Below are positions 1-64,000 of a stretch of DNA of 64,000 bases, piece after piece. The notes below the pieces were generated by a model, which did no database searches, was not told the origin of the DNA, and was given only the letters and a program-made list of their open reading frames with translations. Origin of the DNA: Octopus sinensis (Eukaryota); assembly GCF_006345805.1 (NCBI RefSeq), contig NC_043001.1, forward strand, positions 65,100,001-65,164,000, given 5' to 3'. Positions within the stretch are counted from its first letter, which is position 1. Each line of letters begins with the position of its first letter. A program made the position numbers and the translations under genes.

Positions 1-499
1 ATGCAGGACATTCCTGGATGTCCAACATGAAAATCTTTCAGAATTCTTTTTTGCAATGGAAATGGTACAACAATCCTCTGTGCATACATTAGAATGTTGT
101 CGCATACAGAATATGAGTTTGAATTTAAATTTTCAGTCCGGCATATATTTACTTTATTTTCTTTTAAGGTCACATCCAAAAATGTAATAAAAAAGGAAAT
201 GTAATAAAAATTTATACAGTATATCTGGCATATATTTACTTTATTTTCTTTCATAGTCATCTTTTGGTGCTTTGGCTTTAATTTCTTCAAAAGTTACAGG
301 CAATTCATTAATCACATAACACAAAATGCTTTTACATTATTTACATTCAACAGATATTTGTCCTCATCTTGTTTGTTACTAACACGGCTTTTCAGCTGAT
401 ATACCCTCCAGCCTTTGAACTCAGAATCTTGGGGTTAGTAGCCTGCACTCTTAACCACTATGCCATATATCCCTGGGCAATTATGGAGTGAATTTTAGG

Positions 500-1095
500 G
501 CTTATAAATCTAATATTTTCCTATCCTTCCTTAATACCGGTTCCTATTTGCTGCTCATATCTGCACTCGGTCTGCTTAGGAGGTTGTTGTGTTCTAGCAA
601 ATGTACTGCTTCTTTTAGTTTTTGTATTTTCCAGTGGTGTTCTCTGTCTATTATTTTAATTTCATCCCACAGGAGGAGGTGGTCTCCATTTTCCATAAAT
701 GATCAGCTATACCTGATTTATCAATATCTCCTCGTGTCACAGCTTTGCGATGTTTATCTACCCTTATTCTGAGGGGGTGGCATGTTTCTACCACAACTGC
801 ATGGGATGGAGTACACGCAGTCTTTGGTCATATTCTCTTCTATTGGTGGTTTTACTCGGAGATATTTGTGAAGTGTTGTATTACTCTTGAATACTGTCCT
901 GTCATATGGACCGCATATCTTTTGTATCTTTTTGGAGAGGCCTTTCACATAGGGGAGACAGACTGTGGACAGTTTATTGGCCTTATCCTCTCTCTTCTTC
1001 ATAATTGGAGTGGATAGTATACTTTTGGAGTAGTTGTTGCTTTACAGATCGTTATTGAGCTTGATCATTTCTTTGTGGTGTGTATTCTTCATGGT
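500..1095 (-). mobile_element. Penelope-like retroelement fragment (C-terminal linker and GIY-YIG endonuclease), degraded
   Basis: ORF 754..1002(-) reads LSTVCLPYVKGLSKKIQKICG...KDCVYSIPCSCG, the linker and start of a GIY-YIG domain. The C-terminus ...IDREHHWKIQKLKEAVHLL... follows after frameshifts. Confidence 0.75.
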
Positions 1096-3265
1096 GAGAA
1101 TACCTTATTCACATGTTGTGTATGCAGACTTCTTGATTCACTCTTAATCAATATGTCATTGAGATATGCAATTGTGAAATCACAGTCCACTAACACCGCA
1201 TCCATAATCTGTTAGAAGATTACTGGTGTGACTTTTATGCTAAATGATAGCCTGTTGTATTTATACAGTTCTTTATGAGTGTTAATTGTTAGGTATTTAG
1301 AGCATTCTTTATCTACTTTAATTTATAGATATATATTAGAAAAACCCAATCTATTAAAATATCTTGCCACTATTTAATTTTGTCTTCTGGAGTAGGTAGC
1401 AGATAGTTGAACATTTTAAGACATTTGTTTAACCTAGCGGAAAAATCAGCACACACTCTGATTTTATTCTTTTTCTTAACGTACACAGTTAGTGATGCTC
1501 ATTGAGAATATTCTACTTTTTGAATAACTCCAATTTTTTCTTGTATCTCTAAGTTTATCTGTTCTAATGCTGTGTATGGTGGCACATTTATTTTTGGTTT
1601 AAAAATTGATACTGTATTCTCTTTTATCTCAAATTTTGCTTTGTTTTCAAACATGTACCTAGTTCATGTGAAAACACATCTGGGAATACTTTCTTTAATT
1701 CTTTTTGCAATTTATCTGAGTCAGTGTTAGAACTTGTGCCTGTACCTATTATATTTTTGCAATAGTGGTTAATGGGTAAATCCCAGAGATCAAATTTCTC
1801 CATCCAATTCATTCCAAATAAATTATTGGTGTTATTTAGCACATAAGCCTTTGCTTTTATTGTTCTGCCTCGGAAAGCCATATTGCAATTGAATTCACCT
1901 CTAAACAGTAATTTTCTTCCTGAAACACCTCTTGCAGCTATTGTAGTTTTACTTAGTACCAGTTTATCTAATGCACTTCATGTTTTATCATTTAATATGG
2001 TTATACCACTCCCAGTATTGAGCTGTAATCTGATGTTTGTTCCATTTATTTTCATGTTTACAAACTTTCTAAGTATTTCATTATCCTTATCATTTTCAGA
2101 CACACTGTATAAATTTTTATTATGTTTCCTGTATGCATCATTTTTGGATCCTTTCCTTATTTTTGTGCGACAATGAGAACTTTTGTAACCTTGAAAACCA
2201 CAACTGAAACATTTAAGTTTTTTGAACAAACAGTCATACTGGTCATGTATTTGACTACATCTTGTGCATCCACTTTGCACTTTCTAATGATTTTCTTTGG
2301 TCTTATAGCCTGTATGTTTGATATATCACGTTCATGTATTTTCTCATTGTCATGTTTAAGATTTATTATCCGTTGGCAGTCTTCTGATATCTGTTGAAGA
2401 GTAATATCATGGTTCAATATCCATTGATAGTTTCTTTAACTTGAACTTTTCACACTCCTGGTTTACTATTCTGGCATAGTAAGTCAGCCTCTACATGTTT
2501 TTGTCAAATTTAAACAGGACCATTTCGTGTTGAACAAAGATCTTTTTTCACTAAAAAGTTTTGATAGTGTGCTTATTGTATCTTCAAATCATAATTCTCC
2601 AGATTTTGGGTGTTGTATATAATTAATATACTTTTCATGTTTCACTGGTGCTAATTTTCTTAGCAAAAGCTAGTCTTCTGGTCTTCTTTCCAGTCTGAAT
2701 ATGCTTCAATATTTCCTCAAAATGACTATAATAAGCAGCAAACGAGACACCTTTGTCTGGATTATATCTAAATTTGTTGATGGAGCTTGCCAATGAATCT
2801 GGTCTAAATGCATTTGTAGCATTTTTTTGTTTCCTTGAGGAGAACCTGTAAAACCTTGTGTTGCTGTTTTTGCAACTCTATCACGGTTGATTATAATTCT
2901 TCCATGATAAACAAGATGAATTTTTTGTTCTCATAAACAAAAAATATACAGTTTGCAATAATTCAAGTGAATCTCAAATACTTCTCATTACCAATTGTTA
3001 TATCGTCATTGATGATATATGGTGTGTGTGTAACAATATATCACAATACCAAATATAACTGTATAACAATAAACAGTGTAACAAGAGTTGGTTAACTTAT
3101 TATAACCGTTTGCACAATAACACTCCAACACTGAATCAGTTACGAGACTAATGCTCTCACATTTCGACCTCAACTCATTACTGGCTCATCTATTTATAGA
3201 CTTGCCTAGTCCACTGACAGTCATGTGCAGGGGTGTCAGTTTTCTCCACAACAATATCCTTCAGA
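1095..3265 (-). mobile_element. Ty3/Gypsy (Mag/K02A2.6-like) LTR retrotransposon, 5' half: putative LTR, gag with zinc knuckles, protease, N-terminal RT; pseudogenised
   Basis: Zinc knuckles CTRCSQIH/CFSCGFQGYKSSHC (ORF 1978..2280-), protease remnants LQLNTGSGITIL and NLFGMNWMEKFDLWD. RT remnants on the minus strand at 1100-1600: KIGVIQKVEYS, KIRVCADFS, LTINTHK, AYLNDILIKS. The LTR at about 3010-3265 is a guess. Confidence 0.8.
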
Positions 3266-3269
3266 CTGT

Positions 3270-3590
3270 GAGGGCGCGTGGCTTAGTGGTTAGGGCATTC
3301 GACTCATGATCGTAAGGTTGTGAGTTCGATTCCCGGCGACGCGTTGTGTCCTTGAGCAAGACACTTTATTTCACGTTGCTCCAGTCCACTCAGCTGGCAA
3401 AAATGAGTTGTACTTGTATTTCAAAGGGTCAGCCTTGTCACTCTCTGTGTCACGCTGATTATCCCCGAGAACTACGTTAAGGGTACACGTGTCTGTGGAA
3501 TGCTCAGCCATTTGCACGTTAATTTCATGAGCAAGCTGTTCCGTTGATCGTATCAGCTGGGACCCTCGTCGTCGTAACCGGCGGAGTCTT
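3270..3590 (+). mobile_element. tRNA-derived SINE, young and CpG-rich
   Basis: Pol III box A (tggcttagtgg, 3279-3289) and box B (gttcgattcc, 3324-3333). These are followed by a CORE-like central motif gtgtccttgagcaagacact and a unique 3' body. Confidence 0.8.
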
Positions 3591-3968
3591 TTAATTTGGA
3601 ACATAAATTGACTTGAAATTGTGATGGAAGATTTTAATTTAGCTCACTTTACAACAGAAAATTTATATTATTGAACCAGAGACTGTCTCAGGTAGGTGAA
3701 ATCAAAAGGATTGACATCAAGTCAATTTGATCAAGTACACCGATGACTTAAGGTAATCCAGCTATGATCATCCTGAAATTTTTCTGACATACTGTAATTT
3801 AGGCAAGAATATCCACTGTATTCTTATATGGGATAGATGTTATTGTCCATTTAACAAATCATACTATTTATAATGTTATACAAATTTTGGTTCCAAATTT
3901 TGGTGCTGTGGCAAGCTAGTTGTTATTTATGATATGTTATAATATCTTGTCTTTTCATATCCTCTAAG

Positions 3969-4023
3969 AAAATGCAACCTCAGGCATGCTTCTGATGTGA
4001 ACTCTTTCAAAGAAAGCAGTTTA
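3969..4023 (+). CDS. KIAA1549: Coding exon A of a KIAA1549/UPF0606-like gene (KCNLRHASDVNSFKESSL); upstream exons lie outside the window or were not recognised
   Basis: Acceptor ctctaag, donor gtaagt, 55 nt, phase 2 to 0. It is open only in the frame that joins exon B. Confidence 0.55.
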
Positions 4024-4299
4024 GTAAGTATCATTTATTGAGTTCCATCTTTTAAATACCATTTTTGATTAGGATTTATTGAATATCATTTTGTGAATAC
4101 TGCTTTGTTAAATTATATTTTCAGGGTTTTAGTAAATGTTCTGCCCTCTTGCTTGTGATATTTTGAAAAGCAAAAATGAATTGTAACAATTTAATGAAAA
4201 TCCACAATGTAGTTGTTTCCTATTATTTTGTTTTATTTTAAACTAAAAAAAAAAAATTTAACCAATTTTTCTGGTTATTTTCTTTTTTTATCTTTTCAC

Positions 4300-7200
4300 T
4301 GTTATAATGGGAGACAAGGTTTATGATATTGGGCGAATATCACCTTCTCCCATTAAATATTGTTCTTTGTGTAGTTCAGGCTCCAGCAGGCAAGGAAAGA
4401 AGTCTTTAAGTACAAATGTAATTTATAAGAGAATAAATCTGTTTTTGTTGTGCCCTTATAACCAGTTTGCCATCACGAGCCTCGTGATCTCGCGCATGGC
4501 AAATGAGATCTTGCTCCAGCGAGATCTCATCCAATATGGCACTGACTGCTTGTGCCGCTACAAGGGCTCCCTCACTGAGTACGGCAGTGTGAAAACAGAA
4601 TAACTGGAGCAGGCACAAGAAAGAGCAAAGATGGTAACTGATCGCAAACAACAAGATATGGTACAAAAATGTGACAAGTCAAATAGAAAAATAATTGCAA
4701 GAAATATAAATTGGCATGCACAAAATTTGACAAAATTTTCACTGGCAGAGTATTGGAATTGTTCAGTAATGCAAGAAAGCAATTGTCTGTCATAGGAAAC
4801 ACAAAAGAGATTGTCAGATATAATTCGTTTTAGTGAGTGTTTTGGATCAATGCACAGTGCGACCAGTCTTGGTGACATAGGGTTTGTTTGTGTTAGGTAG
4901 TGGCGACGAAGGTGTAGGTGATGGTGTGGTCAAAGGTGCATGTGCAGGTGGATGTGTAGATGGTTGTAAAGTATCAAAGGAGGGCATGTTTGGGGTGTCA
5001 TTGAAGTTTTGGGTGTGCATGATAGCACATGAAATGGTCCCTTATAAGGAGAAATGAGAGGTCCTTTGACAGAATCATCCTGAACAAAAACATGAGTCCA
5101 TTTGTCAATGTCTGGTGGGGCGTGAGAGGGAATAGACTGGTCACGCGGATGCAAGGGTGGAAGACTTGAGAAAAATTAGCGAAGTCTGGTGACATACGAT
5201 GTTGGATCAGGAGGCGATGAGTTGTCTGGTGCTAACATTGTACCAGGGAGTGCCAGGGTGGTATCGTAAAGGAGTTCAGCAGAGGAGAAACATAAGTCTG
5301 CTTTAACAACAGTGCGACAACCAAGAAGAATGATAGGCAGGAATTTTGTCCAAGACTGCAGATCAGGAGTGGCGCATAGAGTGGACTTCAGTTGCCTGTG
5401 AAAATGTTTGACCATCCCATTGGAGGCTGGGTGGTGGCTGGTCATACGAATGTGATGAACATCTAGAATTCCTGATAATTCATGAAATAGGGAAGCCCCA
5501 AACTGGCGTCCGCAATCAGTTGTTATTTTAGCTGGGACACTAAAGCAAGCAATCTAGTTAGAAACGAAAGCTCAAGCAACTGACTCAGTGGAAATGTCCA
5601 CTATTGGAATGGCCTCTGGCCAACAAGAGAAATTGATTGACACATGTCAATATGTAAGAGAAACTGCGACTGACAGGCCATGGTCCAACCAGATCAATGT
5701 GGACATGGCGAAAGCGAGTCTCCAGAGGAGAAAACTGTCCAAGAGGAGCACGAATATGTCTGTGGGTTTTAGAACACTGGCATTTTACACAAGAGTGTGC
5801 CAACTCGATGATCATCCAGCGCATATTAGGCCAGAAAAACCAAGCTGTAACAAGCTTCACCGAGGCAGTGATGCCAGGATGTGACAGTGAATGCAAAGCA
5901 TCAAACACAGAGTGCTGGTGGTTCTCAGATACAAATGATCTGGGAGAACCAGTAGCTGTGTTATAAAGAATGGTACCTTAAGTAGATGGAAGTGGGAGAT
6001 AGGCAAACTTGTAACAGGACAGCTTGGTAGAAGCTAAATCCAAAGTGTCCAGAGCTGGCTGATCCTGTGCAATGGCAGCTAAATTGATTGCAGCAGGAAA
6101 TGAAAGGGAACACACAGGAAGATGAGAGAGTGCATCAGCAGGCACGTTCTCTGCTCCAGGTATGTGCTGAATGTCACTCGGGAACTGGGAAATGTAGTCC
6201 AGGTGATGAAAAGCGAGTGTTTGTCTGATTTAGATGACAGAGCAAATGTAAGAGGCTTGTGATCAGTATAGATCACAAAATCTCGGCCCTTGAGTTGATG
6301 TTGAAAATGATGAACAGACAGGTAGATCGCAAAGAGCTCGCGATCAAACGTACTGTACCAACGTTCAGCTGTCTTTAATTGACAAGAAAAAAACACCAAA
6401 GGTTTAGTCTGATTGTCTATGGTGTGCTGCAAAACAGCACCAACCGCAGAATCCGATGCATCAACGGTTAAAGAGAGAAGTGCATCAGGATTCGGATGTG
6501 CAAGCAAAGGGACAGAAGCTATTTCTTTCTTGATTGACTCAAAAGCAGGTAACGCCTTGGCATATAAAGTAATAGGAGAATTCTTTTTGTTATCTGCTTT
6601 CAACAGCTGAGTCAAGGGAAGTAACTTGTCTGTACAATCACGAATGAAGCATCTGTAGAAGTTGAAGACTCCCAAAAAATGGCGAAGTTGGCATAGTGAA
6701 GTGGGGGGGGGGGTGATGCGCTGAATTGCATCGACTTTGGAAGAGAGAGGTCTAATCCCATTGGAGTCGATATAATGCCCCAGAAATTCCAGAGAGGACT
6801 GCTCGGAAACACACTTATCGGGGTTGATTCCCACATTGCAGGTGTGAAGACGCTGAAAGAGTTGATTTAAGTGTTGGAGGTGATTCTCATGCATGTCGCT
6901 TGCAATGAGTATGTCATCAACATAAGCAAACACAAAATCAAGTCCATGGGCAACTTCGTCGATAAATCTTTGGAACGTGCTCTTGGGAGACCAATTGACT
7001 GCATGCAAAGTGATCTCTGAATGCTTTGGTTTGTCTGTAGTGAGACGCAAAGGCCAAATAGAGCAACTAGAACTTGTGTTGACCAGGAACGCCTCATTAG
7101 ACATGCGGTCCTTCACAAAAAATGCATGATTTGAGGATAATTGGCTGGAAGTGCTTGATGTGCTGAAACCCTCCCCAAGTTGTTTCTTGCTGACTGGAAA

Positions 7201-10075
7201 GAACTTGGCTGAATGCATTTACTGGCTTTATGCTGATACCTGGTGTGGTACCAACAAAGACTAGAACTAAATGAAAAGGAATTGGTCGAATGTGAATGAG
7301 ACTGGTTTCGACTGCGATGGCATGAAGTGTTAGAGTGCCCTCCCCAAAGTGCGTCCATTCAGTGTGTTAAAGAGTCAAGTTTCTCCACAATATCATCATG
7401 TGATGAGGAAGACGCAGCAGAGGAAACCTCTGAGCAAAAGCAGACATGGTGAGGTGCTGGCTGGACAGTGAACTCTAAAATCATATCAGCCATGGTAGCT
7501 AGTTGATCCATGGTGTTGGTATCAATCGCTGTGGCTAAAATGTTTTGCACATTGGGAGGTAGTCAGGAGAAGAAAAGCTTCCGTAAGAGTGAGTTGTCCT
7601 CAGTTGTGTTGCTGAGCTTGTGGACATGCTGTAAAAATTGAGACGGCGTCCTCTCTCCTAACTCCTCATTTTGCAGTAGCTGTTTTAACTTAGACTTCAT
7701 GGATTTAGTGTTCCGTCGGAGAACCTTGGATTTGACTAGCTTGTAAGTCGCATCTGGACGAGGATCAGTGATGAGATTCCTGACTGAAGTAGCGAGTAAT
7801 GCAGGAATGCTACAAAAGAGAAGCTTTAACTGTTGCTGCGAAGGTACCGCATGTGCCACAAAATACGCCTCCAACTGTGCGAACCAAACCATGACGTCAC
7901 CAGTAAAAGAAGGAAGATTAGGTAAACTTATATTTTTCTGTCAGAGGAGAAAAGGAAAAGGACCAAAACACCTACAATAAGTGTTGTTGGAAATAACAGC
8001 GTGTGTGCGAGAGGAAAAAAAATTTTTTTTTTAGCAAAGTTTGTTGAATTGTGTACTGTATGCACAGATAAGAAAATTTTTGTCACCAAACCTGTTGTTG
8101 TGCTGAAAGAAAACAAAAAAAATGCCAAAAACACTGTGATTGTATGTGTGCTTCTTTCTTTTTTTATTTGTTTGTATTTTTTCTGTTGTTGTTGTTTAAC
8201 CCTTTCGTTACTATATTTCTGACCAAAATACACCCCTCATGAGTTTCAATTAAATTCTAAAATAATCATGAATCTAGGCTTGTTTCATTAAATAACTGTA
8301 ACTTTTTTACTTATCAACATATTAATATGATATTTGGAACATAATTAAAGAAAGGGTTCTTAATCAATTCTATTGCATAACTTTTGTCTCAAAGTGACTT
8401 TAATTAAAGGTAAATCCAGGTAAATTGAGCAAAAGGTAAAAATATTAAAATTTTAAATTGAGCAAAAGGTAAAAATATTAAAATTTTGTTTAAACATTAC
8501 CATAGAAAATGAATCATCAGCTAATATTCAAATGGGTATGCAACAAAATTTTGATAAAGAAGAATTGTGCACATCACTATATCATCAGTTGAATTTAATG
8601 CACAACAGGTGTACCATAAAGGTGGAATAAAGTGAAATACTGGAATCCACCGTAAGTTTGACCGAACTAAAGAAATCGGTCAAAAAATAATATACGGCCC
8701 TGGTTATGGTATGGAAGTGATAAATTCCAGACCACATCGTTCCCTAGGCCATGCTGACTAACATTATTTTCCCTGTATAAAAACTAAATCCACGCAGTAC
8801 CCAGTATTTGCTTTACAAATTTTCCGAAATTTGAAACCCCATTTTGTGTTTGTTTACATTCTGCGTAAGTTTGTTTCCACATTGATCGCTTCAAACAATA
8901 ACTTCCAGACCACATCATACCCTAAGCCATGCTGACTAACATTAGTTTCCCTGTATAAAAACTAAATCCACAACAGTACCCAGTATTTGTTTCACAAATT
9001 TTCCAATTCGGAATCAATGCTTGATAACATGAAACTCCTATCCATTTTCAAAGTTGAAGAAAAATCGATGCCGAAAAAAATGTGGAAAAAAATCTCCCAA
9101 AATTCAGGGAATTAAAATTACACGTCGATCGTTGTACAAAACTAGATGAACTGTTTACGAAGCATAATCACATGTTTTCACGAATGTACTAAAAAGATTT
9201 GCTCTGATATTCTCATTTAAATATGAATAGGTAAATTTGGGCGGCTTTGGGCGGTTTGGTCACATTAACCAAAATTTTTTTCGGGCGGCTTTGAGCGGTT
9301 TGATAACGAAAGGGTTAAGAGACCATCAGCAAATGGCCGGCGAACTGGTAATGTTGTGTTTCATCATGTAAGGCAATCCGAAAATTGTGGTAGACAGGAA
9401 CGATGGCTGGAAGTTGATGGTCAGCTTACTGGAAGTTGATGATCGGCTTGCTTGAAGTTGATGGATGGCTGGAGTTGTGGCCATTGATGTGTTTATTAGT
9501 TGGGAGTGAGTGGAACCCACCAGTCTGTGATTCGGTTGAGGCATCTATACGATAAAGCTTGCGGCTGCTGAAAATCCTTTTTCTATGTTGGGGTCACCAT
9601 TTTATAATGGGAGGCAAGGTTTACGATATCGGGTGAATATCGCCTTCTCCCATTTTATATATTGTTCTTTGTGTAGTTCAGGCTCCAGTAGGTGAGGAAA
9701 GAAGTCTTTAAGTACAAATGCAATTTACAACTGGTTTATTTACAAGTTTCACAGAATAGGTGAAGTGTGTTGCTCTCAGCATACCAACTCAAGCTGTGTG
9801 CGTTTTGTTGTATCTCCGTTAACGCGGGCCCATTGCCTCTGCAGATACGACATGCAGATGGGACTAGCTTGGAGACCCAGCCAGCGAAGTCTGTTCAGCA
9901 AGCACTCGTGGCGAGAAGAGGATGAATCTGTTTTTGTTAGGCCATTATAACCAGTTTGCCATCATGAGCCTCGTTGTGCAAATGGATGCAGGTGAGGTCT
10001 CGCTCCATTCTCGGAGATGGCAATGGCTGCCACGAGATCTCATCCAATATGGTGCTAATTGCTTGTGCTGCTACA
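4300..10075 (-). mobile_element. Ty3/Gypsy LTR retrotransposon with both LTRs, internally deleted and interrupted by a piggyBac-type element
   Basis: Homologous LTRs at 9600-10075 (5') and 4300-4562 (3', shorter), TG...CA on the minus strand. PBS TGGTGACCCC (9590-9599) matches tRNA-Trp. Gag LPSFTGDVMVWFAQLEAYF (7563-7892), protease FLVNTSSSCSIW, RT YVDDILIAS and RNase H LTVDASDSAVGAVL/YTDHKPL (6079-7218), integrase HIDLVGP/HPASNGMVKHFHRQLK (5176-5908). Confidence 0.92.
8200..9314. mobile_element. Non-autonomous piggyBac-type DNA transposon nested in the Gypsy 5' region
   Basis: TTAA target duplication (8196-8199 and 9315-9318) and TIR CCCTTTCGTTA...TAACGAAAGGG. Internal direct repeats of about 100 bp (8725-8830 vs 8905-9005) and 32 bp (about 8420-8485). 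No transposase ORF. Confidence 0.85.
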
Positions 10076-10454
10076 CTGTCAAACAGTTTTGTATTCTTAA
10101 AATATTACAAATAATTACAATAATTGTTAAAAATATTTTTTATATTTTTAGTATTGCATCTATTTTAAATTAATATTTTACAGCCATCTGAAATATAGGC
10201 TTTTGTTGTTGGCTTTCTCAATTTAAACTCAATCAACAATTGATAAAATATTAATAATACTCTGCAAAGTATATTGTTAAATAAGTACTCATTTGTGTTT
10301 AATTAGATTTAAATAATAAGAATGTTTTTTATTTTATTTATTCATTTTATTGTATTTTTATTTTGATGAAATGTAACATTTTAACTTCACTGAGATTTAA
10401 ATGAAAAATGAATCATTCTTTGATATTTTTCATCAAAATAATGAATATTTGCAG

Positions 10455-10585
10455 AATGAACTGTATGATGATGATAAACTATGGAGGAGACAACCTGACA
10501 CTTTACAACAAACATGTGTTAAAATGCATAACTTATTAGATGATGCTTTCCAGTTAATTAGTATGAATTTGCCACAACAAAACTT
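10455..10585 (+). CDS. KIAA1549: Coding exon B (NELYDDDKLWRRQPDTLQQTCVKMHNLLDDAFQLISMNLPQQN)
   Basis: Acceptor ttgcag, donor gtaagt, 131 nt, phase 0 to 2. MHNLLDDAFQLI resembles the MHSLLDDAFALV motif I recall from vertebrate KIAA1549. Confidence 0.8.
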
Positions 10586-11369
10586 GTAAGTTGATTTTTG
10601 TGAAATTGTTAATCATATAACACACAAACCATGTGGTAACTTTTTCATTTTAAAAAAGAAAGGAAAATAACTTTATTCCAAATTGTGCTTTTGTATTATG
10701 CAGATAGCAACTTGTTTTCCCATATATTTTTCTTCACTGGTTATATTGTATACTTTTTGAAGTGCAAGAAATATTTGAATTATAATAAATAAAAAGGGTG
10801 TAAGAGTAGAGCTCTGGTAAGTTCATGTAAGTACGCTGCTGTTGCTGCTACACACAAAAAAAAAAAGATGAAGCTGATTAGCAAGGATTTACTCACCAAC
10901 AACACTTGACCACTGGTTTACATTACAGTACTTCTTTTATCTCTGCTATTACAACACTCTCTTTGTCTTCTCTCTATCACACACACACATCCATCTCTCT
11001 TTCCATTGCCCTACCTACTGTATCACACTTGTTATCAAATCCTACCTTCTACTTGTATCTCACCTCCTATTCTGCCTCACTTCAAAGATCAAGGGTCATA
11101 GAATCTAATTAGGTTAAGAGAGAGACTGGCATGAAATGTAAGTTAACCTTTTAAAACACAATTTTCAGTGAAGATATTAGATACAAAGTTGCAGTAGTTG
11201 GGAAATGATGACAAGGCGTATGATATCATCTACATAAGATATGGTATATTTAGCAGGGACTAATCATTGTGGTACTTTATTTAGAATGTTATAAAGATTA
11301 AATATGACATACTCCTTCAGGTATTAGACAGTGGCCATGCAGGAGCACTGCCATGAAGAATTTGTAGTT

Positions 11370-11635
11370 AAATGAATTCACCCCAGTACTTATTTTTTTA
11401 AAAGCCTGATACTTATTCTATCGATCTCTTTTGCTAAACTGCTAAGTTATGGAGATGTAAACACACCAGCACTGGCTGTGAAGCAGTAGTGGGGGACAGA
11501 CACACACACACGCACACACAAACACACACACACAACAGGCTTCTTTCAGTTTCTGTCCACTAAATCCACTCACTGAACCCAGAACTATGTGGTTGGGAAG
11601 CAAGCTTATTACCACACAGCCACGCCTGTGCCTAT
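11370..11635 (-). mobile_element. tRNA-related SINE (common octopus-type family), internally deleted
   Basis: Reverse complement reads aggcacaggcgtggctgtgtggtaataagcttgcttcccaaccacatagttctgggttcag...gtggatttagtggacagaaactgaaagaagcc. Same family as 11788-11950. Confidence 0.7.
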
Positions 11636-11787
11636 AAGATGTATTTTTGTGCGTAATATGGGTTGGTGATGTTTAGATTGAATCTTTCTAGAATTTGTGA
11701 AAGTCGGGTGTGGATGGGTTATGTATCTGTAAAATGTTTTAGATGGGCTTCAAAATTAGGATTATTTTACACATTCTTCAAAGTCTA

Positions 11788-11950
11788 ATGGAAGACATGG
11801 CTGTGTGGTAAGAAGCTTGTTTCCCAATCACATAGTTCTGGGTTTAGTCCCACTGCATGGCACCTTGGGCAAGTGTCTTAAGGCTGACCAAAGCCTTGTG
11901 AGTGGATTTGGTAGATTGAAACTGAAAGAAGCCCATCGTATATACATGTA
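11788..11950 (+). mobile_element. tRNA-related SINE, 5' part
   Basis: ggctgtgtggtaagaagcttg...gggtttagtcccactgcatggcaccttgggcaagtgtc...gccttgtgagtggatttggtag...gaaactgaaagaagccc. Confidence 0.75.
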
Positions 11951-12221
11951 TATATATAGCTCAGATCTTATCTACTTCATTCCTTAACTCTTCTATTTTT
12001 ATTTGCACACCTAGCAACCCTGGTTGTCTACCGGGAAATATGCAAAGAACTTTTTTCAGTTTATCATACTTCAATACATTAAAAAATCCACAACCTTCCA
12101 TCTCAACAAACCACTATTGTCCCTGAAAGTTGTTTTTTATATTTACTTCAGATTGCTTGAAGCTAACTTTCTTCCCACATCTCAATCCCTGGATCTTATA
12201 TTTATATATAGTGGACTCATA

Positions 12222-12263
<42 letters not shown>

Positions 12264-12399
12264 GACTTGTATATATACATATATGTATATATATTTTGTT
12301 GTGTCTAAGGAGAGTCATCATGTCAATATGATTAACACACACACTGGTTTAATTCCACTCATTTATTGAATATCTGATTTGTTTTTGTTTTCTCATTTT

Positions 12400-12640
12400 T
12401 AAAAAAATATATGTATGTGTGTGTGTCTATGTTTGTTCCCCACCATCACTTCACAACAGGTGTTAGTGTACTTACATTCCTGTAACTTAGCAGTTCGTCT
12501 AAATAGATTGATAGAAAAAGTACCATGTTTAAAGAAAAAAAGTACTGGGGTTGATTCATTCAACTAAAAATTCTTCAAAGTGGTATCTAAGCATGACCGC
12601 AGTCTAATGATTGAAACAAGTAAAAGATAAAAGATAATGG
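12400..12640 (+). mobile_element. SINE 3' body fragment (similar pieces at 57310-57480)
   Basis: cctgtaacttagcagttcg...gatagaaaaagtacc...aagtactggggttgattcattc...gaaacaagtaaaagataaaagata, matching the 3' parts of the SINE copies at 11370 and 42050. Confidence 0.55.
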
Positions 12641-13352
12641 TGAATGTAACAATTCCATTATTCTTTAGGTGTTTTTGATGAAGGTCTATCATTCTGTCAG
12701 ACACTGAGATCTTGGAGTTTCTGGATTTCCTTATTTCTGGTGTCTGATGGAAGGCAAGGATTTAGTTTGGATCCAAGGCGGATGGTGTGAATCTCATATT
12801 TTATGTTCCTGGGATTTTGGTGGCTAGTTTTGGAAATGTTTGAAAATTTTCTGTTAAATTGGAGGTTTGTTCTGTGATGTTGTAATAACAAGGGGCAACA
12901 AAAATACCAATTATTTGCAACCGTTTATACATTTCAATCACCTCATTACACCACCATCACATTACATTATCATACCACACTACATTACCATCACATTTTA
13001 TATGGAAGTGTAATGTGAAATGGTTTCAAGGTTTAATGATTGCATCTATAAGAATGTAGAATATTAAAGGTGAGAACATGGAGGTGTAAGGTGATAAATG
13101 ACCATTGTATAAAAAGCTATATCTAACACTGAGTAACACAGTACTCTTCCTAATGTTGAATACTGATATATTCTACCTAATATTGATTACTCATGTACTC
13201 TGCCTTATATTAATACTGAATATTGAAGTACTCTGTCATCTAATTAATACTGGATACTGAAGTACTGCCCCATTTATGAACATGCACTTTACAAAAATTG
13301 TTCCTTTTTGAGTCAATAATCTCTCTCATATATTGTGTTTGCTTTTATTTAG

Positions 13353-13463
13353 AAAGAATATATCTTCTGGTGATCAGTCTAATTTCCCAAGAAGAAATAT
13401 TAATGAGAAGCAAAGGTGTCAACACCATAAAAAGTCAATTACAGAACAAGTTTTAATTAATAG
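13353..13463 (+). CDS. KIAA1549: Coding exon C (KNISSGDQSNFPRRNINEKQRCQHHKKSITEQVLIN)
   Basis: Acceptor ttttatttag, donor gtaatt, 111 nt, phase 2 to 2, stop-free in the required frame. Confidence 0.7.
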
Positions 13464-14239
13464 GTAATTATTGTTATTATCATTGAGTGAGAGAATAGCA
13501 CATGCCATCAAAGTGACACTGGGGTACAAATATACGAAGCCCAATATACCCATCATGACTACCCATCTGATAAGGGTACATTAGGCACAGGCATCACAAC
13601 CATATGTGTGTGACATGGTGATCTCATATCAAGATAAACAGCTCAGTTAGAATTTTCTTCAGGTTGAGTAGCCCATCCTGCTCAAAAGGTCCCTGAATAA
13701 AGATTGTTTAAGGATGTTGAACGAACCACCCATGTTTCCAAAGGTGAATTATTCAAACCCCAAAGAATTCCTCTCAACACATGGCTATGACACTATCCCA
13801 CTACTTCTGCTTGTGATTGGCCACTAAGGAACATGCTCAACTGGTCATGGTCAACCAACTGACAAACAAATCTGTGGTATTGAGAATAATATTTGCTGTA
13901 GCCAATCTTTTATACCAAGACAAAACAATCAGTTTAGACCAAATGCCATGGGAGCCACTACCTGGTACTGCATAAGGGCATTTGTTGTTGTTGTTGCAGC
14001 AGCAGCAGCAGCAGCAGCAGCTCCTCCTCCTCCTCCCAACCACACATCTATTCCTAGTTTCTGCATTGAATAGATACCATGTCAAAGGCTTTCTCTTTGT
14101 TGGCAAAAGCCATGTACAGAGGTTTATTTTTGGCTAAAGCAAATACCACCATGGGTGATATCCAGACTTCAGTGAGGAAGGGAAGCCACTGGATTTGGTT
14201 AAAAAGAGATGGTAAGCAATGGTTAGAAGAATATTGACC

Positions 14240-16140
14240 TAATAACCAGTTGATGTAGCAAGCAGGGCCTCATTTCAGTGAGAGGGTGCTGGTGTGCAAT
14301 GATGCTGTCAAGAGGAAGGCCCCAAAATGGCATGCATTCTCCTCTGATGACCCCATAAACTTTTTAGCATTCAATATGCAGACCTTCCAACTGGTAGCAC
14401 TTGCATCTGCAAGTTGTTTGCAAAAAATCTTCTGTGGTTGCCTTACCAGGAAGATGGCATCAGTAGTGCTTTTCCCTGGCACAAAACCAAACTGCATCTC
14501 ATCTAGACTAACTCTCTTCCTAATTAGTTGAGCTATGATCCTCTCTGTAATTTTCATCACCTGGTTCAGCTATTTGATACCACTGTAATTATTTTTGTCT
14601 AAGGCATCACCTTTACCCTTGTTACAGTTCACTATAATGCTACTACACCAGTTGTTGGGTATTACTCCTTCATGGAGAAACCTGATTAAGTATATAGGTG
14701 ACTAGGCTATATCTTACTCTGTCAAATATTTTAAGCATCTTAGCCATGATTCATGATGGACTGGGAGCATTAATTGCTTTATATACCACACTACAGTTGA
14801 TTTGGATAGCTGGTTCCTCTGTTGGGTCCATATTAGGTAGACTCTCCTTTCATTCATTCTCTACATTTAACAGCCTTTTATAGTGGCACTTCCACTTTCT
14901 TTGAAGAACCACTAACTGCTAATGAACTGTCATCCATGTAAATGCACTTCTTTCCTACAACATCACAATTTTCTCTGACACACTATCTTGTAATTTGAAA
15001 CACCTCAAGCCACTGATCCTCACTTCACAGAACATTGGCAAACTTCTTTCATTGTTTCTCCCCTAGCTAAATATACTTGTCTCCTAGTTTTCCTTCTAGC
15101 TACCTAATATAGTTCTCTGCTACTACCACTTTTCCAGTCTTTTTAGACCTATTTCATTACTCTAATTGCTCTGACTACTATACTGTTCCGTGATCAGGTC
15201 ATTTTAGGTTTGGTTGGGACTTTGCACAAGCCACAAATTTGGTCAATGGTCCTCGTTAAATTGTTCTGTACAAACCTCCAGTTGTCTCTATGTTATATGT
15301 TACTACCTCCTCCCTCTCACCAAATGCTTCAGTTAGAATGTCTCTAAATCTCTGAGGATCTTTAAGCTTCCAGATGTTTCTTTTCTAGACTGGTTTGTTT
15401 TTTGGCATCCTTTTAGCCTGGAGTGTGAAGTCACTAATGACTAACCTTATGTTGAGGAGTGCACTCTTCACTTGGGAAGGTCTTTGCATTTATAAGCAAC
15501 TATGTTTCTCACTTTCTGGTGAGAATGTAATAAATCTGGTTTGTATGACTATTTGACTGCTAGATGAACTGGTAACTGGCTAGTTTCCTGAAGTCAGTAT
15601 TGCAGATCATAAGGTCATTTGCATTGCAGAACTCCAGCAGCCTAGTTCCCTCCTCATTGTGGGAACTGACTCGATGAACTCCATGGGAGCCACCTGGATG
15701 CTGCCCAGCATGCTCATTGAAGTCACCAACTACAAAGAGAAGGTCAGTGTCATTTATTGATGAAGTAATCTGCAAAAGGGTGTCATAAAATCGATCTTTC
15801 TGTTCATCTGGCAACCCTGGTTGAGGAGCATAGGCATAAATAATAGTTGCTGTTCTACTTTGCAATACTAGTCTAAGTTTAAGTATGCTATCACAATCCC
15901 TAATTACCCTGATCACCTTATTAACCTATTTCTCAGCAAGAAGTATGCCCACACCACCAACTGTATCACTATTTCCTGCCAAGAAGATTTTGTACTTATG
16001 TTCTTTGAATGTGAAGAATCTAGCTGAAGCTGCTCTTCATCTTACTTTTTGAATACAACATATGTCTACATGCCTTCATTCCAGCACCTCAACAATCTCA
16101 CCAGATCTACCTTTTAATGTGCCCACGTTGAGTGTGCCAG
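14240..16140 (-). mobile_element. RTE-clade LINE, 5' half (APE endonuclease and RT start), degraded
   Basis: IIYAYAPQPGLPDEQKDRFYD...GDFNEH (15560-15916) and LDEMQFGFVPGKSTTDAIFLVRQ (14270-14560). Homologous to 45520-47050. Confidence 0.9.
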
Positions 16141-16732
16141 AAGGGTGGATATGGGTGATGTAGGGGTGGCAAGAGGGGAGCAGGGGGATGGAGGACTGCA
16201 TTCTGCATCTGAAAAGGTGGCTTGCATGGACATTTGCAAGATATATTATAAAAGTTCATATAAGTTTCACCTTGCATTTAATTTACTGTTATTCACATTA
16301 GCCACATCTACCAGAAGAAGATGGAGTGGTATAAACCATTGCTTACATAAAGATAAAATAGTGCTGATAATTAACCAACTGGCAAGTACACTTGTCATTT
16401 ATCCATTTCCTATGCAAGCAAGCTAGTTGTGACTTTTTATATCATAGTACTGTTGCTGCTAGTAAACTGATGTAAGATGGAGGGAGGGGGTTTCCTTTTA
16501 GAGAAGAAAGGTTCCAAGTGAAAGACTTTTGATATAGGCAGTGATGGTGGGATGGGAGCATGCACCAAGACTAGCCAAGCCACATGGCTACCCCATAGCA
16601 GAAACATTGTAATAAAGGAGACCAGATAAAATATTCAACAGGCTAAAACAATGCAACTTCCAAAACGAAATTTTAAAGATGACACAGAAATAAGCAACAA
16701 CAAAATAGCTTGAGAGAAGGTATAGATATATA

Positions 16733-16739
16733 CATAAAC

Positions 16740-16772
<33 letters not shown>

Positions 16773-16855
16773 TGTATGTATGTACGTACATATACATACA
16801 TACACACACACACACACATACACACGCATACACATATACATTTATACATATACAT
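16733..16855. repeat. Compound (TATG)n/(CA)n microsatellite
   Basis: Seen directly. It produces spurious YVCM/HTYI ORFs. Confidence 0.95.
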
Positions 16856-16934
16856 ACTTTCCCTGTTCATATTTGATGGACATATAGCAGTACACAAGCT
16901 GACTCAAGAAATCTCTAGTGAAGCTTTTTATTGA

Positions 16935-16975
16935 TGTACCTGAAGAGATCTAGAACGGGTTGAAACATGTTGTAC
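16935..16975 (+). ncRNA. Degenerate minimal type I hammerhead ribozyme (Penelope pLTR type)
   Basis: GTAC-CTGAAGA-GATCT agaac GGGTT-GAAA-CATG-TT-GTAC, followed by AATAAA. The differences from a canonical GAAACGCGTC look like CpG decay. Confidence 0.6.
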
Positions 16976-17162
16976 CCAATAAAGTCTATTACTCATTCCA
17001 TCTCCTATTTTATTAATACTGTTACCCTAACTACCACTATGAAGTTCCTGCAGTAAATCTATGGATAACAACAGATAATTGAAACTGTACCGGTGCTTTA
17101 CTCATCATCCATTTATACATTTTGTACAATTTCTTCATTATATATGTGTGTGTGTGTGTGTG

Positions 17163-20100
17163 TGTTGTGAATATCGCTAGTCAATAGAATTCAAAGTTCT
17201 GGAACTTGCGAGAATGTTTACAAGGTGTCTCGATTTTTGGTTTACATTATTATTACAATCTTGAGTTTTACAGTTGGAATAAACAGACTTCGCACCTGTC
17301 TGGAGTACCACTGTGTTTTCTTCTTTGTGAGTAAACAAGAGAAGTATATTGAACCACAGACAACACACCTATCTGGATTATTACTCTATTCTTTGTAAGT
17401 AAACAAGAGAAATATAACAAATTGGCATCGCCAATAGGATACTGTTGTCATTTTTGTGAAGTGACATCTTATGATGGGGTAAAAAAGACTATTCTTGTAG
17501 AGTGGACTTTTTACTTTGGCGCTCAGATATAATTATTTGAAAGGTAAACAACCAGTTTTGCACATATGCTTCATTTTAGATAAAGCAATAATTTAACTAT
17601 TTTTACATTGATAACAATGGCAAAACAAAGCGGTGAGCTGATAGAGTTACTCAACTTCAGAGGGAACAAATGGAGGGATAGACACAACAGTACAGAGAAG
17701 ATATGGAAGCTTTGAGAAGGCTGATTCAAGTTCACATTTCTGAAAAAGATTCCAGTCCAAGTTCCCGTATTCCAACTTCTACTGCTATCCCACCATTTGT
17801 TGCTTTTGACTCAGCATCTGAATTGTGGCCTGATTATTGGACAAGATTCTGCACCTTTATTATGGCAAACACTGTACCTGACCAGCACAAGGCTCAAATG
17901 TTTTTGACAAATTAAACTGTTGCCATTTATAAACAACTGGCGAATCTGGCTAATCAACAGAGTCCACCAAAGGATATTAATGAGCTGACAAAAGAGAAAA
18001 ATGCCAGCTTTATGAAGGAACAATTTAACCCAGAACATTTCAAGTTCTCGAGTGACATGCAACAGAAGCCTGGTGAAACTCTCCAGGATGTTGCTACCTG
18101 TGACTTTCCTTCTATAACAAACCCTCAAGACGAAGCTCTTAGATACAGATTCGTATGTTCTGTCAGCAATAAAGCTGTCTTAAAGGCTCTTTATAAGATC
18201 AAGGACACGCTGTCCAAGTCGCAACTGAGACCAAAGATGCAGCAAAGGTTGTCAAATACACTGTCTACAATTCCAAGACCAGGCCTGTCAACAAGATCGA
18301 GCAAACCCAGAATAAGGGTCAATGAATAAACCACCAGCAGTCTAATTCCACAGACCCTGAGTTGAAGTCTTACAGATGTGGAAAGGCCTATAAAGTGACA
18401 AACTGCTCCTGCAAAGAAGTCAAATGTCACTTTTGTGACAAGAAAGGACATTTGGAAGCTGTTTGTAAGAAGAAGCAATGGGAACATTGTTCCAAACCTT
18501 CTGTGAAGAGAATCACAGAATCCTGAGTGAATTTCCTGATGATACTTCTAAGTTAGTTGTACCAATAACTATCCAGGACCAACAGTTCATGATGGAACTT
18601 GACACTGCAATTACTAGAAATTTCGTTTCTTTGCTGATCTGGAAACAACTAGGAAAACTGAAGCTGGATGATGTCAGACATCGTTACAAGTCTGCCAGCA
18701 AGCATGACCTGCCTGTGCTGGGAACTTTCATGGCTGAAACCAAGAATCCAATGACTGGTAAAGAAAGCACAATTCCTTACATTGTCACCAAAATCCTTGA
18801 CCTGAACTTGCTGGGATAAAACGATATCCAGACACTAGGAATTTCTGTAGACAATGCTCTTGGACTGAAATGTATAGAGAGTTAAGACAAGAGTAAGCAT
18901 GCAAAAACATCACATCCTAAATCCTCTAACGAGCTTAAACTTCCCTGCAATGACATTGCCACAATCTCTGTGATGAGTTTCCAAATCTTTTCAAAGAAGA
19001 ATTGGGATGTCTTAAGGATTTCAAACTGGAAGTAAAATTCAAGTCTGATGTGAAGCTGTTTTTTCACATGGCATGACTGGTTCCATTCACTCTTTGTGCT
19101 GACCTGGCCAAATATTACGAAGAAGGTATCGCAAAGGAGTCTGGAAGCAAGTCCAGTTCAATGAGTACGGAATGCCAGTGGTACCGATTTGCAAAGCACA
19201 TAATCTGGGAACACTGAAACCCAAGTTACAGATTTGTGATATCTACTCAGTTGGCATCAACAATCAGCTAGAAGAACACTGTCATCCAATGCCACTCCTA
19301 GAGGAACTGATGCAGAAGCTGGGAGGTGGATGCGGTTATACAAAGATTAACTTTGCTGATGCTTACAACCAGACCAGACAGGCAGCAGAGAGTCAACGAA
19401 GGCTAGCTCTCAGCACACTTCGTGGAGTACTCCTGCAGCAACAACTCCCATTTGGAATTAAATCAGTGCCTGCTTACTTCCTGGAGATTATGGAAAATCT
19501 GACCAGTGATCTGCCTGGAGTTGCTGTTTTCCAAGATGATATGCTTGTTAGCAAGAAAGACACAAATAACCATTTGAGCAACCTGAGGCATTTGCTCTCT
19601 CGTCTGAACGACAAAGGACTCAAGTGTCACCATGAAAAGTGCTTGTTCACACAAACCAATGTGGACTATCTTGGCCACACCTTATCAGCCGAAGGAATCG
19701 TGAAGGGATCCAAAGTTGAGGCAGTCATGAAGATGCCACCTCCTATAGATGTCTCAAGCTGAAAGTCTTTCTTGGGTTTGGTTCAGTTCTACAGGAAGTT
19801 TATCCCAAACCTGGCCACTATGGTTGAGCCACTTTACTATTTAACCAAGAAGGCACTTCCTTGGAAGTGGGGAGATGAGGAGCAAAGAGTGTTTAAACAG
19901 TTGAAAAGATTACTATCTTCAGATCAAGTCCTTGTACATTTCAACCCAGACAAGCCTCTTGGACTGGTTTGTGACGCATCCAACGTCAGAATTGGAGCTA
20001 TCTTGTTTCATCGCTATCTAGATGGAAGTGAGTGCCGATTTGCCAATGTGTCCAAGACTCTCACATTTGCGTAAAGAAACTACAACCAAATCCACAAGGA

Positions 20101-21925
20101 AGCCCTATCCATTATCTTTGGCTTGCAGAAATACTACCAGTATCCGTACGGATGTCAGTTCATACTGGTGACTGATCATAAACCAGACAGCACTGTTTGG
20201 CCCGAAGGAAGGGACACCACTTCTTGCAGCCAACCGACTAGCTTGATAGGCTTTATGGCTGAACCAGTTTGACTACACAATTGAATACCAGAAAACAGTG
20301 GATCATGGCAATGACAACAACTTCATCAAGGGGAAAAGTGGTGAAGACATGGACATGGTGTGCACCATTAGAGTTCTCCATTTTCAAGTCAAACCTTTAG
20401 ATGGAAACATCCTCTGTTAGACTCCAGCAATAACTACAGTGATGCACTATGTCTATGAAGGGCGCCACTGAAGCACACTGAGATGAAGTTGAAAAGTTCT
20501 GGAAGTTGTTCGATTCACTCAGTATCTACCATGGATGCCTCATCCATGGATCAAGAGTTGTGATTCCACAGAGCCTACAGTCCAATATCCTAGATCTACT
20601 GCATATCAGACACTTCGGCATGGAACGTATGAAGTAATTAGCAAGAACCACTTTCTACTGGCCTGGTATTGATGCAGCTATTGAAATAGCTAGTCAACGA
20701 TGTGACTTATGTGGCAAACATCAAAACAAGCCATCCAAACCTGCAGTTCACCCATGGATACTACCAGAGAAGCCATGGAGGTGCTTATACATGGATCATG
20801 CTATCAACTTCATGGGTACAAACTGGCTGGTGATCACAGGTGCTTTCTCACGATTTCCATGTATTCATCCAACATCATCCACATCCACTAGAGCCACTCT
20901 AGATCTGCTAGAAGACTTCACTAACTTCAGATATCCTCACATGCTGGTCACAGACAATGTATCAACTTTCCTTTCTGAAGAATGTCAGAGCTGGTGCAAA
21001 GAATGTGGGATCATACACCTGACAGGTGCACCATACTATCCAGCTACTAATGGAGCAGCAGTATGTTTGGTACAATCTTTTAAGCAGGCACTGAGAAAGT
21101 CTTCTCTGTTCCCAAAATGAGCTTTTCAGGCGTTTTTGATGGAGTACTGGTGAATGCCAGCATCCTGTGGACTCTCTCCAAGCGAACTCTTGATGTCTCA
21201 GCAGATTCGGACTAGGATTGACTCTTTGCTGCCCTCACCAGCACACATAGCTCAGAGCAAGCAATCCAAGGTGTCATAAAATGCAGAGATGACAACAGAT
21301 TCAGGAGGTGTCACCAAGGTAACCAAACAGTACAAGACTGGTCATCCTGTATATGCACTGTACTACGAACCTCGCCATGACAAGCAGCCCCAATGGAGAG
21401 CAGCAGTCATCATGAAGTCTTTGGGTATGTCAAGGTTTTCCTTATGGCATAGTATGGAGATGGCACTGGGAACAACTACATCCATGCTATGCTTTTGCAG
21501 AGGACTGTGAACCTAGCAATGAGACTGACAATACTTCCAAACTTCCAACAGATCATCCAATGGAAATCCTGGAAGAAATGTCACAAACTCAGAGACAGAC
21601 AAGACCACTTCTATCCAAAACCAAACCGCTTGTACCAGAGTATGAACCGGACAACTCTAGACAATCCAAAAGAACACCCAAGCCTAGAAAGAGAATTTGT
21701 TGTTGATCCTTCTAGTGTAGCATCAGTTTTGGTGGGGAGGTGTTGTGGAGATCACTAGTCAATAGAATTTAAAGTTCTGGAACTCATGAGAACATTCACA
21801 AGGCGTCTCGATTTTTGCTTTATGTTATTATTACAGTCTTGAGTTTTACAGTTGGAATAAACAGACTTCACACCTATCTGGAGTACCACTGTGTTTTCTT
21901 CTTTGAAAATAAACAAGAGAATATA
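17163..21925 (+). mobile_element. Ty3/Gypsy (Mag/K02A2.6-like) LTR retrotransposon, near full length, many stops and frameshifts
   Basis: LTRs at 17163-17419 and 21741-~21925 (tgttgtg..., roughly 10% divergent by eye). PBS-like TGGCATCGCC at 17423 and PPT ggtggggagg before the 3' LTR. Gag PPFVAFDSASELWPDYWTRF, zinc knuckles CHFCDKKGHLEAVC, protease MELDTAIT, RT FQDDMLVS, RNase H LVCDASNVRIGAIL, integrase YYPATNGAAVCLVQSFK. Confidence 0.93.
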
Positions 21926-21929
21926 TATG

Positions 21930-21992
<63 letters not shown>

Positions 21993-22167
21993 CCCACTCA
22001 CATATATATATGTGTGTGGGAAATTGACTGGCAAATGTTGGTGCTGCCACCTACAGTTGCTTTCAGAGTAAGAGAGCGAGAGAAAGAGAGTTTACTAAGA
22101 AATAAAAAGGAAGGCAAAGATTTTGTTTAAGGGGACAGAACCACTCAGAGTCTATATTGTTTTTGTG

Positions 22168-22199
<32 letters not shown>

Positions 22200-22202
<3 letters not shown>

Positions 22203-22392
22203 TAAAAACAGTAAGATAACAAAAGAAAGAAAGAGACCTCAATATTATGTAAATAGAGGAAATTTATCTGTAAAATAATATGTGACAATTATTCGGTTAT
22301 CTGAAGAGATGGCGGTGTGGATTTCCACCTCGGCATCTGAAACTCAGAGTTTTATCTTGGCTACTGAATAATTGTCACATATTATTTTACAG

Positions 22393-22395
<3 letters not shown>
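22200..22395. mobile_element. Short fold-back element between (TA)n tracts carrying a hammerhead-like motif (same family as 43083-43290)
   Basis: Arms atctgtaaaataatatgtgacaattattc / gaataattgtcacatattattttacagat enclose CTGAAGA-GATG...CATC-TGAAA-CTCAGAG-TT-TTATC. It shares the terminus ggtaaaa..gtaagataacaaaagaaagaaagag with 43083. Confidence 0.6.
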
Positions 22396-22425
<30 letters not shown>

Positions 22426-22431
22426 ATATAT

Positions 22432-22830
22432 ATCATCATCATCATCATCTAACATCCGTTTTCCATACTAGCATGGGTTGATTGTTCGACCGGGGTCTGG
22501 GAAGCCAGGAGGCTGCACCAGGCTTCAGTCTGATCTGGCAGTGTTTCTACAGCTGGATGCTCTTCCTAACGCCAACCACTCGGTGAGTGTAGTGAGTGCT
22601 TTTTACATGTCACCGGCACAGGTGCCAGGCGAAGCTGGCAATGGCCATGATCAGTTGGTGCCTTTTACGCACCACCAACACGGAAGCCAGTCAAGGTAGC
22701 ACTGGCAAGGCTACATTCAGATGGTGCATTTTACGTGCCACTGGCACAGGTATCACAACTACAATTTCCATTTGATTTTTTGATGTTGATGGATTTGACT
22801 CAATAGGTCTCCTCAAGCACAGTGTGTCAT
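22432..22830 (-). mobile_element. RTE LINE 3' UTR fragment with (CAT)n tail
   Basis: (CAT)n followed by aacatccgttttccatactagcatgggttg..., homologous to 22858-23200 and 48700-48905. Confidence 0.8.
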
Positions 22831-22857
22831 CATCACAGTGTGTGTGTATATATATAT

Positions 22858-24552
22858 CATCGTCATCATCATCATCATTTAACGTCCGCTTTCCATGCTA
22901 GCATGTGTTGAACAATTTGACTGAGGACTGGTGAACCAGATGGCTGTGCCAGGCTCCAATCTGATCTGGCAGAGCTTCCACAGCCGGATGCCCTTCCTAA
23001 CACCAACTACTCCGAGAGTGCAGTGGGTGCTTTTACGTGTCACCTGCATGAGGGCCAGTCTGGTGGTACTGGCTATGGCCATGCTCGAAATGGTGTTTCT
23101 TTACGTGCCACCTGCACAGGAGTCACTCCAGCGGCACTGGCAACGACCTTGCTCGAATGATTTGTTTAAGTGCCAGTAAGGTGACGCCGGTAACGATCAC
23201 GCTCAAATGGTGCTTTTTACATGACCACCGGCATGGAAGCCAGACACCTGCTCTGGCAGTGATCCTGCTTGGATGGGGCTGTTAGTGCTCCACTGGCACG
23301 GGTGCCAGTCATCGAATTTGGTTCAATTTCGATTTCACTTGCCCCAACAGGTCTTTGCAAGCAGAGTTTAGTGTCCAATGAAGGGAGGTTGGCATGGGAG
23401 CCAGTTGTTGGATTTGGTTCGATTTCGAATTCAATTTCGATTTCACTTGCCTCAACAGGTCTTCGCAAGCAGAGTTTTATGTCCAAAGAAGGAAAGGTAT
23501 GCATAAGTGGGCTGGCTACAACCCTGGAAAAGGCCACAGGTTGTGGTCTCACTTGTCCTGCCGGGTCTTCTCATGCACAGCATATTTCCAAAGTTCTCGG
23601 TCACTAGTCATTGCCTCGGTGATGCCTAATGTTCGAAGGTCGTGCTTCACGACCTTGTCCCAGGTTTTCCTGGGTCTACCTCTTCCACAAGTTCCCTCAA
23701 CCACTAGGGTGTAGCACTTTTTCACACACCTGTCTTCATCCATTCTCGCCACATGACCATACCAGCGTAATCGTCTCTCTTGCACACCACAACTGATGCT
23801 TCTTAGGTCCAACATTTATCTCAAGGTACTTACACTCTGTTGAGTATGTACACTGACATTACACATCCATTGGAGCATACTGGCTTCATTTCTTGCGAGC
23901 TTATGCATGTCCTCAGCAGTCACGGCCCATATTTCACTGCCATGTATCATGGCTGTTCGTACACATGCATCATACAGTCTGCCTTTTACTCTGAGCGAGA
24001 GGCCTTTTGTCACCATCAGAGGTAAGAGCTCTCTGAACTTTGCCCAGGCTATTCTTACTCTAGCAGTTACACTTTCAGCACACCCACCTCCGCTGCTGAC
24101 TTGGTCACCTAGGTAATGGAAGCTATCAACTACTTCTAGTTTTTCTCCCTGGAACGTGGCGGAAGTTGTTCTCCACACATTTTCAGTGTCTGTTGCTCCT
24201 GAGCATCTGCCACATACAAAAACTATCTTCCTAGTTAGCCTTCCTTTGATATTGCTGCACCTCTTATGTGTCCATAGCTTACACTGGGTACATCTTATAG
24301 AGTTTCTACCTACGCCTTTTCTACAGATCGAGCAGGGTCATCTACCTGAAGGCGTTTGTGGTTTGTCTACCTTCCTACTTATTAGGACTTTGGTTTTATC
24401 GAGTTTGACTCTAAGGCCCTCATGATTCTAATCCTTGCTTCCACACTTGAAACTTCTCCTCTAGTTCTGATAGTGACTCAGCAATTAGAGCAAGATCATC
24501 AGCATAGAGGAGCTCCCAGGGGCATCCTGTCTTGAATTCCTCTGTTATTGCC

Positions 24553-24555
<3 letters not shown>
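22858..24555 (-). mobile_element. RTE LINE, 3' half (RT C-terminus with PHD-like insert, 3' UTR, (CAT)n tail)
   Basis: ELLYADDL region at about 24480-24520, FQGEKLEVVDSFHYLGDQ, RRLRWYGHVARMDE, GRGRPRKTW and the (CAT)n tail. Confidence 0.92.
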
Positions 24556-24599
<44 letters not shown>

Positions 24600-25230
24600 G
24601 TATATATATGTATATATATATATGGCAGTAAATGTTATGTATAATGGTGTTGTTGAACAATTTATGGGAGCTAAAGATTAAAAGTGTTTGTCACTATCCA
24701 AGTAATGTCTATCCATGTGTGTAGAAGGCTAGAAGGTACTCAGCTCACAGTAGGATAGAACCACTATTTAACATCAGATATTGGCTTTATTTTAACTATA
24801 CAAAACCTTGCAACTTTGAAAGATGATTTCTCAGGTGAAGAAGCATATTTGAAGGTAATTTTATTTGATGACAATTTTGGTTTGTTTTAACAGTTTTGTT
24901 TACATGTTGATATTTTGAATATATGTTTTGACATTTCTGATTATTAGACAACTTCTGTCTCCAATCTGTTCCAGTATCTATTAACTATACTCTTTCCCTC
25001 AATTAACAAATTCCTCTTTCAATTAAATTTATTCTTTGCGTTTCAAGTTACTCTACTCCTCTCCCACTTTAGCAAGGCAACTTTCACTAGTTGGTGCATA
25101 TTACTGTAGAAAGAAATGAATATTGAGAAAATTAATTAATCTACAATCATGTCAGTACTTATTGATTACTGATAAATATATTTCTATTTGGAAAATTAAA
25201 ATTTATTATTTCCTTCTTCCCTATTTTCAG

Positions 25231-25271
25231 GAAACCATTTATGTCACAATCTTTTCATGAACCAAATCATG
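25231..25271 (+). CDS. KIAA1549: Coding exon D (KPFMSQSFHEPNH)
   Basis: Strong acceptor cttccctattttcag, donor gtaagt, 41 nt, phase 2 to 1. Confidence 0.8.
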
Positions 25272-25357
25272 GTAAGTGTTTAGAATTGTCTCACATTTTA
25301 TAAATGTTGGTTTTATAGAAATGTTTCTGATATATATTTCTGTTATATATTTTACAG

Positions 25358-25491
25358 AGATGCAACATGTTCCAAAGTACTCCCAGTATCAGCAATGTAA
25401 GTGTGCTCCTCAACTTGGTTATTCTAGATATAATATTTCTCCTTCGTGGAACAAAGCAGGAGATGAACTGAGCAAAATTTCTTCTGATGAA
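25358..25491 (+). CDS. KIAA1549: Coding exon E (EMQHVPKYSQYQQCKCAPQLGYSRYNISPSWNKAGDELSKISSDE)
   Basis: Acceptor tttacag, donor gtaagt, 134 nt, phase 1 to 0, after an 86-nt intron. Confidence 0.85.
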
Positions 25492-26294
25492 GTAAGTTTT
25501 ATTGTAATTTTGGTTTTAATAAACTTTCATTACAGTCATTGTTATCGTTGTCATGATCATCATCATCTCCCCCTCCCCCCTCCTATACGCCCCTCCTCCT
25601 CCCCGCCTCCCCACCACCATCACCACCACCACCACCACCACCTCTGACACTGTCGTCATCATCATCATCATTGTCATTATCATAAGAATTCCTGAGAAGT
25701 GGAAATGGTTATTATGAAATAAGGATATGAAAAGGAGTGAGGAATCTATTGAGTAGGGGTAGAGTAAGAGATCACCTGAGGGGAGAGAGGGGCCAATTGA
25801 GAAAAGAGAGAGATCAACTGAGAGGGGAGAAAGAACAGGAGAGATCTCCAGAGAAGATGTGAGGTAGAAAGTAATATAAGACAATGGTTGGAGACCTGGG
25901 AAGTTAGATGGTGTCACTAGAGCATCAGCTAAGATATCTTGCAGTATTTGTTTCAGTTTTGAATTCAAATGTTGTCAAGATCACCTTTACCTTTTGTCCT
26001 TTTGGGGGAGTTGATAACATTTAATACCTGTCCAGGATGGTGGAACAGAGAAAGCATTTGAAGTTCAGTTTAGATATTCTAAGAATATCAATCCTCACAT
26101 GATGAAATATGGTAAGATGAAATATCATAGTGCAGTCAATGTGGAAGAGAGACTGGAAACATGATGATGATGATGGTGGTGGTGATGACAATGATGATGA
26201 TGATGACGACATGGTGTTGGTGGTGGTAGTTATGTGACATGAGAAGGACATGGCTGATGACATAAACTAATTTTAATTTAATTTTTTTTTGTAG

Positions 26295-26840
26295 GCTTGG
26301 ATACCTTTTATGGCCCCAAATAAAGACTGTTTTGATCATAAACATTCTGAAAAACCTTTGATGCATTCTACTCAGCATTTCCCAGAGAATCATAAAGAAA
26401 AAAATCTCATACCTGGCATCAATAATTTCTGTTGTAGTACCCAAAGTTCCACTTATTACTTCCCTCACTTGTCTAACTCAACTTCATATTCTGCTGCCAG
26501 ACATCAGTTATGTCCTCATAGACAAGTTGCAACGAGTCTAGACATCTCAACAAATCAATTAAGAACTATTGGCTCTAAAATACCAAACTTTTCTTCTAAG
26601 AACAGTAATAAAATTAGCACTGTTCAACAATTTTCCAGATTCTCTCCACAGACTTCCAGTTCTAATCAATCATTCTTACGACAAAAGATATCACAGAAAG
26701 CTACAGATGATGAAATTGATGCTATTTATAAGAACATCAAGCCAAACACCTCACAACCTCTCATTCAGTCAATCAGAGAAGAATTAATGACAGCATCTGC
26801 CTATAATAATGAAATTAATTCTTTCAATATTCTTGAATAA
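26295..26840 (+). CDS. KIAA1549: Terminal coding exon F (AWIPFMAPN...TSQPLIQSIREELMTASAYNNEINSFNILE*)
   Basis: Acceptor ttttttttgtag, phase 0, in frame with ORF 26310..26840. SQPLIQSIREELM resembles the C-terminal SASLIKAIREELL motif I recall from KIAA1549. AATAAA occurs at about 26836 and 27151. Confidence 0.8.
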   Translation, partial: AWIPFMAPNKDCFDHKHSEKPLMHSTQHFPENHKEKNLIPGINNFCCSTQSSTYYFPHLSNSTSYSAARHQLCPHRQVATSLDISTNQLRTIGSKIPNFSSKNSNKISTVQQFSRFSPQTSSSNQSFLRQKISQKATDDEIDAIYKNIKPNTSQPLIQSIREELMTASAYNNEINSFNILE

Positions 26841-28202
26841 ATTCAAATCAAGAGGAAGAAACTAAAAAAAAAAATTAAATGTTTCTGGATATTATTCTCT
26901 GAAATGCATTTCCTAATTGGACAGGTGCATTATTTCTTTTGTATGCCGGACCAGAGTAAGTTAAGTTTAAAATACCAAGATTTCATGAGATCTGATATCA
27001 AAAGAATTTGCATTCAGTTACTGAGAGAACCTTTGATGGGGGAGGGTCACTTAACCCACTGAAAATAGTAACCACATCTATCTATATTTGCACTATAGTC
27101 TTAAAAGATGAAATACACTTTGATTAATAGAGTCTTGAATTCACTGTTTGAATAAAACATGATGGTTGTTGGTGGAATGTTTTTAAACATAGTTCTATTG
27201 TGTCAGGGCTGACCTGAGGAGAATTTATTGTTATTCGTGTATTTTATCACTTAGTGAGGAAGGGAAATGCAGCCTCCCTGATCCTTTATGTTTTCAGTCT
27301 CCAAGACTGGTGGTAATAAGGGAGGAAGATGTCCCTAAATAGGAGACCTAGCCTGGACACTTACAACAGAATGGACTCTACTGAAAGTGCCCAAGGACAA
27401 GAGTGGTATTACCCCAAATGAGAGATAAACCCTTTAGCATTTAGGTTACTCTGTCAAATGTAATGCCTATTTATTCACATTGAATTAATCATACATAGCT
27501 TTGAGATTTAATAGTAAAGGTTGTTTGTCCAGTAACCAATCTGAAGAACAAATGGAATATTTTACAAGGAATATGTGAATATGATTGTTAAACAGTGTGT
27601 TAAAATTTAAATTCTTTCTCTGTAATGATGAATATTTAGAAAATTATTTAAAGAATTTAATAAATATTTAGTTGTTTAATTAACTTCCTTTTGTTCATTT
27701 GAAAATTTGATAGGAACATACTGAGTTTTAATGTTTTGTTATCTGGAATCATATTTAATGTTTGTAGTAAGCAAATACACTGTACATGAAGTTCTTGCCC
27801 TCTTGAAACCACAATCAATGCATGATCTCGGCATTGACAAAAGTAATAATGCATCCTTCCAAGTTGGTAATAAAATGTCTATAAGATGACTGGCCTGATG
27901 GATTCTTAGAACTTTCAGAACAAGAGAGCAGGAAACCACAATGGCCCTCAAAATCATTTTGACTGTTGCTCTCAACTAGGTCACCACATAGTATAAAATT
28001 AATTGTGGAACTTGAGGGTATTCAGCAAAGTTTCACAAAGAAGATAACCTCAATGCAGCAGATTAGCTACAAGATTTCACAGCTCTAGCATCACTCCTTT
28101 ATAGTCAGCCTGTGAACTTTTCACCTCACCCTTGTAATATGCACTATAAAAACAGTGCATTAAACTAATGAAATAAACACCTATTCTCTCACTTCACTTC
28201 CC

Positions 28203-30854
<2,652 letters not shown>

Positions 30855-30878
30855 TATCTATCTATCTATCTATCTATC

Positions 30879-33800
30879 ATTACAAAATGAAGAACTCGTC
30901 ATGGTCCCATACTACATGGGACAAAGAGTAAGATAAAAATAATGAATGTTCCACCCGAAATCCAACCAAAATGGATAACATTGGCGATATGTTATCATTT
31001 AAAATCGATCAACATATTAGAAATCGCCGTTGTTAAAAATGATAATTGGAGTGGGAAATCGATAGAAGTCACTATTCAAATCGATGAGTCTTCTATCGAG
31101 AATTTACCAAATATTATATATTTAGAGAATGGACAAAGCCTATATGTGGTGGCGGAGGCGAAAAAAACTATGTTGTTACCTCTGTGGCAGCCCAGACCAC
31201 TTAATTGCAAAGTGCGTTTTGGTACAGAAAAAAACAATAAAATTTGCAAACAAAACAGAAAACAAATAAAAAACAACCTTTGCTACCAACACCACCAAAC
31301 CCACAACTGATGCAAGAATTTTATAGAAATATGGAACAACGCCAAGAACAACAACAAACTAGCAAACAAACCCCAACAACATCACCAATAAGAGAAACAG
31401 CACCACCACAATTATCGTTGACGTCGCAACCAAATAAAGAAGCAAAACCACAACCAACATCAAAAGACAGACCAACACCAGCACCAAGGACGACAACTAA
31501 CAAAACAAATGACAATGACGAGAAGACAAATTCTACCCCTAATACCACAACAACACAAACACCGCACAAAACAACAACACTTTATACAAACATGCATATT
31601 GATGCAAATGCTTTGCTTTTACCCCCTTCTGATTCGTCAGACTTTTCGTCTAACGACGAAAGTTCGACAGAATGGCAAATAGCCACAGGGGGTAAAAGGA
31701 AAAAAAAAACCCACCAAACAAGCAAGTAAAGTAGGGATATATTTAACTCCTGACAGCTCCTTACACAAACCATCAATGACCCCACAAAAACACACACACA
31801 ACTAACAGCAATAGACACAGAAAAAAAAACTAAAGGAATACATTGCATCTAACACAAACATTTGTGAAGATGACTTTAAAGTGAAAAATCATCCACGCAC
31901 TACACCACCGACACACATAAAAATACTACACATCACACAAACGTAGCACTACACACTCAAAACCATCTTTCCAAATGCGGTCGGGGAGTTTCAAAAGTAT
32001 CTATCGAAAAAGCTTTATAAACACCTCCTCAAAGACATTTCAAAAGAAGAGGAAAAAAACTCAAACTTTCGAAATGAGTAAGTAACCTTTCCTCTCGTCT
32101 CTTTCAATGTTTGTGAAACATCAATTATGCTTAAATTAGGTTGTGTGAATGTGCGTGGCTTGGCATCGGCTTGGAAACAAGGTTACCTTCTAAATGACAT
32201 CAAGTCACTGAACGTTGATATAGTAGCTATCAGTGAAACCAGACACAGTAAGCCGCAGGCCCTCGTGTCCATGTTTGGCGGTCAATTCGACATTTATTTT
32301 TCTTCCTGTCTGCCAAACATGGGTGGTGGTGGTATCGCGGTGCTTTTTCTAAAGTGTCTAAATGTAAAAGTAAGACCAATATTCCTAGACCCGGAGGGTA
32401 GGCTGGTTGTCTTGGATGTGGATGGCAGAAATGGGTGTGCATTCCGTCTGATGGCAGTTTATGCACCGTCCTTAACGGGTCGGGCGGATTTCTTCAGACG
32501 TCTAGAGGTTTTCTTGGGTACGTCTAGACCTTTACTGTTAGTAGGGGATTGGAACGCTACCTTGGACACGCATCCAGACTATGTGGGAATGGATAGGAAT
32601 AGAAGGGGATGTAAGTGCCTCAAAGACCTGCTCAGACGTTTCCATTTGTCTGACAGGTTCCGACTCGACCATCCGAATGTGCCAACGTGGACTTGGACAA
32701 ACCGTGTCGGATCGTCGAGATCTTATCTAGATAGAATTCTATGCAGGATAGAGGATAGGGATAGTGTAGGATGTCCACAATTTAAAATAGTCATTTACAC
32801 AGGTCACAAATTTGTGACGTGTATGCTCGACTTAGATAAGACACATAGACAGAGTCCCAGTTACTGGAAACTGAACACGTCGCTCTTAGTGCTACAGGTT
32901 TACAGGAACCGGATTAGCGAGTTAATTAAGAGGGCGTTGGCGGGAGCCATCGTTAACAACTGCTGGTGGTTTGCCCTGAAAATGGCAATAAAATCGGAAT
33001 CAATTAGGTTTAGCAAGGAATTAGCGATAGATCGAAATAGAATAGAGGGAGACTTAGTTAAGAAACTAGAAGAGGCAGCGCAACCAAGGTGCTGGCTGCG
33101 AGGATGGCCCTCGACCAACACCTCAACGCCAAACACGAAGGTTGCGTCGTCAGAGCTAAAATGCGTGCCTTAAGGAACAAAGGGATCGAAGCTGCGCGAG
33201 AGGCCCGAGAGGTCTCTAATAGATCAACATGGATGCAGTTTACCCGAAAGGATGTGTGAGGCCTTTCAACAGCACTTTGCTCGACTGTTTGGTGCGAGTG
33301 GTGGGTCGGAACGCAGGATGAATTTCAGTGCCTACCTGACCGACCTGCCGCGGCTCTCGGCAAGAGAAGCGGAGTGTTGTGAGAGTCCCATCACAGCTGC
33401 CGACATACGGGATGCGATGGCGGGCTGCGCGAGGGATAAGTCGCCTGGTTTGGATGGTATACCCTACGAGCTGTATTGTCAAATGCCAGACTTGTTTGGC
33501 GACCTCTTGGCATCTGTCTACTGCAACTGGCAACAAAACGGGAGAATCCCCGGTTTTGTGAGCCGAGGTGCAGTGATGTTGCTGAAGAAAGACCCAAACA
33601 AGGGGAAATTTATAGATAATTTCAGGCCCATCACCCTGCTCAACGCAGATTTGAAAATTTTAGCCAAAGTAATAGCCGAGAGGTTGGCGCTTGTCATTGG
33701 TAAACTGGTCGACAAGGCGCAAGCATGCGCCATGCCAGGCAGAACCATGCGTGACAACCTCCATCTGATGCGCTACATCTTGGACAGGCATTCCAGAGAG

Positions 33801-36800
33801 GGGGGGATTTGAAGGTGAAGGGGAGGAAAGGGAGGAAGGAATATTGAACATTCCAGAGAGGGGGATTTGAAGGTAAAGCGGAGGAACGGGCGGAAGGAAT
33901 ATTGAACATTCCAGAGAGGGGGATTTGAAGGTGAATGGGAGGAAAGGGAGGAAGGAATATTGAACATTCCAGAGAGGGGGATTTGAAGGTAAAGGAAGGA
34001 AAGGGAGGAAGGAATATTGAACATTCCAGAGATGGGGATTTGAAGGTGAAGGGGAGGAAAGGGAGGAAGGAATATTGAACATTCCAGAGAGGGGGATTTG
34101 AAGGTAAAGGGGAGGAACGGGCTGAAGGAATATTGAACATTCCAGAGAGGGGGAGTTGAAGGTAAAGGGGAGGACAGAGAGGAAGGAAATTGAACATTCC
34201 AGAGAGGGGGATTTGAAGGTAAAGTCGAGGTAAGGGAGGAAGGAATATTGAACATTCCAGAGAGGGGGATTTGAAGGTGAAGGGGAGGAAAGGGAAGAAG
34301 GAATATTGAACATTCCAGAGAGAGGAATTTGAAGGTAAAGGAGGGAGGAATGGGCGGAAGGAATATTGAACATTCCAGAGAGGGGGATTTGAAGGTAAAG
34401 GGGAGGAACGGGCGGAAGGAATATTGAACATTCCAGAGAGGAGGATTTGAAGGTGAAGGGGAGGAAGGAATATTGAACATTCCAGAGAGGGGGATTTGAA
34501 GGTAAAGGGGAGGAAAGGGCGGAAGGAATATTGAACATTTCAGAGGGGTATTTGAAGGTAAAGGGGAGGAACGGGCGGAAGGAATATTGAACATTCCAGA
34601 GAGGGGGATTTGAAGGTAAAGGGGAGGAACGGGCAGAAGGAATATTGAACATTCCAGAGAGGGGGATTTGAAGGTGAAGGGGTGGAAAGGGAGGAAGGAA
34701 TATTGAACATTCCAAAGAGGGGGATTTGAAGGTGAATGGGAGGAAAGGGAGGAAGGAATATTGAACATTCCAGAGAGAGGAATTTGAAGGTAAAGAGCAG
34801 GAACGGGCGGAAGGAATATTGAACATTAGAGAGGGGGATTTGAAGGTAAAGGGGAGGAAAGGGAGGAAGGAATATTGAACATTTCAGAGAGGGGGATTTG
34901 AAGGTAAAGGGGAGGAACCGGCGGAAGGAATATTGAACATTCCAGAGAGGGGGATTTGAAGGTAAAGACAAGGAACGGGCAGAAGGAATAGTGAACATTC
35001 CAGAGAGGGGGATTTGAAGGTGAAAGGGAGGAAGGAATATTGAACATTCCAGAGAGGGGGATTTGAAGGTGAATGGGAGAAAAGGGAGGAAGGAATATTG
35101 AACATTCCAGAGAGAGGAATTTGAAGGTGAAGGGGAGGAAGGGGAGGAAAGGGAAGAAGGAATATTGAACATTCCAGAGAGGGGGATTTGAAGGTAAAGG
35201 GGAGGAACGGGCGGAAGGAATATTGAACATTCCAGAGAGGGGGATTTGAAGGTAAAGGGGAGGAACGGGCGGAAGGAATATTGAACATTCCAGAGAGGAG
35301 GATTTGAAGGTGAAGGGGAGGAAGGAATATTGAACATTCCAGAGAGGGGGATTTGAAGGTAAAGGGGAGGAAAGGGCGGAAGGAATATTGAACATTTCAG
35401 AGGGGTATTTGAAGGTAAAGGGGAGGAACCGGCGGAAGGAATATTGAACATTCCAGAGAGGGGGATTTGAAGGTAAAGGGGAGGAACGGGCAGAAGGAAT
35501 ATTGAACATTCCAGAGAGGGGGATTTGAAGGTGAAGGGGTGGAAAGGGAGGAAGGAATATTGAACATTCCAAAGAGGGGGATTTGAAGGTGAATGGGAGG
35601 AAAGGGAGGAAGGAATATTGAACATTCCAGAGAGAGGAATTTGAAGGTAAAGAGCAGGAACGGGCGGAAGGAATATTGAACATTAGAGAGGGGGATTTGA
35701 AGGTAAAGGGGAGGAAAGGGAGGAAGGAATATTGAACATTTCAGAGAGGGGGATTTGAAGGTAAAGGGGAGGAACCGGCGGAAGGAATATTGAACATTCC
35801 AGAGAGGGGGATTTGAAGGTAAAGACAAGGAACGGGCAGAAGGAATAGTGAACATTCCAGAGAGGGGGATTTGAAGGTGAAAGGGAGGAAGGAATATTGA
35901 ACATTCCAGAGAGGGGGATTTGAAGGTGAATGGGAGAAAAGGGAGGAAGGAATATTGAACATTCCAGAGAGAGGAATTTGAAGGTAAAGGGGAGGAACTG
36001 GCGGAAGGAATATTGAACATTCCAGAGAGGGGGATTTGAAGGTAAAGGGGAGGAACGGGCTGAAGGAATATTGAACATTCCAGAGAGGGGGATTTGAAGG
36101 TGAATGGGAGGAAAGGGAGGAAGGAATATTGAACATTCCAGAGAGGGGGATTTGAAGGTGAATGGGAGGAAAGGGAGGAAGGAATATTGAACATTCCAGA
36201 GAGGGTGATTTGAAGGTAAAGGGGAGGAAAGGGAGGAAGGAATATTGAACATTCCAGAGAGGGGATTTGAAAGTGAAGGGGAGGAAAGGGAGGAAGGAAT
36301 ATTGAACATTCGAGAGAGGGTGATTCGAAGGTGAATGGGAGGAACGGGCGGAAGGTATATTGAACATTCCAGAGAGGGGTATTTGAAGGTGAAGGCGAGG
36401 AAAGGGAGGAAGGTATAGTGAACATTCCAGAGAGGGGAATCAGTTGTTGTATAGGAGGAAAGGGTGGAAGGAATATTGAACATTCCAGAGAGGGTGATTT
36501 GAAGGTAAAGGGGAGGAAAGGGAGGAAGGAATATTGAACATTCCAGAGAGGGGGATTTGAAAGTGAAGGGGAGGAAATGGAGGAAGGAATATTGAACATT
36601 CGAGAGAGGGTGATTCGAAGGTAAAGGGAGGAAGGAATATTGAACATTCCAGAGAGGGGGATTTGAAGGTGAAGGGGAGGTAAGGGAGGAAGGAATATTG
36701 AACATTCCAGAGAGCGGGATTTGAAGGTGAATAGGATGAACGGGCGGAAGGTATATTGAACATTCCAGAGAGTGGTATTTGAAGGTGAAGGGGAGGAAAG

Positions 36801-39205
36801 GGAGGAAGGAATATTGAACATTCCAGAGAGGGGGATTTGAAGGTGAATGGGAGGAACGGGCGGAAGGTATATTGAACATTCCAGAGAGGGGGATTTGAAG
36901 GTGAAGGGGAGGAAAGGGAGGAAGGTATAGTGAACATTCCAGAGAGGGGGATCAGAAGGTGAATAGGAGGAAAGGGTGGAAGGAATATTGAACATTCCAG
37001 AGAGAGGAATTTGAAGGTGAAGGGGAGGAAGGGGAGGAAGGAATATTGAACATTCCAGAGAAGGTGAATGGGAGGAACAGGCTGAAGGTATATTGAACAT
37101 TCCAGAGAGGGGTATTTGAAGGTGAAGGGGAGGATCGGGCGGAAGGAATATTGAACATTCCAGAGAGGGGGATTTGAAGGTGAAGGGGAGGAACGGGTGG
37201 AAGGAATATTGAACATTCCAGAGAGGGGGATTTAAAGATGAAGGGGATGAAAGGGAGGAAGGAATATTGAACATTCCAGAGAGGGGGATTTGAAGGTGAA
37301 GGGGAGGAAGTGGAGGAAGGAGTATTGAACATTCCAGAGAGGGGGATTTGAGAGGTGAAGGGGAGGAAGGGTAGGAAGGAATATTGAACATTCCAGAGAG
37401 GTGTATTTGAAGGTGAATGGGAGAAAAGGGAGGAAGGAATATTGAACATTCCAGAGAGGGGGATTTGAAGGTGAATGGGAGGAACGGGCGGAAGGAATAT
37501 TGAACATTCCAGAGAGGGGGATTTGAAGGTGAATGGGAGGAACGGGCGGAAGGAATATTGAACGTTCCAGAGAGGGGGATTTGAAGGTGAATGGGAGGAA
37601 CGGGCGGAAGGAATATTGAACATTCCAGAGAGGGGGATTTGAAGGTGAAGGGGAGGAACTGGCAGAAGGAATATTGAACATTCCAGAGAGGGGGATTTGG
37701 TGCTGATAAATTTGGATCAGTCTAAAGCTTTAGATAGGGTCGACCGTCGGTACTTGGCGGCCGTCCTCAGGGCGGCTGGCTTCGGTCCCGTCTTCCGCGG
37801 TTGGATCGCTGCCTTGTATAGCGGCATCCGATCGGTAAGTCGGGTGAAGGGTCGCCTGTAGAAACCGTTTGACATCACGTGTTCGGTCCGTCAGGGATTT
37901 CCACTGTTGGCGCGTCTGTATATATTGACTCTCGAGCCGCTACTGCGGAAGCTGGCAACACTGAGGGGCATCCCACGGGAACTGGGTTGCGGGACGAGCG
38001 TGTCGGCATATGCGGATGATGTCACCTTCATAGTGTCGAGCGAAAAGCACATCCAGATGATAGGCGAGACACTAAAAGAATACGAAACGGTGACGGGAGC
38101 GAAAATTAACCCGGAAAAGTCAGTGGGTTTGCTACTTGGCACCTGAAGAAGGAAGCCCATACCATCCAACTGTGACTCAGTAGTGGGACGCTGGACAGAC
38201 GAGCCGGTTAAATTGCTCGGGGTCTGGTTCAGTCCGGACCTCCAAATGGATAAGAACTGGGACAAGATCACGAGTAGAGTGGTCGCTCTCAGCCAAACAT
38301 GGGCTGAGAGAAAGCTGCCTCTAAAAGGTCGGGCGGAGGTGGCTAATGCGTATATCGCATCAATCATCGATTACCACCTGACCGTCGTGCCTTGTTCCGA
38401 TGCTACCATCATGAAACTGGAACGCATACTCTTCCGCTTCCTGTGGAAGGTTGGCGTTCCGATGGTGATGCGATCCATTTGTTGTCAACATCTGTTAAAT
38501 GGAGGACTGAGCATGCCGTGGTTAATGATGCGCAGGCATGCGCTGACACTGCGACATCTCTGGAACTTCATCGATGACGGTGAACAGGTGTAGGCGCCGT
38601 TTGTGAGACGCGCCTTCCCGCAGCTCGTCTCACTGACCGAACTGCAAACGTGGATCAAAAAGAGACCGAAACTGCCGTCCAGGATCAAACTTGTGCAACT
38701 TACAAACGACCAAAGCGTTCTAAAGAGGACTAGTAGAGAGGAGGTCTGACGACACACTCGGGGCAAACCTGGGAGTCGACGAGAAATTCCTAACTCGCCT
38801 TTTCAGGACGACGTTTGGGCCGGGGCCTATGGATAACTTCCAGAGATCCCCGGCTTGGCAATGCTATCGGGACGCACTACCTGTTCGAGAGAAAAGCTAC
38901 AGACACGGTTCGAAAACCACTGGACCGACCTGCCCGAGATGCGATCAGAACGACGAAACCGTTCTGCACGCACTCGTGCAGTGTCCAGATATTTCAGAGC
39001 TGTGGACCTTCATCGAACAGCTGTTGTCGCGTGTAGGATGAGCCCGCTTATCGGTCGAGTCTATCGTGAATATTGTTCCGCCACCTTCCTGTAAATGGGA
39101 AGGAAAAACAGTTTTTGTAACACTGATAGCTATGGCGAAAGAATGTGTGTGGTGGACACGTTTGAAAGGCCTACAAACAAACACTTTCCTCTCTGGTGTT
39201 TATTG
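30879..39205 (+). mobile_element. Tx1/L1-clade LINE copy 2: partial ORF1 (CCHC knuckle), ORF2 APE and RT, split by a 3.9-kb minisatellite and cut at the 3' end by an RTE fragment
   Basis: ORF1 remnant with CYLCGSPDHLIAKC (about 31175-31220) and WQIATGGKRKKK. APE 32127..33173 (NVRGL, ISETRH, VYAP, GDWNA, SYLDR). RT from 33252-33788 resumes collinearly at 37700 (LINLDQSKALDRVD). Confidence 0.92.
33789..37699. repeat. Purine-rich 58-bp minisatellite, about 67 units, with higher-order structure
   Basis: Consensus cattccagagagggggatttgaaggt[g/a]aaggggaggaa[a/c]ggg[a/c]ggaaggaatattgaa. The same variant units recur at an offset of 857 bp. Confidence 0.97.
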
Positions 39206-39694
39206 CACCCGAGCATCTGCCACATACAAAAGCTTCCCAGTTAGCCTTCCTTTGATCTTACTACACCTCTTATGTGTCCATAGCTTACACTGGGTACATC
39301 TTATAGAGTTTCTACCTACACCTCTACTACAGATCGAGCAGGGCCATCTACCCGAAGGGATTTGTGGTTTGCCTGCCTTACTACTTATTAGGACTTTGGT
39401 TTTAGCTATGTTGACACTAAGGCCCTTTGATTCTAATCCTTGTTTTCACACTTGAAACTTCTCCTCTTGTTCTGATAGTGACTCAGCAATTAGAGCAAGG
39501 TCATCAGCATAGTGGAGCTCCCAGGGGCATCCTGTCTTGAATTCCTCTGTTATTACCTGGAGGACTATGATAAATAGGAGGGAGCTGAGGGCTGAACCTT
39601 GGTGGACCCCTACCTCTACCCTGAATTCTTCGGTATACTCGTTGCCAACCCTCACCTTACTGGCAGCATCCCTGTACATGGCTTGCACAGCTTG
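39205..39694 (-). mobile_element. RTE LINE internal fragment (RT YADD region and PHD-like insert)
   Basis: ORF 39446..39688: VGVHQGSALSSLLFIIVLQ...ELHYADDLALIAES. Confidence 0.9.
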
Positions 39695-40574
39695 AACTAG
39701 GAAAGGGTCTGCTTAGCATAGTTTAAACGAGACGGCAAATGTTGATAATAGTAAAATAGACTTGAAAAATCTGAGAGTTCTCCGCCAGACATTCTAAGAC
39801 AGAATTTAGGGGATAAATAAGTAACGGTGTGATAACTTTAATAGCTGAATGAGTCGATGAACATGTTGTTAAGTTATCTTAAGGGAACAGCAAGGAAGAC
39901 AAGCCTATTTGAAAACTATATTTACATGATGGCATGTTACTGAACTGGAAAGAATAATGAACAGAGCTAATAGCGGAGGGGTTTATGATCTGTGCTGAAA
40001 TAGTAAGGTGGATGAAACGAGGTTGAAAAGATGGAAAAATTCTTAACTGGACATCAAGGATCTGTTATTCTTCGGCAGGAGGTTGGAAGTGTGTGGGCTA
40101 GTTTATATAGAGCAAAGCAAGTGGTAATCGAAAGAGGGAGACATAGTGAAAGCACGGAGAGAGAGAGAAACAGACAGAGTAAGATAGAGAGAGAGAGAGA
40201 AAGAAGGGGGGAAGTGGTCAAGAACACGTGGGAGGAAATAGTGCCTCGAACTAGGAAGGGGTCTGCTTAGCATAGTTTAAACGATACAGCAAATGTTGAT
40301 AATAGTAAAATAGACTTGATTAAATGGTATTTACTGGTATTAATAAAGGAAAATTGAGGTTAAAAAATATGTTAAAATTATATATTAAATATTAACAATT
40401 TTAGTCTATGCAGATTTTTAAAAATTATTTTAAATAGTGAATATACCAGCATAGCTTTATAAAAGCTGAGTATGATATTTATAGACTTAGAGTAATTTTG
40501 TAAATAAATAAATAAGAGCTAGTTTTAAAAATAAAATAAAATAAATAATCATTGGTAGAACATTATAGAAAACG

Positions 40575-41320
40575 GTAAAATGGTTTGTGGAAGCAAGGAT
40601 TAGAATCGAAGGGCCTTAGAATCAACCTAGCCAAAACCAAAGTCCTAATAAGTAGGAAGGTAGACCAATCACAAACGACTTCAGGTAGATGGCCCTGCTT
40701 GATCTGTAGAAAAGGTGTAGGTAGAAACTCTATAAGATGCACCAAGTGTAAGCTATGGACACATAAGAGGTGCAGCAATGTCAAAGGAAGGCTAACTAGG
40801 AAAATAGTTTTTGTTTGTGGCAGATGCTGAAAATGTGCAGAGACCAACTTCTACCACATTCCAGGGAGAAAAACTAGAAGTAGTTGATAGCTTCCGCTAC
40901 CTTGGTGGTCAAGTTAGTAGCGGGGGCGGGTGTGCTGAAAGTGTAACTGCTAGAGTAAGAATAGCCTGGGCAAAGTTCAGAGAGCTCTTACCCCTGCTGG
41001 TGACAAAAGGCCTCTCGCTCAGAGTAAAAGGCAGACTGTATGATGCATGTGTACGAACATGGTAGTGAAACATGGGCTGTGACTGCTGAGGATATGCGTA
41101 AGCTCGCAAGAAATGAAGCCAGTATTCTCCGATGGATGTGTAATGTCAGTGTTCATACTCGACAGAGTGTAAGTACCTTGAGAGAAAAGTTGGACTTAAG
41201 AAGCATCAATTGTGGTGTGCAAGAGAGACGTTTGCGCTGGTATGGTCATGTGGTGAGAATGGATGAAGATAGCTGTCTGCAAAAGTGCCACACCCTAGCA
41301 TTTGAGGAAACCTGTGGGGA
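40575..41320 (+). mobile_element. RTE LINE internal fragment (PHD-like insert and RT C-terminus)
   Basis: WPCLICRKGVGRNSIRCTKCKLWTHKRC...FVCGRC, EVVDSFRYLG and RRLRWYGHVVRM. Confidence 0.9.
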
Positions 41321-42049
41321 CTAGGTGTGACCCAGTGATAATAAAAAGACTGAAAGGAGGTCTGCAACCAAATAACTTTACTCAACACTTTGCAACTGAA
41401 TCAGTGGAGGCAAAGGTGCCTCTCATTTACTTGACAATTTATGCACCACATTGCAGAAATCACAATGTAAGTATATCTCAAAGCAAACTCGTACACTGGT
41501 GTACCATTGAATTACAAATAATGCTCATCTTTTAGGCTCGGGTGACCCTACAGCTTCCAAGAGTACAACTGTATTCGGTTTTGCTTAGATAAAATGACAA
41601 AATTGTGGGTGTTAAGTCCCCACTTGTAAGAAGATGAAATTTTATAAATATTACTTCATTTGTGCCTAATATCTATGGTTAAAATTTCCTCAACAGCAAA
41701 AATATATGAATTGTCATGGGGGTTATGGCCCCTATGCATAGAATATAATTTCCAAATTTTGTAAAGATCAATTCACTACTTTTGACCTAGTTTTGAATCA
41801 TAAAAGAAATGACTAAAATTTGGGAGTTAAGGCCCCCATTAGGGTGTCTTAGAATCCTCATATGAATTGGAAACTATGAGAATACTTCTTCATGTGTGTT
41901 AATTACCCATGGTTGAAATTTATGAACACACGAACACACATTAAGACATTGACTTTGATATAATAGATATGAATATGGAGATATACATACATGTGTGTGT
42001 GTTTTGAGAAAATTTGGTTTAAATGTTTGTCAACTCAGCACCGTCCATT

Positions 42050-42810
42050 GGACAGGGGGCGTTTTGCTTGTGTACACACACACAAACAGACACACACACA
42101 CACAAACAGACACACACACACACAAAGATAAATTGGTAGATACAACTGAGTGGGCAAACAAAAATGAGACACAGCCTAGTGCTTTTTTAATGTCGATAAG
42201 CCTAGTACTTATTCTATTAGTTTCTTCTTGTGAAACCAGTAAGTTATGGGGATGTAAATAAACGAACAACAGTTGTGAAGCAGTGATGTGGGTGAAACAC
42301 AGAGAGAAAGACACACACATACACTTGCATATAGACATACATATATATACAATTGATTTCTTTCAGTTTCTGACTACGAAATCCATATATATATATGTGT
42401 GTGTGTGTGTGCACACACACACAAAGATAAATTGATAGATACAACTGAGTGGGCAAACAAAAATATGAGATACTGCCTAGTACTGTTTTTTATTTTGATA
42501 AGCCTGGTACTTATTCTATCAGTTTCTTTCTTGTGAAACCAGTAAGTTATGGAGATGTAAATAAATTAACAGCAGTTGTGAAGCAGTGATGAGGGAGAAA
42601 CACAAACACACACACATAGACTTACATATATACATATATATACAATTGGTTTCTTTCAGTTTCTGTCTACAAAATCCACTGACAAGGCTTTGGTTGGTCT
42701 GAGGCTATAGCAGAAGACACATGCCAAGTCATCACACAGTAGGACTGAACTGAGGACCATGTGTTTTGGAACCAGGTTTGTTACCACACAGTCACATCTG
42801 CACCTATGTA
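42050..42810 (-). mobile_element. tRNA-related SINE with an internal tandem duplication of about 300 bp
   Basis: Head at 42650-42810 on the minus strand. The block cacaaagataaattg.tagatacaactgagtggg...ttctttcagtttctg occurs at about 42121 and again at about 42421. Confidence 0.7.
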
Positions 42811-43037
42811 TGTATGTGTGTGTGTATGGGTGTATATATGTATGCATGTATATATGTGTATATATATGTGTATATATTACATGTACATCTCTCTCTCTAT
42901 ATATATACATCTACACCTATACATGTATACATATACATCTATAGAAATACATCTATACTGATACATCTATACATATACATGTATACATAGACATCTCTAT
43001 ATATACATGTATATATATATATCAATATATATACATG

Positions 43038-43082
<45 letters not shown>

Positions 43083-43086
<4 letters not shown>

Positions 43087-43290
43087 TAAAACGGTAAGAT
43101 AACAAAAGAAAGAAAGAGGAATTTATCAATACAATAATATGTTACATTACTCAATAGTCAAGATAAAACTCTGAGTTTCAGATGCCGAAGTGGGAATCCA
43201 CGACATCTCTTCGGTTATCTTTTCGGATTCCCACTTCGGCATCTGAAACTCAGAGTTTTATCTTGACTATTGAGTAATGTAACTATTATT
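43083..43290. mobile_element. Fold-back element with a perfect ~59-bp inverted repeat and an atypical hammerhead-like motif, in a (TA)n context
   Basis: gttacattactcaatagtc...gtgggaatcc [25 nt] ggattcccac...gagtaatgtaac (about 43141-43283). Confidence 0.7.
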
Positions 43291-43330
43291 GTATAGATAT
43301 ATATATACACACACACATCTATATAATATA

Positions 43331-43370
<40 letters not shown>

Positions 43371-43399
43371 AAATAGTAAAAAGTGAAAAAACTACAGAA

Positions 43400-45495
43400 G
43401 GCTTGTTTTATAAGGTTAAAGAATATATTTGAGTCATTATGTTGGAAGAATGTTATAAAATTTTTTCATACAGTAACATAGTTTTTGAAGAAATTACCGG
43501 TTTCGTGTTAACTTTTCAAATTTCTCAAGTGTCTTTACCTACATCATGTTATGTCTTCGTTATGAAGTGCAAAGAAGAGTTCCCGGTAGGGGGGGGTAAT
43601 GAGCGATTTCTTCCGGTATAAGGGAGATAATCGCTTTATATTTCTTTTCCCTTTATTTAATGGGGTGAGTTTCTCTGCATAAGAATGTTAGAGTGGTTAA
43701 GTTTGGGTTTATATTTTTCAATGAAGAATGTTTCCTTGTTTAATCTAATTTGTGTTGGTGTTCCAATAGCACATTGATAGAATGGAAAGATTAAAAATTG
43801 TGGTAGTAGTTGCTTTGCGCATTTCTCAATATGCTCACTAAAGGGTATCATTCTGTATTCTGGGAATGCAATCTGTTGTCGATGCAGTGTGCATCTACGT
43901 CTGAGTGATAGTCCCGTGGACCCCACGTAGTTTTGGTGGCAGCCCAAGCACCTTATGACATAAATAATGTTTTCAGAAGCACTAGTAAAATTAGATTTGA
44001 TCTTGAATTTTTATCCCTCTTTGAAAAGGAATTCTGATCCTTCTAGAAGGTTTGGGCATGTTGCGCAGTTTGGTCTACCACATTTTTCTACTTTTGCATC
44101 CGTAGTTTCAGAAAAACAATTTTGCCTTTGTGAGAATCTTTTTAAGTGATTTAGGTTGTTTGTAGCTTTTAATGATTTTATGTATGTTTAGAATTTCCTT
44201 TAATATGGGGTCCTTATGAAGTATTGGCAAATTCTGGGTGATGATGGTGAAGGCTTCTTTGTTTCTGGGGTTGTATGTGGATATGTAAGGCAGTATTTTC
44301 GGGGAAGGTGTGTTGTTGTGTTGAACTTTTCTCAAAGTTTCTATGTCAATTTCTGATCCCATCCTCTATGAGTTGAGCTGGGTAGTGTCTGTCAATTAGG
44401 GTGTTTTTGAGTTCTTGTAGTCTAAAGTTTCTGGTATTTTGTTCTGACACTATTGTGCATATCCTTCTTGCAAGGTTGAAAGGGATGTTTGTTTTAATGT
44501 GTCTTGGGTGGCATGAATCAAAAAGTAGGTATTGTTTAGCGTCTGTGGCTTTGTAAAAAATGTCTGTTTCTATTTTAAGGTTAATTTTTTTAATTAGTAT
44601 ATCTAAGAATGGAAGCACCTTTTGGTTGTATTCCATTGTGAACTGTATATTTGGGTTGATGCTGTTCAATAGGTTTTTGAATTTTAGGAGTTTATCTGTG
44701 TTTTCATTCCAGAGTATAAAACAATCGTCCAGGAATCTTTTCCAATTCTCTTTTATGTATTGAGAGAGGGGGTTTCCAAAGGTCGATAAAGATTCCTGGT
44801 ATACAATTATTTCCAGGTAGCCCATTGTTAGGTTCACAATGACTGGTGCTGCCCTTGTACCCATAGCAATTCCGGATTTTTGACGGTAAAATGTATTGTC
44901 AAACATGAAGTAGTTAATATGTAGGATGAATTCAACCGATTTAATAATGAATTCTTTACTGATCCTTTTTGGTATTTCTTCCGGAAATTGGTCCAGCCAG
45001 AACTGTATTGCCTCTAGTCCATAATTATGAGGTATACTGGTATATAAATTAACTACATCAAATGAAACCATGATTGTTTCTTCCTTGACTTTTTTTGGAA
45101 GGTGGTTTAACATATCCAAGTCATCTCTGATATGACTATCGATATGTTTAAGGTAGGGTTTCAGGAGGATGTCCATAAATAGACTTAATCTGTGTTTTTC
45201 ACAGGTTGGGCCAGCTACAATGGATCGTAGTTTTAGGTCCCCCGGGTTAGGTGTGTGTATGTATGTCTTTGGTGATTTTTTAAAGGTTTCATTTATAATT
45301 TGGCTTTTATGTATTTTTGGCAGACCATTTAAAGTTTTCTAGAAAGTCAATCTTTTTGGTTGTTAGTTCCTTTTCATGGGTTTTAATTAGTGAAGACAGA
45401 GATTTCATTATTTTTCGCGAGATGACTTGGATATGTTAAACCACCTTCCAAAAAAAGTCAAGGAAGAAACAATCATGGTTTCATTTGATGTAGTT
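43400..45495 (-). mobile_element. Penelope-like retroelement (RT and GIY-YIG), 5'-truncated, frameshifted
   Basis: RT VSFDVVNLYTSIP, QKSGIAMGT, WKRFLDDCF, LPFLDILI (44346..45176). Linker 44108..44362. GIY-YIG CHQNYVGSTG...KETFFIEKYKPKLN (43657..43947). Hammerhead-like motif at 43489-43525 and a 5' inverted duplication. Confidence 0.93.
43489..43525 (-). ncRNA. Degenerate minimal hammerhead in the Penelope 3' region (probably inactive)
   Basis: Minus strand AGAAAT-TTGAAAA-GT taac AC-GAAA-CCGG-TA-ATTTCT. Stems I and II, a palindromic stem III and a GUA site are intact, but the core CUGANGA has two changes. Confidence 0.55.
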
Positions 45496-45519
45496 GATGG
45501 TTTCATGACAGAATACTTA

Positions 45520-48500
45520 AGATTAGATTAGTGCTCCATCATGGGTTAGCAACCATTATCTCTGTGTATGCCCCTCAGCCAGGGCTACCAGATGGACAGA
45601 AAGACCGATTCTATGATACCCTCTTGCAGACTACCACGTTGACGAATGACAGGGACCTTCTCTTTGTGGCTGGCGACTTCAATGGACATGTTGGACAACA
45701 TGTCGGGGTCTTCCATGGTATACATGGAGGCTATGGTTTTGGCTCTCACAATGAGGAGGGAACCAGGCTGCTGGAGTTCTGTGGCACAAATGATCTTATA
45801 GTTTGCAATACTAACTTCAGAAAACCTGCCAGCCACCTAGTCACCTACCGCTCTGGCAGACACACTAGTCAGATCGACTACATCCTCACCAGAAAAAGGG
45901 AAAGATGGCTGCTTATGAATGCCAAAACCTTCCCAGGTGAAGAATGTATCCCATAACATAGACTAGTAGTTAGCGACTTCAGGATCAGGGCTAAATGGAT
46001 ACCCAGAAGATGACCAGCAAGGAGAAGAAGGGTCTGGAGACATAAAGATCCTGCAAATGGACAGAGATTTAGAGACATATTACTTGAAGCCTTTGACAAA
46101 ATAGAAGGGGATATAGCTTCACATGAAGACAACTGGAGGTTTCTATGGGACAACCTGCTGAGAGCCACTGACCAGATCTGTGGATGGTGCAAAGTCACCT
46201 CTCGACCCAAAATAACGTGGTGGTAGAACAATGTTGTTGACAGGGCTATTAGACAAAAGAAACAGGCTTGGAAGGACTGGAAGAACGGTGGTAGCAGGAA
46301 AGTGTATCAGACTGCCAGAAGGGAAGCTAGGATGCAGGTTTATTTAGCCAGAGGGGAAGCAGATAAGAAAAAATTTGCCAATGTTCTGTATCATGAGGAT
46401 CAAAGACTTGAGGTATTTCGTGTTGCAAGACAGTGTATGAGAGAGAATCGTGATGTGGTAGGAGAGAAATGTGTTGGCATGGATGATGGTTTACTTGTGC
46501 TGAATGAGGATGCAAAGAGAGAGGTTTGGAGACGCCACTATGAAAGGTTGCTGAATAAAGAAAATGAATGGGAGATAGAGAGTCTGCCAAATGTCGACCC
46601 AACAGAGGGACCAGCTATCCGAGTTGACAGTTCCTTGGTAGATAAGGCAATTAGAAGCATGAAGACAGGGAAAGCCCCAGGCCCATCAGGAATTACTGCA
46701 GAGATGCTCAAAATATCTGACAGTGTCAGCTATAGCCTAGTCACCCGTATAGTTAACCAGTTGATACACGAAGGAGTCATACTCAATGACTGGTGTAGCA
46801 GCATAATAGTCAACTGCTACAAAGGTAAAGGTGATGCTTTAGATACAAATAATTACAGAGGTATCAAGCTGTTGGATCAGGTAATGAAGGTTATGGAGAG
46901 GGTCATAGCCCAACTGATTAGGGAGAGAGTCAGCTTGGGTGAGATGCAGTTTTGGTTTCGTGCCAGGGAAAAGCACCACTGATGCTATATTTCTGATTAG
47001 ACAGCTGCAGGAGAAATACCTAGCTGAAGATAAGCCCCTGTACCTGGTTTTCGTTGACATGGAGAAAGCCTTTGACAGGGTCCCCCGATCCCTTATCTGG
47101 TGATCAATGAGGAAACTAGGGATAAATGAATGGTTAGTTAGAGCTGTGAAAACCATGTACAGGGACGCTGTAAGTAAGGTGAGGGTTGGCAATGAGTACA
47201 CAGGGTAAAGGTAGGGGTCCACCAAGGTTCAGTCCTCAGCTCCCTCCTATTTATCATAGTCCTCCAGGCAATAATGGAGGAATTCAAGACAGGATGCCCC
47301 TGGGAGCTCCACTATGCTGATGATCTTGCTCTAATTGCTGAGTCACTATCAGAACTAGAGGAGAAGTTTCAAGTGTGGAAACAAGGATTAGAATCGAAGG
47401 GCCTTAGAATCAACCTCGATAAAACCAAAGTCCTAATATGTAGGAAGGCAGGCAAACCACAAATCCCTTCAGGTAGATGGCCCTGCTCAATCTGTAGTAG
47501 AGGCATAAGTAGAAACTCTATAAGATGTACCCAGTGTAAGCTATGGACACATAAGAGGTGTAGTAAGATCAAAGGAAGGCTAACTAGGAAGATAGCTTTT
47601 GTATGTGGCAGATGCTCGAGAGCAATAAACACTGAAAATGCTCAGAGACCAACCTCCGCCACATTCCAGGGAGAAAAACTAGAAGTAGTTGATAGCTTCC
47701 GTTACCTAGGTGACCAAGTCAGTAGCGGAGGTGGATGCACTGAAAGTGTAGCTGCTAGAATAAGAATAGCTTAGGCAAAGTTGAGAGAGCTCTTTCCTCT
47801 GCTGGCAACAAAGGGCCTCTCGCTCAGAGTAAAAGATAGACTGTATGATGCATATGTACGAACAGCCATGCCACATAGCAGTGAAACATGGGCTGTGACT
47901 GCTGAGGACATGCGTAAGCTCAGAAGGAATGAAGCCAATATGATTCGATGGATGTGTAATGTCAGTGTGCATACTCGACAGAGTGTAGGTACCTTGAGAG
48001 AAAAGTTGGACTTGAAAAGCATCAGATGTGGTGTGCAAGAGAGATGACTGTGCTGGTATGGTCATGTGGTGAGAATGGAGGAGGATGGCTGTGTGAAAAA
48101 GTGCCACACCCTAGCAGTTGAGGGAACCTGTGGAAGAAGTAGACCCAGGAAGACCTGGGATGAAGTGGTGAAGCACAACCTTCGAACATTAGGCCTCATC
48201 AAGGAAATGAATAGCAACCGAGACTTTTGGAAATATGCTGTGCTTGAGAAGACCCAGCGAGACAAATGAGACCATAACCTGTGGCCCATGCCAGGAGCGT
48301 AACCAGCCCACTTATGTGTACCTTTTCCTTCCTTGGACACTAAATTCTGCTGTTGGGGCAAGTGAAATCAAAATCAAAATCACATTCGATGACTGGCATC
48401 CGTACTAGCGGGGTGCAAAGAGTACCATGCGAGCGTGATCATTGACAGAGCAGCTAACCAGCTTCCATGCCAGTGGCACATAAAAGGCACCATTCGAGTG

Positions 48501-48906
48501 TGATCATTACCAGCATCGCCTTACTGGCACTTGTGCCCGTGCTAGTATGGTGCCAAAAGCACTATCTGAGCGTGATCATTGCCAGAGCAGCCAACTGGCT
48601 TCCATGTCAGTGGCACATAAAAGGGCACCATTCGAGCGTGACCTGTGCTGGTGGCATGTGTAAAACGATCCGAGCGAGGTCGTTGCCAGTACCGCCTGAC
48701 TGGCCCCCATGCTGTTGGCACGTAAAAAGCACCCACTACACTCTCAGAGTGGTTGGCGTTAGGAAGGGCATCCAGCTGTAGAAACCCTGCCAAATCAAGA
48801 TTGGAGCCTGGTGCAGCCATCTGGTTTGCCATCCCTCAGTCAAAATCGTCCAACCCATGCTAGCATGGAAAGCGGACGTTAAACGATGATGATGATGATG
48901 ATGATG
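45520..48906 (+). mobile_element. RTE LINE, nearly full ORF (from mid-APE to (GAT)n tail), with stops and frameshifts
   Basis: ISVYAPQPG, GDFNGHVG, QIDYIL, KAPGPSGI, NYRGIKLL, HYADDL, PHD-like insert, RYLG, GRSRPRKTW, 3' UTR and atggaaagcggacgttaaac(gat)n. Confidence 0.95.
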
Positions 48907-49018
48907 TAAATTCAAATTTAAAATAAGGGTGAAAAATTGAATATTAATTTGATCAATTTAAAACCAGTGGTATAGCATATTGAAAAATCTGAAGTTTCAG
49001 AAAAAATTATATTACATA

Positions 49019-49162
49019 TATATAAGAGGGATGACCTGTAAATGAACATCCATTATGCTAGAAGAAGATCTGCTATGGTCTTACCATTCCTTTGTTAGTG
49101 GTAAGACCATAGTGGATCTTCTAGCATAATGGATGTCCACTAACAGGTCTTCCCTCTTATAT
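49019..49162. repeat. Short palindromic (hairpin) element in (TA)n
   Basis: tataagaggg..gacctgt..catccattatgctagaag..gatc..ctatggtcttacca [12 nt] tggtaagaccatag..gatcttctagcataatggatg..acaggtc..ccctcttata. Confidence 0.75.
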
Positions 49163-49325
49163 GTATATATATATATACATGTATATATATATATATATAT
49201 TATATATATATAATATATATATATATATATACATCTATATATATATATATACATTTGTGCAGATACACACACACACACATATATATATATATATTTAAAA
49301 AAGGAGATGTGGAACACGAGTTGTG

Positions 49326-49595
49326 ATATATAAAAAAAGGAAATGAAGAAAATGCTGACAAAATAATTTAAGTAAGGGAGAGTGTATTTAATTAGGTGAA
49401 AGTTCTTTTTACCAGTTGCGCATTTGATAAGAGAAAAAAATCTATCAGAAAGGAACTCTATCTCTCTTAAAAAAATATCTTTTGATAAGCATAACAAATG
49501 CGCAACCGGTAAAAAGAACTTTCACCTAATTAAATACACTCTCCCTTACTTAAATTATTTTGTCAGCATTTTCTTCATTTCCTTTTTTTATATAT
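49326..49595. repeat. Inverted repeat with ~100-bp arms and a ~68-bp spacer
   Basis: Arms at 49326-49426 and 49495-49595. The ORF track shows the same peptide (KCATGKKNFHLIKYTLPYLNY) on both strands. Confidence 0.9.
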
Positions 49596-49959
49596 ATATA
49601 TATATACACATAATATTTATATTATATATATGTATGTATATATGTATATATGTGAGATAATAGTTTCACTTTAATAGTTTTAGTATTAATGTGAAAGTAT
49701 CTGACATTACAATAGAGAGATGTTATTGTTTCACTTTTGACACGTAATACTGAAATAGGAGAGAATATATGATATTGCTGTGGGCTTGCACTAGGCAAGA
49801 AGTTTAAAAAATTTTTGGCCTATGACAATTTGAATTAAATTGGTTGTGTAGTTCTCAAGTTTTAGGGATTCACACAGACAGACAGACACACATTCTCATC
49901 TTTATATATATAAATTGAGTGTGTAGGGGTGGACTCCGAGGGTTATATTGGGATGACAA

Positions 49960-50335
49960 ACAACTTCTTTGTGCCTGAATTACAATGAAAACATATGCCC
50001 CTGATTTGTCTATGTATGATTATTTCTTGTGGGGAAACCTCAGGACATGTGTGTATAAACATAAACCCCATACATTGAACGTTTTGAAGGAAGCTATTCG
50101 TGTGGATGTATTGTGTGGATGCTGGAGAGATTGGAGGCCAACTTTTAAGAATTCCTTCAGAAATGCATAAATGAAAACAGACACCACATATTGATGTTAT
50201 TATCCATACTTGAGTTCAACAGATGCTAATTCAATACGAACACATTGATGTCAATAAAATTTGTTTGCAGCTAAAATTAATGAGTTTGTGAATCTTTCAA
50301 AAGCGTCCATCCTCTCTACCCCACTCTGTATATAC
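49960..50335 (+). mobile_element. Tc1/mariner-type transposase C-terminal relic with right TIR
   Basis: APDLSMYDYFLWGNLRTCVYKHKPHTLNVLKEAIR resembles the SPDLxPxDFFLWGYLK motif. A TIR-like ccatcctctctaccccactctgta is followed by TA. Confidence 0.7.
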
Positions 50336-51449
50336 ATTTGTGTGTGTGTATGCACACACACACATACGCGGGCGTGTGTGCACACACACACACATCACCA
50401 TGCATATCTTACTCATACAGGGTCCTGTTTGTAACACAGGAACAAACATGATTATTATTGCTCCTCTTACAATACACTTTACCATTATTTAAATGAGACA
50501 GTACTTTATCAAGTTTGAGTGGCCTCCCTTGTCTTTGCTGGGTTTAGTTAAACATTGTTCAACAAAAGTCTACTTTGACTCAACACAGATATTAACTTAT
50601 TAAATTAAAATTGCCATAACCACTGCATTAATTATGTTAGCACTTACTTCAAAATACATGTAATTTATTACTGAGGTTGGGGTAGTGGTCCAAAATTTAT
50701 GAATGATGGTTTCAGGAAATTCAACATAGTCCTTGGTGTCTGCATCAAAAGATAAGTTGATCCAAGGGAAGATAGATAATAGCATGAAGAGCATCAGAAA
50801 AGAATGTCTCAAATCTAGAGATGATTTGTATTTGTGTTTGCTAGAGTTAAGAAATGTATAGAAAATAAGAATGAAAGAGACAGCAACAATAAAATTTAGG
50901 CACAAGCTCTCTTTATTTTTTGGACTTCTACTGTAAATTGTAAATAAATTGTCTTTGTGTGCATGTGTGTGTATATAAGCATACATACATACATACATAC
51001 ATACATACATACATACATACATACATACATGCATGCATGCATGCAATAAACCAATATAGTTAAACAGCTCACATTTATTCTCAACAGTATGAGTTGGTAT
51101 GAGACAGCAACATTTAGGTTAACAAAAATATCATTAAGAAAAAAGGTTATGTTTTAGAAGTAGTGTTATAACATGTCACTGGTATCAAAGTTACTTTTGT
51201 GGTGTGTATATTGGATGAAAGGAAAATATTAGTGAAATCAGAAGAGTCTAAAGAAAGAAGTGAAACGGCTTATTTTAGTTGTTGCTAAGAGAAAGAAACA
51301 ATTTTGGCTTCTGCTTGTGTATCTGGCCAAGTGGAGGCTGATCTCTCTTTGGCTCTAGAGACTGGTGATAAATGGTGAATGACTAGAACTTCACCTGGTC
51401 ATATGTGGATCACAACAAATACACAGAGACGATGACAGAACATCATTAA

Positions 51450-51670
51450 CCCTTTCGTTACTGAATTTATTTTGAGATGCTCTGTGTTTCTTTCAATTAC
51501 TTTAAATATAACAAAGAATTTAGTAAAATAACTTAGTTATCATTCAGCTAGTGTTAGGAACATAAATTGTGACTAAGGTTTGGTGGAAGATTTTAATTCA
51601 AAACTTATGAAAACAAGGCATTTGTTACTCAAAGCCAGAGGCGGTTTCGGCCGGGTTGGTAACGAAAGGG
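51450..51670. mobile_element. 221-bp piggyBac-type MITE (same termini as 8200-9314)
   Basis: TTAA|CCCTTTCGTTAC...GTAACGAAAGGG|TTAA, a perfect 12-bp TIR with TTAA TSD. Confidence 0.9.
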
Positions 51671-51834
51671 TTAACTGGAAGGACACAGTAAAACACTACA
51701 TACTATCACATCAAATGCAGAGTGTGAAAGAAAGATCTCACATATTCTACATGGCCAGCAGTGTAAAGCTTGGGAATGGTAATGGTGTTTTCATGTAGTT
51801 AATATTTTACTGTTTTCTTTTTTTTTTTCCAGTA

Positions 51835-52190
51835 ATCATTATAGTTTGGACTGCTGCACATTATGTATTTTCTGTTGAAACATTTACCAAAACTGGTGAA
51901 CCTGGGAGGCTTTTTGCCACACCCTGTCTTGGAAACTTCAAATTTCTAATCCAGAAAGGAAATGACATCAAAAAGTGGTCAACATGAATTTCTCTGACAG
52001 GAGCAACCTGAATTTATCCACATGACATGGTTCTTGGAGGAGAAAAGGAGAATTACAGGAAATAAGTAAATTTTCATTGATTTTATATTGAGAAAACGGG
52101 AAATGTTGCTGAAGACTTTGAAGTATGAAAGAAACACACCAATCTGGTGGTGGTAGAGCTCTGTCAAAGATATTCCAGCAACGACCATCT
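51835..52190 (+). mobile_element. Tc1/mariner-type transposase N-terminal (DUF4817-like HTH) relic
   Basis: WTAAHYVFSVETFTKTGE resembles the WTxxHRAFxVExFFK start of DUF4817-type transposases. Heavily degraded. Confidence 0.4.
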
Positions 52191-52429
52191 CAAATTTCTT
52201 AAAACTACATTATTCAATATGTCTCTTTTAAATTTTAAGCTAGTAAGGTGTGATTGGGGGTATTTTGGCAGTTATTTTCAGCAAGTTGAGTGTCCATATA
52301 GAGGCTTTCCATTTATGTCATATCTATTGGCAGTAATTGATACAGTAGCTGATATGTATGTATGTATGTATGTATGTATGTGTGTGTGTGTGTGTGCATG
52401 TATTATGTATGCATGCATGCTTGCAGTTA

Positions 52430-53640
52430 TGTAGGTACGATTTGTCTTTGAGTTTAATTTAAGTCCTTGAGAAAGTTCAAGCTGGTTGCTAACAAAGTGA
52501 CAAGACTTTTTGAGTTAAAAGAGTTCCTACAGTTTGTAAATATGTGACTGAGTTGGTGTGTTGGTTGAACTGTCGATACATATACCTAAGTGTGAGCATC
52601 TATTCACATAAGAATCTCACAGGGAAAATTTTTGGAACACTTTACATATAGATTGCCACTAATAGGTTACATTTGGAGTATCTGCATTAATTTCTTGCAA
52701 ACTTTTTCTGTGAAACCAAGTAGTATTTCAAGGTTTTTGTGCAAATTTGTTGGTACATAACCTAAGGCATTTATGATAATAGATATAAATGAGAATTCAT
52801 AGTAGGGTACAAGACCTGTAACTTCTGCTTTAATTTGCCATAAATGTTCTCTTTTTCCTGGACTTTTGGTTGTACATTCACATCCGCTTGGCAGCTAACC
52901 TCTACAACAGTGATGATTTTTGTTCCTTGTTCCACAGAACAATATCAGGTCTGTTATGTTTGTACCAAATTGATGATTTTATTGAGGTGTTCGTCTAATA
53001 TTTCTTGCTTTTAAAGGTGTGAATACCTGCTGGTTCTGACATGCCTTTGATAGATATGTCAGAGCAGTCCTTCTTGCAGATAGTATTGTAAATAGGCTTT
53101 GCAACTATATCATGCCACAGGGGCAGGTAGTATCATATCTTGTAGACATTTTGGGACAGATGCTGATGATGTGAGTGATATCTTCCACTCTGGTATAGCA
53201 GAACTGACATTTTTTTATCACAACATGGAGGTTTGGTGGTATCTTTGCCCTTGTTTAGCAGCTATCTATAGTTCTTGGACAGTGAGGGCATATCCTGCTA
53301 GGTGAGGTGTAAAGTATCTATTACAGATCCAGGAGAGGATACTCTTCCTGTTAATGTTGCTATTTCTCTCTAGCTTACGAGATATGTACCCATGCATTGG
53401 TTTGATGCCTGCTTTTCCTCCAAGATTCTGTATAGGTAGGCCAGTTCAAACTCCTTTTAGTCACATGAGAGAGTTGTATTTTCAAATTACCTGCACAGCA
53501 GTTCTTCTCCATCTTTGAATGTGTTGCTGCTTTCACTTTTGAGTATGCATGGAATGTACTTGTTTCTTTCTTTACCATTCAGCAGGTGTTGTTTGAGTGA
53601 TATAATGCAACATTCAAAGGTTCTACCACCATCACTTCAT
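52430..53640 (-). mobile_element. R4/NeSL-type (RLE) non-LTR retrotransposon 3' fragment
   Basis: Minus-strand remnants EDITHIISICPKM (CCHC finger) and KHNRPDIVLWNKEQ...VEVSCQADVNV (restriction-like endonuclease). Confidence 0.7.
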
Positions 53641-54322
53641 CTCACATAAATCCTATCGGTGTCACTGTTAATGTGAAAATTGTATGTATGTATGTATGTA
53701 TGTATGTATGTATGTATGTATGTATGTATGCAAGTATGCATGTATGTATGCAAGTATGCATGTATGTATGTATGTATGTATGTATGTATGTATGTATGTA
53801 TGTATGCTTATATACACACACATGCACACAAAGACAATTTATTTACAATGCTAACTCTACATTTATAAAATAATAACAAGTGAAAAATTTTGTTGTTTTA
53901 TTAGTTTTATTTAAAAATTCATTTTATAAAATTATTTCATTGCTTTATTTATTATAACAAATCAAAAAATAGATGTCGTGGATTGCTCTTGTGTTAATTA
54001 ATTATCAATATTTTAAGTTAAAATCTCTTAAATGTGAAAGATAATCACTTTTGAAACATTTTTCCAGCCTTGGTCACACAAAGGAATATAAACCACAAGA
54101 TACACTTTCAGCTAAACCATGATTTGATCCCTTCAGTCCAAAATATCAACAAAGCTTCAGGGTCCCACAAAATACCAAGTGCACACATTTAGGGTCTGAA
54201 ATAACTCTTACACACACAATTCTATTTATTTATTCATTGCCAACATTATTAAATCCTTAGAATATGGAAACTGCACCTGTATATTCTAAAGACCTCATCT
54301 CCCTCCTATTTATATCCTAAAA

Positions 54323-54578
54323 CAGTGGTTTGCAACTATTTTTGGCCTATGGATCCCTTTGATTGCTATTTTATTCTGCTGGATCTTCATAGCTATTTGC
54401 TGTATATAAAAAAAAATCTTACTGTATTTTTATAATTAAATATTGTTAGGAATTGTATGAAAAATTAAAATATTTTGTGTATTGTAGAAGTATAGCCAAT
54501 TTATTGCACATAAATTTTTAACAACAAAATTTTATACAGATCCCCAAGGGCCATATGGACCCCAGTTGAGAAGCACTG
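54323..54578. mobile_element. hAT (Charlie-like) MITE
   Basis: TIR cagtggtttgcaac / gttgagaagcactg and a near-perfect 8-bp TSD tcctaaaa / tcccaaaa. Confidence 0.75.
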
Positions 54579-54914
54579 TCCCAAAATGTTAATTTTTGCC
54601 CTTGACATCACCAAACAACAGATTCAGGTTTTCATTATTTCTTAGGTTATTCTAAGAACAAGAACCAATAAGCTTTCAAGCCCTTATAGCTTGACCAATT
54701 AAAACTACAGAGTAAGGTTTATAAGGTTGAGTTCAAATCGGTGATTATGTGACAAAGATGATATTCTAGAAGAATCTAATTGTAGGAAGTGGAGATTGGA
54801 TGGTGGTGGTGGTGGTGGTAGTGAGGTATGGATCCCAATGAGATTATTATAAGGAGAGAGGCAGGTTTAAGGGTTGTCTATATCTGAAAATAGCAAAGAT
54901 TATTGAATAGTATA

Positions 54915-54929
54915 AGAGAGAAAGAGCGA

Positions 54930-55005
<76 letters not shown>
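54915..55005. repeat. (GA)n microsatellite
   Basis: Seen directly. Confidence 0.95.
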
Positions 55006-55006
<1 letters not shown>

Positions 55007-56312
55007 CTGACCAAGAATTAGATGTTGGTAAATAAACATTGCCTCTGGAACGTGTTTGTATATCTGTGCACAGTTGTCCATTATAAGGCATACAAGTTCA
55101 ATATTCAAAGCTTCAAAATATATTTAAGGTCTAAACCAAATTTTGTGATGCAATATTGACTACGTCATGGGGTTCATAACTATTGGCCTGTCATCATTTC
55201 AAATGTGTTCTGGTCATAAGTTGTGAAGATGTACTTTGAAGATGTTTTCCGAGCCTGGATAATGTCTATGTTATGGTCTTGTTGAACGAGATGAAATTAT
55301 CAAGTTTCTCTTCATGGAAGAGTGTCTATGAGATCCCAGTTTACAGACAAAAATACCTAGCATGTTAAATATATGTGTTCAAACAGTAAGGGAGGACTGT
55401 TACCTGTGTGTCAGGTTAATAAATGATATCAACTGTTTTGTTAACATTGGAGAAAAAAATTGTGGAAAAGTAAAGGTGTGAGAGTGAAGTGTTTAAGATG
55501 AAGAATATTAAAGATGACTGAATCAGTACAGTTAAGTTGCTTTCTTTCTTATAACTACATCCCTCTACTTTTTACCCTTCCCCCACTGTAGTTGAATCTG
55601 TGGTTTGTTGCCAAAAATACAGATTATTTCACAATATTATATTGCCTTCTCACATTTGTTGCCAAGATTGTATTGGTGAACATGGCAGTTCCTTAAATTT
55701 GCAGTCACATCTTATAGTGGATAGCTATTATTTCCTTCCTTTATTTTCTGTTTGGTTATATGTATGTGTGTGTAAGTGAATGTAGTTATAGGTAAAATAT
55801 TTGTCCTGTTAGGATGAAATTTTATTATGAGATCAATAAACAGAGATCAATTAGATTAATAAGATTAACAAAAAAAAAAAAAAAAAATTATAGAATTTGT
55901 ATCAATATATCATTTTGATTGGTTTATATTCAATAAATAAACCTGACATATTTTAAACTTGGGACTAAACAACATCAACAATTACCCAAACAATCCATCA
56001 ATCAATCAAACACTCAATCAATTAATCAATCAATTTCAAGTATCTGTAGAGATATGAAAAGTTTGAATTGATAAATAATTCTATTATGATGGTTCCATAA
56101 ACTGGTTAATGCACATATCAAGATTTGTTGAGAGAATTATATGTAAGCTACAAAAATATCTGGTATAAAATAAAATTAATAAGTTGTTAACAACTGATTG
56201 TAGAAAATTAATCTACATCAGAAGTCTTGGCTAAAACAAGAAAGCAGGATAAAAGCTAAATCATAGAATGAGAAGTAGGAAGAAATGACTAATAGTTTAT
56301 ACATTGCTTGGA

Positions 56313-56855
56313 AAGTTTTGATATTTCAAGTAAAACCTTTCTTTAGAAAGAGAAAGTTGATCAAAGGAAAATATTTCTCTCTAATGGAAGGCCTTGCTCA
56401 AAACATTAGATTGATATCATTTTGCATTAAAGAAATTTATCCAAATGTACAAATATTATCAACTAATTTTTGCCAATGCAGACCACACCCAGCTTAGCCA
56501 GTCTCTGATTCTTGGTTTCTATTTATAATTGAAGAGCAAGTGAGATCTATGAAAAATATAATGATTATTGATGGATTAAGGCACTTGCAAAGAGGCCTCT
56601 CCAGTTAATACAGCCATAGTAAAAACATGCATACAACAATTATAAATAGAAACCAAGAATCAGAGACTGGCTTAGCTGGGTGCGGTCTGCATTGGCAAAA
56701 ATTAGTTGATAATGTTTGTACATTTGGATAAATTTCTTTGATGCAAAATGATATCAATCTAATGTTTTGAGTAAGGCCTTCCATTAGAGAGAAATATTTT
56801 CCTTTGATCAACTTTCTCTTTCTAAAGTAAGGTTTTACTTGAAATATCAAAACTT
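56313..56855. repeat. Fold-back: 219-bp inverted arms (about 6 mismatches) with a 105-bp spacer
   Basis: Arms at 56313-56531 and 56637-56855. ORFs 56285(+) and 56605(-) encode near-identical peptides. Confidence 0.93.
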
Positions 56856-58094
56856 ATATATGTACACAACAATATAATTTAAAATTATATCTGTTTATGC
56901 ACATATACACAACACATCAGTTAAAAACTGGAATATACATCCACTTATACACACAACTACTGTTCATCTGTTGTTTCTTTACTTCAGTTAGAAGAGATAA
57001 AAGAATGTTACATATGTTATCAAAATAATGAAGCACCAAAATTTCCTCGGATTTGCAGCAGCAGAACCTGGGGTTTCTGAAATAAATGAAAGAATTTATG
57101 TAAACAAATATTATGTTTAATTTGTGGGGAAGCCCACTGTATGTGTGTGTGTGCACACGCGCATGTTGTGTATGTGTGTGTGTGTGTGTGGAGGAGGTGT
57201 GTGTGTGCACACGCGCATGTTGTGTATGTGTGTGTGTGTGTGTGGAGGAGGTGTGTGTGTGTGTGTGGAAGAGGTGTGTGCATGTACATCTTTATGATTG
57301 TTTCACACTGTTTGACAACTAGTGTTGGTTTGTTTACATTCCAGAAACTTAGTGGTTTGGCACAAATTGACCCCAGTGCTTAAAAATAAGTACTAGAGTC
57401 AATTTCATCAACATCCTTCAAAGTGATACTCCAGTAAGGTCACAGTCAAATGATTGAAACAAAAGAACAGTAAAATAAACAAACAAACATATATGTGTGT
57501 ATGTTCCTTTGCATACATACACACAAATAGTCATGCATGGGTGTAATCCTGCACACACAGGTGGGAATGTGTGTTGTTTTCCTACACACACATATTGTCA
57601 TGTATGTGTTTACCTACAAAAATGCACACACATGCATACAAAGTCAAGCATTTGTCTTCACTTTCACATACATGTGTAACCATATACATTCACCTACATA
57701 CAAACATGTAGCCACATGTGCATACACATATAGCCATGTATGTGAGTTCACCTGCACACACACACATGAAAGTATGCATGCATGCATACACACAAACACA
57801 AGCACACACACACAATGAGTCAAAGTGCACAACACTATCCTTTTCCTCTAATTTACAGTCTTGTGCTAGTAAAATACAACTCCATCATCCTTGATTGCCT
57901 CACCATCAAACAGGAACTGACACCTACCTATCTAATGATCAACTGTTGCATGTGTGCGTATATATATATATACATATGTGTGTGTGTGTGTGTGTGTATG
58001 TGTTTATATATAGACGTGTGTGGGTATTTATATATAGACGTGTGTGGGTGTTTATATATATACATGCTTTAAATTCATTTACAGGAAACATTTT

Positions 58095-58218
58095 TCAGAT
58101 ATATTATATACATATATATATATACGTATATATATTATATGTATAATATATATATATATATATACATATATATATACATATATAATATACATATATATAC
58201 ATATATATATATATTATA

Positions 58219-58252
<34 letters not shown>

Positions 58253-58353
58253 CATATATATATACATATATAATATATATATTATATATTATATATATAT
58301 ATATTATATATATATATACATATATATTATATATGTATATATATATATATAAC

Positions 58354-58402
<49 letters not shown>

Positions 58403-58510
58403 CATATATATATATGTATATAATATATATGTTATATTTACATATATATATATACATATATATTATATTGTATTAATATATTATATATACATATATATAT
58501 ATACATATAT

Positions 58511-58583
<73 letters not shown>

Positions 58584-58584
58584 G

Positions 58585-58615
<31 letters not shown>

Positions 58616-58650
58616 GTATATATGTTATATATAATATATGTATAAAATAT
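58095..58650. repeat. Long degenerate (TA)n/(TACA)n tract
   Basis: Seen directly. It produces spurious YI-repeat ORFs. Confidence 0.95.
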
Positions 58651-58736
58651 TATTTGAGACAAAACCACTATTTTGCAAAACAAACAAGGAAAGACTTAAT
58701 CAATACATAAAATTTAATAAATAGTCAAAAAAACCG

Positions 58737-58779
58737 CCACTACAATCGTTTCTTGTCTTGATCGACAATCTTCAGGTGG
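58737..58779 (-). ncRNA. Intact minimal type I hammerhead ribozyme
   Basis: Minus strand CCAC-CTGAAGA-TTGTC gatcaa GACAA-GAAA-CGATTG-TA-GTGG: perfect core, 5-bp stem II, self-complementary stem III, GUA cleavage site and 4-bp stem I. Confidence 0.85.
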
Positions 58780-58967
58780 ACTTCCAATCTAAAAAATCAA
58801 AATTTTAAAATATAAAAATAGGGAATTCGTGGTAATTAGTCTATATTTTCGATATGGATTATATATAGGTTATATATGGATTATATACTTATATTTTTTC
58901 ATTTATACTTTAATTATTTAAAAGTATTATTTTATATTTTAAAATTTTGATTTTTTAGATTGGAAGT

Positions 58968-59007
58968 CCACCTGAAGATTGTCGATCAAGACAAGAAACG
59001 ATTGTAG
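58968..59007 (+). ncRNA. Second copy of the same hammerhead in inverted orientation, running into the assembly gap
   Basis: CCAC-CTGAAGA-TTGTCGATCAAGACAA-GAAA-CGATTG-TA-G, then N. Confidence 0.8.
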
Positions 59008-59107
59008 NNNNNNNNNNNNNNNNNNNNNNNNNNNNNNNNNNNNNNNNNNNNNNNNNNNNNNNNNNNNNNNNNNNNNNNNNNNNNNNNNNNNNNNNNNNNN
59101 NNNNNNN
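59008..59107. other. Assembly gap (100 N)
   Basis: Run of N. Confidence 1.
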
Positions 59108-59524
59108 TGTGTTTTTTTTCTAATATTTTAGATATATATGTATATTATATATATCCTATATTATATATATATATATGGTATAAATATCAACACAATTATT
59201 TCTCCTATTTTTTTCCTCTTCTTCTTTCTTCCTTCTCCAAACTCACAGACACCCCCACACACACACCACTTGCACACACACACACACACACACTCTCTCT
59301 CTCTCTCTCTCACAATGATAAAAAGAAATATAATTTATGGTCTACCTCCCCGCCACCACACACTCAATAACACTATGAAATGGTCAAAACTGAAATTCTT
59401 TTCCCCCAAGATCTTAGATGCCCCTTGGAGTAAGCATGCTGTCCAGCAGAGCAAAAAAATTCTTTTCTTTTTCTTTCCTCTCCCTGCCCCTCTTTTTCTT
59501 TAGCACTCATTCCAAATACAAAAG

Positions 59525-59572
<48 letters not shown>

Positions 59573-60559
59573 CTCTCTCTCTCACTTTCTCCTCATCCAT
59601 CACCCTCTTGTACTGTCTTATATTCCTCCCCACCACTACGAACTCAATACCACTATAAAATGGTCAAAACTTTTCACACAGGAACTTAGTTTGATTTGGA
59701 AACCCCACTAGAATGGGAGAAAGCGCTAATACATGATCTAAGTTATAAGATGTATAAAAACATGAAATATACAAATAAATATCTGTAAATATAAAACCAT
59801 CCGATTTTCTGAGTACCTCATTTCTTCTAATATAAAATACCTGTACATCATCTCCAACCCTTCCAATATATATATATATTTATGTATATGTATAGATATT
59901 GATATATACATATACATATATGATGGACTCTCCTGAAATATATATATATATTTCTCCCTCCATCAAATTGACATTGCCTGAACAGGTGCATTGTGTAAAA
60001 CTTGTCAGGTGTCAAAGTGATTGCAGAGCAGTGTGAGATTAAATTATCTAGAAATAAACATAGTAAAGACAAAATAACAGAAATATCTAAAATAACAAAT
60101 TCTTACATTATTTGAAGAATGTGACAAATTCCAGTGAACTTCATATAGATTTCAAACAGAAATAAAACCACAATTTTATTTTATCTTCCCACTAGTTTAT
60201 AACTGGTATTTACTTTTTAAATCAGAAATATGAAAGAGTTAATTCCATAAAGTATATTGATTTCTTCTAATGTGAAAGAAAGTCTTCAACTTACGGTGAA
60301 AACATAACGACGTGGTCAAAACTTGAGAAATAATTTTCCACTTCTTCAGTGAGAATTTTCAGCGTGTGAGTACCATTGATATAAATTTTGCCCGTTTGAT
60401 CTTCCAGATAATGTTTATCAGCATTACCCTGGAAAAGAAGACATACTCAAATGTAAAAATTGTTTTTTAAGGGGGCATCTCCTTTGTATGTATGAATGTA
60501 TGTATGTATGTATATATGTATATATGTATGTATGTATGTCAGGTCACTTTCGAGTGCTG

Positions 60560-61265
60560 CTGGTAACATGTAACCCAGTACAACCTGTTGCATGGTCGGG
60601 TCGTCAGCGACTAAACCGGCAACCCCACCAAGCTTGCTTGGTGCGGGATGTAAAACAAAACCCGCCAAAGGGTGGAGGACCTCTTAAGAGTCAACGGCCA
60701 TCCAATAAATGTTAGCACAGGTACGCAGAAATTCCGGGATGGTGTCTGGCGTGCTGAAAGACCACTGGGAGTGAAGTGCCCCTCAGCTTTTGTTAAAGCA
60801 GGTCTCTAGGAGAAGGTCACTCTGATATAAAAACAGATATACAGGGAATGGCGTGGACATTTTGGGGATCTTTGGTTTGTGCTAGAGATCACGGCGCTCC
60901 CACATCCCTGAGCCTGCGATCATATTGGCACCAGACATCTTGCTCTGGCGTGTCTCTGGATAATGTCAATAAAGTGGAGAGGGTCTATGAGGTGTTGTGC
61001 AAGACTTATTGGACCTAAAACTCTGCACAGGCATTGCCGACCTCTGCTCGATATGTGCATTTTTTTTAGTATATATTTATCTTATTTTTAGTATATATTC
61101 TCTTCATTTTTAGTATATATTTTAATTTTTTTATTCAGAAGTCCTGCGGCAATGGGAAGGTGGTGAAGCATGCAGACCTGATGGGTTGGAAGCATGTAGT
61201 CAGAATATGGATCTTGTCCAGGTATTCATTGATTTAACAAAGGTCTTTGATACTGTAAATGATAT
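60560..61265 (+). mobile_element. Probable RTE-type LINE relic (5' UTR-like GC-rich segment and RT fragment)
   Basis: QNMDLVQVFIDLTKVFDTVN at about 61200-61260 is an RT motif-3 remnant. The 5' UTR assignment is tentative. Confidence 0.45.
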
Positions 61266-61629
61266 CACAAAATTCCAATTTATTTGGAATATCCTTTTGT
61301 ATGTGAATGTCTGTAGCTCAGTATACATGCATGTGTGCATATGTGGATGCACATGTATACATTCACATGCATTTTGGTTTTGTAACACATAGCAAGTTTT
61401 ATATTGTATTTTGGGGCAAAGCGGGCCACCAAACTCATGACTTGACTGAATCACACAATTATGATCAAGAAACAAACTATGACACTTGTCCAACAACAGA
61501 TCCTTTATAACCCTGGCATAACTTATTTAGGAGAATAAATTCATATCAAAACTGAGAGTAGCTGTATCAAAGATGAAAAAGGGTGCATAATTACCAAGGA
61601 ATTAAATTAGTATAACAACAATAACCACA

Positions 61630-61990
61630 ATATTATAATTATTACCATTTTAGTTTGGCTCAGGTTCGGCCTTATTTCTTGTAGGATTAATGTGGGTTGC
61701 AGGTTACTACCTGTAACCTTAGGTATCCACAAATTTTCAGCAGTCTTTCAAGTGCTTAGAACCCTCCTGATAATCCTTGCTGTCCCTAAGAGACAAACTT
61801 TCCGTAGGCATTCTATTTCAATCTCAGGCATTCCATTTCAATCTCCTTCAGCCATTTGTCTATATCTTTGCTTACTGTTTCCAATGCACCAATTATTATA
61901 GGCATGACCTTTACTGTTCTCATGCACCAAATTCTTCCTATTTCAGTTTTTAATGGTTTGTATTTATCTTGTTTTTCTTCTTTCTTTACA
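61630..61990 (-). mobile_element. R4/Dong-type RLE LINE 3' end
   Basis: Minus strand LKTEIGRIWCMRTVKVMPIIIGALETVSKD...LLGTARIIRRVL. Confidence 0.7.
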
Positions 61991-62189
61991 GTCCTGGAAT
62001 CAAACGGGCACGATAGGTCAATTAATAGTGTTCACTGCACTACTGAGTGCAGCTCTGTGTGCTGTGGGTATGTACTGTGGTTTGTTTTAGTGTTGTCTTT
62101 TTCACTGTATTGAAAGTGCTTTACGAAGGATGTGTGCAGTGCCTAGTAGTGGTATTTTCTGTACATCATATATATTCATAAGAGTGGTG

Positions 62190-62700
62190 CTATTTTCTGT
62201 ATATTATTATTATTATGATATGTTTGGTTTTTGCTTTCTATTTGTACAAGTTAATTCCAAGTCTCACCCAAAGACCTCAAGAGACAACTAGTTAGAAGTT
62301 CGAGTTGGTGTTATGACTAGGGTGCCATTTCCTCCATATTTGGATTTCCTGGTATCTGGGATAGGTAGCAATCAGCCCCTTTTGCTATCATTGCTGGAGA
62401 ACTTATGACAACATGTATTGTTTTAGTCTTGAGGTTCCACATTCTACCAATTTCTGCTTCACGATCTTTATACTTGCTCAGGTTTTGGTAGATCTTGACA
62501 GGTACATTTAGGGTTAGGGTTAGGGTTAGGGTTAGATCGATTAGGACAGTTACATTAATGAGGAGGCATAATTTTTGTCTGTAATCCTTCAATATAATGT
62601 CTTGTCTATTTGCATGGTTTGGATGGTCTGCCCTACAAGCTTTACTTTTATATGCCAAACTTGTTTGGCAGTACCTTAGCAGATATCTATAGTGACTGGT
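62190..62700 (-). mobile_element. R4/Dong-type RLE LINE 3' end with (TAA)n tail and a telomeric-repeat insertion
   Basis: ORF 62317..62658: ANRQDIILKDYRQKLCLLINVTVLID[LTLTLTL]NVPVK...SKYKDREAEIGRMWNLKTKTIHVVI. Tail (att)n at about 62205. Confidence 0.8.
62508..62535 (+). repeat. Interstitial telomeric repeat (TTAGGG)4TTAG
   Basis: Perfect repeat, seen directly. Confidence 0.95.
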
Positions 62701-62724
62701 AGCAGAATAAGAGAATTCCTAGTT

Positions 62725-62860
62725 TTGTGAGTTATGGAGTAGTGACACTCCTGAGAAAGGACCCTAACAAGGGGGAAATCAAATAGAAAATTTTAGGTCT
62801 CTGATGCTGCTGAACACAGACTTTGACATTTTGGCTGAGTTGTTAGTAAAGAGGTTTCCA
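62725..62860 (+). mobile_element. Small fragment of the Tx1-type LINE RT
   Basis: FVSYGVVTLLRKDPNKG...NFRSLMLLNTDFDILAELLVKR, homologous to 28560-28690. Confidence 0.75.
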
Positions 62861-63559
62861 TGAGCAGTTTATAAAGCACATGTGGATTTCTGGAAGGATG
62901 TCAACTATTTTGCAACAACTCTACAGCCAAGACAGACTAGTATGAGCACCAGTTCTTCACTTTTCAGCATTGTCATTGAATGTTTTATCACCTACTAGTG
63001 ACAGCACATGATGGTAGCTGTTCAGCATAAACCCACAAGTCAGCACTACTCAGGCACTGGGCAAGTATATACAAGATGGTTTCATTGCAATGCAGGCATT
63101 CTAGGCAAACCCATCTGTTAGTATTTCTCTACTTTTAGAGTTTATCTTGAACTGGCAATGTTCTCCAGTAGCACTGCTTGATCCAGGACTGCAACTCTCT
63201 TAAAGAGACAATTTGTGGAAATGAAAAGTGGTGATTATACCTGTTCATCATTGATGAACTGCTGGAGATATTGCAGCCTCAGCATGTAACTGTGAATCAT
63301 CAGACATGGCATGCCCAGTCCCCCACTAATTGAGTGATGATAGCAAATAGTGCATCTGACCAGTGGAATGTGTTCCTAACCTAAAGTAAAAAAAAATGTT
63401 GATACTTACTTGAAGCGCGACAATACCCATCAGCTTGACAGAAAAACTAACATCCTTGTCTTGTATATTTCTGTACAAATTGTCAATCTAAGAAAATAAA
63501 TTTATGACTTTAATTGGTGTAACATATATTTAAAAATACACAAAAAATTGAAAACTAAC

Positions 63560-63900
63560 ATCTCTACCTCCACTCTCACTTCTCCCCATCTTCTTCACAT
63601 CACTCTTCCACTCTCACATATCTCTCTCCACTCTCACATATTCTCCTTCACTCTCACATCTTCCCTCCACTCTCGCATTACCCGTCCATTTTCACCTCTC
63701 TTCCTTCACTCTCTTGTGTCTCCTTCCACTCTCACAACTCTGCTTTCACTCACGTCTCCCCATCATCCTCTCATCACCCTTCCACTCTTGCGTATCTCCC
63801 TCCACTTTCACATCTATACCACTACTCTCACGTCTCCCCCTCCACTGTCATATCTCCACCTTCACTTCTCTATCTGCAACTTTACATCTTACTCTTATCT
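63560..63900. repeat. Degenerate pyrimidine-rich minisatellite (about 20-24 bp unit, tctccctccactctcacat-like)
   Basis: ccactctcac/ccactctc motifs recur throughout. Confidence 0.7.
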
Positions 63901-64000
63901 TTCTTTATACCTATACTGATCATACAATAAATATAATTAAATATATTATATCTTATTGCCATAAATCTATTTGCTAAATGATTATATACATTATCACAAA

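What the first reader, a model, noticed from the sequence alone, without database searches (positions are those of the whole stretch)
33789..37699. 3.9-kb purine-rich 58-bp minisatellite inserted inside a LINE reverse transcriptase
The RT stops at ...RYILDR (33788) and resumes collinearly at VLINLDQSK (37700). Compared with copy 1 (gacagg-gtagttaaggaacctggcaatggtggg-gcactgatc), about 27-30 bp are missing, there is no target-site duplication, and the unit has no clear similarity to the LINE. This points to capture of a foreign repeat at a double-strand break (templated insertion or rolling-circle eccDNA integration) followed by expansion, i.e. a dispersing satellite. The strong strand asymmetry leaves the minus strand almost stop-free in all three frames.
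Basis: partly seen in the sequence, partly recalled or inferred. Interest (0 to 1): 0.7.

Follow-up and report, generated by a model that had tools for sequence, protein, structure and literature searches.

The report
Purine-rich minisatellite interrupting a dead LINE
A 3.9-kb non-coding tandem repeat of 58-bp units replaces 27 bp in the reverse-transcriptase gene of a decayed LINE retrotransposon, most likely as the scar of a repaired DNA break that later grew by unequal exchange; this is an ordinary kind of feature with unusually clean junctions.

Summary
Three DNA relatives of the LINE carry a conserved 27-bp stretch at that point; this copy lacks it. There is no target-site duplication and there are no transposon ends. 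Junction microhomology is 0 and 1 nt. The unit matches no part of the LINE or the rest of the window better than shuffled sequence does.

The array starts at unit position 1 and ends at position 21. That fits capture of a fragment that was already tandemly repeated, joined into a double-strand break, rather than duplication of local sequence.

Later growth in place is visible: a 777-bp block is repeated 857 bp away with one mismatch, an older three-unit duplication exists, and a 9-bp sub-repeat has slipped. No array-wide higher-order period supports a single rolling-circle origin.

I found no donor array, but no collection I could search holds this genome. "Dispersing satellite" and "eccDNA" are therefore untested.

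The stop-free minus strand is a compositional by-product, not a gene.

Verdict: a real feature and a new member of a known kind (satellite or filler capture at a break inside a transposon). Interest is low to moderate.

The parts
33789..37699 (+). Minisatellite array of 68 full units plus a 21-nt partial unit. Consensus: CATTCCAGAGAGGGGGATTTGAAGGTGAAGGGGAGGAAAGGGAGGAAGGAATATTGAA. Plus strand is 76% purine.
34352..35128 (+). First copy of a 777-bp block that recurs 857 bp downstream with 1 mismatch. Indicates recent unequal exchange, or an assembly duplication.
35209..35985 (+). Second copy of the 777-bp block.
36307..36480 (+). Units 45-47, which carry the GGTATA variant. They are the older duplicate partner of units 54-56 (36819-36992), about 3-9% diverged.
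30881..39197 (+). LINE copy 2. It has its 5' region but is decayed, is interrupted by the array, and its 3' end is cut off by another transposon at 39197.
32127..33173 (+). LINE copy 2 apurinic/apyrimidinic-type endonuclease ORF (Pfam Exo_endo_phos).
33252..33788 (+). LINE copy 2 reverse transcriptase, N-terminal part (RVT_1 profile positions 5-57). Ends ...RYILDR at a codon boundary.
37700..38593 (+). LINE copy 2 reverse transcriptase, C-terminal part (RVT_1 profile positions 70-204). Contains 2 in-frame stops.
38829..39041 (+). LINE copy 2 zf-RVT zinc-binding domain, in a shifted frame.
28351..30880 (+). LINE copy 1. It is 5'-truncated and about 76% identical to copy 2, with an intact RT site, AATAAA and a (TATC)6 tail.
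28796..28822 (+). The 27 bp of copy 1 (VVKEPGNGG) that are missing from copy 2 at the array site.

Best explanation
This is a non-coding minisatellite sitting in a repaired break inside a dead LINE copy.

Shown:
- One LINE (endonuclease, reverse transcriptase, zf-RVT) is split in its reverse transcriptase.
- 27 bp conserved in relatives are gone.
- 3911 bp of an unrelated purine-rich 58-bp repeat lie in their place, flush against LINE sequence on both sides.
- There is no target-site duplication and there are no transposon ends. Junction microhomology is 0 nt on the left and 1 nt on the right.

Inferred:
- A double-strand break in the LINE lost 27 bp and was closed by end joining.
- The repair captured a fragment of at least about 1.4 units of a repeat that was already tandem. 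The fragment could have been linear DNA, circular DNA, or copied by template switching.
- The fragment's ends fell at arbitrary phases of the unit (position 1 and position 21).

Shown for later history:
- The array changed in place by unequal exchange and slippage.
- A 777-bp block is duplicated at an 857-bp offset with 1 mismatch.
- An older 3-unit duplication lies 9 units away.
- Units 65-67 are nearly identical neighbours.
- A 9-bp sub-repeat, GGGAGGAAR, is present once, twice or three times, giving 49-, 58- and 67-bp units.

The array most likely has no function. The LINE was, or became, inactive.
For: - Array and coordinates.
- Collinear RT flanks.
- The left and right halves are equally distant from copy 1 (75.5% and 76.6%), so they are one element.
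- 27 conserved bp absent. None of 12 protein relatives has a repeat at the site.
- The unit is unrelated to any part of either LINE copy, including the 3' UTR and the neighbouring transposon. Best p = 0.045 among 20 tests.
- The unit is absent from the rest of the window.
- Non-integer copy number with different junction phases.
- Edge units are as close to the consensus as central ones (0.055 and 0.057 against 0.085).
- Internal duplications of different ages.
- Published precedent exists for satellite blocks inserted with truncated monomers at the junctions and small target deletions of 2 bp and 36 bp: PMC7403614, read.
Against: - No donor array was found. Exact 21- to 22-mers of the unit gave 0 hits in JGI metagenome contigs, IMG/VR viral contigs and GTDB genomes. 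The array's long minus-strand ORF has no protein relatives. None of these collections holds this eukaryotic genome, so the negative result is weak in both directions.
- I could not obtain a copy of the same LINE subfamily. The closest protein relative is 69% identical, so the exact pre-insertion sequence of this copy is inferred from relatives about 76% identical in DNA (copy 1).
- The order of events is not resolved. The break could have followed LINE insertion, or the array could already have been in the LINE's source copy.
Confidence: 0.55

Rival explanations
1. Birth at this locus. A short unrelated filler sequence, not itself a repeat, was inserted at the break and then duplicated in place. 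On this reading the minisatellite is locus-specific and has no donor array elsewhere.
For: - Most minisatellites are locus-specific (general knowledge).
- No other copy was found anywhere I could search.
- Growth in place clearly occurs.
Against: - The array is flush with LINE sequence at both ends and ends in a 21-nt partial unit.
- Duplication of a unique filler would leave an integer number of units or non-repeat remnants of the filler. The alternative is that the filler already carried a 21-nt direct repeat, which means it was already about 1.4 units of a tandem repeat.
- Edge units are not degenerate.
Confidence: 0.17
2. Template switching during retrotransposition. While copying the LINE RNA, the reverse transcriptase jumped to a purine-rich repeat transcript and back to the LINE RNA 27 nt further on. 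The copy would then have been born with the repeat inside it.
For: - There is no target-site duplication around the array, the flanks are collinear, and a short stretch is skipped.
- Template switching by LINE reverse transcriptases is established (general knowledge, not tested here).
Against: - It needs two switches that land in the same RNA 27 nt apart.
- No microhomology at the left junction and only 1 nt at the right.
- There is no evidence for a repeat transcript.
- It still needs a pre-existing repeat elsewhere.
Confidence: 0.1
3. The array derives from the LINE's own sequence at this site, either by local amplification or because the 21-nt partial unit is native LINE sequence. The partial unit reads HSREGDL in frame with both flanks.
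For: - The 21-nt partial unit is in frame with both flanks and has no stop.
- There is a weak ungapped resemblance between the unit's ACATTCCAGAGAGGGGG and relative L001's ACATCATAGAGAGGGTG, 13 of 17 positions.
Against: - Being in frame has a 1 in 3 chance.
- The best local alignment of the unit to the site gives p = 0.08 for L001 and p = 0.56-0.62 for copy 1, before any correction for multiple tests.
- All relatives have V[VG]KEPG[NM]GG or [VI]KDD.EA at the site, never HSREGDL.
- A 58-bp LINE segment would be expected to stay about 70-75% identical to the unit without gaps. It does not.
Confidence: 0.06
4. It is an insertion of a mobile element that carries internal tandem repeats, or it is an assembly artefact.
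For: - Transposons with central tandem repeats are known (cited in PMC11610590).
- The 777-bp block at 99.9% identity could be an assembly duplication.
Against: - There is no non-repeat terminal sequence, no terminal inverted repeats and no target-site duplication. The array abuts the LINE directly.
- A chimeric join would not place collinear halves of one LINE, 27 bp apart, on either side of the array. Only the copy number could be wrong.
Confidence: 0.07

Closest known systems
Rsp-like satellite blocks inserted into 1.688 satellite clusters on the Drosophila simulans and D. mauritiana X chromosome (Sproul et al. 2020, PMC7403614)
   Same: A tandem-repeat block lies inside another repeat. Truncated monomers sit at the junctions, there is no target-site duplication, and small deletions of the target occur (2 bp and 36 bp there, 27 bp here). 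Expansion by unequal exchange follows at the locus.
   Different: - In Drosophila the junctions show 4-7 bp of microhomology, many loci share the same junction, and eccDNA was measured.
- Here microhomology is 0 and 1 nt, only one locus is known, the target is a LINE coding region, and nothing is known about eccDNA.
Cast1-Cast9 euchromatic satellites of Tribolium castaneum (PMC11610590)
   Same: Short satellite arrays lie outside heterochromatin, often next to transposon-like sequence. The proposed routes of spread are transposons or eccDNA.
   Different: That claim rests on genome-wide array maps and Southern blots of eccDNA. Here there is one array in one 64-kb window.
Templated or filler DNA insertions at double-strand breaks repaired by end joining (for example captured mitochondrial, retrotransposon or distant genomic fragments; from general knowledge)
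   Same: Loss of a few to tens of bp at the target, 0 to a few nt of microhomology, no target-site duplication, and an insert unrelated to the target.
   Different: Such inserts are usually tens to hundreds of bp and their donor can be identified. This one is 3.9 kb now, probably after growth in place, and its donor is unknown.
Tandem repeats that are an integral part of a transposon family (central repeats of non-autonomous elements, LINE 5' monomers, SVA VNTR; from general knowledge and as cited in PMC11610590)
   Same: A minisatellite lies physically inside a transposon.
   Different: Those arrays lie in non-coding parts and are shared by family members. This one destroys the reverse transcriptase, replaces conserved codons, and is absent from every relative examined.

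Membership tests
Minisatellite (VNTR-type tandem repeat) | Head-to-tail copies of a 10-100 bp unit | tested here: met
   Period 58 bp, 68.4 copies, 87% matches.
Minisatellite (VNTR-type tandem repeat) | Array of roughly 0.5-30 kb at a single locus | tested here: met
   3911 bp. It is the only occurrence in the window.
Minisatellite (VNTR-type tandem repeat) | Copy number varies between individuals | not testable with these tools
   This needs population or long-read data. The 99.9% identical internal duplication shows recent change but not polymorphism.
Dispersed satellite DNA family | Several arrays of the same unit at different loci | not testable with these tools
   One array in the window. 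There were 0 hits in metagenome, viral and prokaryotic collections, none of which holds this genome.
Break-repair capture (filler or templated insertion) | Loss of target bases at the insertion point | tested here: met
   27 bp conserved in copy 1, L001 and L002 are absent.
Break-repair capture (filler or templated insertion) | No target-site duplication and little or no junction microhomology | tested here: met
   The flanks are GGACAGG| and |GTGCTGA. Microhomology is 0 nt on the left and 1 nt (G) on the right.
Break-repair capture (filler or templated insertion) | An identifiable donor sequence elsewhere in the genome | not testable with these tools
   The genome is not available. No donor is present in the window.
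Transposon-derived tandem repeat (unit derived from the host element) | Unit homologous to host transposon sequence | tested here: not met
   Local alignments to all parts of both LINE copies, on both strands, do not exceed shuffles.
Insertion of a repeat-carrying mobile element | Element termini and a target-site duplication flanking the array | tested here: not met
   The array abuts LINE sequence directly at both ends.
Rolling-circle (eccDNA) amplification product | An array-wide higher-order period equal to the size of the circle | tested here: not met
   Mean unit distance is flat across lags (0.11-0.13), apart from the single duplication at lag 15. Later homogenisation could have erased such a period.
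Non-LTR retrotransposon with endonuclease, RT and zf-RVT (host element) | Exo_endo_phos endonuclease, RVT_1 and a C-terminal zf-RVT domain in that order | tested here: met
   Relatives are annotated in the cephalopods Argonauta hians and Acanthosepion pharaonis. I did not test assignment to a clade such as L1 or Tx1.

The most novel reading that the evidence does not exclude
The 58-bp purine-rich repeat belongs to a satellite family that is actively dispersing in a mollusc (probably cephalopod) genome. It would seed new arrays at chromosome breaks, or be carried along when a LINE reverse transcriptase switches template. This locus would then be a clean, datable example of a seeding event inside a transposon with known ancestral sequence.
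Probability: 0.12. Interest if true: 0.5.

Novelty: new member of a known kind. Interest (0 to 1): 0.2.

Why it matters
Because the target is a protein-coding transposon with known relatives, the state before the insertion can be reconstructed to the base. That is rare for satellite insertions, which usually land in anonymous or repetitive DNA. If the same unit forms arrays elsewhere in the genome, this locus gives an exact junction footprint for how tandem repeats seed new sites: a 27-bp in-frame loss, 0-1 nt of microhomology and arbitrary monomer phases. If no other array exists, it is simply one more locus-specific minisatellite in a transposon-rich region.

Tried and rejected
- **Native partial unit.** I considered that the 21-nt partial unit (HSREGDL, in frame) is native LINE sequence. 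I rejected it because all relatives carry V[VG]KEPG[NM]GG or [VI]KDD.EA at the site.
- **Unit derived from the LINE.** I checked for similarity to the insertion site, the rest of the LINE, its 3' UTR (pyrimidine-rich on the plus strand, so purine-rich on the minus strand) and the neighbouring transposon. Nothing exceeded shuffles.
- **Minus-strand ORFs as a gene.** ORFs of up to 664 aa have no homologues among 5.8 billion proteins and no Pfam match. The unit length is not a multiple of 3, and the consensus unit simply lacks stop trinucleotides on that strand.
- **Donor search.** Exact 21- to 22-mers gave 0 hits in JGI metagenomes (two scans), IMG/VR and GTDB genomes. These collections do not hold the host genome.
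- **Finding the window's own contig or identical LINE proteins.** Exact look-up found nothing on record.
- **Dating the array against LINE decay.** The LINE has at least 4 in-frame stops and several frameshifts. The estimate is too crude to compare with the unit divergence of about 12% pairwise, so I dropped it.
- **Structure-forming potential.** The 5-bp hairpin GGAAT...ATTCC is weak (z = -0.85 and -2.0). No G-quadruplex motif appears even with loops of up to 15 nt.
- **Other searches.** Rfam and tRNA scans of the window found nothing. Literature searches found no cephalopod satellite catalogue to compare with.
Full report
**Observation.**
- Tandem Repeats Finder reports one array at 33789-37699 with period 58, 68.4 copies, 87% matches and score 5680.
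- Cutting the array at the conserved CATTCC anchor gives 68 full units and a final 21-nt partial unit, CATTCCAGAGAGGGGGATTTG. Of the full units, 51 are exactly 58 bp; the rest are 47-49, 56-57, 59-60 or 67 bp.
- A 28-nt core of the unit occurs 67 times, all inside the array, against none expected from shuffles. A low-stringency BLAST of unit dimers against the window with the array masked finds only 9-12-nt chance words.
- The plus strand of the array is 76% purine, with G 40%, A 36%, T 17% and C 7%.

**The interrupted element.**
- The left flank translates to ...PGRTMRDNLHLMRYILDR, ending at a codon boundary at 33788. The right flank reads VLINLDQSKALDRVDRRYL... from 37700.
- Upstream lies an Exo_endo_phos endonuclease ORF at 32127-33173. 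Downstream lie the rest of RVT_1 and a zf-RVT domain at 38829-39041.
- Pfam RVT_1 matches profile positions 5-57 on the left and 70-204 on the right. A second, 5'-truncated LINE copy in the window (copy 1, 28351-30880) matches 5-204 without a break.
- The two halves of copy 2 are equally distant from copy 1: 75.5% over 462 bp and 76.6% over 1539 bp. They are therefore one element, not two insertions that happen to flank a repeat.
- The element is decayed. It has one in-frame stop and a garbled stretch between the endonuclease and the RT. There are at least three stops and a frameshift after the array. Its 3' end is cut off at 39197 by another transposon.
- The closest protein relatives are 69% identical, from an ENA and a JGI metagenome. 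The named relatives are cephalopod proteins from Argonauta hians and Acanthosepion pharaonis. The window is therefore probably molluscan, likely cephalopod. I did not establish this further.

**What is missing at the site.**
- A DNA alignment of copy 1, the two external relatives L001 and L002, and both flanks of copy 2 shows that all three relatives carry a conserved 27 bp, GTRGKTAARGAACCTGGCAWKGGKGGG, between ...GA(C/G)AGG and GC(A/C)CTGAT. Copy 2 has the array there instead.
- In a protein alignment, the 12 relatives that span the site have 8-10 ordinary residues there (VGKEPGMGGA, VKDDEEAA, IKDDTEAA). None has a repeat.
None of these is from the same subfamily.

**Junctions.**
- The left junction is ...TTGGACAGG|CATTCCAGAG... 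and the right is ...GGGGGATTTG|GTGCTGATAAAT....
- There is no direct repeat of the flanks and no non-repeat sequence between the LINE and the array. Nothing suggests the ends of a mobile element.
- I compared what each partner would have continued with: GTRGKT for the LINE on the left, and AAGGTG for the unit against GGKGGG for the LINE on the right. Microhomology is 0 nt on the left and 1 nt (G) on the right.

**Is the unit derived from the LINE?**
- I aligned dimers of the two main unit types and of the last unit against the insertion site of copy 1 and L001. I also aligned dimers of the two main unit types against all of copy 1 including its 3' UTR, against the 5' region, endonuclease-RT and RT-right parts of copy 2, and against the neighbouring transposon. 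Both strands were used, with mono- or dinucleotide shuffles as the null.
- Nothing stands out. The best result at the site is p = 0.08 (L001), and copy 1 gives p = 0.56-0.62. The best of 20 regional tests is p = 0.045.
- The final 21-nt partial unit is in frame with both flanks and would read HSREGDL. That has a 1 in 3 chance, and no relative has anything similar, so I do not take it as native LINE sequence.
- A segment of LINE sequence amplified in place should still align to the relatives without gaps at about 70-75% identity. It does not.

**Why a fragment that was already tandem is the best reading.**
- The array is flush with the LINE on both sides, yet it begins at unit position 1 and ends at position 21.
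- Duplication in place of a unique filler would leave an integer number of units or remnants of the filler at the edges.
- A non-integer array with clean edges is expected if a piece cut at random from an existing array, at least about 1.4 units long, was joined into the break.
- The edge units are also no more degenerate than the central ones. Mean distance to the consensus is 0.055 for the first ten, 0.057 for the last ten and 0.085 for the middle.
- Together with the 27-bp loss, the lack of a target-site duplication and the near absence of microhomology, this matches end-joining repair with captured DNA.
- The closest published cases are the Rsp-like satellite blocks inserted into 1.688 clusters in the Drosophila simulans clade. 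Those have truncated monomers at the junctions and target deletions of 2 and 36 bp, although they show 4-7 bp of microhomology (PMC7403614).
- The euchromatic Cast satellites of Tribolium are also comparable (PMC11610590).

**Growth in place.**
- Segment 34352-35128 recurs at 35209-35985 with a single mismatch, an offset of 857 bp or about 14.8 units.
- Units 45-47 pair with units 54-56 at 3-9% distance. Units 43-44 pair with 48-49. Units 65-67 are nearly identical neighbours.
- The GGTATA variant is confined to units 45-58.
- Units of 49 and 67 bp differ from the 58-bp unit by one copy of a 9-bp purine sub-repeat, GGGAGGAAR.
- Apart from the dip at lag 15 caused by the recent duplication, mean unit distance is flat across lags at 0.11-0.13. 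There is thus no array-wide higher-order period of the kind a single rolling-circle copy of a small circle would leave. Later homogenisation could have erased one.
- How many units arrived with the original fragment and how many were added later cannot be told.

**The stop-free minus strand.**
- Stops per frame are 72/73/74 on the plus strand and 4/3/2 on the minus strand, in 1303 codons.
- The consensus unit has no TAA, TAG or TGA in any register on the minus strand. At this composition a 58-nt sequence has about a 0.33 chance of that, and repeating it 68 times produces the long ORFs.
- The unit length is not a multiple of 3, and unit-length variants shift the frame.
- The 664-aa ORF has no relatives among 5.8 billion proteins and no Pfam match. 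It is not a gene.

**What could not be done.**
- Exact 21- to 22-mers of the unit gave no hit in JGI metagenome contigs (two scans), IMG/VR viral contigs or GTDB genomes. These collections do not contain the host genome, so the result says nothing about donor arrays.
- Exact look-ups of the window's LINE proteins found nothing on record. No same-subfamily LINE copy was available.
- The searchable library holds no cephalopod satellite catalogue.
- "Dispersing satellite", "eccDNA" and the order of events (break after LINE insertion, or array already in the source copy or acquired by template switching during reverse transcription) therefore remain open. The tests are listed under decisive next steps.

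**Verdict.**
- The feature is real and accurately described.
- The rivals are birth at this locus from a unique filler (0.17), template switching by the reverse transcriptase (0.10), a mobile element or an assembly artefact (0.07), and LINE-derived origin (0.06).
- This kind of event is already documented in insects, and minisatellites inside dead transposons are common. It counts as a new member of a known kind, of low to moderate interest. Its one attraction is that the sequence before the insertion can be reconstructed to the base.

Noticed in passing
window 28204-28351 and 30855-30880: The only two (TATC)n tracts in the window lie exactly at LINE boundaries. (TATC)~37 abuts the 5'-truncated start of LINE copy 1. 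(TATC)6 follows copy 1's AATAAA signal and is followed directly by the 5' end of copy 2. This suggests a (TATC)n 3' tail, or insertion targeted to that microsatellite, giving head-to-tail LINEs.
   Followed up: partly
window 39196-39699, 40586-41317, 23685-24554, 47135-48133: A second retrotransposon family with RT fragments and a PHD-like zinc finger is present in several copies at 85-91% identity. One copy cuts off the 3' end of LINE copy 2 at 39197. It includes an inverted pair at 39212-39450 and 40586-40828.
   Followed up: partly
window 6079-7218 (minus strand): An LTR-retrotransposon pol fragment (RVT_1 plus RNase H domains). Further RT fragments lie at 19172-19762 and 44346-45176, so the whole window is transposon-rich with no recognisable host gene.
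   Followed up: no
window 58099-58644, 53681-53806, 54915-55006, 57143-57261: Other simple repeats: (AT)~281 in a 23% GC stretch, (TGTA)~31, (AG)~46, and a perfect 54-bp GT-rich repeat present 2.2 times.
   Followed up: no
window 62612-62832: A third, short fragment of the same LINE family, 71% identical to 33443-33660. It does not reach the array site.
   Followed up: no
window 33789-37699: The unit contains a 9-bp purine sub-repeat, GGGAGGAAR, present once, twice or three times in the 49-, 58- and 67-bp unit variants. It also has a short palindrome, GGAAT-ATTGAAC-ATTCC, that folds only weakly.
   Followed up: yes
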